A stretch of DNA of 62,954 nt, the filler included, from Asterionella formosa (lineage: Eukaryota): NCBI GenBank assembly GCA_002256025.1. It is 6 parts of 6 records of this genome, joined end to end, with 100 filler letters (N's around TTAATTAATTAA, not from the genome) between each part and the next. Parts side by side here need not be neighbours in the genome. Positions count along the whole stretch, not along the records: positions 21,084 to 31,490 come from NKIB01009525.1; 5 more parts are not named here. The stretch is one strand, 5' to 3'. Under the pieces are notes generated by a model, which was given only the letters and a program-made list of their open reading frames with translations, made no database searches and was not told the origin of the DNA. The translations under genes and the position numbers were made by a program. Shown one piece after another: positions 1 through 62,954 of this stretch. The stretch's first letter is position 1. Each line of letters starts with the position of its first letter.

Positions 1-79
1 CCATTTCCTTTTGATCCGATTCTGTTTTATCTATTTGATTTCCTAATCATAACCGCAATGAGAAGTAATTACTCGCTCA

Positions 80-930
80 TTAGCCACGTTTTTTATATCT
101 CAACACTTCAGTCCCATTTTAGCATGCTCCACTTACCAGAAATCGATGAACTTTTCGCATAATTCAGTAAAATAATGTGTCAGTCAATGATCACATATGT
201 ACATATCGATAAGCCATTCCACCAATGTCATTTATAAGTTACAACAAAAGTCTTTGATTAAAATTATCCTGAAAGATTGAAAAACAAACATGTGTCAGTG
301 ATATTCTAACAGTGGCTCATTGATCCAAAAAGAGCATCTACAAGTTTTTGGTCGACATTGGTGGTATCCCGCTGAATGTGAAATGTGCTTTTGAATTGTT
401 GCTAGGCAAGGAGGCAATCATTTAGTCTTTGTGAACCCAATAATTGATCACCTTGGCATGTACTCTTGACATACCATAGATAGATTCCATTCACTCTTCC
501 ATTTTCAATCCTTCTAAGCCGCAAGGTTTATCATCATTGTGTGCGTTGAAGCGTCGTTCTTTCAGTTTTCCTTGCTTGTCACAGGTCAGAGATTATCTTC
601 CATTTCAGGATCATGTGGTACTGGTAGGCATAACAAGGAGCCTCTAAACATGATTTCAAATGTACAGGCTATGTATACATTTATAAAAATTTGAAAACAT
701 ATAAATATATAGACAAAATGTTTATACTATCATCAATTAAGCTTATGCATAATTCAAATATATTCAATGCATGAAGATATCATTGTTTTCCACGACCTGA
801 TGGGTGTACTGTTTTTGAATTTTTCCGCATCAACTCCTCTTGTACCTAGTACAAGTTAAGTAATTTAATTAAGCCCCTCAATTAGCGGGAGTCATACGAA
901 ATTTTTCATATGGTACAAATCATAAAATAT
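80..930 (+). repeat. Dispersed repeat family 'D', copy 1 (AT-rich, TE-associated)
   Basis: Aligns by eye to 49700-50460 (+) and to the reverse complement of 57980-58440, e.g. aacatgatttcaaatgt, gttttccacgac, aattaagccc.t.aat.a..ggagtcat. Confidence 0.8.
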
Positions 931-970
931 TTACCGGTAGATGAATCGCTCGAATCAATCTTTATGATGT

Positions 971-1280
971 ACAGATCATACCTCCTGGTTAGAAATGATT
1001 GCCAATAAATAAGATTACAGATGACAATTTTTAGCTTTTTTGATCTTACTTTTAACATGAATATATATTATTACTAAAAAATTACAGATCATACTTTGGT
1101 TAGATATGATTGCCAATAGATAAGATCACAGATAACAATTTTTAGCTTTTTTGATCTTACTTTAAACATGAATATATCTTACTACTAAAAAATTACAGAT
1201 CATACTTTCTGGTTAGATATGATTGCCAATAAATAAGATCACAGATAACAACTTTTAGCTTGTTTGATCTTACTTTTAAC
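971..1280. repeat. Tandem repeat, ~113-bp unit x ~2.8
   Basis: acagatcatac...ggttaga.atgattgccaata.ataagat.acagat.acaa.ttttagctt recurs at ~971, ~1084 and ~1196. Confidence 0.9.
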
Positions 1281-1560
1281 CTAAGTACGAGGTGACAATA
1301 GATATCAATGTCACCTTGTTTGTAAGAGAACAACGCGTTATTGCGTCCCCTCCATCACCAATAGACGATACCAATGTCGTCACCTTCTGCACAAGAACGT
1401 GTTGTAGCCTGAGTATGAGGTGACAATAGATACCAATGTCACCTTGTTTGTACGAGAAAGTATTATTGCGTCCCCTTCATCACCAACAGATACCAATGCC
1501 ACATTGTTGTACAACTACGTGATATTGCGTACCCTCAATCACCTTTAGATACCAGAATAC
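1281..1560 (-). repeat. Degenerate units related to the 60-bp satellite at 56785-57680
   Basis: ttattgcgtccc.tccatcacc.atagataccaatg is the reverse complement of the satellite core cattggtatctataggtgatggagggaacgcaataa. Confidence 0.75.
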
Positions 1561-1589
1561 CAAAGTCACTCCCTAACCCTATTCCTATC

Positions 1590-1860
1590 ATGGGCATGAT
1601 TCAAATTCAAATCAATCATACATGTAGTACGTTTACATACTACAAATATCTGTGCAACATACCGGTCTGTAGGTGTCACTATGATGGACATGATTTGAAT
1701 TCAAATCAATCGTATGCATACTGGTACGTATGTTTACATGCAAAAATATGTGTGCTACATATATATCGGTAGGTATCCCGATGGTGGGCATGATTAAAAT
1801 TCAAATCAATCATGTACATATGTTTACATACAAAAATATCTGTGCAACATATTGGTACTA
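1590..1860. repeat. Tandem repeat, ~97-bp unit x3
   Basis: tgg.catgatt..aattcaaatcaatc...gtttacat.c...aatat.tgtgc.acata at ~1590, ~1684 and ~1785. Confidence 0.8.
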
Positions 1861-2269
1861 CTACCAGGTACCAGGGTACCAGGTAGTACAATAGATGATA
1901 CAATTACAGTGGAACCTGGTACCAGTACTCACACACAAGTAGACTCGAACATGCATATGCATATATGCATATTTATCATGTCTTCTAAACTATAGATTGC
2001 TACAGCAGATATGTACATATACCCATGTATGACTGTCCTACTCATGCAACACAAATGATTCAAATTCAGATTGAGCGGTTGTTGATTTTTGCAGCCAGTG
2101 ATGGTATACATACAAAAGTACATGTATCGATATATATATACATACAATATTCTACATGATGATAAATATTATTCATATTAGATGATAAATCGAATTTATA
2201 TGATCATATGATCACCATTATAGTAAGATGCATCACACGAATTAGATGTTTTCTATTTGCAGATGCAGT

Positions 2270-2540
2270 GATTCTCATTCATTTGATAAATGAAAATACC
2301 GGCAGAAATGTAGAAGACATCACCTCTGAAGAAGAAATGGTTGAAAAGTTGCAAAACCAAGAAATATATCTAACTAGTTGTCCAGTACATCAAGATGAAC
2401 ATCATGAAAGCAGAGAAAATATTGCATTTCTAAAAGAAAAGATATTCAAGAAAAAGTTTGAGCTAGATCAAGACCTTGAATTCAAGAAGTTAAATGCAGG
2501 CAGAGATGTGATGCTGGCTAAGTCAGTTGATGCTGTTTCT
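2270..2540 (+). pseudogene. Fragment of ORF2 of the Plavaka-like element, running into an assembly gap
   Basis: MVEKLQNQEIYLT...HQDEHHESRENIAFLKEKIFKKKFELDQDLE is near-identical to part of ORF 25639..26376(-). Confidence 0.85.
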
Positions 2541-3489
2541 NNNNNNNNNNNNNNNNNNNNNNNNNNNNNNNNNNNNNNNNNNNNNNNNNNNNNNNNNNNN
2601 NNNNNNNNNNNNNNNNNNNNNNNNNNNNNNNNNNNNNNNNNNNNNNNNNNNNNNNNNNNNNNNNNNNNNNNNNNNNNNNNNNNNNNNNNNNNNNNNNNNN
2701 NNNNNNNNNNNNNNNNNNNNNNNNNNNNNNNNNNNNNNNNNNNNNNNNNNNNNNNNNNNNNNNNNNNNNNNNNNNNNNNNNNNNNNNNNNNNNNNNNNNN
2801 NNNNNNNNNNNNNNNNNNNNNNNNNNNNNNNNNNNNNNNNNNNNNNNNNNNNNNNNNNNNNNNNNNNNNNNNNNNNNNNNNNNNNNNNNNNNNNNNNNNN
2901 NNNNNNNNNNNNNNNNNNNNNNNNNNNNNNNNNNNNNNNNNNNNNNNNNNNNNNNNNNNNNNNNNNNNNNNNNNNNNNNNNNNNNNNNNNNNNNNNNNNN
3001 NNNNNNNNNNNNNNNNNNNNNNNNNNNNNNNNNNNNNNNNNNNNNNNNNTTCCCACTTTGTAAAACCTGATGATTGTCTGCTCGGGGGCAATCGCACTCT
3101 CGAATCAACGCCATACGGACATCACGTCTGTGTGGGCACCAACTCCTTTCGGAAGCCATTGGGATAGACGACGATGAGTCGACAGACCTACCTGGTCGTG
3201 TCAGATTCTAAGCATTGGTTCCGATTCACATCAATACAACAATTTCATACGACATTCTACGAATGCTTCTTCTGATTGTTTGGCCGGTATTGTTTTTAGT
3301 ACAAAATGTACACAGTTGTACAGCGCCATTGTCCTCTCCTGAATTCCTCGCTGTACTACCGTTTGCTTCGCGTTCCAGTTTTTACCATGGTCATTATTTT
3401 CTGGGATTGGCTAACTACAGAAGAACTAGTAAAAAGGCTCTTGCCTTTTTGAGCTTTTCGCTCCTCCTCGTCGGAGCCTCCTCGCCGAA

Positions 3490-4263
3490 ATGGCTGCACC
3501 TGCCGCTGCTCTCCCGCTACTCTGCCAGCCAGTAGAGATTTCCTCGTCGTCAGCCGCTAAGACGAACCAACGTCGGATCTCTCGCGTGCCTTGCAAAGCG
3601 CGTGGAACGTTCGAAAATCACAACGCATGGAATGCATTTATTGACATTCCAGACGACGCAACTCATGGAAGTGAATTAGCGTGCAGCCATGAAGCGTGCT
3701 CCGCGAGTGGACGTCGCTTTCGCTTTTGTGCTGTATGCGCGTTGCCAGTCGCTCATCGGAACTTTGTCAAGCGGCATGGTCATGGCATGATTGGACCCAG
3801 AGGTCAGAATATGGCAGCGGTCGTTGTCACGGAAGAGGAGGGAAGGTCATCCAAAAAGGCTCGTGTGGAAGCAGATGTCGTGGTATCTTCAGTCAAGGCT
3901 AATATTCCACGCATGGTGGTCATTCCCATTGTTGCCACCGCTGCAGCTGCTGACCAGCGTACGGCTCAGGAACGAATCTTCTTGGACCTCATGCAGACTC
4001 GACCTGTGGATGAGTCTCCCGACTTGAGTTTGTGGATTCAAAAGGTGCTGGATGCGACGACTAGCAAAGTGGGGACAAATGCTGGTGCTGGCGTCGAGAA
4101 TGCCTTTCCTACTGGCGATGCGTTTTTGGATCCATTGCCTGATGAAGTTGAGTCTTATGAAAGGGATCAGCTCCACGTCTTGGAGCACGATCAAGACGGG
4201 ATGGAAGCACAGGATGATGGAGATGACTGCTCCAGTATTGGGAGTACTTTTTTGCTCATTTGA
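3490..4263 (+). CDS. Uncharacterised diatom-family protein with a Cys/His-rich putative zinc-binding domain
   Basis: 257-aa ORF containing RVPCKARG..HN...IPDDATHGSELACSHEAC...FRFCAVCALPVAHRNFVKRH, a motif I recognise from expanded diatom hypothetical proteins. Confidence 0.8.
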   Translation: MAAPAAALPLLCQPVEISSSSAAKTNQRRISRVPCKARGTFENHNAWNAFIDIPDDATHGSELACSHEACSASGRRFRFCAVCALPVAHRNFVKRHGHGMIGPRGQNMAAVVVTEEEGRSSKKARVEADVVVSSVKANIPRMVVIPIVATAAAADQRTAQERIFLDLMQTRPVDESPDLSLWIQKVLDATTSKVGTNAGAGVENAFPTGDAFLDPLPDEVESYERDQLHVLEHDQDGMEAQDDGDDCSSIGSTFLLI

Positions 4264-4660
4264 ATTTTTGGATTACAGTACAAATAGAGATCCAAATTTA
4301 AAAATAGCGTAGGGAACGTATTTTGTAAATATATCATCCCTTGCTGTTTTTACAACAGTGCGTGCAGCACTCCGTAAAATCTTATAAAAATAGATTTTAC
4401 TTCCTAGTTCCACGTTCCCTGTTATGACAAAACTAAGAAATCTTCCATTGCGAAGATTTTTTTAAAGTCGTCGGACTTATTAAATCTGGGAAGGCACATT
4501 CGCATGGGGAAGTAAAAAAGAATTGGTAGATGGGTCCTTGCAGCTCATAACTGTTTGCTCTTAGGCGCTGATGTGCTAAGAAGCGAGCAGGCAGTGAATG
4601 CAGCCATGTTCGAACAAATTAAATGATACAATTAGTTGAAACGAAACAATGAATAGTGAA

Positions 4661-5698
4661 TCAAAACACCAATGGTTGTTGCTGAGTGACACAATTCAGA
4701 ATACCACCATCCTTGTAAATTTCTGTGCATTCTATCCCAATGACTTTGCGTTCTGGATACACATCTTGCAGCACCTTAATGGCAACAGAATCGTTGGGAT
4801 CGTTATAGGCTGGAACAAGGACAGCATTATTACCGACGTAAAAATTTGTGTAAATTCCGTAGTCCTTGAGCTTTGGGATCACTTTCTTAGTAAGCGGTAC
4901 GTGAACAATATGATATGGTTTTCCATTGACATCTTTTGCTTCTTGGATAATGTCATATTCCCTACTGTCCTCAAAGTCAGCTCGTCGAGTGGTAATGATA
5001 GTATCGCCGCGAGCAAACCTGGCCGTTCCGTCAATGTGATCGTCCGTAATATCGCCACCTTTACTCCCGTCCAGCCAAATGAAGTTTGTGACCCCGAAAT
5101 ATCGACAAAAATACCTCTCTGCATCTGCTTGTTTCCATCCTGGATTGCGATTGCCATTCAAAATGGACGATCGCTTGGCCATGAGAGTACCCCTACCGTC
5201 AACTTCGAATGATCCTCCTTCATTCACCATGGGAATAGAGTAGATGGGAATGTTGCATTTTTTCCCAATTATCTTAGGAACTTTATCACTGCGTTCGTAG
5301 TCTTCCTTCTTCCCCCATCCATTAAATTTCCAGTCGGTGATAACAAGCTTACTGTCATGACTGAAACAAAAGACTGGCCCATGATCGCGGATCCAAACAT
5401 CGTCTGACTCGGCAACATAAAAGTCAATCTGTGCTTGGTTGGCTTGTTTCAAAATGCTTTGAACTCGCTTCCGTTCGTCTTCGTTGTACACGACAAGATG
5501 AACTTTCTCCTTTACGTGCAATGCCATGGTAATTTCAATCCAGATTCTATCATACCGTTGAGTATGCTGTTTGTCCCAGCCATAATTATGAGGCCACTGC
5601 AACCACGTGCCTTCGTGAGGGTGATCCTGCGCTGGCATGGTAAATCGGTCGTCATTGTCTGGTAGTGACGGCACCTTGGGTGTGGATTGCTTGAACAT
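4661..5698 (-). CDS. aguA: Agmatine deiminase (porphyromonas-type PAD family)
   Basis: Intronless 345-aa ORF with the family motifs MPA..HPHEGTWLQWP, DVWIRDHGP, FNGWG, EGGSFEVDGRGT, DDHIDG..RF, YTNFY and GG..C.TQQQP. Confidence 0.93.
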   Translation of the reverse strand: MFKQSTPKVPSLPDNDDRFTMPAQDHPHEGTWLQWPHNYGWDKQHTQRYDRIWIEITMALHVKEKVHLVVYNEDERKRVQSILKQANQAQIDFYVAESDDVWIRDHGPVFCFSHDSKLVITDWKFNGWGKKEDYERSDKVPKIIGKKCNIPIYSIPMVNEGGSFEVDGRGTLMAKRSSILNGNRNPGWKQADAERYFCRYFGVTNFIWLDGSKGGDITDDHIDGTARFARGDTIITTRRADFEDSREYDIIQEAKDVNGKPYHIVHVPLTKKVIPKLKDYGIYTNFYVGNNAVLVPAYNDPNDSVAIKVLQDVYPERKVIGIECTEIYKDGGILNCVTQQQPLVF

Positions 5699-5989
5699 GG
5701 TGCTTGCGGATCAATCTCCGCCCAGCAAAATGAAGCGAAGAAGCATATTTTTGGTACACGTGAAGTTCTCCGAGCACGGTATATGCCGGACACCGGTATG
5801 CATAAATACCGGGAACAGCTACAGCATTTTTCCCTGGAGATATGATGTTTATAAATAGATGATGTGCATGTTAAGGTATAGTACCTAGTACCTGGTACCA
5901 GCTACTACTGCCTTCCGTTCTTCCGGTACTAGGAGTACTTCATTATATAAATTAATGACATGTAGCGCAATAATGAAGAATACTGAATA

Positions 5990-6438
5990 CCAACAGGACA
6001 CAAAGAACCGATGTGATCAAGAATGGTACAATTTGGCACCAGCCCTTATCCTTACCAAATTAATGATTGAGTGTACCAGGTTCCATGTTTGCTCCATTGC
6101 GAATCCTTCGGAGAAACTAAAATGTCGAGCAACAAGTCGTCATGGAAAAATTCATTGTCCAGTATCAAGGTCCTTATACAGATTGGATTCGAACATATCT
6201 TCACGATGGATGGGATGAAGTTTACTTTTTGCCAATAGCGGGAAATATCGGCCTTGTGAAAATGCTGACAGCCGACGATGATCTCAATTGCATATTGAAT
6301 ATCAGTTTCAGTCGAAGCGTCTTGTCATCTGGTCCTGCCAGCAAAACTGGAAGTGCGGGTATTATCCTTACATTGATTGCGACACGTAATATTAAGTCTG
6401 GTGAAGTCTTGCTTCTCGAAATTAAAACCGTTGTTTAA
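5990..6438 (+). pseudogene. Degraded SET-domain-like gene fragment
   Basis: LIATRNIKSGEVLLL resembles the SET C-terminal motif (A.RDI..GEEL). An APALIL segment lies upstream in another frame; frameshifted. Confidence 0.4.
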
Positions 6439-7108
6439 AACATTCCAGATCATGTTCCGAAGGGGTCGTCCTGGAATGAAACAAACATGAACAAGCCGGA
6501 AGTGCATATCTGGGTTTTTTGTCGTTTTAAGAATTTTTGCAAGTTGCGTTGACTTCTAATGTACACCTTGTATGGTCCACTTCATACCACAAGTCCTTGG
6601 GACGACCACCATGTCAAGGAAGCCCAACGCAGCGACGAGTTGTACAGGTATGTTCTTCCCAAGAATCACCACGAAGGATTTATTTTTCTGGATCTTCTTG
6701 GCCTTGGACATTGATTGTTAAAGTTAAACATTTACACTCAAGGCAAATCCCATTATTTCTCCTACATTTGTGCCGCCGCGTTGCTCCTTTGCGATCTCAG
6801 TTGACTCTCCCAGTACTTTCCTCGTCCTTCGCACCTAAATTCTTGATCCAATAATAACCATTTCTACTCAAGCTGCAAGAATCGTTCTAAATAAAAGTCA
6901 TGTAGATTACTCGCATGATGTCACTACAGCAAAACATTTGTAACTTGGAATTTAAATCATTTTCTAGTAAGATTTTTCAGGAACTCCAAGACCCTTTGAT
7001 TCGATGAAAGGTAATTCGAAACGGAACAAATTATAAACAGTAACAACTATTCGTTAGTACCATGGTAATATTTTTGAAATGTACGGTGCTCTGTTGTCTC
7101 TTGAGACT

Positions 7109-8098
7109 TTACCGCTCAAGACGAAAAGAATCGACAATAGCTTCGACTGTTTCTCGCTCCTTGCCCTTGGCTTCAAACTTAACGGCGTTAGACGACGTCA
7201 CAAGCATGTAAACTACCGAATCAACTTCATAGGCATCTACTAGCGCACGTCGTTCGACACGTAGACCATTACCTGTGACAGTCGCATACTTTATTGTCAG
7301 GCGTCGGCGGGTAGAAGTGCATGCGCCTTCGGGGCAGGATATGATTTGGGAACTGACTGAGGAAGTGGTAACTCGGTAATCTTCGACAGTGGTACCCCCG
7401 CGTACAATGCTGCCTTGCTGGTCAAAAATGGAATCACCAAAAAATTGTTTGGGAACAGTGGCCAAGGTCGTATTGACCGGAAGGCTGGCACGTAGGACGT
7501 ACAACTTATCGCCATTTCGTTGATCCACGTATTGGATGCCACCTAACATTCTGTCTAGTTGAAGCCAATCAGAGGGAAATTCGAACGTAATGTATATATA
7601 TCGCGAGCGTGACCCTGTAGGCGCTGCGAGCTGATCCTGATATCTATACAATGCGCCAATCCCAATTTTGGTCAGCTTTGGCTCTAACCCTAAACTGGAC
7701 CGTAACGCTGTTGTAGCAGCAGAACTCTGGACAGCATCAGGGGCAACTGGTGGCACTTTCATAGCGCTGCTTGTAGTTTCCGCCTTGATTTCTTGTACAC
7801 GAGTTGCAGCCGATCCATCGTAGGCTTTCAGCTGCTGCGAAAGAGAAACGCCACCATCCGTACGGAGACTGGAGACATCAATACCGGCAAGGGCGATTCG
7901 TGGTGCCACAAGAACGCATGCAAATGAAGCTCCTGTCGAGGCCATGAACGCTCGACGTCCCTCGTTTGTCATGAACACACAACAAGTTTGAGGGTGTCGC
8001 GATCGCTTCGTCAGTAAAAACGGTTGAAAGGCCTGCGCTGGTGGAATTATCAGCAGCATTGACACTGCCGTTACGAGAAGTACTTGCTGGATAACCAT
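7109..8098 (-). CDS. Plastid thylakoid-lumen protein, PsbP-like domain
   Basis: Signal peptide ending AQA-FQP (diatom ASAFAP-type), then a twin-arginine GRRAF + hydrophobic + ALA lumen peptide. The C-terminus VVYMLVTSS...ETVEAIVDSFRL is PsbP-fold-like. Confidence 0.8.
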   Translation of the reverse strand: MVIQQVLLVTAVSMLLIIPPAQAFQPFLLTKRSRHPQTCCVFMTNEGRRAFMASTGASFACVLVAPRIALAGIDVSSLRTDGGVSLSQQLKAYDGSAATRVQEIKAETTSSAMKVPPVAPDAVQSSAATTALRSSLGLEPKLTKIGIGALYRYQDQLAAPTGSRSRYIYITFEFPSDWLQLDRMLGGIQYVDQRNGDKLYVLRASLPVNTTLATVPKQFFGDSIFDQQGSIVRGGTTVEDYRVTTSSVSSQIISCPEGACTSTRRRLTIKYATVTGNGLRVERRALVDAYEVDSVVYMLVTSSNAVKFEAKGKERETVEAIVDSFRLER

Positions 8099-9044
8099 TT
8101 GGAGCGATAACTATACAAGGTGGAGATTGTCACAGAGATGTATATACCAATGTATGGTATTGAAATAAAAGTTGCACTGTTTCGACCAGTTTGGTCGGTT
8201 GCTCATCAAGTTTTGTGTCTGATCCATCATCGCATCGTCGCAGGCTAGTAAAATTTATTGGACTATATGTCGAGTGACGTACTTGATGTTCCTTTCTGTA
8301 AGGAAAGAATATCCAAAAAGTTGCCTTCTATCAGCATAAACGTTTAGACAATGTGTTGCGTTTCTCTGAAAGTTTATGTCCTCCTTCCGACACTAGCATG
8401 TACATTCTGAATTACTACCAGGGTACCAAACGACTAAATATGTATGTACTCTAGAACTCATTGTGGTGTTATGACTGAGACAGTCAGGCAAAATTTGCAT
8501 CTCACTTGATACTTGCAAAAGTGGTGATGATCAAATCACCATATCACGTGCTGCACCAGCATGATCATGTCGCTGTCATGATGTGTCCCGACATCCCGGT
8601 ATATGGCGACGTGATGATTCACATTAGTAAATCTTTCTGCCTCTCCATAATTCAAGTTTACCGCGAAAGTCGGGATGGTATCTTAATACGGTACCAGGTA
8701 CCTGTAGAGCCCATCAATATATAGTCAACGGGTTAAGCAGACCTAAATTTTTTTCTCATGACTCCTACTGATATCAACATTAAGAATAGACTATTAGCCT
8801 AGACTCAGCAATCATGCTGTGATATGGGAATCTAATTCATCATCACTGATAAGTTGCAACAATTCGAAGTGTTCAGGGGATATTCCGTGCATGATTCAGC
8901 ACCAGGAACGAATGTCTGTCTTGATCACTGCCACCTTCCATCCAGGGATCATGAAGTGAATTAGTTCACAAATAAAGCTGTTCACTTGAAATTGCATCCA
9001 TTCTTATAATTGCAAATTGAGGTTTTTGGAAAAATAGCATGGCC

Positions 9045-9948
9045 TCACAACTTGAAATCAAACATGCTCATATCAAAACAAGTGAGATCTGCCAACACCA
9101 AATCAGCAACGGCTTTGAATGTTGCTGAATCCATTCTCGGATCAGGAATTGCAATGACATGAGCCTTTGTCGCTTTCCCCGCTTGAACCCCAGCCATGGC
9201 ATCTTCAAATATAAGACATTCTTCTGGGTCTACCCCGAGTAAGCGGGCAGCATGGAAATATATATCTGGTGATGGCTTTCCATGATGAACGGCAGGGTCG
9301 TCCCCACAAACAATCACATTCATGTGCTTGAATATGTGCTCGTGCCTGTGTAAAAACGTGAGAGTCAGTTTGTATACGAAATGGCCAACATTTACTAGTA
9401 CAGGCAGTTGTCACCAATCGCACCTTTTTCTCTTTTTCGCAACACCCGCTTGGCGGCTAGATGTGGCGATTGCCATAGGAAGCCCGGCATTGGCAAAGGC
9501 TTGCACTAAATCAGCAGCACCTTTGCATGCCTCAACATCTTGACAATAATCATTCAAATTGGATTCCCATCTGTTGGTAACTTCCTGACTGTGTATAAAG
9601 ACAATTTTGTCATAAATGAAAATGAGAGAGAGACAACTCGGATATGAACTTAGTTCGCCTGGTAGATCCTTACATATAATTTGTGTTTGGAGTCATTGGC
9701 ACTCCCCAGTATTCTTGCGCATATTGCAACACTATTGGAACCCAATCGTTTGCTCTAAGCCCTAGAATTTGCTTTTTGAGCTCCCACGGAAGTCGAAAGT
9801 CAGTGTGCATAAGCTCTTGGTAGATGGATGTAGGTAGAGCATCACCCAAAGCATGAATCACGGCCTTGTCACTCAGCGCTTCCGTATCCAACAGTGTTCC
9901 GTCGAGATCAAAGAGAACAGCTCGGATTCGTTTACGTGAAAGGCTCAT
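9045..9948 (-). CDS. HAD-family phosphatase (pseudouridine-5'-phosphatase/GPP-like), 3 exons: 9948-9674, 9588-9424, 9345-9045
   Basis: Motif I FDLDGTLLDTE, motif II AIATSS, GKPSPDIY and FEDA. GT-AG introns at 9673-9589 and 9423-9346 keep the reading frame. Confidence 0.9.
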
Positions 9949-10282
9949 GACGATGACTGATGATGAGGGCTTGAATACAGATTTAGTATAAGCGTTCACG
10001 CAACCAGTATAAAGTTCACAAAAAAAATGCAATCGCGCCGTAATTTGCATTGTCGCAGAAAAAAAAATGTACAATGTAGAGTCCGGTACACGAACAAGAA
10101 CGAGCTTGTTGGCGCAGACAGCGCCCGAGATTTCTGCTGGACCGAATATATGAAACCTTGTCTGAATGCTTTTTATTTTAAATGTATACCGGTACCGGTA
10201 CACCTGATTCATGTTCAACAGAACAACATGAAGGAAATGGACTAATGGCACGTTCAAATATCGTGTAAAATGCATCGAGTTC

Positions 10283-10400
10283 AGGAACGACCATACCATG
10301 ATGACAATACCGCTTCCCGTCTGCTCAGCGAAGTCAAGCATCATCGGGCCCGGTTAGTACTACGGTGGGGGACCACGTTGGAATCCCGGGTGTTGTTCTT
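10283..10400 (+). rRNA. Eukaryotic 5S rRNA gene
   Basis: 118 nt. Terminal helix aggaacgac/gttgttctt, conserved ccatacc, gaagtcaagc and ttagtact..ggtgggggacc, followed by an oligo-T Pol III terminator. Confidence 0.92.
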
Positions 10401-10444
10401 TTAATACTTTTACAAGTCCTGTTCTTTTAATACTTTTACAAGTC

Positions 10445-10544
10445 NNNNNNNNNNNNNNNNNNNNNNNNNNNNNNNNNNNNNNNNNNNNTTAATTAATTAA
10501 NNNNNNNNNNNNNNNNNNNNNNNNNNNNNNNNNNNNNNNNNNNN
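10445..10544. other. Artificial contig spacer (N44-TTAATTAATTAA-N44); also at 20984-21083, 31491-31590, 41986-42085 and 52478-52577
   Basis: Identical 100-bp blocks carrying a stop codon in all six frames. Confidence 0.97.
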
Positions 10545-10551
10545 TGGTCCT

Positions 10552-13500
10552 GTGGAAGGTACAACGAACCACCAAAAAGAAGAGAAATTTTACAGGACCA
10601 GTGGAAATAAATTAGATCTCAATACTGGATATATTCTACCAGATTCAAAAGAAAGGAATACGTCCCCCCGGCTTGTGACCCTGGCGTCGCTCTTTCGACT
10701 CAAAGAAGAAGAGGTTACTGAAACCATACATGATGTGATAATAAAAGATATAATTGAATCGACGCGTAAGAATCAAAAGTTTGCTTACAAAACATCATTT
10801 GAAATCGACTCACCAAATGGTGGGATGGTCAAGAATCCTATGTTATCCCACATGGAACGCAATGCCGATTGGACGGAACCGAAGGCCGGACAGCAGTTGG
10901 ATTCCAGTTCAGTCTCTGGAGGTAGCGAGGGCTCAAGCGATATAAGTGGCCATGTTAATGACGATGTAAGTTTCGGAGGAGACGATCTCAACACACTAGA
11001 GATGGATCACTTTCAATATGCCGAATCACACCATTTGGAGTTGACCGACGACACAAACGCGGCGGATCAGCTATCTACTTTAAATCGAGAATCATTAGAG
11101 GAGCTGAACGATTTAGATCACGCCGAGGCGGTTCTTAACATATTCCAAGATATGTTGGATCAGGCGGAGCGAGAAGAACAACTGCAATTACAGGCTATAG
11201 ATTGGAGAATTGAAATGGGATCCTTACCATCCTTGGAATCCGCGGCACCTTCTATAGATAGCTTATCTGATCACGAAGACGACTTCTCCGAGGATGGAAA
11301 GGCATTATTTGAATTCATGGGAATATTACTCGATGAGTACGAAAAAGGGTTAAAGTTGCGAAAAGCAAAAACTGTGTTTGAACTCTTTCAGTGGTCGGAA
11401 AAGAAGAACGTGGATGATGTGTTTGAACCGAAGAAGGAAGAAAGAAAAAATACAAACGGCGTCATTATGGCAAAGGAGGACCCGTATGGTATTGGGCGCC
11501 TATCAAACCCATTTCCTACACCAAGTCTATTTGCTGTGTCAACGGATTCAATTGAATCGAATCACCTTGTTAATGGATCCGATGGATTAGAAATTCAATC
11601 CTCTAGTTCCTGGGACAAGGTGAACATCGAACAACGTGTTATGTCGAATAGGTCGGTCTCGATTCAAGATGGAAAGCAAAATCTCGAGGGGAAGATGACA
11701 GGAAGGCAAATCATTCATGATGGGGAATGGCAGACCCCAACAATTGCTGTGACCACATCTGCTTCAGAATCCGATGTGACTGCAGGCCGTCGATCGATAC
11801 TGAACCTCTCGTCTGAACAATTATCAAGTGTACAAGCACATGATGATCTCGTTGAACCAAGACTGGTCAAAGTGCACTCACGAGGAGCCGAAGCAAGCTC
11901 GAAAATACCAAAATTTTCGATCCGTCAAACGACAAAAGGAGCCACCTTGAACAACGTCGCGACTGCATCAAGCTCACATATTACAATGGATCCTATGAAT
12001 CAAGATTCGGAACCAGTGCTGTCAAGACAGATCAACCGCCGTGGTAACTTTGCTACATCTAAACCAAGGGAAAGTAGGAAAGTTGAAATCAAAGATCACG
12101 AGTCAAACTCAATTCAACGGGGACAACCCTTTCAACCAGTAGAGTTGTCGAAAAAAGTGAAAACTCAAGACTCATCGATGGACTTGACAAACGAATCGCT
12201 ACATCGAGAGCTAGAGGTCGAATGGAGAAAACACGATGATTCAAAGGAAGATCTGAATTTCAAGGCGAAGTTGTTGTCATGTCGGAAGATTCAGAATGTC
12301 TTGGTTGAAACAAATGCGATTAAAAAACCCACCAAGCAGCAACCCAAATTGAATATCAGCCAATATAATGAAAAATGTGAGAATCATCAGATGAAATCGC
12401 AACCATTGGCCACGCAGAAAGGGCTGGACGTACTGATGTTAAGGAAATTAAATCTCGATATGACACAGACAGATCCAAAGGCACGAGTAAGTAAAATAGG
12501 TACAGCCACATGGGACCAGGATCTCTCGCTAGCTGCGAAAGAGAGTAAACTGAATGCTTTTAAAATTAAGCCTCAAAGTATTTTTCTCAAGTCGATGCTG
12601 CCTTCGTCGCCAACCACATTCAACAAACAAAGTGAAAACGAAACCGTGGAGGTCAAGGAACTAACATCGAAAACAACCGAATATGAATGCTTGAGTGCTG
12701 ATGGTCAATCGCAGCCAGCACCAGCTATTGCACCGAAAACTATAGAAAGTTCGATCGAACCGAAGAGAAACGAGCAAGATTCGAAACCAAGCAGTTCCAT
12801 TTCCCTTACGGCAGAGAAAAGGAGGGCACAATTAAGATTGCGACTGGCAAAAATGGACAGCCTACTATTTGGGGCCGATTCGAAAAGTGGTAAGGGGGAA
12901 AAGCTTGAAAATTTAAATCTACAGAAGACGCCGAAAATCGACCTGAACCTTGATCCACTAAAAATAATGCCGCTTTCGAAAGCGTCGAAACCAGCGATAG
13001 CAACAAATGTCAAATCTGGAAAGCGAGGAAGTGAGAATGATGAGGCGATACAACCCATTATCGAAGGATTTCTCAGAAATGAAATCTCTTCGCAGCCAGC
13101 TGCGGTGAAGAAGGAATCGCCATTGCAGAGCGGCATAAACATCAACAACAGCACAAAGTTGATTATAAGCAAAACAGTGAAAGATATGATGGGCCTGAAA
13201 CAAGGAGGTCGATCTGAGGAGGTAAATACCGCACAAGATTCCTCAGCGAGTAAAGAAGTCCTTCGAGAGCCATTCTCAATTGCGAAAGAATCTTCTTTGA
13301 AACGAAAGGTACGGAAGAGGATAGACCATAAAGCTAGGAACTTTATCATGGAGGACAAGGTTGGCCAAAAGCAAACCCAACACAGAAATGGGCTTTTAGC
13401 ATCTTTATACAACACAGCATCCACTGATAAAACAAAACTAGAAACGATAACAAAGGAATCGCAAGGGAGCAGAATTTATGACTCGGAGGAGGTCTCCCAT

Positions 13501-14466
13501 GTCAGTTGCGCCATTGAGCATGAGCTCCGGGAGTCCAATGACATGTGCTGTCCAGAACAGGTGAAGGGACCAAAGAACAATGGCGTGTACGACCTCACAG
13601 AACCCGATCACTTCAAACATTCAAGAAAACGCAACAGTGCAGCCAACGAGGTACAAGGGAATTTCTCGTTAGAGATGGAAGAAGAGAGTCTGGACCCCAT
13701 ATTTTTGCTTGCAGCGGCGAAGGGGAGCATGGAACTAAAGGAAAAGAATATAAAGAAATGCAAAACTTTGGAGAGAGCCCTCACTGCAGATGAAAGTCTC
13801 CATTCCAGGAATGAGGCTAAGAAGCAATCCGGATTTAGAGATGGGCCCAATGTGGCAGATTTTACTTCCCATTCTCGAGCTACTCAAAGTAGTAAAGAGC
13901 ATAAGAAGTCAAAAAGGAAAATAGAGGCAACAGATATTAGCTCAAATGCCCAGATAAGGAAAAACGACAGTCTGGTAAAAATAAGGAAGGATGCCATTAC
14001 CTCAGATTATCAAAGAGCTATGACTTCGCCCCCTACCATTGAGTCAAATGAGGTTACTCATGAATCAGACTCCAAGAAAGCTATGTCGTCAAAGCCTTCA
14101 TCAGTTTCCAAGGAGAAAAGGGTTGTTGCGGAGACACAGAGATCGCGCGCAAGCTCAGTTCCCCAAGCAATGGTACGACCCTTACTTCATGATGACAAAA
14201 GTCAGACTGCTTCATTGGACGAAGACAATCCAAGTAGTTCTACACAAGGAAGGAGCATATCTCCAAATAATATTGGATCAGCAGCAAAATATCGCTCTGT
14301 GAAGAGTAATTTGACAACAAGGAGTATTGCAAGCAGAAGCAGCAGTCATCGAACACCAACAAGACAGAACAGTGAAGACAGCATTGATGTGTCCCCACCA
14401 ATATTCCGGAAGGCACCATCCCGGAAAACTAACAACAACACCCACTCAAGAAACATCCAAGAATGA
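10552..14466 (+). CDS. Large low-complexity (S/K/E-rich) hypothetical protein, probably 5'-partial
   Basis: Uninterrupted 1304-codon ORF, open back to the contig edge; no recognisable domain. Confidence 0.75.
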   Translation: MEGTTNHQKEEKFYRTSGNKLDLNTGYILPDSKERNTSPRLVTLASLFRLKEEEVTETIHDVIIKDIIESTRKNQKFAYKTSFEIDSPNGGMVKNPMLSHMERNADWTEPKAGQQLDSSSVSGGSEGSSDISGHVNDDVSFGGDDLNTLEMDHFQYAESHHLELTDDTNAADQLSTLNRESLEELNDLDHAEAVLNIFQDMLDQAEREEQLQLQAIDWRIEMGSLPSLESAAPSIDSLSDHEDDFSEDGKALFEFMGILLDEYEKGLKLRKAKTVFELFQWSEKKNVDDVFEPKKEERKNTNGVIMAKEDPYGIGRLSNPFPTPSLFAVSTDSIESNHLVNGSDGLEIQSSSSWDKVNIEQRVMSNRSVSIQDGKQNLEGKMTGRQIIHDGEWQTPTIAVTTSASESDVTAGRRSILNLSSEQLSSVQAHDDLVEPRLVKVHSRGAEASSKIPKFSIRQTTKGATLNNVATASSSHITMDPMNQDSEPVLSRQINRRGNFATSKPRESRKVEIKDHESNSIQRGQPFQPVELSKKVKTQDSSMDLTNESLHRELEVEWRKHDDSKEDLNFKAKLLSCRKIQNVLVETNAIKKPTKQQPKLNISQYNEKCENHQMKSQPLATQKGLDVLMLRKLNLDMTQTDPKARVSKIGTATWDQDLSLAAKESKLNAFKIKPQSIFLKSMLPSSPTTFNKQSENETVEVKELTSKTTEYECLSADGQSQPAPAIAPKTIESSIEPKRNEQDSKPSSSISLTAEKRRAQLRLRLAKMDSLLFGADSKSGKGEKLENLNLQKTPKIDLNLDPLKIMPLSKASKPAIATNVKSGKRGSENDEAIQPIIEGFLRNEISSQPAAVKKESPLQSGININNSTKLIISKTVKDMMGLKQGGRSEEVNTAQDSSASKEVLREPFSIAKESSLKRKVRKRIDHKARNFIMEDKVGQKQTQHRNGLLASLYNTASTDKTKLETITKESQGSRIYDSEEVSHVSCAIEHELRESNDMCCPEQVKGPKNNGVYDLTEPDHFKHSRKRNSAANEVQGNFSLEMEEESLDPIFLLAAAKGSMELKEKNIKKCKTLERALTADESLHSRNEAKKQSGFRDGPNVADFTSHSRATQSSKEHKKSKRKIEATDISSNAQIRKNDSLVKIRKDAITSDYQRAMTSPPTIESNEVTHESDSKKAMSSKPSSVSKEKRVVAETQRSRASSVPQAMVRPLLHDDKSQTASLDEDNPSSSTQGRSISPNNIGSAAKYRSVKSNLTTRSIASRSSSHRTPTRQNSEDSIDVSPPIFRKAPSRKTNNNTHSRNIQE

Positions 14467-14769
14467 TGAAAAGCAACTGATTTCCAAAGTCTGTCAATGA
14501 GTCCAATGCAATGGTGCTGACTGGCTTTTGATGACTAGGTGAACGACAATAATAGAAATACATCATTCCAATTTTTGGTTGATACACTGTGCCCTGTCTT
14601 AGGTGGCTTCATAGCATCTGTGTTCTTGTTAAATGGATAGCCAACTATCAAACCCATAGTTATCCCAGAACATCAAATGATGGTAATAGATGAAAAAACT
14701 CGGTTGCTATGATTTTGATTGTGAGACTCAGATGGGGATTTGTATTTCCAAAATTTGTAGTTACACAGA

Positions 14770-16760
14770 TAAAACCATTGCAATGATGTCTGCAAAAATA
14801 TTGCAAATTCAAAATTATGAAAAAGTCAGGATATGAACAGGAGAGAATGAAAATGAATCAATAATAATAAATTTGGCAACACTCCAATATGCTGTGCTGG
14901 ACAATACAGTGTCGTGAAATTATCACTCCACCATAGTAATGAAAATGGAGGAATACATACAGCCAACACTATGTATAAAGCAGCATCAATGTTTTTTGAT
15001 AGAAAAATTCAAATCTCCTTAACATTTATGGTATGGTTTGCATTGTTGAAGTCTCACTTACTATATTTATTATGTAACTAAGTATGTATTGGATTCTATT
15101 AGATCCATTCAAAATCAACATTGTCATCAACCCTGTTGATTAATGTGGTCAGTGTAATCACTATTCTTCTCAGGAACATTTGGTTGAAGTGGTTCAACAT
15201 ATTGATGCATATCCTCTTCACTTACATTGGGAAATGAGAAGTATGATTGTTGGTAGATGATATTTGTGGTGGAAGTAGCAATTCCACTAGGATTCCTTCC
15301 ATATTCAGATCGACTTTTTGTGAAAGTCCTCTGTAGATATGCTTATAATAAGCAAGTAGATCATCAGTCCATTGATCAGTGAGACCATTTGAAACTGAAC
15401 TTTCTTCCCTCACACTTTTTTAAATAATAAGCAAGGAAATCATCAGTCCATTGATCAGTGAGACCATTTGAAACTGAACTTTCTTCCCTCATACTTTTTT
15501 GATAAGTGGTTTCCCACCAATGTCAATAAAATCAGTAGTATGACAAATATCATTCTCTGAAATTTCGTGGGTATCTGGATTGAGACCCAAATATTTTGGT
15601 TGCAATCGGAATTTCTCTTTCAGCACCAAGAAGCGAAATGCTTCTGTACTGGTATTAATCAGCAAACCAATAAAACGTGATTGCAATTCACAATGAGCCC
15701 GAAGACTTAGTTGAAATTTGGCTTGGTCACACCAGATTTGTCTCCTGTTAGAAATGGTTCTCCACAGCAGGTCCTGCCTATATAATACACTGGAGCAAGA
15801 ACATCATGTCAGACTTGGTGTCCTTGGCTTCCCCTGTCAATGTACTTTGACTGCGCAAAATGAAAATGCGTGAATGCCCACCTAATCAAGTCATCAATAT
15901 CCATAGTCTGAAAGTTATATTCTGTTAGACCAGCTGGTGTCATGAATTATGTTAGCATTTTTATATTGAAACATATTTGATAAGAATATAATCAGCCACC
16001 AATTCAAAACATCATGCTTTCAGAGCATCTACCACCCTGCAAGAACTTACCTAAGATTCCTTTAAATTGATTATTCAATACATTCTGACATTCTCTCAAC
16101 TTTTAAATGCACATGCCACCAAATGTTGATTTGATGTAATCTAAACGTGCCTTGTTGGTTAATCCAAATCAATCTTTTGGCAAGCAAGTTCAAAGCGTTT
16201 TTCCTTAGTTTGTCATGTACTTGTTGGTGGAACCATGTCTTCCATATGCATGCGGGAGTTATTAATGGTATCGTCGACAAGAGCCATTTTTGTAGCAACA
16301 ACTGAAGATGAAACATCATCATCGGTTTCAAGTCTCAATGAGGGGATCCTGTGTAGCTGATGTTGTCCCGATGGATGGTGGGGTATAACCCCAACTAACT
16401 CCCTGTTGCTGATTGGGTTCCTTTGGATTATCGCCGATTCGATTTTGGTACTTGCTTCTTTGTTCCATACCGGAAGCATTTGCCACATGTCGCTTGTTTC
16501 CGTGAACCTCTTTACGGTTTTTGAAGACATTGTACTACTAGGTAACCGGGAGGTACGGGAAACTCCGTACTTCCTCGCTACGTGGAAAATTCCTTTTGTG
16601 TATCGTGCACAGACCACGCTCTTTTTTTTCAAATATCTTGCAAAATTCTAGTCGTGTTCTTCTGCGAAGTTCGCGAAGTTCGCATACATTGAAAAGTACG
16701 CGCGAATACCATTTCTTCGAATCGAGTTTGAGTTCTGATCAGGCATTAAACATCCACGGG
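14770..16760 (-). mobile_element. Plavaka-like element, left-part remnant
   Basis: 14780-16160 is the reverse complement of 46890-48180, and its end overlaps the start of contig 3 (21084 onward). Confidence 0.75.
15099..16530 (-). pseudogene. ORF1 (accessory gene) of the Plavaka-like element, degraded
   Basis: Fragments MSSKTVKRF..., FIGLLINTSTEAFRFL..., QWTDDLLAYYK..., DFEWI-stop. Paralogous to 46460-47871. Contains an ~80-bp internal duplication at 15348-15500. Confidence 0.7.
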
Positions 16761-16811
16761 CAATAACATTGCTCATCACACAGTATACCGGTGTCCTGTA
16801 CCGGTACCAGG

Positions 16812-19800
16812 TGAGCAATCTGCACGTTGATACAGATGTATATAGGGTTAGGGATATGTCAAATATATCGGAATTCTATAATAAGAGAACTCGACTAACC
16901 ACTATTCTATACTTTGATGTCAGTTCAGGAAATGAGTTGTACATAAGGATTAATTAATAAGCGTATATATTCAACAAATACTACTACTTCTAGTTAGATA
17001 CTTCACTTTGAATTCAAAAAGAGTCGAATTAGAAGACAACAAACATGGCAATGTATTCAAGGGTTCCTGTGATTCCCTTGATCAAAGACTACAATGTATT
17101 GACTATCAAGACTAAAACATTCAGAGTTGCTTTAACCGCTTTAACCGGTGGAAGGTTTGAATCATTTGATCAAGATATGATCGATGGAAGCTCGGTGGAA
17201 GATTGTTAATTGGAGTGGTGAGTCATTTTCGTGACATGGCTAACACATGTGCCTTTAGCCCTGCAGATACCTTTTCCTACTTTAAAAGGTGTTTCACCGA
17301 CATTGCCTTATCGGATTGGTTGAATGTGGAAGTACACCCAGAAGATCAATCTTACAATAATTTCGATGAAGCGATGGTTTTATGGTTAGACGATCGTTTA
17401 CCAAACAAGAGTTTTCAACGTCAACGACAATGGATGCTACGTTATTTATCTTAACCCTTTTCTATGTTGGTAATGGATTTCGGAGATCGTATTAAAACTT
17501 TAAACAGGCTACCGTAAAACCTGGTGTCTTGTACCCCTCAATGTACACAGCCACAACTGATTTTACTTAGAGGGGAGTACAAGACATCGGACCTTTTTTG
17601 ATAATCCAACACTGCGAGAAAACCAACTTCACCACCGTTTTCTCCGTAGTCTAAAACGTAAATAGCAATATTAAAAGATATTTAGTTTCAAGTTCAAACA
17701 GTTTCTATGATCAATACAATTTCTGGTTTTGGTGCACCGGTGCGCCCGAGTTTTGTGATGGCATCAATAGTAATTCCAAGTGTGTGTACCCATTTGTACC
17801 TAATCCTACAACAGTATTAACTTGTGTAGACTCTACGACTTGGATCGTGATGGAAATTAATATAAGCCAACCACATCACTGATATGATTATTCGACCAGA
17901 ATCATGACATGCACGAAATTGTTTTGCATCATGACGCAGCAGACGAAATGATTCTATGAACACTTCCGGCAAGCCGACAACATCAAGGCCAGAACGGCCT
18001 GAGCCTTTAGCATTCAGCTTGATAATCGCTACACAACAAGCATGCAAGCAAGTTGCAGCTTCGACTTTTGAAATAGATCTCAGGACAAGGATATAGCCAT
18101 CGCAAATGTCATTGGCATCGCTCGTGTTGTTATTAATTGTAGTTTCATGATGGTGACCGGTAAGAATACAATTAAATAGTAAATACATCAACAAGGTGCA
18201 CATACTTGGGGCAATTGTTTCCAGAATCCTCGTACTCAAGGTGGTTGAGCAGGTTGCATGGCTTGTCGTCATAATTGATGTGGCTGTTCCAGTTTTGGTA
18301 GACGAGGAAATTTTGGTGGTCGTGGAGGCGGTTCACACAGCAATCCTACAGAAAGCTACCATACTGACACTGCTAACCCTGTGCCTGTTCCACATGCTCG
18401 TATGTCAAATGCATGGGGTCATAATACTCATCCATCCGGTTGGGGTACTGTGCCGCGTGCCGATCCTACCGAGAATACATCTGCCCAGGAAATTTCAGTG
18501 GTCACGAACCCTCCTGCTGGTCAGATAGTGACTTTTGTCCCTACTATACAACAGCAGATTGCTGATCGCCATCACAGAGGTATGTGCGATAAAAGCGATG
18601 CTATTTATAATGACTCGCTGAGTATATCTCACCTTAGTCATCACCTGATTAATATTGTTTAACGAGATGTATTATTATATTTTGATGCACCCATGATTGT
18701 GGAATCTTCATGTGCTCTGGAAATTAAAGCTGCTGAATATAATTACGTAAATATTGATACAGTGGTGGATAAACAGATACATTTGACAACAATACAATGA
18801 TCATGTTTACAAACTATGTTGGTCAAATATCAAACATTATTTGATGGCAAATTAAAAGTCTATCCTCATAAACAGGTACATTTGGAATTATTATCAAATG
18901 CTGTCCCTCGTCATCAACGAGCATATCCGGTCGCTCATATTCATTTAGAAGTTTTCAAAACTGAATTACAACGACTATGTGACATTGGAGTCCTACAAAA
19001 ATGTGGTGCTTCTAAATGGGCATCTCCCACTTTTATTATTCCAAAAAAGGATGGAAGTGTCCGATGGGTATCAGATTTTCGTGAACTCAATAAAGTCATC
19101 AATTACAATATATACCCTTTGCCTCGAATACAAACTATTCTCACTAAACGTGCTGGATATGTACTTTTCACCAAAATTGGATGTTTCCATGCAATACTAT
19201 ACTTTTGCGTTGGATGCGGAGAGTCAAAACCTGTGCGTTATTTCAACTCCATTTGGTTTATATAAATATTTATGTCTCCCTACGGGGGTGAAACAATCAT
19301 TTGATATTGCAAAAGAAACTATGGAACAGATCCTCAGTGATTTAGATGATGTGGAATTTTATATTGATGATGTGGGTTGTTTTTCAATTATTTTTTTGGA
19401 TCACCTTCATTTATTGGACATTATTTTACATCGATTACAGACAAATGGTTTTACAATTAATCCATCTAAGTGTGAATGGGCCGTCCAAGAGACAGATTGG
19501 TTAGGCTATTGGTTAACTCCTAATGGACTGAAACCTTGGTCTAAAAAGGTCCGAGCATTGATTAATATGTCTTCACCTACCAATCTTAAACAAGTTTGGT
19601 ACTGTTAGTACTTACTATCGAGACATGTTTCCTAGACGGTCTCATGTTCTTGGACCACTTACGGACTTAATTGGAACTAGTCCATTTGTCTGGTTACCTA
19701 TCCATCAACAAGATCTTGAAGAAATGAAGGCATTGTTAGTTGCAAATACACTCATGCGTTATCCTGACCATAATCTTCCTTTTCATATCTTTACTTATGC

Positions 19801-19855
19801 CTCTGATTATCAATGAGGGTCGGTCAATGCAAAATGATCTCCCAGTTGCTTATTG
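16812..19855 (+). mobile_element. Degraded Ty3/gypsy LTR retrotransposon (5' LTR, gag remnants, RT, start of RNase H)
   Basis: [59 protein letters not shown] and PVAYW, with frameshifts. The LTR starts TGAG and resembles 39730-39860. Confidence 0.88.
17512..17600 (+). mobile_element. Possible Tc2/pogo-like transposon end inserted at a TA in the gypsy gag
   Basis: TA|CCGTAAAACCTGGTGTCTTGTACCCCTC followed by the inverted copy GAGGGGAGTACAAGACATCGG. The gag-like frame stops here. The other end was not found. Confidence 0.45.
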
Positions 19856-20234
19856 GGCGCGCTCTGATAATAAAAAATTATTATATCATGTGTATTATGA
19901 CACAAATCGTTGTACCCATAACCCTAAAATTTGTGTTTGTGTTGACCAAATTTGGTAAACCTGGTAAGCACCTCCGGGAGCCTACCAGGATTACCAAATT
20001 TGGTCAACACAAACATAAATTTTTTACAGTTATAAATAACAGTGCATTATATAAAAAGATGTTTAGACATGAATGACTATATAGAATTTCCCGGAATATT
20101 TCAAGACTTGCTTGCTCATACTCAAAATGGCTTGCTCTTGCCGAAATAGGTATGCATATACATATGCATAGCTATCGTTACATATCAATCAACCTCCTCA
20201 ATAAATCGATCGTCATCGCTTTTAGATTTCGGCC

Positions 20235-20747
20235 ATGTCTTCATCTTCTTCTGGTCAAACGAGAGCAGCCAGGGAGGGCTTCCCTTCCTCTCCAAGGCTG
20301 CTTGAACGTCGCCGTCACCAGCAACAAGAACAACAAGAACAGACTCAACCAGAAGAAGAGGAGGAGGACGACGACGAGAATGAAGATGACACTGGTGCTG
20401 ATGAGTTTGCCAGTGACGATGAGGACAGTAGGATGGGTGTCCCAGGTGTTTCTCAGATTGGTGTTTATGGGGTTACTCAGTCCCCATCAAGGAAAAACAA
20501 CGATTTTTCACGTGCTCCTACTCGTTCAGTTTCAAGAACAGCAACTGCCAGGCGAGCACCAACGTTTCCAAGAGCTCGCCGAAGCATGCAGAGTCAGGGT
20601 CAACAGTTCAGGATCAATGAGATTCTCTCATTGCTGGAAACCATTTCTACTCACCTGCCAATTGGGTCCCATGAATGGGAAGTTGTTGCATCACAGCACA
20701 ACGAGAATTTCCCAGACAAAGAACGGACAGGACCTTCACTTCGCTGA
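20235..20747 (+). pseudogene. Truncated Myb/SANT-like (DUF6818-like) partner ORF of the Harbinger element
   Basis: FRINEILSLLETISTHLPIGSHEWEVVASQHNENFPDKERTGPSLR, ending abruptly at the deletion junction. Confidence 0.65.
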
Positions 20748-20983
20748 AAGCGCTAGACAACTGATGGAACAGAGGTATCTTTGCCGACCTTTCTTTGTTG
20801 TTGAATTTCTAACAATGAAATCCGTATTTTTCCTACAGGGAGTGAAGGAATAAAAACAAGGTTTGAACAGCTGGTGTAGGAGCTCGAAAGAAGCATGGTC
20901 AAACCCACACAAGGTAATCAGAGCATCATCATGCTTGCTGTTGAACAAAGTCCAGAATGGACTCGATAATGGATGCTGTAGTG
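20745..20983 (-). pseudogene. Harbinger-type transposase N-terminal fragment
   Basis: LQHPLSSPFWTLFNSKHDDALITLCGFDHASF...GRQR...CLAL, typical of stramenopile DDE_Tnp_4 N-termini. Confidence 0.7.
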
Positions 20984-21299
20984 NNNNNNNNNNNNNNNNN
21001 NNNNNNNNNNNNNNNNNNNNNNNNNNNTTAATTAATTAANNNNNNNNNNNNNNNNNNNNNNNNNNNNNNNNNNNNNNNNNNNNATAGATGATAGGAAAAC
21101 ATTGATTCTGCTCTATACTACTATTACTATTAGTGCCGCCTGTACTACATGTAGCGGTATACCTCCATTTTTACTACTATGGTGGAGTGATAATTTCACG
21201 ACTCTGTATTTTCCAGCACAGCATGTTCGAAGTGGCGCTCAAATTATTATAATATATTAATTCATTTTCATTCTATCCTTTTCATATCCTGACTTGTTC

Positions 21300-24200
21300 A
21301 TCATTTGCAATTTGCAATGTCTTTGCGCACATTGCAATGGTTTTATCTGTGTAACTACAAATTTCGGAAGAACAAATCCCCATCTGAGTCTCACAATCGA
21401 AATTGTAGCAACCGTGTTTTTTATGCATATGGTCACTGTCGACATTGCATGCAGGAACATCGAGTTCCTGGAATACATAGTGAAACTATGTATTGCGGTA
21501 GTCCATCTAATCATTCAAGGAAAGAAGTTAATGATGGCAGTGTAACTGCTGCAGCATTTAGGGAGATTAGACAAGAAGAGATTATGTGTCCTATCCTTGA
21601 ATCAAGTGACCACAATCATCCACTTCATGACGACAGCGACAACTCAGTTTATAACAATATTCAGTCACAACAGGACGAACAATTGAGACTAAAAACTGTC
21701 CAAGAGTTGAATTCAGAAACCATGCAATATTCAGATTTTCAAGATCGCACCGGCTTTCTCCCTGAAAATGCAATGGAAATTCCCCTTTCTCCTCAATTTC
21801 AACTTCCAAGTAAACATTCTCTGAACATGCATTCAATTGAATTAGAACTCATGTTATTCCTCAACGAGAATTAGCTACCTTCCACCAGTTTACTTTGATC
21901 ATCTAACGAAATGGCTGTTCAAGGCAAAAGCAATGAAATATTTTGATGGAAGGTATCAAGCTCCATCCTACCAGACTTTGAAAAAACGCATGGATATTTC
22001 ATTTCCACCAACATTAGCTGGTGGTCAACTGTTGACCAAACAAATAAAGATTGATAACAATTCAAATATGATCATCCCACGCACACTCCATTTTATTTCG
22101 AACCAGTGCAGCTCATTGCAGGATTGCTACGACGTGATTCCGATATCATGCAACATTTTGTATGTCACCCACAAGTGAAACTTACAACTTGTGGAGAACG
22201 CATATATGACGAAGTAACTTCTGCGACTTGGTTTGAAAATGCATTCAACAATTCGCCTGCATCAGAAAATGGAGTGTTGAAGACAGGGTGTTTCTTTGTT
22301 GCCCTAGCAGTTTTCAGTGATGGTTCACCTATTGATAAACAAATGAAACATTCCGAGCATCCGTTATTGCTGACAAGGTTATTAAACTTAACGTTAGAAG
22401 GAAGAAAAAAGTTGATGGATGGCACTTAGTATCTCTTTTGCCAGACATTGAAGTCAGTGATCTGGAGAAACAAATGAATAATATGTTGTCTGGTGTAGAC
22501 TCAAATTAGTATTTATTCCATTGTCGCCTTTCGAAGATCCAAACAAGTCATACGATATTTGGGTTCATGGTCTTGGTATGACAAAAGCTTATTTCCAGAT
22601 TGGAATGATCGTTGGTGATACAGAAGAACACAATAAAATTTGTGGTTTCAGGGGTGGTAATGGATTATATCGACGATATGTTTGTCGTGATTGCCTGGTT
22701 TCAACTGAAGATGCTGATAATCCCGATATTGGATGTGAACGTCGTAAAGTGTCAGATGTTAAAAAGTTTTTAAAAAAATTTCTTGACAAAAATGCATATC
22801 CCGATGGAAAATTACCATGTATCCCACCTGAATATTGTGTCTCCCAATCTAATGGCAAATATGCAACAGCAAACGAGTGGTGCCGTGTTATATCGCATAA
22901 TCCTATTGTGTCTGCACTAATAAATCATTTTTTTGGTGGTGACTTAGAAGGATTATTTGGTGCAACTCCATTTGAGGTTCTTCATCAATTACTACTTGGA
23001 ATATTTAAGTAATAAACGTAACACTGAAACAACATACTCTGCTTTTCTTGATCAAGAGCAACCGAAGAAACGGGCAAAGACCGAAAAGGACACACGCACC
23101 AGTTATCAAAAATATCTACACTGGCAAAAATCAAGACCCAACACTTGTACCAGCACCAGAAATGTATTTTCGAAACTATACTTCGAAAAAAGTGGCTGCT
23201 AGATATATCAATAGTCATTTGGAAAGGCAAAGCGATAGTGATATTCCAAAATTTTCATACAGATCTGGGATGACAGCATTGTCGAAAATGTCAGGGCAAG
23301 AAATTCCCGGATTATGTCTGTTAACTATTTTTTCAATGGGTGGAATGATGGGTTCAGAGAACATGCACCTAGAAAAGGATTTCACATTGCTGTTATGGTT
23401 ATGTATATCTATCAATGACACTTAATTCATACCACAATATACATCAACATGTATTGATATTTTAGAGGAAAGGGTGAAGAGATTTATGTCAGTTACTAAG
23501 ATTATGATTGGTCCCCAACGGGAAATGATATCTCAAATTGGCTTACAAATGGCGAAATTTCATGGAATGAAACATTACCCTCATCTGATTAGGAAGTTCG
23601 GATCTCCTCTTACTTTCTTCGGTGGATATTTGGAGTCTTTTTGAAAGAAAAATTGAAACAACCCAGTAAGCGAGTCAACGGCGGACAATTACATCGATTA
23701 AAGCATGACATTTTAACAAGGTCATATGAAACAAGGCTGTTTGCCTTGGCACGAAAAATTGTTTTTGTAAGTGATTCATTACGTACAGAAAACAAACAAA
23801 AGAAGATGAGTAGAGAAAATACCATCAATGAAAATGAGGGTATTTCAACAGAAATTGATTTCGAAGGAATGATTCCGGATACAATGATGTTGCCTAGTAG
23901 GTCGCCTGAAAATTTGGGAATCTCGCCTACCAAAATCCATTTACCAGCCCTTCCTGTTTAAGTTCAATTTTCTGCTTCATCATCAAATGACTATAGCAGG
24001 TGTCCCTAATAAGATTGGGCATGTATCACGGAGTAAGGATGCACCCTTGTCTCAAATGGTTCATCCTGATTTACCGAAGGGGGCCAACTACGTAAAGAGC
24101 ATTGCGAATTCAGCAATAGAAATAGCAAGAATCAAAAGTCTTGAAGATGGGGTTGGGCCTGTTTCCATTGTAAGGATTGACTTTTATCATCATATTAAAA

Positions 24201-24640
24201 TTGAAAGTAACGTTCCAGGCCAAACTACTATTTTCAGATGCCATCCGAAATGGAATAATGATTCAAAGGCAGGAATCTCTGGTCGTGAATGGTTTGACTG
24301 GGTCGAAGTGAACTGGGAGAAGGGAGATGGATCAAGTTTCTACACAGTTCCTGCAAAACTACTTCTTTGGGGAAATGTTATTTTCTCCAACACAACAACC
24401 ATTCTCTTAGCGTGTATTTGTTTTTTGCAAGAGGAGACACCTTATGCAATGATGCAACTGAATTGAGCGTTGTTGAATTTCATAACATACTTTCGTCAGC
24501 ATTTGTTGTTCCTGCTTTGAAACCACAGTAATCAAGCCAAGGAAATCTCTGAAACCGAAAGAAGCTTTGGAACAGATACGGAAAGATAATTTTTATGTTG
24601 CCATGCCTCCACGTAATTTATGAAAATCAATCGGGTGTGA
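21300..24640 (+). pseudogene. Plavaka-like (CACTA/En-Spm-related) transposase, frameshifted
   Basis: In order: Cys/His-rich N-terminus, AVFSDGS...EHPLLLT, VGDTEEHNKICG...CRDC, TPFEVLHQLLLGIFK, KFHGMKHYPHLIRKFGS...ESFLKEKLKQP and WFDWVEVNW, as expected for Plavaka transposases. Confidence 0.8.
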
Positions 24641-24782
24641 CCAAAACTAACAAGCGAACGTTGATAAATACACAAGAATAATATAAATGATAATGGTAAC
24701 AATATAGTTTCGCATACTAAATTGGTTATAATGAGGTTTTCACAAACTACAATTTCCTACGAAATGATTATCTAATGGTCCA

Positions 24783-26593
24783 TTATTTCTTCTTATTCAC
24801 TCCCAAAGAACCTAAGATGGTCCTTCTCGTTTCGTCCGAAATTTTGCTATTCCACTTTTCAACTGCAGTTCGATGTGATTCTGCAAACTTCTTCAATTTG
24901 ATTCCAGAAGGGCTATCATCAGATACAAAATTTTCTTTCAACTTTTTGTCAATTTTGATGCATCCAGAAATTTGGCCAAGAGGTGCATGATTATACCATT
25001 TGAAGGGAGCAAGTTTGTCATTACTTTGTTGTATCATGGATTTTACGTAGACAACTTCATCCTTCTTGAAAGAAGAGTTGCAAGGAACTCGTCCAAATAC
25101 TTTGTTGAAATAACATGGAATCATGTTCAGTGGCCATACTGATCTGCAATGGCGCCGTGCTTTGGTGCCAGTATAGAAAGATTCCGAGAACCCAATTTCT
25201 TCAGGTATATGGGATTCTTGTGGAAGATATCCTGTATCGGTGCATAACAATTCCAATTCTATTCTGCATCCGGGGATGATGCAGTACTTTCGGGCAAGGT
25301 GAAATACTTGATCATACTGTTCATCCACACTTGCATCTTTTCCTGGGTCATGGACTTGACATAATCCATCATTTATAGCAAAAAGATAATGCACAAAATG
25401 ATTGTTTTCCTCCTCATCTGATCTTTTGCAATACACAATTAGCACATAGTTACTTTCTTGATGAAGTGGATGACAAGTGGATGACAATCACCTTGGTATA
25501 TATATGGAGTATTATTACCCTTTTTTGGGTTCTCATCCAGATCAAATATAACCTTGACATCACTTGGATGAAGTTCATGAATTATATAATGGATCATAGA
25601 GTAAGGTAATTGTTTCAAGGTCCCAATATGCAAGATCTTTAAAATCTGAAGATGATTTTTTGGTACCTTTGACTCCATAAAATACAGAGGCGTAATTGCA
25701 TATTTCTTCTGGGGTCTTTCCACAGTTTTAGTTGTCCATGTGTTTTCGGAAAACTCAAGGAAAATGCCGTTTGCTTTGGCATAATAACTCTGCACATTTC
25801 ACGTGCCGACTTTTCACAAAAGTAGCTGCCTTCTGGATTGTTTTCAATGATTTTACAAAGAAATTCTTTTTCTTCCATGTATGATTTGGAAAAAGATTCA
25901 ATTTTGTGTTTCTGACTTCGTTCCCTAATCAGAGCATCAACTGCCTCAGAGAGCATCACATCTCTGTCTGCATTGATCTTCTTTAATTCGAGGTCTTGAT
26001 CTAGCTCAGACTTTTTCTCGAATATCTGTTCTTTTAGAAATGCAATAGTTTCTCTGCTTTCATGATGTTCATCTTGATGTTCTGAGCGGATAGTGAGATA
26101 TGTTTCTTGGTTTTGCAACTTTTCAACCATATCTACTTCTGAAGTGTTGTCTGCCACATTTCCGCCGATATTTACATTCATCGCATGATTTTGTTCATCC
26201 AGTGAATGAGAATCACTGAGTTCTTCTTCATTATCAGCGATTTCAGGAGAATGAGCAAAATACGACACTGAATGGTGGAACTGTGACTCTGTACAAATAG
26301 AGTCATCATCCACGAAGACCAACTGTTTGTGTTTCCTCTTCGAAAGCAATCTTTCCTTCTTTTCAATCTCAGCCACTATTGTATCGGCATGTATACTTCA
26401 TTATTTTTTCTGGATTATTATGAATCTGTTCAAATTCATTTGATCTTTGAGTGTATTCAAAGGAATCTTCGATTGATTTCATAACTTTCTTCATCTTCTT
26501 TTCCGAAAACATAAAGTCGTGTGGTGTAAACAATGGAAGTAAGTCTCATTTCTTGTTTGACTGATCCTTTCCATGAAATCCGTGAAATGCCAT
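24783..26593 (-). pseudogene. ORF2 of the Plavaka-like element (coiled-coil N-half; possible peptidase-like C-half), frameshifted
   Basis: Three overlapping ORFs (25639..26376, 25439..25795, 24783..25487) join into one ~600-codon gene. A paralogous fragment lies at 2270-2540. Confidence 0.7.
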
Positions 26594-27368
26594 TTGGAAA
26601 GTTGTCAAAGGGCCAGAAGACTATGATGTAAAACAGTGGAAGGGAAACGCGGAGCTTATTGCAGCGCTTGTGGAGGTGGAACTGGTGTGATGGTAACCGA
26701 GTGTAGTAATTGTTGAACAGAGCACAGTGGAATATGCATGTTCCGCCAGCGTAGTGTTTACACAATACACATGCCGGCATATATATAGCTAAAGCAACGA
26801 AAGACGACATGACAATGAACGTGATGGCTGGTTGTTGAGGATACCGGTATGTGATATGCATCAATCCATATCACAAATCATTTTATAGTGATCTACATAT
26901 CAACGCATCCGTATACTTAGATCCTATCCACTGTATAATACTATCATATTAACTGTTGACTTTAACTTTATACATTGAACGACAAACATATATATTTATT
27001 AACATACTTTATGATTGCTTGATTTATTTTCTATGATGTCTTGGTAACACTTGCGTACATAATTTATCGTATTTTATTGTCATTGTACTATTTTAACATA
27101 ATCATATTTTGATCAAAATTATATCATATACATTTTAAGAAATCATCACAGTTCTATGATCAATGCATCATAGCTATGTGATGTACTTTATTCAATATTA
27201 TGTATCATACTTTAGTGATGTATGCATCGATGTAACCCTATCATGATATCACATTATCATCTTATCAGTCATGATGAGATGATTACTGTATTATGCATCG
27301 TGCTACGGGGTATTTTATTATATCACGCAATTTAGTAGCTAACAAGTCACTCCGCCTGTAATGTACAA

Positions 27369-28050
27369 AAGTCGACAGTGCACATACTCACACGCTAATC
27401 AGGTTTGAGAAAACGGACAGTGGTTCCAACGAGCGAATAATGGTACCACGAGTACCAATTTTTCCAGCGTAAGAACTTTTCTCTCTATTGATGAGGATGA
27501 CACGGACACCGACTTTTCCAGGAGCAAACAACAATGAAGAAACCCACTTGTCGCTCTATTGATGTTAACAAAGATGCGGACAAGTTCAACAGTGAATACA
27601 AGAGCAACATATCAATGAGAACAAGTCGACAGTTTGTGTACGCACACGCCAAGCAGGTTTGAGGCGGACAGTGGTTCCAACTAGCGAATAACGTTACCAC
27701 GAGTACCAATTTTTCCAGCGTAAGAACTTGTCTCTCTATTGATGAGGATGACACAGACACCGACTTTTCCAGGAGCAAACAACAATGAAGAAACCCACTT
27801 GTCGCTCTGTTGATGTTAACAAAGATGCGGACAAGTTCAACAGTGAATACAAAGAACAACATATCAATGAGAACAAGTCGACAGTTTGTGTACGCACACG
27901 CCAAGCAGGTTTGAGGCAACGGACAATTCCAACAAGCTAATGACAATACAGATATCAAATTTTTCCTACGAGCAAACAACAATGAAAAGAGCCACTTGCT
28001 TTTGCTCTCTTGATGGTATCAAAGATGCGGACAAGTTCAATAGTTAATTC
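27369..28050. repeat. Tandem repeat, ~253-bp unit x ~2.7
   Basis: aagtcgacagt recurs at ~27369, ~27622 and ~27874 with near-identical downstream sequence. The paralog at 45240-45710 has one unit fewer. Confidence 0.9.
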
Positions 28051-29029
28051 AAGTACAGTATGCCAAATGCAGAAACGAGCGAGCGATATGAAAATGAAAT
28101 TCTAATCAGAATCATTCTATTACTATAGCAATATGGGCAAAAGTCTGTTATGCACATTTTCGTATCTCCTCTATGCTTAATCTCAATAGTAGATGTAGTA
28201 TCATGTGAGAATTGAAAATGCCAGCAAGAACAAGTAGAATGTGTTTGTTTTCCGGTTGATTGGCGACATTGTCATGCTGAAGTCGACGCAACAGATTTAC
28301 TTTGTGCGCTGTGTGCGGAAGTATTACAAGTTCGAATGATTTCTTCTCTCCTGTTAACTCTTAATTGAATGATTATGAACAAAGGTTCACTGCACATGAC
28401 GATTACTCGAAGATATAATGATCACTTGACCAACAAATTGAAGACGTAATCGCAAACATTCATTCCGCTTGTCATCGCTAGTATTTCGTTGTTGTTGCAA
28501 AAATCGGAGTGATGACGGATGGAAATGACGAGCCAAATTACATTACTTGAAGTGGTACATTATCCTACCAAGAAATTCGAATACTTTATCAAAATTATTA
28601 GATGACATAACGAAATATTATGATCAGATGATCACAATCCAATGATGCATCATGGAAATATGATAGTTTTTATTTGCAGACAAATGTAACATACTAGAAG
28701 TAGATTGTCCTGTTCTATAATGGATGTTTTTTAGCTTTGATTAAGGTTGTAACACTGATTGATGCTCCAGTGACAGACCGGAAATATTTGTGTTGTGTGA
28801 TGAGCCATTTAATGAGCCATTTCGTTTTTATTGGATTTCTCTTCAAGTTCTTAACGGATTGCATATGAACATACTAATGTGCACTGCCTGTAGATGATGA
28901 TTAATCAAAGCACATGATGACTTATTAAATTATTAGATGATGTAATGAAAAATTATAATCAGATGATATCTGGGCTCATAATTCCTTTTCAACTGCATGG
29001 ATGTATATCGTAGTTTCCAGTCACCAGAC

Positions 29030-29440
29030 TACCCACAGAAGATGAATTGAAACACTGCTGCTGGATAGAAATGATGAGCCAACAACAATGGAATCCGTGT
29101 GATTGCCGTTTTATTGAGCAGGAGCGCCCGCACTTACCTCATCCTCACCGCATTAAAATGGTGTCTGTAACACCTACTACTCAATCAGATGAGCTCCCAA
29201 CTGAAATTCCACATGACTTTCTACAAAATCGATTCATCGCCAACACGTCTAGCACTAGTATGGACTGCTGATCACAAATCGACCACACTACTCTTGCTCG
29301 ACGTTGGGGCGGGGGATCAGTGAGTCTTTGGCCAAGAACACTATGGCTGGATAAAACTACACAAAGAGGAATGCGCTATGTTGATGACCAGCTAACTTGC
29401 CGCTTCCGCACCAGACAGGCACATTTCAGTTAGCTAACCC
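29030..29440 (+). pseudogene. Copia/CoDi pre-integrase remnant
   Basis: TTLARRWG...AKNT...KTTQRGMRYVDDQLTCRFRTRQAHF across frameshifts. Confidence 0.6.
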
Positions 29441-29659
29441 CATCTATGTTCTGGCTTATTCACTGAAAAATTGTTCAATGAAATCACCAGCATCCATGAT
29501 AATAAATGTGCACAATTGCTTGTTTGTCACAGCTACCCTCTTACAAGTAAACGACAAGCATTTGACAAACTTGATCTCTAAGTCTGTGAATAGATTTTCC
29601 ATTAGATCTAAGGTTTTACTCAGCATACGTTAAAAAACTGATTGATTATTCAAATATTT

Positions 29660-30090
29660 TGACATGTTGATGATAATTTTGATAAATCAACGGTAGTGTC
29701 TGTATGATCAATCAAATTTGTACATTAGGTTAGTAGCATACACATGTTAGGCTATACGTATATAAGAAGTCGTATATATATGTTACCAAATCTAATCATT
29801 AACCCGAATTGTTGATATATATGTTGATCAAATGTTGTGTTATGTTGATGATAATTTTGATAGATCAATGACCGTGTCGGTGTGGTCAATCAAATTTGTT
29901 TGTCAGATTATTTACTTACACACCTCAGGTTACGCATAGATAGAAGTCATATATATTAGTTATCAAAACTAGTATGCCAACCAAATGCTTTAATATATTG
30001 ATACATTGTTTGATTGACCAATAGCTGTTGCTCTTTGATCAATTATTGTTTTATCGAAGGTTATGACTTTACACAGATCACCTTACGTGT
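29660..30090. repeat. Degenerate tandem repeat, ~178-bp unit x2-3
   Basis: atgttgatgataattttgata.atcaa...tcaatcaaatttgt at ~29664 and ~29842. Confidence 0.7.
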
Positions 30091-32146
30091 ATGTAAACCT
30101 TGCACCCAATGATGCTATCAGAATGAGTTCTGTTCAACAACGGTGTGTTCCTTGTTGCCATTCTGATTTGAATGCTCTACCGGTACATGCTTTGATCCAA
30201 TTCTTGTACAGGTAGTACTATTTGTCATTCTTATCTCTCCATTTGCATATCAGTAATCGAATTTCTAACAAGCCAAGTGCGTTCGTTGAATCCCTTACGA
30301 GCTACCTTCTTGCGGGGATGACGACGATCTCAGTCTTATAACGAATGATATGGTCTCGATATTGATGGTGAATTATGCTGGCGAAGTTTGATTGTTTGTT
30401 TGTTACTCGAAATCAATAGCTTTGGTCAATTTATACAACAGAATTGGAGAGCGATGCATTGAAGGCCATACCCGATTCCAATTCCAACCGAAATCAAGAA
30501 GATAGTACCTTTTGATCATAATTCGCCCATTGCGAACATCGATCCGTATTTCGAATCTGTTCTTCAAGATGAGATGTGGATCAAAGTGAAGATGGACCAG
30601 ATGGCGGCGTAGTTTGTTGCTCGTGGCCTTAATCATGGGTTATCCATTCTCATTGACTAGCTATTGGCAAGCACGTTTGTTTGCTGCAGAATTAGAGTGG
30701 CCACAACATCAGCACTAATCAGGAAGTAGCTTCATTTCATTCAGGAAATAGTAGCATCACATGAACCTTGAATAGCAGGGGGTTCGAAATAACAATCGTA
30801 AATTTGCTTAATAACATTGTACTATCCCATTGTTTTAAGAAATCTCTTTATTGGCAACATCAGAGGCAATATATATAGGACAGCCTAACCCCATTGCCAC
30901 ATATATACTACTTTCCACTAAGTGACCGCTTTATATGTTCTCGCCACTCCGAAGAAGTGTAAAATATTTATGAGGGTACCAGAATCATTATTCAATCAAT
31001 AGCTGATTCGAATGTCGTACAGCAACAATGGTTGTCAAAATGAGTCCAATGATGTTGATAAACTTCTCCGTTATTGGGGCGTTTCAAATGATCCCTGTAT
31101 TTTTACTCATATTTTTGGTGCTGGTATTGATACAGAAGAAAAGAGGAATAAGCTTCTGTGCACCATTACGGCCACATTTGAGAAGCATCGCCAGAATTGG
31201 GAAACTTTTTTCCTGAAGAGCCGATGGAATTCGTCATACCTGTCATTCCAAAAAAAATTACCGATGTCGTGTATTTTCCGTTTATGCATTGACACAGGCG
31301 AATAAAAACGAAATAGTTGATGCCAGTTCATCTTCTCCCAATACCATTCCAAGAAAAAAGATCGTGTTGCTTGTATGCCCATGGTAGATCTTGTTTCTAC
31401 TTCCTCAGAGCGTCTAATTGAGTCTATTGAATCTGATAGACTTGATATAAAATCTCCCCCTCCTTCCAAAGCAAAAGCAAAATTTCAATTNNNNNNNNNN
31501 NNNNNNNNNNNNNNNNNNNNNNNNNNNNNNNNNNTTAATTAATTAANNNNNNNNNNNNNNNNNNNNNNNNNNNNNNNNNNNNNNNNNNNNATACAGTGGT
31601 CTCCACATCAACAGTTGTTGTTTGCGTTTGTGTGACTGGTTCCATACTATGCGGTTCCATTTGCCTTGCTTGTAGTATCTTCAGGGAGATTCAAATGACT
31701 GATCTGTAGTAACAAATACACAAAAACACTTGGGAGTTATAAGATCGCCAAGTATAACTTTCTGTCTGGTGCTGTATAATTGTATCAATGGTGTTGCTTG
31801 GACGATGTACGCAGCCAGCATAAAATTGAAGGAATAGTATATGCCATTTATATTATCACTGGTGCCTTGCCTTGCAGGCTTATTTTCGGTTATTTTATTA
31901 GTGACAACGGAAATGATACCCGCGTGAAAACGACAGTATCACTGATACCGTTTTTGGAGGGGGCAAAAAAGGTACCAATTTTGTATCAATGATACAAAAT
32001 TGATACCATCAAGTTACCGTTGCTGATACCGTGTTTTGATACCAACCGTCACTTTTTGCCCGCAACCCGGAAATGATACAGCAAATTCGGAATGATAAGA
32101 ACAACCCTTATTCGAGCATACAACTTGCGCGACATACACGTGCAGG

Positions 32147-35100
32147 TCACCAGCGCTGCAACGATTTGCGATGACGCAGAAAAGTCAAAAGGGGGAGTGG
32201 TTTGGTGAACATATCAGCCACCTGATCCTCCGTGTCGACATGCTCAATGCGGATAATTTTGCGCCGGACATGATCACGAAAGTGATGGTACTTGATATTG
32301 ATATGCTTGGTACGTGGGCGCATTTTCGGCGTATGAGCCAGTTCGAGCGCCCCAGAATTATCTTCAAACAGGGTACACCAAACTGCAGGCACAGCAAGCA
32401 CAGCAGGATCAAGTTTCTGCTGAATCTCCGTCAACAGACGCATCAGTGGGATTGCGTCACGCAGCGATTGGCTAAGACACACATACTCTGCCTCAGTGGT
32501 GGACATAGCAACCTCTGTCTGTAGCTTGGAGGCCCACATGATCGGACAGGATGCATATGTGATTGCATACCCAGACCGTGATTTCGCCGTCATTAAATCA
32601 CTAACACTTGTTTCTTTATTCCAATTGCCACAGAAATCGGCGTCTACCCAAACAGCAAATGAATGATCATCCGGAAGCAGGATTATTCCCTGATCGGCAG
32701 TGCCAATCAAATATCGGACAATGTTCTGCACAGACACAGCGTGGGAGGCCTTGGGATTAGCGGAGAATAGAGCGCATTGATGAACCGCATACGCAATATC
32801 CGGTCGAGTGGACTTTTCCAAGAAATTGAGCTTCCCAATAATGGATCGGTAGGACCAGTGCTCGGCAAAATCCTCACCATCAATGTCTCGCTGCAGAATG
32901 ACCGTAGAGGATGCGGGAACTCCATTGGATTTCGTGGTATTCGTAAACCTAATGTCACTGGCAATGGCCGCTATGAGGTGGGGTTGTGTAAGGGAAATTG
33001 AGTTCGAATCAGCAGACAGCGTCACCTTGATCCCTAAGTAGTCGGAGATATTCCCTTCATCTGTCAGGTTAAAACTAGCCCGCATGAGCTCGATGCATTC
33101 GTCAATCAGTCGAGCTTTTGGACTGATAAAATCCCATCATCCACATACACCATGAATATAGTAACTCCTTTATAGAGCACACACTCATCTGCGTCACTCT
33201 GTATAAATCCAATAGCCAGCAAACCTCTCTTCAAATGCTGCGACCAAGTTCTCCCAGCTTGCTTTTGTCTGTAAATGTTCTTCAGGATCTTGAGACAGAG
33301 GTCCGTTCGACCTCCCTCCGGCATCTCAAACCCATGTGGAATTTCCATGTACAAATCACACTCCACATCAGCTTGTGGGTAGGCCAGAGTAAAATCAATC
33401 TGCCTAGTACTCCAGCCATGCATCAGTGACAGCGCAAGCAGTAACCGGATAGGTGGCCAGGAAAGGGTGGCAGCATAGGTTTCCCAGTAATTAACTCCGT
33501 ACTCTTGTTTACCACCATGTAAGTTCAACCTGGCTTTCCACTTACAGACCTCCGTTGAGGCAATACGGCGTTTCCTTTTCATTGCCCACACGCACGGGAG
33601 GATCTTGGTCCCAAAAGGGACCGCTGACTTGGACACCACCTTTCAGTGATGATTGTTATGATGGGCCATAACTTCAGCCTCCATAGCGGCTATAAACTGT
33701 TTCCTGTCTGGCTCCCTCAGAGCCTGGTCGGCGCGCAACGTGTCAGGGTCGGAGGTTTTGGCCATGAAAGCTATTGGATCATCCATCATGACTTGTAGTT
33801 GATATTCCTCATCACCGTCTATGTCCTCAAGCACCGTAGAGGAGCATATAAAACCCTGTTCCACGCTTTCTTGGATTCGACGGGAAGGCTTGTGTCGCTG
33901 TGACCAACGCACTCCTGCCGCAGGAGGTGGGGAGTGGTCCGTCGGAAGAATTTGAGGACCATCCGTCTGAGATTGGTGGGGAAAGGGCCCACCCTGGGGT
34001 ACTACCTCCTGAGCGATATCGTAGTGGTGGTGGGGTATCATATTCTCTTCCGGACCACCAACTGGGGAAAAAAAGGTCCGGGATCCTCGTCACCCCCTCC
34101 ATCACTCTATCCACAATAGCGGGGGGTAGGGTTGACTCGCACCTGACTTGGCTACTGGAAAAATGAGTGGCCGAGAGCCATCCAGTCTCATAGGAGTCAT
34201 CCCCTTTTCCAACGGTTTCGAACATGTCATCAAACGCCACATGAAATTGGGGGGAAACCATACCAGTCTTAATGTTTAACACTAGGGCCACAGACCTCGC
34301 ATGCTGGGGGGATTGTCCCAGGTACACTCTCACCCTTGCTCTCTTGTACCACTTAGGTATGCTCTGACCTGCCGGCAGCAGATTAGATAGGGCGTACACA
34401 GGGCACCCGAAGGGGCGAAATGACACAATCTTAGGAGACACATCTGTCCTCGAGAAAACGCTGGCCGCCGAATTTCCGTCCAGTCGCAGGGGAGCGCTGA
34501 CTATTGCGTCGTTAGCAGTGCGCAGAGCATATGGCCACAGACAGTTCGATATAACTTTAGGCCATCTGGCTGTAGCGTGCAGGAGCGCCGTACGGGTCAT
34601 ATCCTGCAGGTCCCGAACTCGCTTTTCTGCCACCCCATTCTGGAAGTGAGCGTTGACCCCACAATACGTGATTTCCTGTCGCTGATCGGCTACGTCTTGG
34701 AGAAACAGCGCGTCGGCAAACCGACCGTTGTCCGCATGATGGTGAAGCACCTTCACACCATGGGACTCGCAGAATCTCTCGAAAGCTCTTTTGGCTCGAA
34801 CAATGTCATCGGAGGTGAGGGACCTCTGCAGGTGCACGAATGAGAGGCGGCTAAAATGTCCCACAATCACTGTGGCCGCAGTGTAACGTTGCGTCGTTGG
34901 GATCCCCTTGAGTTGGGCGATCAGGCCAGGCGTAGACGACATCATTTGATCGACCGACACGCACTGCCCGGGACAGGTTGCTGTTCTCCCTCCCACTTTG
35001 CTGGGCAGAGCCTTGGATCTCCATGCCCGTCAGGTGGCCTTGCCGTACATGCAAGCAGTACATTTTGGAATTCTTCCCTGCAACAGCCTTTTGGGCAAGA

Positions 35101-36424
35101 AACCGGTGGAGGCCATATTTCGAACTTGCTTAAACGGAAGATGCCCCAGCTGATAGTGGGTATGAAGAAGCTCGGCGGTAGCCGTCAGGGCGTCAGAATC
35201 CTCGATTTCCGTCAGACCAGTGGCTGAATCGTGGAAAAGAAGGGCATTGGGCGCAACATCACTCACTTGGGCCATCAATTTGTCGCCTCTCTTCCGATTG
35301 GCAAGGGCTCCCACCCCTCCTCCTTTGGGAACTGGCCACATGAGTTCAGCATTATCATTGTAGTCGCATGGCCGAACGAGGGGAGACTCATCACCCTCTT
35401 CACCAGAACATTCGTCATCAGTAACCGTGTTCATGTTAAAACAATTAATCCTGACATCAGGCTCCTAAGTTACCATGATTGATTCGTAGATCTGGTATCT
35501 TTTTGTCCCTGGCGCAGAAAACAAAGTTGCCACATTTGTTGCCGGGTCCAAGAGCACACTTCGAACATAGCCATTGTTTCCCCAATGTAGGGTGACCTTG
35601 TCCTCATACGTAGCGCACCATGCTCCCTTTCCTCTGCGGTCACATCGGTTGATTTCCTTGCTCCAGTGTTGAGGGGAAAACATGCGGAAAGGTGCATCAG
35701 GGGCATAATACGTCCCAGGAATACGAAAATGGTGAATACGACCGAAGTCGTCCTGTATACTCCATTTAACCTTTTCCTTTTGCAATACCGCAATTGGGCC
35801 TCCAACTCCGCTGATTTCAGCGTGAACTGGTGCAGGCACTCCCACAAAATCCGTGCTGCAGTTTGTCACACACTTAGAGCAACAATTGTCAATCATCAAT
35901 ATATAACTATCTGAATCAAACGGTAGGGTTACTGGGCCGGCTCGTGACATGGTGGACATACCAAGCCCAAATGACAAGGGCTGATCCATAGGTGCTGAAA
36001 CCCGCAGATACTCCCTTGGCTTTCGGTAGACACCGGACTCTCGCTCTCCGGAAACCCCTGATCGGAAAACTTTTGTTTTTCGGAATTTCATGCGACACGT
36101 GGGTCGTGCAAGGGCAATCTCTAACTGACACAAGGTGGCATTGATAGCTGCACACCCTCTTGCACATACTCTTGACATTGGTGACATCATCATTGAACGA
36201 CTCCGCTTCGGAATGTATAGAGTACGAAGTGGGGTCCTAGAGGTGTCATCCAACACTGGGCATAGCACTGGGATGCTAGATACAAGCACAAGTGCCCAGC
36301 ATACCCATAGGCACATCATCATGGTATGGCCAAAGAACTCGGACAAAAAGGTCATGCACGCTGGCCCACATAGAATGAACTGATAAAACCAATAGCTAAG
36401 TATGCTATTTAATTTTCTCATCAT
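32147..36424 (-). pseudogene. CoDi pol (PR-IN-RT-RH), split by frameshifts and stops
   Basis: Six consecutive minus-strand ORFs carrying the canonical motifs. Confidence 0.9.
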
Positions 36425-36439
36425 TCCCCGGCCACCTTC

Positions 36440-37704
36440 CTAGCCGGTAACTGACATGTCCTCTCCACCTTGATTAGAATCATCATCGTCATCATTTCCC
36501 TCCATGATGCTGGCCAGGGCAGTAGAGAGGGCGATGGCCTCAGCAGATTTGTCTTTGGGCTTCTTTGGGATCTTCACTGGAGGAGACATGCCCTGTGGGC
36601 TCATGTTACATTCCTTGGCGGTGTGCACCGTCCAGGAGGCGTGATTAGAGCACCAATGATACTCTTTGGTGTCTACCGTCTTGGTCTTCGGGTCATCTTC
36701 CTTAGGTGGCACAAGCTTCCATGCCCACTTCTTGGACAATTTGGCTTTGCGAGCTTTCTCCCTTTTATCATTTTTAACCTCCTTGAGTGACTTGTTTGCC
36801 TTGAAATACTCTAATTTGGCCGTGAGGGCGACAATTTGGGCCTCCAACTTGGCATCCTGGACAGAGGGCAAATTCCACCTCTTGGACTCAACAAGCATCT
36901 TAAACTTATTTAGAGCCAAATCCATTAGGGAGTCCACGCAAAAATCGACTCTCCCATCATGATACTGATCCTGCTGCCCTACCATGTAGTCATGGAAAAC
37001 CTTGTCTTCAACAGCCTCATAGGCCGTAAACAAGTTAGTTAAAAGGTCAGAGGAGGTTTCACCGCGGGACATGAGGGCATCGCGCTGGACACGAACATGT
37101 AGGTTGAACTTTTCAATATCGCAATTTACGGACAGCATGTATTGGTCCAATGCACTTAGTGTTCGTCGAATTGTCGCCACAGTAGACCTGGTATCCACGG
37201 TGCACCTTGTGATGAGGAGTTTCAAGAATGCCGCTCCACTGGCTACCACAAAGGTGTGGTCAGTAGGTGATACCAGTCTGTACGCAGCGGAGTCCGTGGA
37301 GACTTTAGTAGTGCCTCAAGTGATAAAGAATCATAGATGCACGTAAATAGTTGTGCACTGTTCTGTGCGTCACGGGTATGCGTATGCACATGTGCGGCTG
37401 AGTGAGCCACTACATTTGCCATAGAAACTCTCCCATATTCAGTAATCAGGTTCCTCCCAATGCTCTGGTCATCGGGGACAGTAAGGATGGATGCCCACCC
37501 GAACGCATCCGCTCTCTGCTGCAAAGCTTGAAGAAAGAGGCGGAGACTTCCTGTTTCACCATCGAAGGTATGGTTGAGTTTCTCAGTAGCAGACTTGTAC
37601 AGTTTCATCCCTTCGTTGGAGTTGTAATCCACAGGATCGGGGTTGGCAAGAGCCGGCGTGAGTGCAAAGACGAAGGCCGCAGGGGCATTGATTGCTTGAG
37701 CCAT
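36440..37704 (-). pseudogene. CoDi gag (one frameshift near 37300)
   Basis: ORFs 37243..37812 and 36440..37249. ATG at 37704 (MAQAINAP); acidic tail and its own stop at 36440. Confidence 0.85.
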
Positions 37705-39569
37705 GTTGGGAGCGAGTCCGCGAAGTCGAGGAGATCGACGAAGAATGTTAGAAGTAAATCTGGAGACGACGTTTTGTCGTTGTAAGCGCAGGGGAAGCGT
37801 GAGGGAAACCACCGAATATCAAATACAAATAAACGTAGTTTAATAACCAATAAGACAGGATCAATATCGAACGAATCTATTTTTGTTATATGAGATAGTA
37901 TCGTCATTTTCCACAAAAGGCAACTCATCAACCATCAGTTGGATCGCTCACAAAACGGCAACAAGAGAAGACCGGGAACATTCGAATATACATGAATGAC
38001 ACCTATAACATCGCCCATGCCACCTCTCAAATCGATACTGATATCGCCACCAAACATTGTCAAGGAGGACCCAGCAGCTTTGATGGAAACGGCATCGGCA
38101 TCTGAAGTAAGCTACAAATCGAATCCAACAACAACCGAAAACAAACCCGGAAACCCATCAGACACTTTCATACTGGGATCGTACGACTATTCACCCGTAG
38201 GAACTTCGAATATTCTCACAACGATCTACAATCCACATTCAGTTCTTCACTGTTGTACTTACCGATCCGCTTCAACTAGCATAACAAGCAGCAAACGATG
38301 GGATAAAAGAAAGACGAACGTTGCCTATTGCAAGCCCGAATAGAGCAAAGGCAGGCAAGATAGAGTGAGAACTATATTTGTGAGGACGAAATTTGGCATA
38401 CGGTACGTAAAATCAATGAATATGTGAACGATATAATTCAACATTTCAGGTCTCGTAAAAATAATACCGAGTCTACAGAGATAATATTATAACGTGTTCA
38501 AAGTAAGCGCTAAAGCATAGCTTAAACCATGCATGGTTGTTTTTAGTACCACGTACGTATGTAGACTAGATGACTGCCGGTAACCGGTAGAATATCCGTT
38601 AAGCATCATTACATACATGACCGGAGCAAAAACTTGCCAACAACATCAGATGTATCGATATCATCGTTCGTCCGACGAAATATGGACGATGCGACTACAT
38701 GAATACCTCGAGAAAACAAGCAATCCAACAATCAACCGCATCCGTTAGGCAAAGAATCGCTACTGGCGTCATCGCGGAACTGATTTCGCTTCAAACCGGT
38801 CATGATGGACGACGATTGGCATGGTGAAAGGTGAATTGCCGGAGTCCACTTTTCAGGAGACGAACAAAAACGAGGTGAATTCTAGATATAGATTATTAGA
38901 ATCTGTATAGTATATAAAATTGTTTCCTTAAGTAGACCCCTTGCCGATTTCGGCAATCCCAGGGCTGGAAAACCGAGGGGCAATTGGTGTCTGTTGTCTT
39001 GCCAAAATGCGAACATATGAAATATACAAAATATATTTTAATGATGGGCAATATCGGACCTTTGGCAATTTTCGAGGTGAAGATAGGAAATATACAAAAT
39101 ATATTTTATATGATGGGCAATAGTAGGCTAAAATTGACATTTATGCTAAATTTGTGGGCAGCAGGTAAGCGAATGACGCGACGATAGCTAGAGCGGGAAT
39201 TGCCTCAACAATACCCTTCTCGGCGGCTACTTGCCTTCTCGTATACATGTGTGCTCGACTGGGATGGCACTCGAAGGGTAACCTTCTCGCAGCGCCGGGG
39301 GCGCCACTCGTACGGTCAACCTACTCGCGCCACCAGGCCTCGAACACATGTATACTCGCAGGCAAGAGACCACCTCGGGCGTGTATTGCCTTCAGCAAGG
39401 GACCCTGATACCTCAATAATGGTCCCAGCAAGTTGCGGTAATTTTGCTGAAATTGATATCGTGACGCAGGACAGGCGTTTGATTATGACATGATTCTCCC
39501 AAACTCAATCGGTATTGTGATTAGAAAGTTGGTGACGAGATTCTAGTCCTATTGCATAATCCAAATACC

Positions 39570-39900
39570 GTCTTGGATGATTGTGGACAAGGTCCTTACA
39601 CTATTATTCAAGTACATCCCAATGGCACAGACACTTTTCAATGAACTACTTTGCATATTACTGCATGAATGAATATTCATTATATCAAACCTTGTCATAG
39701 CTGAAACGTTTTCCCTTTGTGTGGGAGAATGAGTGATCCCAATCAAGAACACATACACCTATAGCGTTAGGGCTACATAGATTATATCAGAATTCTATCA
39801 GGAAAGAACTCAACTAACAACCTAGAAGAATGAAACACAAGGATTTACTAATAAGCCCACTAAACGGCGGTATAATATTACATTGTATATATAGATTTTT
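39570..39900 (+). mobile_element. Gypsy 3' remnant: integrase C-terminus, polypurine tract and 3' LTR
   Basis: GPYTIIQVHPNGT...MNIHYIKP, then gtgggagaa|TGAG. The LTR resembles 16812-16950 (gttaggg.ta...tatatc.gaattctat...agaactc.actaac). Confidence 0.7.
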
Positions 39901-41281
39901 TCTAATTTTCCAGTTATGACTATTTTTAATACAACAAAGTTGTTTCTGATGTTGCGCCAGATACAACATATCTTGTTGTCGATTACTAGGTCTTATGTTT
40001 TAGATAATCAGATACCGGTAAATGTGCTGGAAAGTAGCAATCGGCCCAAAAGTGTTAAAAACAATAAAAAACAATAATATAACATTGATCCGGCATCTCC
40101 GGGAAAAACACAGATGCATTTGTGAAGAAAAATTAATATCTATAATATATTTAGTTGTGTTGAACTGCCACAGACAATATACAATAGCAATAATTGAATC
40201 TATTACTCACTCTCAGTAGTATTGAATGCAATATTTCTTGAAGGCCAAAAAAACGCGCCATATTTATATGTCAGCAACCGTAATTCACATTAGAAATTGC
40301 TTCCGACGCACCACAAAATGAAGCAGATCGTGATCATCTCATTGACAATGATGAAACCTACAGCAAGGAAAAAGCCTCAATCATCTAAAAAGTATAAGGT
40401 TATACCTAATTCTTTGCATATGACTGTAGTCTCACTTATTTTTAACAAGTCAATGTAAATTTAACAACCATAGAGAGTGTATGGAACGACTGTTATTCTC
40501 TTCACAATATAAGTATCATAGTGAATTGTGCTATTCACTTTCCTGCAAATATTTGATTGGCCACAAGATGTAAACCAAATTTGGCAATACGTAGATATAC
40601 TCAATGAATATATTTATGTTCAATTGGTTTGGATTAATTTATTCAAATGCTAATAACTTAGTAAGTGATTGCAAGTTTATACTCACATCTAAATAACTAA
40701 TTAAAAATGGGCATTTTTTCGAGTAGGAAGCCAACCCTCACATAGAAAGATGGAATGTAGTCATGTATTCCATCCTTTAAGAAGATGCTTGGCACTGAGT
40801 GTTCCGATAATTTATGCAACTAATATTGGACAGAGGGAGTACCAGGTACCAGGTTCCTGATACCTTACCAACTAGTGTTGGCCAAGAGTACAAACTCCAG
40901 AAAGTAGTGGAATGGAGGTCCTGTAATGACTGAAACTTTTTAATCAGTCAACGAAAATTCTCACTAGTGCACTGTATCTAGTAATATATTGTGCAAGTTC
41001 CAACTTTCCTGGTGAATCCATATTCACGAATGACACATCACTGGTACCAATAGTGTCTCCAATGTACATTGCTTTGTCTGCAACGGGAAGTGACGCAAAA
41101 CTCATAGCCTACAAAATTTGCATATGCAATCAGAAAGTGAAGAGTGCCGACCACTTACGGTAGCTTCATGAAAGTAGATTGTTAGGAACTGCAATACAAG
41201 GGTAAATTTTCATAAACGAGAAACTCAACCCTCAGTGATTCGAAGCTCGACAAACGATTTTGCCGGGGACGAGATGCCACA

Positions 41282-41985
41282 TTATTTTCTGCTGGAAAAG
41301 TCTTTCTGTTTGGCGTGTTTTTCTTGATCCGCTGAGACATCATCTGCCCATTCGTCGTATTCCTGTTGGTCATCAATCAAGTCTTGCTCAGATAAATTGT
41401 CGTCACTAAGTGAAGTAGAACTTATTTCATCGTCGTAGTTCCCTTCCTGTCTACTATCTTGTTTCATCATTCTCTGGACAGCCTGACGCCTCGAACAGTT
41501 TTCGGCAAATAAGACGAATTGTTCCAATTCATAAGAGTCCACGCGCCGAACATTGCGAAGCTTGTCTTGGACGATGGGGCAAAGGTCGGTGGCAATAATT
41601 GATTGACCCACAGCCGGCGGAAAATAGGACAATTTGGAAAGAAACTGACGGCCACCTTCTGGAGACTTGTTGTATATATATGAACCAGCGTGGCACTCCT
41701 GCTTGAGGTAGTCGTCTCGTTCCGTCACCCACCGGCCCGCCCAGAGAGCGGCGTATACTTCCACGCCAAGCTTTCCGGCTGCTAGAACCTTGGCTAGTAC
41801 TCGTAGCGGCAGCTTCAATGGGGGAGGGTCCAGAACGTAACTTGATGGTCTTTTCATCTGCTGGTACAACCGGGGTCCATACCTGAGACAAGCAAAGGCA
41901 AGGCAGGACGCTAGAGTTCCAGTTCCATTGAGAGTGAAGGATGTCTGGTTCACTTGCTCTAGTTCGATCCGTAAATCATTTTGGC
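41282..41985 (-). CDS. Hypothetical protein, 5'-truncated at the contig edge
   Basis: The ORF is open to the spacer, has coding-like GC content and ends in an acidic tail; no domain recognised. Confidence 0.65.
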
Positions 41986-42387
41986 NNNNNNNNNNNNNNN
42001 NNNNNNNNNNNNNNNNNNNNNNNNNNNNNTTAATTAATTAANNNNNNNNNNNNNNNNNNNNNNNNNNNNNNNNNNNNNNNNNNNNGGCCGTTCGTCCGAT
42101 ATTTCCCTCAAATGATCAAACTTCACTCCAAGTTCAACATAGTAGTACTAGATATACCGTGTTAAATTATAAAATGGGAATGAACGGAAGTTCAGACTTC
42201 GGCTGAAAAACCGGCCTACTGTCCGAACATTTCTACGAAAATCAGCGTAAGTGTCCGGTAGATGTCTGATGATGGCACACTCAGTATGATTGTAGTTGCG
42301 ACTATCTATAATGCATTGATCATCAGGGTTAGGGTTAGGGTTAGTATGGCACAGGAAAAGATCAGTCAGTGGGACAACTAAAACCAA

Positions 42388-42724
42388 TGTTACTCAAATT
42401 GGATCGAAAGCGAATGCAAAAAGAACAAGAGCATGAGAAACATACAAAGGAAAACACAGGAGCTACAAGCAACTATGAACGAGATTGTGTTAATCATGCC
42501 AGAGAAGGTCGTTAGAGCCAAGCTAGAGAAACTATCAAGAAGAAAACAAAAACTAAGGAGATTCGATAGAAACGAAAACTATAAAAAAAGAGTCAAGATG
42601 CATTATCTAAAATTGCATATTGCTGGCGTCAGAGGGGATGCAAGACATGGCATAAGCTGACGTATGACACTGTCATACGTCTAATTCCTGGCAGGAATTA
42701 GACACATATGACGAGAATTAGACA
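42388..42724 (-). repeat. 3' LTR of a copia element (TG...CA, ~337 bp)
   Basis: On the minus strand the polypurine tract gggaggac is followed by TGTCTAAT...GAGTAACA, ~45 bp after the RNase H stop. Confidence 0.7.
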
Positions 42725-42767
42725 GTCCTCCCAAAGTGAATGTCAGGAAAGATAAACTTTGTGGTCG

Positions 42768-44520
42768 TTAACGCCATAACATGTGGCAACAGAGCTCGAA
42801 ATGTTTGTGTGGTGGTAACCATTTGGTTAAGACATCAGCCAAATTGGTGGCTCCCGGTTTGTGATGAACTCGCAAAGAACCTGTAGCAACAGATTCACGA
42901 ACCTTATGGTAAGCAATGGAGTTATATTTCTTTTGTAATGTAGAATCAGGCTTGGTTAAATTAAGGAGCACACTGTTGTTATCACAGAAGGTATTCGTGG
43001 GTTTGTCAATAGCTATGCCAAGCATTGGTAGTTTGTATCGAAGTCCATTGTTCATTTCTGTGGCGATTTTCAAAGCAATAAACTCCGAACCAAAAGTAGA
43101 GGATTCGATTGTGTTTTGTCGTTTAGAATACCGTGTAACCGGGGTGCCGTTGAGGAATATAATGATACCAGTTGTTGAGCGCCGTGTCATTAAGTTGGTA
43201 GCATGTGATGCATCGCAAAACATGTTACTTTGAACACTATTTCCACATGCTGGTTTAGATGCATTGATAGGCATCTCTTCGTTTACGTTTGGGTAGAATT
43301 CCTTCCAATTCTCAGATAGCCAGGAAAGGTTTGACCAATCTCGTTCATGAGGATCAATAACAATTTGACACTTGAGGTATTTCTTTATGCAGGCAAAGAT
43401 GCGTAAAACTGCAACCATGTGCCCCTTTCGTGGAGTGGCCATGAATTTTGCCAGTGTTGCGCCAATATGTGCCAAGTCAATTCTTCCGAGCTCAATAGCC
43501 CATCTCAGTATACCAATATAACTTTGGTATAATTTGGTGTCATTTTCATTTAGGAAATCAGTGTCATCAAGTTCATGGTCGAAGTTTGGTGATGCAGGCG
43601 GCGGTGCATCAAGTTTAGTCTTGAACATTGCTTTGAGCGGTCTGAATGTTGCTTCAATGACTGGCAAGGCCTTTTCAAGGTAATCCTCAGCAGAAATGAA
43701 CCAGGCTTCACTCCCGTTCTCCAACTGTTGTTTTCCAATCTTAGCTCCAAGGTATCTAGTGGGGGGGGTCCCACATCCTTGAGCCGATAAAGGAATGGTG
43801 ATTCCGCAAATGTGTTGATGTTTTATATGGAATCCTCTGAAATGCACAAAATGTCTTCCACGTACACTAAGATGTACTCCAAATATTCAAAACCATTTGA
43901 TTTTCTTGCTTCATGGTACCACATGTTGGGGTCCGCATAACTTGGGATAAAGTGCAAGTCCCGTATGCCATGCTGCAACGGAACTCTTTTGGCCATAGAG
44001 GGCACTTGCAATGATGGCGATTCTTCCGGCGTCTTCACTGAATTCGGGACTGGCAATGCAGTATAATTTTTCTTCTGTTGATGCATCAAGGTATGCATTT
44101 CCCATGTCCGCCATTTGTACATCAAGGCTGTTTAGCTAGTGCTGCTATGAGGAATGCGATACAAACGCTATCCTGGGAGACAACTGAGGAGTATGTCAAA
44201 GAATTGGGAGGGGGGGTCAGTGCGGTGTCCCCCTGCAACCAGTCTTGCTAGTAGTAAAATCAATTTTTATGTCGAATATCATACAGGTTGGAATGAGTTT
44301 GTATCCAGCTGGAGGTGTGGATTCTTTATGTTTCAGGTCAAAGGCAACCCATACATTTGTCATTTCTTTCATAATGGCATCATGCCACAAGGTGTTGTTA
44401 TTGTATGCGTCAAGTTCAAGGGCTTTGGTTACATTGACGGGAACCCTAAGACCGAATTTGAATCCAGTACAGATTGCTCGTCTCTGGGATAGTTTTATCA
44501 ACCGCTTCTGTTTACGCAAT
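42768..44520 (-). mobile_element. Degraded Ty1/copia (second CoDi lineage) RT-RNase H
   Basis: KFGLRVP...ALELD..N..LWHDAIMKEM, ADMGNAYL, YILVYVED, YQSYIGILRW, CDASHA...RRSTTG, ESSTFGSEF and NLADVLTK. Confidence 0.92.
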
Positions 44521-44529
44521 GATATATGA

Positions 44530-47500
44530 TGTACCCTCTCTGCAAATAAAAGCTATCATATATCCATGATGCATCATAGGATTGTGATCATCTGATCATA
44601 ATATTTTGTTATATCATCAAATAATTTTGATAAATGCCTTTGTAATTTAAATAGTAACCCTTTTGACTACATATATTTAATTATTAAATGTATTGTTTCT
44701 ATTTGATTCCTGTATTCGAATTTCTTGGTGGGATAATGTACCAGCTCAAGTAATGTAATTTGGCTCGTCATTTCCATCCGTCATCACGCCGATTTTTGCA
44801 ACAACAACGAAATACTAGCGACGACAAGCAGATTGAATGTTTGCGATAATGTCTTCAATTGTTGGTCAAGTGATCATTATATCTTTGAGTAATCATCATG
44901 AGCAGTGAACCTTTGTTCATAATCATTCAATTAAGAGTTGACAGGAGAGAAGAAATCATTCGAACTCGTAATGTTTCCGCACACAGCGCACAAAGTAAAT
45001 CCGTTTCGTTCACTTCAGCATGACAATTTCGCCAATCAACCCGTAAGCAAACACATTCTACTTGTTCTCATTGACATTTTCAATTCTCACATGATACTAC
45101 CACATCTACTATTGTTATTCAGCATAGAAGGAGATACGAAAATGTGCGTAACAGACTACTGTCCACATAGCTATATTTATAGAATGATTCTGATTAGAAT
45201 GCATTTCATTTTCATATCGCTCGCTAGTTTCTGCATTTGGTATACTGTACTTGAATTAACTATTGAACTTGTCGGCATCTTTGATACCATCAAGAGAGCG
45301 AAAGCAAGTGGCTCTTTTCATTGTTGTTTGCTCGTAGGAAGAATTTATTATCTGTATCGTCATTTGCTTGTTGGAATTGTCCGTTGCCTCAAACTTGCTT
45401 GACGTGTGCGTGCAGACACTGTCGACTGGTTTTCAATGGTATGTTGTTCTTGTATTCACTGTTGAACTTGTCCGCATCTTGCTTTGTTACCATCAATAGA
45501 GCGACAAGTGCGTCTCTTCATTGTTGTTTGCTCCTGGAAAAGTCGGTGTCTGTGTCATCCTAATCAATAGAGAGACAAGTGTCCTCCATCATTGCGGTTT
45601 GCCGCTGGAAAAATGGTACTTGTGGTATTGTCATTCGCTCGTTGTAACCACTGTCCGTTGCCTCAAACCTGATTAGCGTGTGTTGTGTGTATGTGCACTG
45701 TCGACTTGTGTACATTACAGGAGTGACTTGTTAGCTACTAAAGTGCGTGATATAATAATATACCCCGTAGCACAATGCAGAATACAGTTCCCAATCATCT
45801 CATCATGATTGATAAGATGATAATGTGATATCATGATAGGGTTACATCGATGCATACATCACCAAAGTATGATATGTGAAATTGAAAAAAATTTATCACA
45901 TAGCTATGATACATTGATCAAAAAACAATGATGATTTTATAAAATGTTTATGATATATTTTTAATCAAATTTGATCATGTTAAAATAATACAATGACAAT
46001 AAAATACGATAAAATATGTTTGCAAGTGTTATCAATATATCATAGAAAAAGAAAAAAAGTCATAAAGTATGTTACTTATTATATACATTTAACTTTAAAT
46101 GTATACAGTAAAAGACAACAGTTAATATGATAGTATTATTTGGTGGATAGGATCTAAGTATACGGATGCGTTGATATGTACATCACTATAATATGATTTG
46201 TGACATGGATTGATGCATATCACATACCGGTATCCTCGACAACCAGCCTTCACCATCGTCATGTCGTTTTACCTTGTTATAGCTATATATATGCCAGCAT
46301 GTGTATTGTGTAAACACTACGCTGGCGGAACATGCATATTACACTGTGCTCTGTTCAACAATTACTACACTCAGTTACCATCACACCAGCTGTACCTCCA
46401 CAAGCGCCGCAAAAAGCTCCGCGTTTCCCTTTCACTGTTTTACATAATAGTCTTCTATTCCCTCAGTTTGTCATGTACTTGTTGGTCTGTGCGATTAGAA
46501 TTTTTTTTGATATGGTTCCATGTCATCCATCTGCATCCAGGAGTTATTAATGGTATCATCGACAGGAGCCATTTTTCTTGTATCAATAACTGAAGTAGAA
46601 ACACACACGTCATCATCGCTGTCAGTATCAATTACGGGATCCTTTGTACTAGTAGCTGATGGTGTTCCCATTGACAATGGGGTATTACCCCCAACGTCTC
46701 CCAATCGCCGATTGGGTTGCTTTGGATAATCGCCTATTCGCTTTTTCTTTGTTAACTCATTTTGGTACTTGCTTCTTTGTTCCATACCGGCAGTATTTGC
46801 CACATGTCTCTAGTTTCCATGAACCTCTTTATGGTTTCTTGAAGACATTGTACTACTTAATAACTGTTGTCGTTGTCTTCCTTAAAGTACCAACAAGACA
46901 CGTTTAGATTACATCAAATCAACATTTGGTGGCATGTGCATTAAAAAGTTGAGAGAATGTCTGAATGTAGCTATTGAATAATCAATTTAAAGGAATCTTA
47001 GGTAAGTTCTTGCAGGGAGATGCACCGAAAGCATGATGTTTTGAGTCGGGGATTATATTCTTATCAAATATGTTTGCTAACATAATTCATGACACACCAG
47101 CTGGTTTAACAGAATATAGCTAACTTCCAGACTATGGATATTGATGACTTTATTAGGTGGGCGTTCACGCTTTATCGTTTTGCGCAGTCAAAGGACATTA
47201 ACAGTGGAAGCCATGGATACCAAGTCTGGCGTGATGTTCTTGCTCCGGTGTATTTTATAGGCAGGCAGGACAAGCCGTGGAGAACCATTTTTAACAGGAG
47301 ACGAATCTGGTGTGGCCAAATTTCAACTCAGTCTTCGGGCACAGTGTGAATTGCAAACACGTTTTGTTGGTTTGCTGATCAATGCCAGTACAGAAGCATT
47401 TTGCTTCTTGATGCTGAAAGGAAAATTCCGATTACAACAAAAATATTTGGGTTTCAATCCAGATACCCATGAAATTTCAGAGAACGATAGCTATTCGTCA

Positions 47501-49695
47501 TTCTACTGATTTTGTCGACATTGGTGGGAAACCACTTATTAAAAAAAGTGTGAGCAATGGAAGAAAGTTCAGTTTCAAATGGTCTTACTGATCAATGGAC
47601 TGATGATCTACTCGTTTATTATAAGGAAATCTACACTGGACTTTCACAAAAGAATCGATCTGAATATGGAAGGAATCCTAGTGGAATTGCTACTCCCACC
47701 GCAAATATCATCTACCCACACTCATACTTCTCATTTCCCAACGTAAGTGAAGAGGATATACATCAATATGTTGAATCACTTGAACCAAATGTTCCTGAGA
47801 AGACTATTGATTATAATGACCGCATTAATCAACGGGACATTGATGACGACATTGATTTTGAATGGATCTAATAGAATCCAATGCATACTTAGTAGTTACA
47901 TAATAATTATAGTTAGTGTGAGACTTCTACAATGCAAGCCATATCATAGATGATAGGAAAACATTGATTCTGCTCTATGCTACTATTACTATTAGTGCCG
48001 CCTGTACTACATGTAGCGGTATACCTCCATTTTCACTACTATGGTGGAGTGATAATTTCACGACTCTGTATTTTCCAGCACAGCATGTTCGAAGTGGTGC
48101 TCAATTTATTATTTTAAATTAATTCATTTTCATTCTATCCTGTTCATATCCTGACTTGGTCATCATTTGCAATTTGCAATGTCTTTGCGCACATTGCAAT
48201 GGTGTTATCTGTGTAACTACAAATTTCGGAAGAAGAAATCCCCATCTGAGTCTCACAATCGAAATTGTAGCAACCGTGTTCTTTATGCATATGGTCATTG
48301 CCGACATTGCATGCAGGAACATCGAGTTCCTGGAATACATAGTGAAACTATGTATTGCGGTAGTGCAAATAATCATTCAAGGAAAGAAGTTAATGATGGC
48401 AGTGTAACTGCTGCAGCATTTAGGGAGATTAGACAAGAAGAGATTAATTTGTCCTATCCTTGAATCAAGTGACCACAATCATCCACTTCATGACGACAGC
48501 GACGATTCAGTTTATAACAATATTCAGTCACAACAGGACGAACAATTGAGACTAAAAACTCTCCAAGGGTTGAATTCAGAAACCATGCAATATTCAGATT
48601 TTCAAGATCACACCGGCTTTCTCCCTGAAAATGCAATGGAAATGCCCCTTCCTCCTCAATTTCAACTTCCGAGTAAACATTCTCTGAACATGCGCGCATC
48701 CAATCGAATGAGAACTCATGTTATTCTTCAACGAGAATTATCTTCCACCAGTTTACTTTGATCATCTAATGAAATGGCTGTTCAAGGCAAAAGCAATGAA
48801 ATATTTTGATGGAAGGTATCAAGCTCGCTCCATCCTACCAGACTTTGAAAAAACGCATGGATATTTCATTTCCACCAACATTAGCTGGTGTTCAACTGTT
48901 GACCAAACAAATAAAGATTGATATCAATTCAAATATGATCATCCCACGCACACTCCATTATTTCGAACCAGTACAGCTCATGGCAGGATTGCTATGCACG
49001 TGATTCCGATATCATGCAACATTTTGTATGTCACCCACAAGTGAAACTTACAACTTGTGGAGAACTCATGCATATATGACGAAGTAACTTCTGCGACTTG
49101 GTTTGAAAATGCATTCAACAATTCTCCTGCATCAGAAAATGGAGTGTTGAAGACAGGGTGTTTATTTGTTGCCCTAGCAGTTTTCAGTGATGATGGTTCA
49201 CCTATTGATAAACAAATGAAACATTCCGAGCATCCGTTTTTGCTGACAATGTTAAACTTAACGTTAGAAGGAAGAAAAAAGTTGATGGATGGCAATTAGT
49301 ATCTCTTTTGCCAGACATTGAAGTCAGTGATCTGGAGAAACAAATGAACAATAAGTTATCTGGTGACGACTTGTCCTTATGTAGACTAAAATTATATCAT
49401 TCTGTTACAGGATTTCTATTGTCGCCTTTCGAAGAGCGATCCAAACAAGTCATACAATATTTGGGTTCATGGTTTTGGTATGACAAAAGTTTATTTCCAA
49501 ATTTGAATGATCATTGGTGATACAGAAGAACACAATATATTTTGTGGCTTCAGGGGTGGTAATGAATTATATCGACGATATGTTTGTCGTGATTGCCTGG
49601 TTTCAACTGAGGATGCTGATAATCCTGATATTGGATGTGAACGTCATAAAGTGTCAGATGTTAAAATGTTTTTAAACAAGTTTCTTGACAAAAAT
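44530..49695 (+). mobile_element. Rearranged second copy of the Plavaka-like element (inverted arm, split ORF1, 5' half of transposase at 48160-49695)
   Basis: Piecewise homology to 26625-28680 (inverted), 16203-16540 (direct), 14780-16160 (inverted) and 21084-22790 (direct). Confidence 0.85.
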
Positions 49696-49699
49696 TGAT

Positions 49700-50770
49700 G
49701 GTTGGCCAGCCACCAAATCGAAAAGGAGCTATTGAATCACTGAAAGGGGACAAGTCATTCCGTATTTTTAATCCCAGCAATTGATCATCCTGGCATTTGC
49801 TCTTGACAAACCATGATGCTATGCACAGCTTGTTGATTCCGCCCTTTCTCCATCATATTCACTCATTCTTAGCCGCATGGTGTATCATCGTGCTGTATTG
49901 TCACTTCAGTTTTTCGCATCATGTGTTGCTTGAGATCCTTCATTTCAGGAAGTGGAGGCATGACAAGGAACATGAAAGGCATTTGCTCTTGACTTGTTAC
50001 CATCAATTGACTCCGCCCTTCTCTTCTAAGCCGCAAGTATCGCTCATTGTGCTGTATTATCACTTTCGTTTTCCGCGTCATCATGTGTGATGATCCTTCA
50101 TTTCAGGAGCAAAGTGTATACATGACAAGGAACATGAAAACATGATTTCAAATGTTTCAGCCATGAATACATATGTATAAAGATTTGTAAGAATTTTAAA
50201 TGTATGTATAGTTGAGCATCTGCATAGTTTTAAGCACGCTCATTATACGGCACATCCTGTGTATACTAATATCAATTTTGATCATACATAATTCAAATAT
50301 ATACAATGCATGATGAGTTCGTTCATAGTTTTCCACGACTTGTTGAATTTTTTCAATTTTTTGTGTGTCAATTCTTGTACCTACAAGTCAGTGGCTGATT
50401 CAATTAAGCCCCTTAATAAACGGGAGTCATCACCAATTTTTCAAATGGTCGAAATCATACATTTATGTATATAGACATATTGACCAAAATTCATATGGCC
50501 TACCGGTAGTACTTTATACTTGCTGGGAATTACTTCTATCATGGAAATACCACAATAGTGCAGTGGAAAACTGAATATGCTCATGTGTTCTTTAGGATCA
50601 TTTGATCATATTTTTAAGATCAATTAATCCTGGCTGATTCTTGAAAATAAATTTTGATCTTTCAATTTCTCATCGACAACACCATTTGTCATATGATCAA
50701 TATGTTATGATCAAAGGTATAGGATAAACAAATCAAAATTTATTGATAAAAAATCATAGTTTTTTCCAGA
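49700..50770 (+). repeat. Repeat family 'D', copy 2, with an internal ~185-bp duplication (49792-50140)
   Basis: Homologous to 350-930 and to the reverse complement of 57690-58310. Confidence 0.75.
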
Positions 50771-51149
50771 GTAGTTGCTCATGCATGCAACCCCTTCCCC
50801 CATGTATACAGTATGGAAGTGATAGCTCCCAAGCTACCAAATTTTTATGTCTTGTAAGAAATATTGCAGCATGCATGAATACATGACTCCTACTGGTATA
50901 TACAATGCGGAAATGATGACCACCAGACTACCAATCCTATAGGTCCTGTAGAATTATCGCAACATGGCTGCATATCTAGCTAATGGATGGGCGGGAGGAG
51001 TCATCGTATGAAATATGGAAATGATCAAATATATTTTATAAAAGGAGCAGTCCATCATATATGCCCAGTTATTGAAATCCCTTGATCTGTTCTGCGCTTT
51101 TTCGCCACAATTGTTTTCATTGGCTGTTTCACTGGACAGCATTCGAATT

Positions 51150-52400
51150 GATTCTGCTTCGAACGAAGCAATGATCAAAGTCCACCCCATTGCAGAAGGG
51201 TGATTCTCACAAATAAGTATCAGCCAGTCGATTAAAATTTGACTGTCTTTTGTGCACCCTTGTTGTGTTTGTACTTGACTTGGCAACTGTCAGCCAAGAG
51301 CAGCCATGGTATGCCACCATTTATTGTCTATACAAGTTTCGAATGCATTCAGCTATGATAACTTTTGCTCCCCCTTCCTAAACACTATCTCACCACCCTT
51401 GTCATAGATTTTTCTTTATCCTTTGGCTTCACAGGCCCAGGTTACTCAATGCCTTCATCTGCAAGGAGTTCAGCCAAGCAGGCCCACGTTGGCGTCAATA
51501 AAACCTCAACCCCGATTTTCCTCACATGATCCACCCATTGACTCCTTCATTGATGAAGTCGAGGTAGCTATATTGACGACATCAGGTGTTGCAGGCTTGT
51601 GTATAGATTGATGATGCCGAAAGCATTGATTCCTTTTCCAGTAGGTACCTATTTGTCAACATTGTTTGGGTCAATCCATCCTTGTTCCCGCAAGACAAGC
51701 AATAATCCCTTTAATTCCACTCCCAACATTCCTTTCTCTTTCACAATTGTTCTGATGTTTGCAGAGAATTTTTAGTTCCCTTTTGATTTTTCCACTAGTT
51801 TCGATCCCTTTTGCATTCAAGTCAAGAAAACAAGCAAATCATTAAGATTTCTGGAGGTTTTGGTCAGTGGCACCATAAAGCAACAATCAACAGATCATGA
51901 CGGCTGTTCTCCATTTTCTGTAGCAAGTGACATTCAAGAAGGGTCTGGGATCATTGGGGAGAAAAATTAGTAGGATTCTCTGTGTTTGCCCCCACCCGTT
52001 TGACAGGAGCCATTCTACCATTGCTTCCTCTTACCAATCAATGCATACTAGCTAGTATAGCTAATGAAAACTGTAATTAGATGAAATGTGACTTCCGGTT
52101 TCTAATTTTTACATTGTTGCACTACTGAAACTTGAATCCATAAATGGGCATTCAACTTGTCCTTGCTTCTTGCATTTTTGCAGTATAGACTGGCTGGTGT
52201 TCGATAGGACAAAGAGTCTCGCTTGTTTTCATGAACATCTACAAAGTACTAGTGCTTTTGTCGAGGTTTGTGTCTAAATCCAACTTCTGCCATCCATTGA
52301 AATATTCCAGATACATCAAAGAATACGCTCCTGTCTTCAAAGGTAAGGATCTAGTACAATGACAAAGGAAATCTAATGAGACATGAAAATTACGAAACCA
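51150..52400 (-). pseudogene. Highly decayed IS630-Tc1-mariner-like transposase, C-terminal half
   Basis: Across frames: KGLLLVLREQGWID, SLQHLM..DFINE, KIGVEVLLTP...ELLADEGIE, CIRNLYRQ.MVAY and HPSAM/DFD, matching KG..QVL.ERG, TPK.H.ELAGEGIEY and HR.A.DFD of diatom ITm-like transposases as I recall them. Confidence 0.6.
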
Positions 52401-53914
52401 GAATCACTCTGTTACTATAAATAGACAGTGGTCTCATGCTTCTTTGTGCATATCGCCTGCTATGCTGCGTTTCAATTNNNNNNNNNNNNNNNNNNNNNNN
52501 NNNNNNNNNNNNNNNNNNNNNTTAATTAATTAANNNNNNNNNNNNNNNNNNNNNNNNNNNNNNNNNNNNNNNNNNNNGGTTGAAGTGGTAGAATGAAGGG
52601 GATGCCCAATGGTGGTAGGAGTTGGTACCCGGTACCTGGCATCAGCGTACCAGGTACTATGTACCGATACTGATAAGAATTGCTATAGCAATAAACCCGC
52701 AACCGGTATGTGGGTTTGTGATGCTGAAGAGGAACACGACCGAAATCATTCATATCGATATGTACATCGTGAAATGCGAACATAATTTTATGATACATAG
52801 ATATAACGGGAATGAATATACCGGCAAGTTGCGGTAGTTGTCCTGAAGCTAAATAGTTAGCTTTCTTTATCCAGGATTAAATTATTTATTTAAGTAAAAT
52901 GACCTTCAACTTGCGTATACCGGTATTTACTACAATACTCCTACTAAATATTACCAACAGTAAGTATCATAAGGTCGTCTGCAGAGGAATGATATACCTC
53001 TATGCATATACCGGTATATTAAACGATTTATCACTTGTGTTTCGAGCAAAGGAGAACAAATGAATCTACGGTTTTTAGTGGTATGTATGTCTACCGCTAC
53101 CAGGGTACAGTATGATCATTTTTCCACCATTCATAGTAAATGACTTGTACTGGGTGCCTGATACTGAAACCGGTCATACTACGCTGTACAACCATTCAAA
53201 AAGAGTAAGATAGTACACAACCGGTATTGCCGGTAAATGTAATTTGTGTACATCTGGCGCAACATCGCCAAATTTTTATATGCTCACAAGAAGAAACCCA
53301 CATCAAGGTGGTTCCTGCATTAACCCCTAGCCCGAACGACACAGGGTTAAAAACATAACATTGATTCAGACTAATCAAACAACCTACTTTTCAAATGCAC
53401 AATACAATTCATTCTCCTGCACCCCCAATGTTCACTGCCATGACTGAATTTGACTGATTTTACGTAAGGGGGGAGGCCAGGACAATGAAGAGATTTATAT
53501 TATATTAGACCTATGTAAATTTCATCGGTTCTACAGGATGGTGCCCATTTTTCTAATTAGTAATAATATGATCATTATCTCTATAAAGTGAAAAATGAGA
53601 AAGTTCTTCAGCTTGCAAGAAAAACGCGACTTCTTATTGCTAATAGCAATCTCAATTTTCGTTGTCATTATTACTAGTGTTGTTACTTTACTTCTTTTAT
53701 GATTGTATTTTCTATGTTGTGCTTAAGGTTCCTGCATTTGATCCCCTAGCTCGAGGTACTAGGGTTACAAAATATTGAGTCAGACTAATCAAACAAATAT
53801 TTATCACCTCTAAAATAAATATGTAAAACGCTCAACAGAGCGTTCACCATTAGACACGCACCTTTCCACATACAGTCTTCAGACAAAGTAGGGGTGTAGA
53901 CTAGTAGGTCCTCC

Positions 53915-54950
53915 CTATACATTCTCAGGATATAGGATCTGGCGAGAAACTGCAGAAAGGAACTTCGGTTTTTTACTATGCTAAAAAGATTAGAAAATTA
54001 GGGGGAAATCTGTTTATTTGTTATGGTTTAAAAAAACCGAAGTTCCTTTCTGCAGTTTCTTGCCAGAAGATATGTACTGATGCTATTTGTAGGTTGTTAC
54101 TATCTATGTATTGAAATCGCCTTCAGACCCAGTCGACGTTGAGCTATCATCGTCAAAAAATCCGACAAAATCTGCCTTTTCTACAGTCTCTAAAACAACG
54201 GAATCAGAATCATTAAACGCGGAAACGTCATCATCGGAATGATAGTCTTTCATCATAGCACGTAGCAAAGTGTCGTTCTCAACTTTTGCGGAGATAATTT
54301 ATATTTTTGTCATGGTCAAGGTTCGACAACATGATGAAGGATTCTCTGGCTGCTTACAACCACTAGCTACCTGTCTACTCTAGTGTTGAATATGTACAAA
54401 GGAATCGCAACATCATAGCTAAATAATTATATACCAGTTTCTACGAGGACCAGCAGAATTATAGCACGTTACTTTGACTATGTCTAGAAAATTATTGGGT
54501 GTTTGGTGCCACCTGGAAAAAATCTGCAGGGGGGGGGGTCAGCAATCTAGAGGGGCAGGACCATGGATTATATGATATATATATATATGTATATATATAT
54601 TGCTACTTGGAGCTTTCACAATTTGACACCCTTTCCATATGCTTAGATACAGTCATTGGTCAAAGTATGGGTTTAGGACAACTCTTTGATATATTCTCTG
54701 GAAATAGGATCTGGTGAGAAAGTGCAGAAAGGAACTTCGGTTTTTTACTGTGCTAAAAGAAGACTTTGAAAATTTGGGGGAAATCGGTTTACTATTTGCA
54801 ATAATTTAAAAACAGAAGTTCCTTTCTGCACTTGTTTCTCACCGAAAATTGCTTCTGTGGCTATATGAAGTTTACCTATGTATTTAATTATTATTCAAAA
54901 CCAGACAAAATTGAGCAATCATCTTTCAAAAATTCGAAAAAACTGCTTAA
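53915..54950. repeat. Two copies (53915-54180 and 54690-54950) of a ~260-bp unit containing a ~38-bp-arm inverted repeat
   Basis: Arms tctggcgagaaactgcagaaaggaacttcggtttttta (53938) and taaaaaaaccgaagttcctttctgcagtttcttgccaga (54029-54067); second copy at 54710-54844. Confidence 0.88.
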
Positions 54951-54954
54951 TGAA

Positions 54955-55375
54955 GATAGACAAAAACGAAATCCACCCAACAGCATCATTTAATTGAGTT
55001 AGACTTTTGACGATGTCCACGCATCCAATTCAGATCGAGAAAAACCGTTTCCATCCCACCGTACCTAGTACATAGTATACAACACACACAAGCAGATGAA
55101 AGAACCACAAGAATTTACAAGAAACTCATGGAGATAGACCAAAATGAACGAAATCCACCCACCAGCATTATCAAATTGAGCATCAAATTCAGAAAGACTT
55201 TTGACGATGTCCACCTATCCAAATCAGATCCAAACAGACCGTTTCCGTCCCACAATACCTACACGTAATGGCATTACATACTGTACAAGAAAAAGATGAG
55301 AGAACCACAAGAACTGACAAGAAACTCATGGAGCTAGAGCAAATGACCGAAATCCATCCAAAGCATCATTTGCTC
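54955..55375. repeat. Tandem repeat, ~180-200-bp unit x2.3
   Basis: cgaaatccaccca.cagcat...agacttttgacgatgtccac...agaaccacaagaa.t.acaagaaactcatggag repeated. Confidence 0.85.
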
Positions 55376-55894
55376 AGTTGAGGAATGATCGGACAAATTT
55401 TAGGAAAGACACAACGAAAGAAAACGAAGAAAAATCCAGGTTTCGACCCACCTGCAAGATAAGTGTTATTTATGGACCTGGCTATGAACACTGATGGCAA
55501 AACTTATTTTACAAGACTTTTGCATTAGGGAGTGACCACCCCAAAACTCTCCATCGACCCGCAATACTTTTCTGGGCCATATGGCGCAATGAATACAAAT
55601 CCTGTAGTTAGGCTAGTACTAATGATAGGCAAAATATTAACAAGCGCGACGAAATGTATTGTTTTCATTTTGTTCCTGTATTTAAGTTTCCTCATACGAT
55701 GATGTACCAGCGAAAGTATTTTGTTGCTTTTGTCATCATTATCATCATCACTCGCTCTTTTTTCGCTCCACCTTCAACACTAAAACAACGATCACAGTTT
55801 GAATGATTGTATTGTTCCTCAAGCATTTTTGATGTCATGTTTTTTTCATTTTCGTGTTTGTAAGCATTCTGTGTTGATGATTCCAACAAGAACT

Positions 55895-56530
55895 AATGTG
55901 ACAACCGAATGGGGCTGCAGACCACGCATTCTAGTACTGTAGCAAACACAAGCAGTTGGTGATCCAGTCAATAATCGACAAAATGATTTAATTGTTTTTC
56001 CAATAAAATCTTACATTGTTCATCATGACTTTGAGGTTATTGTATTCCCATTATAATGACACAGTTTATTGAGTGTGTTAATGGTTCCCTCAAGACAATT
56101 GAAGGACGGTGCCGTGCATGCATATCAAACACAGTTGGTTGTTATCTCGCCAACAATGGACACAACATTGATCACGGATACAAGTCAATCAATTCTCATT
56201 ATCATACCACAGTATATTAGTAAATGAATGTCTTGAGTGTTTGTATACTTTCCATGATGGTCTTTTAAGAATTGACCTGACAACCGAACGGTGCTACCAT
56301 GCATAGTACATATCAAAAACCACAGTTTGTTGTTATCTCGCCATCAATGAAGACAACATTGATAAGGGATACAACATCAATCAATTCTCATTATCATGCC
56401 ACAGTATATTGAATTACACCTGACAACCAAAGGATCATGCCTTGCACCATTTTATACAGTGCAGTTGGTTGCTATCCAGCTAACAAGCAATCGATGCAAC
56501 ATTGAACATCGATACAAATCAATAAATTAA
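55895..56530. repeat. Degenerate tandem repeat, 140-190-bp unit x4
   Basis: gacaa...cagtt.gttgttatctcgcca.caatg.a.acaacattgat...tcaatcaattctcattatcat.ccacagtatatt recurs. Confidence 0.8.
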
Positions 56531-56784
56531 AAACTACATTTATTGAATAACATTGTATTCCTAACAACCTTTAACATATTCGTATCGAGTTTTTAATTGT
56601 TGCTGTTATCGCTTTACTGATGTTTGTTGTCATCTGTTGGTGTTATGCATATTGAAGTCCTCCATATCGACGTTGGCTTTGTGATGGAGCGACTTGGTTT
56701 TGACGTGTTGCTGGCTTGCCGTGCTGGTGGAGTAACAATGCAAAAGGCCTCGTGAGTAGAACTGTTTAGACGACTCTATAAGGA

Positions 56785-57680
56785 GGTGATGGAGGGGTGT
56801 ACGCAATAACACAGTCACGAAGAAACAAACTAGAATTGGTATCTATAGTTGATGCAGGAGGGAACGCAATAACATGGTCACGTGGAAACAACCTAGTATT
56901 GGTAAGTATAGGTGATGGAGGGTACGCAATAACAACATCATATAGAAACAACCTAGCATTGGTATCTATAGGTGATAGAGGGAACACAATAACATGGTCA
57001 CATAGAAGCTACTTAGCATTGGTATCTATAGGTGATGGAGGGAACGCAATAACACGGTCACATAGAAAGAACCTAGAATTGGTATCAATAACAGACAGAG
57101 GGTACGCAATAATGGCGTCTGTCACGTAGAAGCAACCTTGCATCAGTATCTATAGGAGGTGATGGAGGGTATGCAATAACATCATCACATAGAAACAACC
57201 TACTAGCAGTGGTATCTATAGGTGATGGAGGGAACGCAATAACATGGTCACATAGAAGCTAGTACTTAGAATTGGTGTCTATACTAGGTGATGGAGGGAA
57301 CGCCATAACACGGTCACATAGAAAGAACCTAGCATTGGTATCAATAACGGACAGAGGGTAGTACGCAATAATGGCGTCTGTCAAGTAGAATCAACCTAGC
57401 ATCCGTATCTATAGGTGTTGGAGGGTAGTACCACGCAATAACACGGTCACATAGAAACTACCTAGCATTGGTATCTATAGGTGATGGAGGGAACGCAATA
57501 ACATGGTCACATAGAAGCTACTTAGCATTGGTATCTATGGGTGATGGAGGGAACGCAATAACATGGTCACACAGAAAGAACCTAGCATTGGTATCTATAA
57601 CAGACAGAGGGTACGCAATAATGGCGTCTGTCACGTAGAAGCAACCCAGCATTAGTATCTAGAACAGATGGAAGGTGGTA
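56785..57680. repeat. 60-bp minisatellite, ~14 units, with 4-unit higher-order periodicity
   Basis: Consensus gtgatggagggaacgcaataacatggtcacatagaaacaacctagcattggtatctatag; a diagnostic variant occurs every fourth unit. Confidence 0.95.
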
Positions 57681-57689
57681 TCCTATTCA

Positions 57690-58440
57690 TTCGATAAAAG
57701 CATAGTTTTGATCATATGATAAACAATGTCATTGATATGAGAAAATGAATGATCAAAATTAATTTTGAGAAGGAGGAGGATAAAATGATATTAAAAATAA
57801 GATCAAAAGAACTAAATATTGTTATCGGTTATCTAATTTTACTGGCTATCATTTCTAACCCAAAAGAATGACATGTAATTGATAAAGTTTAATTTGTATA
57901 TCTTATAGGTTTGATCAAAGTATATTGATCATATGATAACAAACAGTGTCATTGATATGTGAAAATAAATGATAAAATTTATTATATGATTTGTACCATA
58001 TGAAAAATGCAGCATGACTCCCTCTAATTGAAGGGCTTAATTAAGTCACTGACTTGTTGGTACAAACATTGATACTGAAATTTTTTCAAAAACAGTACAT
58101 CAGGTCGTGGAAAACAATGATTTCTTAGTGCATTCTATATATTTGAATTATGTGTAAGCTTAACTGATGATTTAATATACGCATTATTTGCGATATAAAG
58201 AGGGTCGTTGAACTATGCAAGTTTTCAACTGTATATATGTTTATACATTTACAAATTTTTATAAATGTGTACATGGCCAATACATTTGAAATCATGTTTA
58301 ACGGTTCCTTGCCATGCACACCGGTATACTTATGCGATATTCGAGTGACACATTATTTTACAGAATATTGATTTCTGGTAAATGAAAGAATGTAAAATGG
58401 AACTGCCATGTTGAGGTTTTCAGAAAACATGGCTAACTAC
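57690..58440 (-). repeat. Repeat family 'D', copy 3
   Basis: The reverse complement matches 80-200, 625-930 and 50120-50770. Confidence 0.8.
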
Positions 58441-59336
58441 AAAGTTAAGATAGATATATGATGAAATGATGTACATCACAGGATAATATTTTGATAATTA
58501 TGTGGTGTGCTGTGTTAGTATAACCAAGTATGCTTGAACTCATCTTTTACTTATAGTGTGCATTTATCATACATAAAGCGGAATAAATATCATGTGGCGA
58601 AAATTTCTGTGCCAGTTAGCATACAATACCTGTGATCTTATGCTCTTTGGACGCAATGTTGTGCCTGGGGGCATCAGTGGGTCTCACCAAGTTGTCATTG
58701 TGCTGGATGACTTTACAGGTAGAGATGAGACTGCTATTGCAGTCATTTCGTTAGGAGACAATGGAGTTTTTGCAGGGATGGCAAGGCTTGTTGCTGTGTT
58801 ATATTAATTGGTAGGCAATTAATTGCAAATAATTAAAAATACATGGGAGGTATGCTGAAAGTGTAGGAGTTACTGAAAAACTCTTTGGATGTTGCCATTC
58901 AGTGAAAGAGTGAACATGGATTTGGAGGAGCAAGTATTTCCTTCCTTGATGCACATCATAGTCAAAAAGGAATGACATGATGTGGATATTATTGATTTGG
59001 ACAGTGTTGAGAAATTCCAGTCAGCTAGAAGTGTAAAATGGATAATAAACACAAACAAAAGGAAAAAGTCATAGAAAAATAATCCAGTATATTAATCTAG
59101 GTAAATTATTCTAGTAGTATTTATAAATATATATATAATTTTCATTAAAATATATTCAATACTTGTTGAGAGTGTTCAATTGTCATCTTCAATCATTTTT
59201 CATACATTTACAATACTTTCTTATGTCCAATGTTGATAGAATTCTTAAAACATGGATTACCGGTATGTACATTATACAATGATGTATAAGACAAATTCAT
59301 GTACGAAAAATTATACCAACTTCACATGGTATTCAA

Positions 59337-61148
59337 ATGACAATGATTGCGAAGCGAACGGTCCAAAGGATTCGAGCGAGGGCATTGTTGACCCTTTGCC
59401 TTCTCTCGCCATTAGCATTTGCAAGAGTAGACACTTCACATGTCCGTGAGCATACTGAAGCTGAATTGACTTACCAAACATCGCAGGAAGCACTCAAATG
59501 TACGACTGAGTTAGAAGCGATCACTCGCCTAGACGAGGAAGACTCATCACCTCTGAATGGCGTTTCCTTTCAAATTCACCGTAATGGTGATGCGGATCCT
59601 TGTGGTAGTGCTACTGTTGATTTAATGGACGTAGAGGATGCGTTGGGACGATTCAAAAAGTGCCCTGAGTCCATTAACAAGATGGATGTTGAATCGCTCT
59701 TGACGTCACTTTTCTTCAAGGTCCTCCCCAATGACTCGTGCTCTACCTTGGATAAGGAAAACGATCCACCTGGTTTGTTAGATTATTGTGACATGGGTGA
59801 GGACAAGACTCCGATTCTCTTGGATCACAAGGAGCTCGTCAAGGTGCCACAGGGGTCGTTCCCCTGTCGCTTCTATACTCGCGAGGGTGTGAGAGTTACA
59901 TCTTTAGCTCAATTGGCGGATATTGCACGAAGCAAAAAGAAAACATGCAGTCAAGAAGATAAGGAAATTTGTGACGAAACGGACTCGAATTCGAGAGTTC
60001 ATCTCTATGCGGTTCCTGCCGGACGAGTATTCATGTTTGCCCCGAAGGCCGTTGGGGAAATCTTTGATCTGCCACACGTAAATGTCACCAGTGGACTACC
60101 AGTGTTTATGAAAGTCATTTCCCTCAACCCCCGTGTCTTTGACATATTCAACTTTTTCGACAAGAGTGAGTCGGACGACCTTGTCACAAGAGCCTTGGCA
60201 GAAACGTCTCCATCACATAGAATCAAAAGAAGTACAACAGGAACAGGGGAGAATACAGTATTTGCCAAGCGCACATCAGAAAATGGATTTGATACACATG
60301 GTATGACTGCCATAAAGGTCAAGAAGCGGTGCATGACATTGTTAGGTTTTGATGAGTACATGGAAGGCCATACAGATGGCTTGCAAGTCCTTCGTTACAA
60401 CAAGACAACTGCATATGTACCTCATATGGATTACATGGAGGACCCATCGAAAAAAGAGCTGTACGATTATGATTCTGCGAAAAAAGGGGGCAATCGATTT
60501 GCAACTATTTTATTGTACATGTCAGATATGGCAGAAGGTGCTGGTGGAGAGACTGTCTTTTCTGAAGCATACTCTGATGATGTTCCGGAAGGTGAACGCA
60601 AAGACTTAAACACAGCGCTTAAAGAGCTTCGAGCGTCTGGAGGTGCTGCTGGTCTAAAAAAAGGTAGCTGGGAAGAAACCATGGTGGCCAAATGCCGCTC
60701 TCGTCTTGCCATTCGACCACACTCGGCTAGAGCAGTGTTGTTTTATAGTCAGTTTCCGAATGGAAAGGAAGATCCCATGTCTATGCATGGTGGTTGCCCA
60801 GTTTTAGATGGTGAAAAATGGGCAGCTAACCTTTGGACTTGGTCAGCGATCCGCGAAGGATTTGACGGGGCGCCTTTCAAGCCAGATATCGCGAAACAGC
60901 GTGATCTCACCAATACTCGACGCCCCAGTCAGGTAAAGGTAACATTTTATAACAAAGGCAACGATCCCAATTTCAAAGAAGCCGAGCTGTACTACGATGA
61001 ATCAGGATACTGGGGTAAGTTGGGACACGGTGAGGGTCCGCTCGTGTCCTATTCCTATGAAGGACACAAATGGAATATCAAGGTGAATGGTAAATTCGTC
61101 AAGCAATTCATTGTTGGAAAGGGAAACGACCAAAAGTATTACATTTAA
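59337..61148 (+). CDS. P4H: Prolyl 4-hydroxylase alpha-like 2OG-Fe(II) dioxygenase with signal peptide
   Basis: GLQVLRY...YVPHMDY (HxD), NRFATILLYMSD..GGETVF and HGGCPV..GEKWAANLW; hydrophobic N-terminus ending AFA. Confidence 0.92.
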   Translation: MTMIAKRTVQRIRARALLTLCLLSPLAFARVDTSHVREHTEAELTYQTSQEALKCTTELEAITRLDEEDSSPLNGVSFQIHRNGDADPCGSATVDLMDVEDALGRFKKCPESINKMDVESLLTSLFFKVLPNDSCSTLDKENDPPGLLDYCDMGEDKTPILLDHKELVKVPQGSFPCRFYTREGVRVTSLAQLADIARSKKKTCSQEDKEICDETDSNSRVHLYAVPAGRVFMFAPKAVGEIFDLPHVNVTSGLPVFMKVISLNPRVFDIFNFFDKSESDDLVTRALAETSPSHRIKRSTTGTGENTVFAKRTSENGFDTHGMTAIKVKKRCMTLLGFDEYMEGHTDGLQVLRYNKTTAYVPHMDYMEDPSKKELYDYDSAKKGGNRFATILLYMSDMAEGAGGETVFSEAYSDDVPEGERKDLNTALKELRASGGAAGLKKGSWEETMVAKCRSRLAIRPHSARAVLFYSQFPNGKEDPMSMHGGCPVLDGEKWAANLWTWSAIREGFDGAPFKPDIAKQRDLTNTRRPSQVKVTFYNKGNDPNFKEAELYYDESGYWGKLGHGEGPLVSYSYEGHKWNIKVNGKFVKQFIVGKGNDQKYYI

Positions 61149-61172
61149 TTAATTTCGAATTAAGAGGTAGAG

Positions 61173-62591
61173 TTAAGGATCTTTATAGTAGAAAACTGGC
61201 CATCTGTCAAATTGATTTCCATTCTTCTGCAAGTACAAGTAACCGTCTTCGGGCAAGTTTCCAATCTGTGGCATATTTGTCGGCTTTGTCTTTCCAAATT
61301 TACTTGTTCCTGGATTGTCAAAAGGCTCTGCTTCGGATTGATGGTGATAGGTACAAATGCGAGAATCGCGAAAGGAATGCATGGCAGGAACACGATGCAG
61401 CTTGCTCCACTCTCGCTGACAGTGGACAAGCTGCCTTTCTTTCTCCGACAGAGCATCCCGTAATCTAGTGACTTCGTACACGAGGTCTCGTTTACCTTGT
61501 TCAGCCAGATGCAACCGTTCCGTGGCAACGTTGAGTGACTCAGTCAATTGGCGTTGCAAGTCATGCACTTTGCCTGCAATTTCAGATTCCACCTGACACT
61601 TGATTTTCTCTTGCACATGATTGGCAACAGTCAGAGTCCTTTGGATGAATTCCACCAAAACTGGTGCTGAACAGCTTCTAATAGGGGATGTTGTGCTCAC
61701 TGAACAGTAGTCCCTCCAATGATGAGCCAGGACATGAACACAGCGCTTCTGTAAACATGAAACTTCAGCTTGCTCTTCCTTGCTATCTCCGGATTCAAGC
61801 TCCAAGAATATAAGTGCAGCTTCCTTGTCAATGAGGGGAAGCTGCTTGCGATCAGTGAGTGCTTGAAATACATCGGCCTCGATTTCTTCTTTATGAAGTC
61901 GACAATAAGTTGCCACAAGGATGCTGAGATGGCAGCTCACGCTAGAAGTATCAATATCTGGGGAGGCAACGATCTGAAGAAAAAAATCTGGATCCATGGT
62001 TTCCAGGAGAGGCGAGGATGGCTCCAAGTCTCGAATATGACGTACGATCAGGTCGCCTGCCAAAGACATGATGTGGTCATCGTGAAAGGTGATGGCATCT
62101 TGGATATATATGTGAACAGTAGTCATGTCCATATTGATGCGAATGAATTCCATGACTTTTCGGTGTAGTAACTTCATTCCGAAATAGTGAGAGAGATAGC
62201 GCAGAGCTCCTGCTTGCTGCGCATCAATGTCAAGCTCTGTTGTGTACATAAAATCCAAAAGTTTCGGCATGACAGCTGCTGCCTTCTCGTCCAATGGGAT
62301 TCGGCTGGTGCTGGTCTGGCTTTCTTGCATCTGATAGCTTCTAAATACGGATGCAAAGTACTCACTCTTGCAAGGACCAACAGCCAATATGTTCTTATGA
62401 ACGTAGTACACATCTTCATTGCCGTCTTGACTGAGAATAACTATGGTCCAATCGCTCAATGATTGATCTGAATCCATTCTCCAGCTCAAGGGTTCGTCCT
62501 CGTTGTCACTTTCTCCCAGGGAAGATTTATCGTAGCCCAAGTAGGTTTTTGTAGTCGTTTCCTCAGAAAAGCTCATGCTAACGATGTTCAT
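61173..62591 (-). CDS. BTB/POZ-domain protein with a C-terminal coiled coil
   Basis: LSWRMD...LSDWTIVI...YYVHKNILAVGPCKSEYF...LLDFMY (diatom-type BTB). First ATG at 62591; an upstream exon is possible. Confidence 0.88.
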   Translation of the reverse strand: MNIVSMSFSEETTTKTYLGYDKSSLGESDNEDEPLSWRMDSDQSLSDWTIVILSQDGNEDVYYVHKNILAVGPCKSEYFASVFRSYQMQESQTSTSRIPLDEKAAAVMPKLLDFMYTTELDIDAQQAGALRYLSHYFGMKLLHRKVMEFIRINMDMTTVHIYIQDAITFHDDHIMSLAGDLIVRHIRDLEPSSPLLETMDPDFFLQIVASPDIDTSSVSCHLSILVATYCRLHKEEIEADVFQALTDRKQLPLIDKEAALIFLELESGDSKEEQAEVSCLQKRCVHVLAHHWRDYCSVSTTSPIRSCSAPVLVEFIQRTLTVANHVQEKIKCQVESEIAGKVHDLQRQLTESLNVATERLHLAEQGKRDLVYEVTRLRDALSEKERQLVHCQREWSKLHRVPAMHSFRDSRICTYHHQSEAEPFDNPGTSKFGKTKPTNMPQIGNLPEDGYLYLQKNGNQFDRWPVFYYKDP

Positions 62592-62954
62592 AACGACACG
62601 TGACGAACCTCGTTGTCGAACCAATTATTCTAAAATGATGGTGGCATGTTTATGCTAACTTGCTTTTTGTCGTGTTCTTTGTTTGTTAATTTAAGGACAT
62701 CATACACGAAATGTTTCATTCTTGAAAACAAATTTGGATCACGTCCTTGATTGATTAAATTAATTGCTCGCTCTCTATATATTTTTGATAGCCGGAAACT
62801 TGTCGCCCAAAAACGATGTTTCGGACATGTCTGTCCGCATCATCGGCCTGTTTGCAGCAGTCGTTCCGTTCCGTCTTCGGAAGTTGACATACCGATACCG
62901 GTATATTATTTCGCTGCATAATATATAGATGGTAGAGTACCGGTACCGGTATAT

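What the first reader, a model, noticed from the sequence alone, without database searches (positions are those of the whole stretch)
21084..28690. Large three-gene Plavaka/CACTA-like transposon family in a diatom
Seen: overlapping pieces on contigs 1, 2, 3 and 5 reconstruct a >9-kb unit: ORF1(+), a ~1000-codon transposase(+), a convergent ORF2(-), and a repeat-rich arm. The transposase keeps plausible catalytic residues (FSDGS, VGDTEE, YLESFLK) and the PFEVLHQLLLG motif. Known: Plavaka transposases were defined mainly in fungi, are related to CACTA transposases, and often travel with cargo genes. Inference: a multi-copy, cargo-bearing diatom family with two uncharacterised accessory genes, probably undescribed. 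All copies here are dead and I could not find termini.
Basis: partly seen in the sequence, partly recalled or inferred. Interest (0 to 1): 0.75.

Follow-up and report, generated by a model that had tools for sequence, protein, structure and literature searches.

The report
Diatom Plavaka transposon with protease passenger
This is a broken copy of an abundant 12-kb cut-and-paste jumping element, likely of a diatom, that carries a spliced gene of unknown function and a gene predicted to clip SUMO/ubiquitin-like tags off proteins, and its relatives likely left the tiny regular scars that pepper this genome's repeats.

Summary
Window 21084-28682 is the right two-thirds of a dead copy of a ~12-kb, high-copy Plavaka DNA transposon: 23-bp inverted ends (5'-CGTCTG...CAGACG-3') and a 2-bp target duplication in 9 of 15 two-ended copies. 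The transposase is ~1,170 codons. ORF2 is not uncharacterised: its predicted model matches clan-CE proteases (Ulp1/SENP/NEDP1), with His-Asp-Gln-Cys kept in sister families; this copy has lost the Cys. Not every copy is dead: contig C14015 lacks the whole transposase, keeps the passenger frames open, and its allele is the one in RNA contigs from two studies; its changes look neutral. Decaying copies, and a Gypsy control, carry many XY-(G/C/GC)-XY insertions, likely excision scars. Linkage in other diatom species and absence from Repbase/Dfam were not tested. I found no diatom Plavaka in the paper library, but cargo-bearing Plavakas and Ulp1-carrying CACTA/MULE elements are in print. The scan already reported this family, its protease, the expressed copy and the scars on other DNA of this genome.

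The parts
21084..28682 (+). Remnant of one family-A copy: from just after ORF1 to the right terminus; the left ~4.3 kb lies off the contig
21317..24664 (+). Plavaka-type DDE transposase, broken by several frameshifts, stops and a ~100-bp deletion at 23011/23012; N-terminal Cys/His-rich segment, FSDGS, GDTEE, CRDC, EVLHQ, FHGMKHY, YLESF
24783..26593 (-). ORF2: coiled/acidic N-terminal half plus clan-CE (Ulp1/SENP/NEDP1-like) protease domain; His (~25398-25400) and Asp (~25347-25349) codons present; the Gln/Cys motif is lost in a ~357-bp deletion at ~25104
27369..28053 (+). Tandem-repeat block of the right arm (two ~254-bp units at 91% plus a partial third)
28660..28682 (+). Right terminal inverted repeat, 23 bp (last base A where most copies have G)
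21872..21877 (+). Scar TA-GC-TA; shifts the transposase frame
22129..22133 (+). Scar AC-G-AC
23680..23684 (+). Scar GG-C-GG
46518..49695 (+). Second copy (piece 5): ORF1 and the 5' part of the transposase; four XY-GC-XY scars in ORF1 near 46968, 47117, 47259 and 47488
44537..46456 (-). Right arm and right terminus of the family in inverted orientation, abutting the ORF1 piece (rearranged or nested copy)
14693..16647 (-). Third copy (piece 2): ORF1 fragments and the start of the transposase region
2279..2534 (+). ORF2 fragment on piece 1, cut by an assembly gap

Best explanation
The stretch is a dead copy of a ~12-kb Plavaka-type DNA transposon with 23-bp inverted ends, a mostly 2-bp target duplication and two passenger genes, one spliced and unnamed and one predicted to be a SUMO/ubiquitin-like-tag protease that likely helped the element against host silencing. 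Shown: ends, target duplication, gene order, copy decay, ORF1 splicing, and an open transposase-less copy whose allele is in RNA. Inferred: the DDE transposase binds the ends and cuts the element out through hairpins on the flanking DNA. The first nick likely falls one base inside the element, so the terminal C enters the hairpin; opening and fill-in then leave XY-G, C-XY or XY-GC-XY scars while the transferred strand keeps its end. Also inferred: ORF2 removes SUMO, NEDD8 or ubiquitin from chromatin proteins or the transposase, and ORF1 is a DNA-binding or regulatory helper (weakest step). The family expanded in a burst and is decaying under CG methylation.
For: Ends: sharp borders and a 22/23 inverted match. 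Target duplication: exact 2 bp in 9 of 15 two-ended copies and 3 bp in 1, against about 1 expected by chance. Fungal PlavakaA ends read TGTCGGA.. and PlavakaB ends CATCA(G).., with 2 or 2-3 bp duplications (PMC12730594); CGTCTGCAAA resembles both. Pfam Plavaka is over cut-off for another copy's fragment (32.9 bits against 26.3) and for homologue P0001 at 52-55% identity (59.3 bits); 33 of 45 homologues match at E<=0.01. The three-gene order recurs in metagenome contigs L195 and L197 and in pieces of sister families at 28-56% protein identity. ORF2: Atlas top cluster 0.94, with Peptidase_C48 on 38% of its members; best Z 10.1 (rmsd 3.9, 140 aligned) to XopD, 9.8 to NEDP1, 8.5 to Ulp1, with CE-clan-type proteins filling the list down to Z~5.4; H, D, Q and C kept in sister families. 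RNA: GT..AG joints at L197 3075/3159 and 3472/3584, and a 4451->8265 joint, in runs X23, X22 and X21. C14015 carries that deletion and all 15 listed ORF2 allele differences. Scars: 147 of 385 distinct clean insertions in family A and 19 of 34 in the Gypsy control are XY-(G|C|GC)-XY; the filler is GC in 36 of 61 four-base cases and CG in 1. CpG transitions 7.5% against 2.3% at other C/G sites.
Against: The window's own transposase fragment scores 21.3 bits, under the Pfam cut-off, and the near-intact L195 (896 aa) and L197 (786 aa) frames give no Pfam hit at all. 5 of 15 two-ended copies show no duplication. The ends are CG..CG, not the CA..TG usual in the clade. The ORF2 model is low in confidence (mean pLDDT 49, pTM 0.56), no Foldseek hit reaches E<=0.001, and Pfam and PDB sequence searches do not find a protease. 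No activity or substrate is shown. No scar was tied to a known insertion site; the P-nucleotide test is weak (8 of 12 against about 5 by chance, hand count), and the target-preference comparison was not run. C14015 differs from L197 in ORF2 at 31 bases, 21 of them amino-acid changing (hand count), so there is no sign of purifying selection. Linkage was seen only within this genome's families and near-identical metagenome contigs.
Confidence: 0.75

Rival explanations
1. The passengers are inert cargo: the element is an ordinary Plavaka, ORF2 and ORF1 do nothing for it now, and C14015 is transcribed only because of where it sits and is open only because it is young or lucky.
For: Near-neutral change pattern in C14015 ORF2 (21 of 31 differences alter the protein). 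With a few hundred copies an occasional open frame is expected. RNA contigs cannot give strand or level for ORF2.
Against: Catalytic residues are kept across families that are only 30-55% identical, which points to selection while those families were spreading. C14015 has no frame-breaking lesion in 3.6 kb, whereas the window's piece-5 copy has five 4-base insertions in 1.1 kb of ORF1.
Confidence: 0.3
2. The scars are not made by this family. They come from another element with G..C ends and a 2-bp duplication, from other Plavaka families in the genome, or from a break-repair habit of the host.
For: Scars occur at a similar rate per substitution in Gypsy copies (19 per ~1,500) and family A (147 per ~12,500) and are spread evenly along the element. 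Several other Plavaka families, some with long open frames, are present and their ends were not determined. A G..C-ended element would give GC without any hairpin.
Against: The duplication length equals this family's; G and C are the complements of its terminal bases; sister families show like ends; family ends number in the hundreds.
Confidence: 0.35
3. The element is a separate CMCT lineage (neither PlavakaA nor PlavakaB nor EnSpm) that only brushes the Plavaka profile.
For: Weak and patchy Pfam scores; CG..CG ends differ from both named Plavaka end types; the closest homologues are unnamed metagenome proteins.
Against: Plavaka is the only transposase family hit in Pfam by any copy or homologue scanned; end motif and duplication length sit between PlavakaA and PlavakaB.
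Confidence: 0.2

Closest known systems
PlavakaA and PlavakaB DNA transposons of Agaricomycotina fungi, CMCT clade (Kojima 2025, PMC12730594; abstract, passages, two sections, supplement parts 1 and 20 of 20)
   Same: Plavaka-type DDE transposase with C(2)C and H(3)H motifs; short inverted ends of similar pattern; 2-bp (sometimes 3-bp) target duplication; can carry passenger genes.
   Different: Ends are CGTCTG..CAGACG rather than TGT..ACA or CATCA..TGATG; the host is likely a diatom; the passengers are a CE-clan protease and an unnamed spliced gene, not a TET/JBP dioxygenase.
Giant red-algal Plavaka elements with accessory genes PAG1-3 (Bostrychia moritziana, bioRxiv 10.1101/2025.02.11.637652; abstract and passages, supplements not seen)
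   Same: Large, high-copy, mostly degenerate multi-gene Plavaka families with internal tandem repeats in an alga.
   Different: 17-19 kb with methylase/SET and ParB/2OG-oxygenase passengers; no protease in the passages read; homology of ORF1 to PAG1 could not be tested.
ULP1-carrying CACTA and MULE elements of plants (Cactavine families, PMC2528002; Kaonashi/VANDAL, PMC13317346; passages)
   Same: A Ulp1-like protease domain carried by a cut-and-paste transposon; role unproven, linked to escape from silencing in VANDAL elements.
   Different: Different transposase lineages and hosts; ORF2 is too diverged to hit Pfam Peptidase_C48 and was recognised by language-model features and fold.
Ac/Ds (hAT) excision footprints (PMC5873905; passages)
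   Same: Footprints explained by flank hairpins, centred on a complemented base.
   Different: In Ac/Ds the complemented base is the host base next to the element; here the filler is constant (G/C) whatever the target and the full duplication is kept.

Membership tests
Plavaka (CMCT clade) | Transposase matches the Plavaka profile PF18759 | tested here: met
   Over cut-off in copy fragment L005:3-869 and homologues P0001 and P0003; 33 of 45 homologues at E<=0.01. Under cut-off in the window fragment; no hit for L195/L197 frames.
Plavaka (CMCT clade) | D, D, E with C(2)C and H(3-4)H between the second D and E | tested here: met
   FSDGS, GDTEE, CRDC, FHGMKHY, YLESF in order; G265 D266 C291 H389 H667 of P0001 nearly invariant in 45 homologues. 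Assignment of the first D and the E is by position, not by structure.
Plavaka (CMCT clade) | 2-bp or 2-3-bp target site duplication | tested here: met
   9 of 15 two-ended copies 2 bp, 1 of 15 3 bp, 5 of 15 none.
PlavakaA | Termini 5'-TGT..ACA-3' | tested here: not met
   Majority terminus CGTCTG..CAGACG; TGTCTG or CAGACA occur in a minority, as expected from CpG decay.
PlavakaB | Termini 5'-CATCA..TGATG-3' | tested here: not met
   CGTCT against CATCA: 3 of 5 bases match.
Plavaka (CMCT clade) | Groups with fungal and red-algal Plavaka in a transposase tree | not testable with these tools
   Named reference transposases could not be brought into the tools.
EnSpm/CACTA proper | CAC..GTG termini, 3-bp duplication, Transposase_21 domain | tested here: not met
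   Termini CG..CG, mostly 2-bp duplication; no Transposase_21 hit.
Clan CE cysteine protease (Ulp1/SENP/NEDP1-like), ORF2 | His-Asp...Gln-x(n)-Cys order, conserved | tested here: met
   NHF..RDP..QPEDDSGWSCGPF in family A; equivalents in sister families. Gln/Cys deleted in the window copy.
Clan CE cysteine protease (Ulp1/SENP/NEDP1-like), ORF2 | CE-clan fold | tested here: met
   Z 10.1, rmsd 3.9, 140 aligned (XopD); Z 9.8 NEDP1; Z 8.5 Ulp1; from a low-confidence model.
Peptidase_C48 (PF02902) | Profile match over cut-off | tested here: inconclusive
   No hmmscan hit; Atlas lead only.
Clan CE cysteine protease (Ulp1/SENP/NEDP1-like), ORF2 | Cleaves SUMO, NEDD8 or ubiquitin conjugates | not testable with these tools
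   Needs an assay.

The most novel reading that the evidence does not exclude
Diatom Plavaka transposases cut one base inside their own ends, so excision leaves XY-GC-XY scars that are a leading source of multi-base insertions in this genome's repeats, and a transposase-less copy shared by cultured and wild populations still supplies a deSUMOylase-like anti-silencing factor and a spliced helper in trans.
Probability: 0.25. Interest if true: 0.7.

Novelty: new variant of a known kind. Interest (0 to 1): 0.42.

Why it matters
It extends Plavaka elements, so far described in fungi and red and green algae in the papers I could read, to a likely diatom, with a third end type and a protease passenger. 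The repeated capture of Ulp1-like proteases by unrelated transposons has no tested explanation; an open, transcribed copy in a culturable alga makes it testable. If the scars are excision footprints they give the cutting geometry of a Plavaka transposase, for which I found no description, and show transposon excision as a major indel source in this genome.

Tried and rejected
No relative of the transposase in viral contigs (91 pattern matches, 0 confirmed). PDB sequence searches gave nothing for the transposase profile or ORF2. The full-length ORF2 model was unusable (pLDDT 33) and was not searched. The ~100-bp and ~357-bp gaps in the window copy are deletions, not introns: intact homologues and an RNA contig keep them. 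That the frameshifts are only sequencing errors was rejected: most multi-base lesions have a fixed pattern. A list of large nested insertions returned 2 cases and did not identify a scar-making element. The ends of the distant Plavaka families were not found. The target-preference comparison of scars and insertions was not computed; a hand tally was inconclusive. Low RNA cover over the transposase is not used as evidence. Linkage in other species: the two more distant metagenome contigs (L194, L196) are too short to hold the passengers. Domestication of C14015 was considered and is not supported by its change pattern.
Full report
What is there. The window joins six contig pieces; the finding lies on piece 3, which is G000:C9525. 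Self-comparison shows the same element on pieces 1, 2, 3 and 5. Piece 3 holds a broken transposase (21317-24664, +), a convergent broken ORF2 (26593-24783, -), a tandem-repeat arm and the right end at 28682. ORF1 lies upstream and is represented only on pieces 2 and 5. Silicon-transporter genes in G000 (7 matches over cut-off; 0 of 14 control genomes over it, one under) support a diatom host.

Family anatomy. DNA searches gave 288, 872 and 748 first-look candidates for the transposase core, the right end and the left end; only 40 were scored each time, and these are not copy numbers. Exact end patterns matched 83 and 109 times, controls 0. I aligned 24 trimmed copies out of 44 fetched stretches and polished a ~12.25-kb consensus in script. 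Its ends are 23-bp inverted repeats, 22 of 23 matching, starting CGTCTG. Of 15 copies with both ends on one fetched stretch, 9 have an exact 2-bp duplication, 1 a 3-bp one, and 5 none. The 30 copies with more than 1,500 aligned bases differ from consensus by a median 4.0% substitutions (2.8-6.7%), with CpG transitions at 7.5% against 2.3%. Two metagenome contigs, L195 and L197, carry ORF1, transposase and ORF2 in the same order and nearly intact; they may be collapsed averages of many copies. Sister families in G000 (transposase 30-75% identical) show ORF1 upstream and/or convergent ORF2 at 28-56% identity, all three together on C13776, and right-end-like motifs ending CAGACG. Linkage in another species was not shown.

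Transposase. The window fragment hits only Plavaka, under cut-off (E 1.7e-4, 21.3 bits). Another copy's fragment and two homologues pass it, and 33 of 45 homologues match at E<=0.01. Against this, the near-intact L195 and L197 frames return no Pfam family. The D, D, C(2)C, H(3)H, E order of the CMCT clade is present. Kojima 2025 (PMC12730594; abstract, passages, sections 16 and 34, supplement parts 1 and 20 of 20) gives PlavakaA ends TGT..ACA with 2-bp duplications and PlavakaB ends CATCA..TGATG with 2-3 bp. The diatom end fits neither exactly but resembles both, so I file it as a Plavaka variant, with a tree still owed.

ORF2. I noticed a His..Asp..Gln-x-Cys pattern (resemblance to Ulp1 recalled). 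The Atlas top cluster scored 0.94, with Peptidase_C48 on 38% of members, and 9 of the ten best family-bearing hits shared the family or clan. A model of residues ~300-620 from 16 sequences was low in confidence (pLDDT 49). Its Foldseek rows, none at E<=0.001, were almost all CE-clan-type proteases, and the wide search ranked XopD (Z 10.1, rmsd 3.9, 140 aligned), NEDP1 (9.8), NopD (9.2) and Ulp1 (8.5) above unrelated folds at 4.6 or less (clan labels for these entries are partly from my own knowledge). The residues are kept in sister families; one relative has Asn for Asp. Pfam and PDB sequence searches were negative. The window copy has lost the Gln/Cys segment. Ulp1 passengers are known in plant CACTA and MULE elements (PMC2528002, PMC13317346; passages), so the theme is not new.

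ORF1 and the expressed copy. RNA contigs laid on L197 show two GT..AG joints in ORF1 in 3 of 4 runs (X23 polyA from an algal sample; X22 and X21 from one lake sample of another study), giving 558 codons by my count. The same contigs jump from L197 4451 to 8265, skipping the transposase. That joint also exists in DNA (run X1, table 5c) and on contig C14015, which has a fully open 720-codon ORF2 with all four catalytic residues and open ORF1 exons 2-3 (exon 1 is off the contig). All 15 ORF2 allele differences listed for the RNA are in C14015. Splicing shows ORF1 transcription; contigs cannot show the strand or level of ORF2, and DNA can be present in RNA libraries. By hand, 21 of 31 ORF2 differences from L197 change the protein, close to neutral, so I do not claim domestication. 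ORF1's function is unknown.

Scars. Copies carry an excess of 3-4-base insertions. Of 106 clean 4-base insertions, 69 duplicate at least 2 flanking bases (null 18%); among the 61 with a 2-3-base duplication the filler is GC in 36 and CG in 1, and among 30 three-base cases it is G or C in 28. Over whole copies, 147 of 385 distinct clean insertions are XY-(G|C|GC)-XY; in 30 Gypsy loci from the same genome, 19 of 34. Only insertions with 8 matching bases on both sides were counted. The pattern is therefore not confined to this family. A constant filler that complements the element's terminal bases, with the duplication length of this family, fits hairpin excision in which the element's last base enters the flank hairpin; this differs from Ac/Ds, where the host base is complemented (PMC5873905, passages). 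This is inference: the P-nucleotide test is weak (8 of 12 against about 5), no scar was paired with an insertion, and the site-preference test could not be run.

Novelty. Searches: Plavaka (one listed, none on diatoms by title), Plavaka+diatom (one listed; I read the single passage in PMC12633428, and only the listing of PMC9674265), Plavaka+protease (8 listings only), diatom+EnSpm+TIR, diatom+CACTA (listings only), Ulp1+EnSpm (0), Ulp1+CACTA, excision footprint+hairpin+CACTA, Lanisha. None showed a diatom Plavaka, a protease-bearing Plavaka or these scars. The Spirogyra preprint (passages) lists Plavaka in fungi and Archaeplastida. The founding fungal paper was not held, the Bostrychia supplements were not seen and may include stramenopile sequences, and Repbase and Dfam were out of reach. 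Earlier notes of this scan, read after my own calls on each point, report the same family, protease, expressed copy and scars on other pieces of this genome; they are repeats, not support.

Verdict. A real, well-bounded Plavaka variant with a known kind of passenger, an expressed transposase-less derivative and a suggestive excision signature. New variant of a known kind; interest 0.42.

Noticed in passing
L157:7038-8420 (G000:C12103): An ORF with an HxD...H pattern like a 2OG-Fe(II) oxygenase (motif recalled; no Pfam hit) lies downstream of a distant Plavaka transposase, echoing red-algal PAG3.
   Followed up: partly
L154:1628-2671 (G000:C1063): A small multi-copy ORF (103 matches in G000) sits beside another distant Plavaka family and weakly resembles ORF1 exon 3.
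   Followed up: partly
L159, L142, L166 (G000:C14656, C15249, C14190): Distant Plavaka families (~22-27% identical) have open frames of 728-839 codons on short contigs and may be the younger, active families.
   Followed up: partly
window:44537-49695: On piece 5 a right arm in inverted orientation directly abuts ORF1, as if it had replaced the left arm or inserted there.
   Followed up: no
L252-L281 (Gypsy copies; window:18300-19800): The XY-(G|C|GC)-XY insertions are also the main insertion class in Gypsy copies (19 of 34).
   Followed up: yes
L011:3364, L017, L021 (left-end-like motifs): Other elements share only the first ~170 bp of the left end and are nested inside family-A copies; probably a related family or non-autonomous partners.
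   Followed up: no
window:10501-14463: A 1,321-codon open frame with no Pfam match.
   Followed up: no
window:4664-5710: Porphyromonas-type peptidyl-arginine/agmatine deiminase gene (Pfam E 5e-88) in an algal contig.
   Followed up: no
window:56784-58436, 619-1554, 50121-50743: A second, unrelated repeat with a ~60-bp tandem array is shared by pieces 1, 5 and 6.
   Followed up: no
L197:636-1500 (left arm): RNA contigs over the non-coding arm show joints with CT..AC ends, i.e. GT..AG on the minus strand, hinting at a spliced transcript from the arm.
   Followed up: no

Follow-up and report, generated by a model that had tools for sequence, protein, structure and literature searches.

Several described processes leave short marks in DNA that can be set beside those reported here. 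According to the passages of PMC6943129 that bear on the question, Tc1/mariner elements target TA, and the canonical footprint of Sleeping Beauty is TA-CAG-TA or TA-CTG-TA, formed from 3' overhangs by end joining. The corresponding passages of PMC4482050 give ISL2EU (PHIS superfamily) a 2-bp duplication, AT within A|AT|T, and the CMC superfamily a target duplication of 2–4 bp. Two processes other than transposition also enter the comparison. RIP of fungi produces C-to-T transitions, and topoisomerase II gives 2–4 bp de novo duplications through fill-in of staggered breaks.

Here we analysed a stretch of 62,954 nucleotides from the diatom Asterionella formosa (the window, 63 kb) and found a recurrent insertion that turns a dinucleotide XY into XY-GC-XY, with a constant GC between the two copies of XY and with many different dinucleotides affected. 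As in the Tc1/mariner footprints detailed in those passages of PMC6943129, a 2-bp duplication is kept around a small number of fixed bases, with a uniform product and rarer shortened variants; unlike them, the target extends beyond TA (19/149 instances), the constant bases number two (GC) rather than three, and no element or transposase was found in the 63-kb window. ISL2EU, as portrayed in the part of PMC4482050 cited above, is similar in its 2-bp duplication at AT-rich sites, AT being the commonest target here (40/149). Membership in PHIS was nevertheless rejected against that same portrayal, as positions -1/+1 carry no A/T signal beyond composition and many targets are not AT. The duplication length also matches CMC (Mirage, with 2-bp duplications). 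CMC elements end in CAC...GTG, however, and would with such ends leave C...G and not G...C. Like RIP, the process is limited to repeated or TE DNA and destroys TE frames, but it inserts bases instead of changing C to T, and we know of no mechanistic link between RIP and GC scars. The duplications of topoisomerase II resemble the scars in being short and in the staggered-break fill-in that could form them, but they are pure tandem copies, whereas the GC here is absent from the original sequence. At the level of titles and abstracts, we found neither a GC-plus-2-bp-duplication scar nor a TE-specific indel process in diatoms described in the literature.

Excess of XY-GC-XY in transposon-rich sequence

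The TE-rich parts of the window contain 149 XY-GC-XY hexamers where 61.9 are expected from independent flanks, whereas by the same measure the gene-bearing contigs contain 92 against 89.9. In the non-ORF DNA of the gene contigs, 38/505 GC dinucleotides lie in the motif, which equals background. In a comparison with 100 order-3 Markov simulations, 131 instances were counted versus 54.7 (z=10), and under this null XY-GC-XY was the single outlier among 255 patterns, the runner-up reaching z=4.6. Contig 5 alone holds about 58 hexamers over background in 10.4 kb. GC is the only one of the 16 possible middles to be enriched (21% of GC dinucleotides in contig 5 versus 5–10% for the other 15), which speaks for a fixed source of the insert and not for nucleotides added at random; the self-complementarity of GC would explain why the product is uniform. 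ATGCAT also occurs in frame within a reverse transcriptase (RT) at 44081 and 44093, so some of the motif instances counted are background. Near-consensus repeat copies stand at 12% versus a background of about 7%. TAGCTA occurs at matching positions of diverged copies (26786/46280, 27171/45901 and 27336/45732), so some events or motifs are older than the spread of the copies.

The favoured dinucleotides are TA, AT, AA and TT. Among the 149 TE-rich instances the duplicated XY is AT in 40, TA in 19, TT in 19 and AA in 17, followed by CA (10), TG (9), TC (8), GA (7) and GT (6), all of them above expectation; besides AT, 14 further dinucleotides were seen duplicated. We found no target motif beyond the dinucleotide itself, as positions -1/+1 have background composition (A 0.32, T 0.30). 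The first-pass annotation of this DNA had taken the events to be specific to TA, a reading contradicted by the share of TA and by polarised cases at other dinucleotides (GAGCGA, TGGCTG, AAGCAA, TTGCTT and ATGCAT). Its assignment to IS630/Tc1/mariner falls with this restriction, because the duplicated target is not confined to TA. The same annotation had also called TA-G-TA and TA-C-TA pervasive, for which there is no clear enrichment: 2-bp duplications with a middle C reach z=2.3, and those with a middle G lie outside the top 18 patterns. Plain XY-XY, with an empty middle, is also missing from the top 18. Non-tandem 3-bp insertions of the XY-G-XY or XY-C-XY form do exist as a minor class (27354, 27672 and 45099, and TACTA in L003, one of seven metagenome contigs from other assemblies that carry L labels here). 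TAGTA at 847 rests on an alignment of 72% identity, and the TAGTA at 19606 has no assignable polarity.

Spectrum and polarity of the insertions

Of 68 indels between paralogs, 17 are 4 bp long, compared with 11 of 3 bp and 9 of 2 bp, and 12–13 of the 17 are of the XY-GC-XY type. In a 10-copy alignment that included the seven metagenome contigs, 8/10 four-bp insertions were of this type. The earlier proposal that recurrent, non-slippage insertion is a major source of indels here is borne out by this spectrum. Between paralogs the event rate is about 1 per 37 substitutions, and near-consensus copies carry 0–1 events per 1.8 kb versus 2–4 in more diverged copies, on small numbers.

The longer allele is the derived state, as the motif is enriched and not depleted, its carriers are minority alleles in the 10-copy alignment, and conserved frames are interrupted. 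The opposite polarity, named at first pass as what would count against the idea, was not seen, and both alleles occur in independent data. For five scars (47259, 47488, 45479, 48825 and 50631) we found alleles with and without the insertion in contigs of four studies, among the sites listed in the best 12 of 98 rows, which do not include 46968 or 47117. Contigs without the 4 letters were present in all four runs at 47259..47268 (39–90% of depth), 47488..47493 (34–55%), 45479..45484 (28–45%), 48825..48830 and 50630 (29–85%); these shares come from assembled contigs, are blurred by nearby alternative insertions and serve only to establish the presence of both alleles.

The shorter allele lacks GC at 46968, 47117, 47488, 21872, 44133, 45199, 49434 and 15993, so most events are not slippage. 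A tandem-duplication reading holds only for 47259, 48692 and 48823 and fails for the other 9–10 canonical events, and replication slippage was therefore rejected as a general cause because the shorter allele of those events has no GC. Simple tandem duplication describes the events at 47890 and 50317, which were left out of the XY-GC-XY set. Several duplications are direct and non-palindromic (GAGCGA, TGGCTG, AAGCAA and TTGCTT). P-nucleotide hairpin footprints of the hAT/Transib type were rejected, since GC is inserted irrespective of the flanking bases, and duplications such as GA..GA, TG..TG and AA..AA have direct rather than inverted orientation.

The carriers of the insertion at 47117 do not form a clade: L006 has it and L007 lacks it, yet the pair differs at only 7/1768 sites. 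Either the insertion recurred, or gene conversion or chimerism of the metagenome contigs must be invoked; because contigs assembled from a repeat present in hundreds of copies can be chimeras, we built no tree argument on them.

Scars in a high-copy repeat and in broken genes

Most scars lie in a very high-copy repeat mosaic at 44539..52477, in which 71/294 GC dinucleotides are within XY-GC-XY. The repeat has a variable-flank terminus at 44539, and its summed contig depth is about 300–1800 times that of 42433–44514 in four runs. The copy at 46960–47900 was compared with the reverse complement of 15070–16100, and the three GCTA insertions already noted at first pass, each giving TAGCTA, are present relative to it. 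The one at 46968..46973 is canonical (TA to TA-GC-TA) and unique to this copy, the four bases being missing from 7 other covering copies. The one at 47117..47122, likewise canonical, is shared with L005 and L006, is missing from 6 other copies and breaks an ORF that is intact in L007. The third, at 47488..47493, is canonical and found in this copy alone in the alignment; L001 and L004 carry a distinct AAGCAA insertion 5 bp upstream of this site. Two further 4-bp insertions occur only in this copy of 9: AGGCAGGCAG at 47259..47268, which fits AG-GC-AG and also a tandem duplication, and CAAT at 47555..47558, a non-canonical exception that fits no XY-GC-XY reading. The extra TAG described earlier at 47890 is real, but it is an ordinary 3-bp tandem duplication of slippage type (TAGTAG, 47890..47895), common to 5/7 covering copies and ambiguous in polarity.

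Elsewhere in the repeat and its relatives the same form recurs. ATGCAT at 45199..45204 corresponds to a 4-bp gap in 27643–28584, and TTGCTT at 45479..45484 to one in the contig-3 paralog; both are canonical. Paralog comparison further revealed canonical ATGCAT at 49068..49073, with an adjoining substitution, and canonical GAGCGA at 49434..49439, which is neither palindromic nor tandem. It also revealed two 4-bp insertions with a second reading: GCGCGC at 48692..48697, which fits GC-GC-GC and is also repeat-like, and TCGCTC at 48825..48830 (event at about 48823), which fits TC-GC-TC and also a GCTC tandem duplication. Canonical TGGCTG lies at 50631..50636. Its complement CAGCCA (TGGCTG on the other strand), at 15993..15998, is also canonical, is found only in the contig-2 copy and is missing from 8 other copies.

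The scars break TE genes. On the plus strand, an orphan repeat-encoded protein frame at 47030..47871 is broken by four 4-bp insertions, whereas the matching stretch of L007 (790–1620, minus strand) is an uninterrupted 276-aa frame. Compared with 1.84 billion representatives, the repeat protein gave 58 matches, of which almost all are short pieces belonging to its own family, and in the ESM Atlas it gave only hits of 0.81, under the level that counts. A copia-type pol at 42768..44552 on the minus strand, recognised from its translations by an RT with a YVED motif and RNase H, is low in copy and frameshifted; Pfam gave no match for the 359-aa ATG/GTG/TTG-started form of ORF 42768–43847. As the earlier annotation had it, TAGCTA at 44133..44138 strikes this RT: it sits exactly at the +1 frame switch, where '..CIAFLIAAL' gives way to 'LNSLDVQMAD..', and its TAG reads as a stop in frame. 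This site is spanned without a gap by contigs from X1 and X7. The view that such insertions disable TEs is upheld by this RT and by the 276-aa frame struck four times here. The canonical TAGCTA at 21872..21877, missing from the paralog at about 48740, ends the 189-aa ORF 21305–21874 in its TAG. This much of an earlier claim stands, but the further claim that the ORF is a transposase has no support from Pfam, which returned nothing for this or the other repeat ORFs tested.

A proposed excision footprint model

A constant 2-bp insert accompanied by an exact copy of an arbitrary dinucleotide has the form of a target duplication plus leftover element ends. Our favoured, though tentative, reading, to which we give a probability of roughly 0.4, is that the scars are excision footprints of a candidate cut-and-paste DNA transposon that would duplicate a 2-bp target and carry self-complementary GC at its ends. 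From the scars we infer this transposon, its termini and its cutting geometry, which may be as follows. The element would integrate by a 2-bp staggered cut and so copy whatever dinucleotide it meets, with a mild preference for TA and AT first, AA and TT next and others last; the lack of a motif beyond the dinucleotide is like that of weakly selective transposases. On excision, as in Tc1/mariner, the non-transferred strands would be cut inside the element, leaving its terminal bases on the flanks as 3' overhangs. With ends 5'-GC...GC-3', the two GC overhangs would be complementary and could anneal and be ligated into a uniform XY-GC-XY; ends 5'-G...C-3', with one base left per side, would give the identical product. 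Loss of one base in joining would yield the rarer XY-G-XY and XY-C-XY, and a minor class of this kind is expected from imperfect joining of such ends. At 4 bp, each footprint would shift the frame of any gene struck. Footprints would pile up where transposons are dense, through a preference of the element for such DNA or because no other DNA tolerates them; as no excess is seen in gene-contig DNA outside ORFs, the footprint model needs a strong insertion preference, or selection, as an added assumption.

The candidate element itself was sought in several ways. No inverted-repeat element with G or GC ends and 2-bp flanking repeats was found in the 63 kb, where scanning for terminal inverted repeats flanked by 2-bp repeats gave 51 matches, none convincing, and neither the 63 kb nor 17 kb of loci held a resident element with matching terminal bases and inverted repeats. 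Pfam identified no transposase domain in the ORFs tested, and no larger indel between paralogs had the form XY-[element]-XY. The hairpin at 19926–20023 and the inverted units at 53925–54833 were rejected as source elements, as they lack the required ends. The filled, empty and footprint alleles suggested at first pass were seen in part: the empty and footprint states are present, and none of the best 15 of 319 joints or the best 24 of 3868 loose ends was a filled site. Among the superfamilies compared (Tc1/mariner with TA, ISL2EU with AT), none pairs an unspecific 2-bp duplication with G...C ends. These negative results weigh against the footprint model, as do the high scar density and the fact that the 47117 carriers are not a clade. 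To our knowledge, no density of Tc1/mariner footprints comparable to that of the scars in this diatom has been reported.

Alternative explanations

The main rival to the footprint model is repeat-directed cutting or repair. A host- or TE-encoded activity, possibly a domesticated transposase or nuclease, would make 2-bp staggered breaks in TE-rich chromatin, and repair would add GC and the filled-in duplication, so that the process would resemble an insertional repeat-induced mutation with a frameshift per strike. We regard this as unlikely, though a real contender. It is consistent with the confinement of the excess to TE-rich sequence (149 versus 61.9, with gene contigs at 92 versus 89.9 and their non-ORF DNA at 38/505), with the striking of two unrelated TE types, the copia pol and the high-copy repeat, and with the +1 frameshift produced by every canonical event. 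An old copy of the high-copy repeat in a gene contig (57679–58326) points the same way, with 0/13 GC in the motif versus 4/14 in contig 5, on small numbers. Repeat-specificity could, however, also reflect where a transposon prefers to insert, or selection acting on compact gene regions; the event counts roughly track divergence and are not bursty (small numbers again), and no candidate gene was identified in the 63-kb window. We also know of no enzyme that adds a fixed GC. The fuller version, in which a diatom enzyme recognises TE-rich chromatin, cuts with a 2-bp stagger, leaves a fixed GC and inactivates TE genes by +1 frameshifts, strikes us as rather unlikely. A signature of end joining is improbable: here 2-nt 5' overhangs, for example from Topo VI/Spo11-type breaks, would be filled in, each 3' end would gain a G, and gap-filling would give XY-G+C-XY. 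The product is indeed symmetric on both strands, as if the same event had occurred at each end, the 3-bp variants exist and there is no extended target motif; but XY-XY, the expected main by-product of fill-in, is not enriched, and we know of no polymerase that adds exactly one G. It seems equally improbable that breaks in heterochromatin are end-joined in this way while repair elsewhere is accurate, an assumption that the lack of excess in gene-contig non-ORF DNA would force.

Errors in copying the repeat, through abortive target-primed reverse transcription or template jumps, would place the scars at transposition and not in resident DNA. The TAGCTA sites shared by diverged copies and the 12% in near-consensus copies are what this would predict, yet the signature is shared by a copia element and an orphan repeat unrelated to it, several events occur in one copy only of the 9–10 sampled, and the expected range of insert lengths sharing one end was not observed, all of which makes such errors highly improbable. 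That nothing special is involved, only slippage, chance motif content or sequencing or assembly error, is scarcely credible. Three or four events (47259, 48692 and 48823) can also be read as tandem duplications of 4 bp, those at 47890 and 50317 are plain ones, and the in-frame ATGCAT of the RT is ordinary sequence. Against this stand the z=10 under the order-3 Markov null and the more than twofold count over independent flanks, the lack of a GC to slip on in most shorter alleles, the same and further events in the seven metagenome contigs, and the five scars with both alleles in contigs of four studies.

Implications

Most 4-bp indels, and about one fifth of all indels between repeat copies, are explained by a single well-defined change, from XY to XY-GC-XY. 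If the scars are true footprints, this diatom would harbour a so far undescribed and highly active cut-and-paste element whose ends and choice of target are unusual, and the scars would be a countable record of its past insertions and excisions. If they are not footprints, they would represent a new type of repeat-specific mutational process; were that process repeat-directed mutagenesis, it would be a functional analogue of fungal RIP that acts through insertions. The signature is easily scored in any assembly and could help in dating repeats, in mapping the affected chromatin compartment and in seeking the enzyme.

A recurrent 4-bp insertion that duplicates a dinucleotide around GC

When all indels in the paralog alignments were catalogued, we found a recurrent 4-bp insertion that turns a dinucleotide XY into XY-GC-XY. 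Examples are TAGCTA, ATGCAT, GAGCGA, TTGCTT/AAGCAA and TGGCTG/CAGCCA; three further cases, AGGCAG, TCGCTC and GCGCGC, are alternatively readable as tandem duplications. The 5757 alignment columns contain 447 substitutions and 68 indel events, with lengths of 1 bp (n = 22), 2 bp (n = 9), 3 bp (n = 11) and 4 bp (n = 17) among them. Under a strict rule, nine of the 17 four-bp events overlap an XY-GC-XY hexamer, and each of the other 15 middle dinucleotides gathers only 0–3 events. Three more (48823, 49066 and 16000) fit with equivalent gap placement, one (16031) is a decayed version of an event intact in another sequence, and four (14952, 45789, 47555 and 48114) are of other types.

The first-pass annotation had described TA-x-TA insertions, read either as traces of insertion and excision, as known from IS630-Tc1-mariner elements, or as products of hairpin repair at TA sites. 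The contig 5 copy of the repeat (46889–48284) is 85–86% identical to the reverse complement of its contig 2 paralog (14693–16159), and their alignment contains the three reported GCTA insertions at 46968, 47117 and 47488. Likewise, the TAGCTA at 21872 is missing from a 93%-identical paralog near 48740, and the one at 44133 falls within copia-type pol on the minus strand. The restriction to TA did not hold, as TA is one case among several once all paralog indels are tabulated. At 47890 the extra TAG is present, but it is an ordinary 3-bp tandem duplication (TAGTAG) found in five of seven copies rather than a scar. The proposed TA-G-TA/TA-C-TA class showed no clear enrichment in order-3 Markov simulations (z = 2.3 for middle C); a few non-tandem 3-bp XY-G-XY/XY-C-XY insertions occur (27354, 27672, 45099, and TACTA in metagenome contig L003), and alignments at the TAGTA sites 19606 and 847 yielded no polarity.

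Enrichment in TE-rich DNA

We measured, per contig, the share of GC dinucleotides having an identical dinucleotide on both sides. This share is 21% in contig 5 (86/404), 14% in contig 3 (51/353), 11% in contig 2 (44/389) and 18% in positions 1–2540 (13/72), and 6.7–7.7% in the three gene-bearing contigs; for the other 15 middles it is mostly 5–10% in each contig. Under a null in which GC keeps its neighbours on either side but these vary independently, 61.9 XY-GC-XY are expected in the TE-rich parts and 149 are observed, against 89.9 expected and 92 observed in the gene contigs. In 100 order-3 Markov simulations covering 255 patterns, the 2-bp duplication around GC stood out (131 vs 54.7, z = 10), the runner-up (z = 4.6) being a by-product of XY-GC-XY itself; in the gene contigs it lies outside the top 18 patterns. 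Part of the count is background, since two ATGCAT hexamers near 44133 are in-frame coding sequence of the copia RT.

The main carrier, 44539–52477, is a repeat mosaic, with a summed contig depth in four runs of ~300–1800x that of the adjoining copia part. It has a true, variable-flank terminus at 44539 (TCTGCAAATAAAA...), common to contig 3 at 28680; mosaic sequence also lies at 21084–22793, 26615–28680 and 14693–16546. The low-copy copia part is enriched too (15/110), unlike the gene contigs outside their ORFs (38/505, 7.5%). The duplicated dinucleotide is ~80% A/T at each position vs 63% overall, and no target motif outside it was found around the hexamers.

The insertion is the derived allele

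Contigs assembled from four runs of four studies were aligned to contig 5. Among the 12 best-supported of 98 length differences, six are four-letter gaps in run contigs, and five of these coincide with XY-GC-XY (45478 TTGCTT, 47259 AGGCAG, 47488 TAGCTA, 48823 TCGCTC and 50630 TGGCTG); the one exception, at 50317, is simply a tandem duplication of GTTC. Each of the four runs contains both alleles at sites among these 12. Searching other metagenome assemblies with a 20-base pattern taken from the repeat retrieved seven contigs (L001–L007), which we aligned with the three window copies.

In this 10-sequence alignment, eight of ten four-bp insertion events are canonical. Those at 46968, 47259 and 47488 occur in the contig 5 copy only and the 47117 insertion in three of nine copies, with separate events at different positions in other copies (AAGCAA in L001 and L004, TAGCTA in L002, TGGCTG in contig 2) and a GGGCGG event in L003 that is decayed in contig 2. 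Four lines concur that the insertion is derived: few copies carry each one; the motif is enriched, whereas deletion of an older XY-GC-XY could only deplete it; insertions interrupt a 276-aa frame that L007 keeps whole across 47030–47871, where the contig 5 copy has four 4-bp insertions and L006 is broken at its 47117 insertion; and TAGCTA at 44133 sits exactly where the copia RT passes from '..SVVSQDSVCIAFLIAAL' in one frame to 'LNSLDVQMADMGNAYLDA..' in the next. The 47117 carriers form no clade, as L006 and L007 differ at 7/1768 sites yet also for this insertion, which reflects either repeated hits at the site, sequence exchange between copies, or chimeric metagenome contigs.

Copia pol contains four successive frameshifts at 43930–44270 (minus strand), all +1, located at the TAGCTA, at a C-run length change near 44205, at a TAGCAA at ~44243 that could be a decayed scar, and at ~43960 without explanation.

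The scar share is 12% overall in the near-consensus copies L001–L007 and 24% in the more diverged contig 5 copy. Some TAGCTA sites lie at matching positions in contigs 3 and 5, so part of the load is older than these copies. The contig 5 copy also bears an inversion and a deletion, since L004–L007 carry the 430-bp unit at 46458–46888 inverted and ~500 bp from the sequence adjoining it at 46884 in the window; a 78-bp tandem duplication (15345–15500) is found only in the contig 2 copy.

Proteins of the mosaic are orphans. The 276-aa ORF (L007:790–1620, minus strand) matches no Pfam family and had no informative match in the Atlas, and a search of 1.84 billion representatives gave 58 matches, mostly of 35–200 aa and almost all short fragments of its own family, so fragmentation of this gene family is widespread.

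Genomic context

The window comprises six contigs of ~10.4 kb rather than a single locus. They are artificially joined by linkers N44-TTAATTAATTAA-N44 (10445–10544, 20984–21083, 31491–31590, 41986–42085 and 52478–52577), so that their order has no meaning; a 509-N scaffold gap lies at 2541–3049. To judge from shared repeats, the contigs probably derive from one genome: 2285–2534 aligns to 26182–25933, and 729–929 and 50121–50459 both align to ~58000–58300. An intronless agmatine deiminase gene (4661–5698, minus strand) has as top named relatives the diatoms Seminavis, Cylindrotheca, Cyclotella and Epithemia (54–58% identity). DNA near-identical to contig 5 was found in runs from 15 studies, the labelled ones being mainly freshwater metagenomes.

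Other features include a 1304-aa open frame without Pfam match (10552–14466, plus strand) lying in strongly A-rich sequence (AT skew 0.15–0.32), and a 98-bp near-perfect, MITE-like palindrome (19926–20023; 47-nt arms 91% complementary, 4-nt loop) downstream of a gypsy-type RT ORF. A GC-rich region (32147–37812, minus strand; 48–52%) carries a series of long ORFs on the minus strand (177–389 aa), four of which were tested and gave no Pfam match, and 56784–57668 is a tandem array (period ~63 bp, units 75–85% identical).

Possible origin of the scars

No account of a scar of this kind was found in the literature searched, though a subscription journal or supplement may hold one; the nearest documented parallel is the canonical Tc1/mariner footprint (PMC6943129). 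The confinement of scars to TE-rich DNA is the chief argument for a repeat-directed cutting process, which we nevertheless consider unlikely. A general end-joining signature is less probable again, copying-linked errors are doubtful, and slippage, chance or artefact is very improbable; these three fit less well.

We tentatively favour, at a probability of about 40%, traces of a putative cut-and-paste element that duplicates 2 bp and whose ends leave GC, because staggered integration and imprecise removal are expected to leave foreign bases between exact copies of whatever dinucleotide was hit. The high scar density and the same confinement to TE-rich DNA count against it. Inverted-repeat searches of the window gave no candidate element, the larger paralog indels include no filled site, and none of the known superfamilies checked (PMC4482050) has matching duplication and ends. 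Such an element would integrate at a staggered cut, duplicating 2 bp, and its imprecise removal would leave GC; self-complementary GC overhangs would account for the uniformity of the product.
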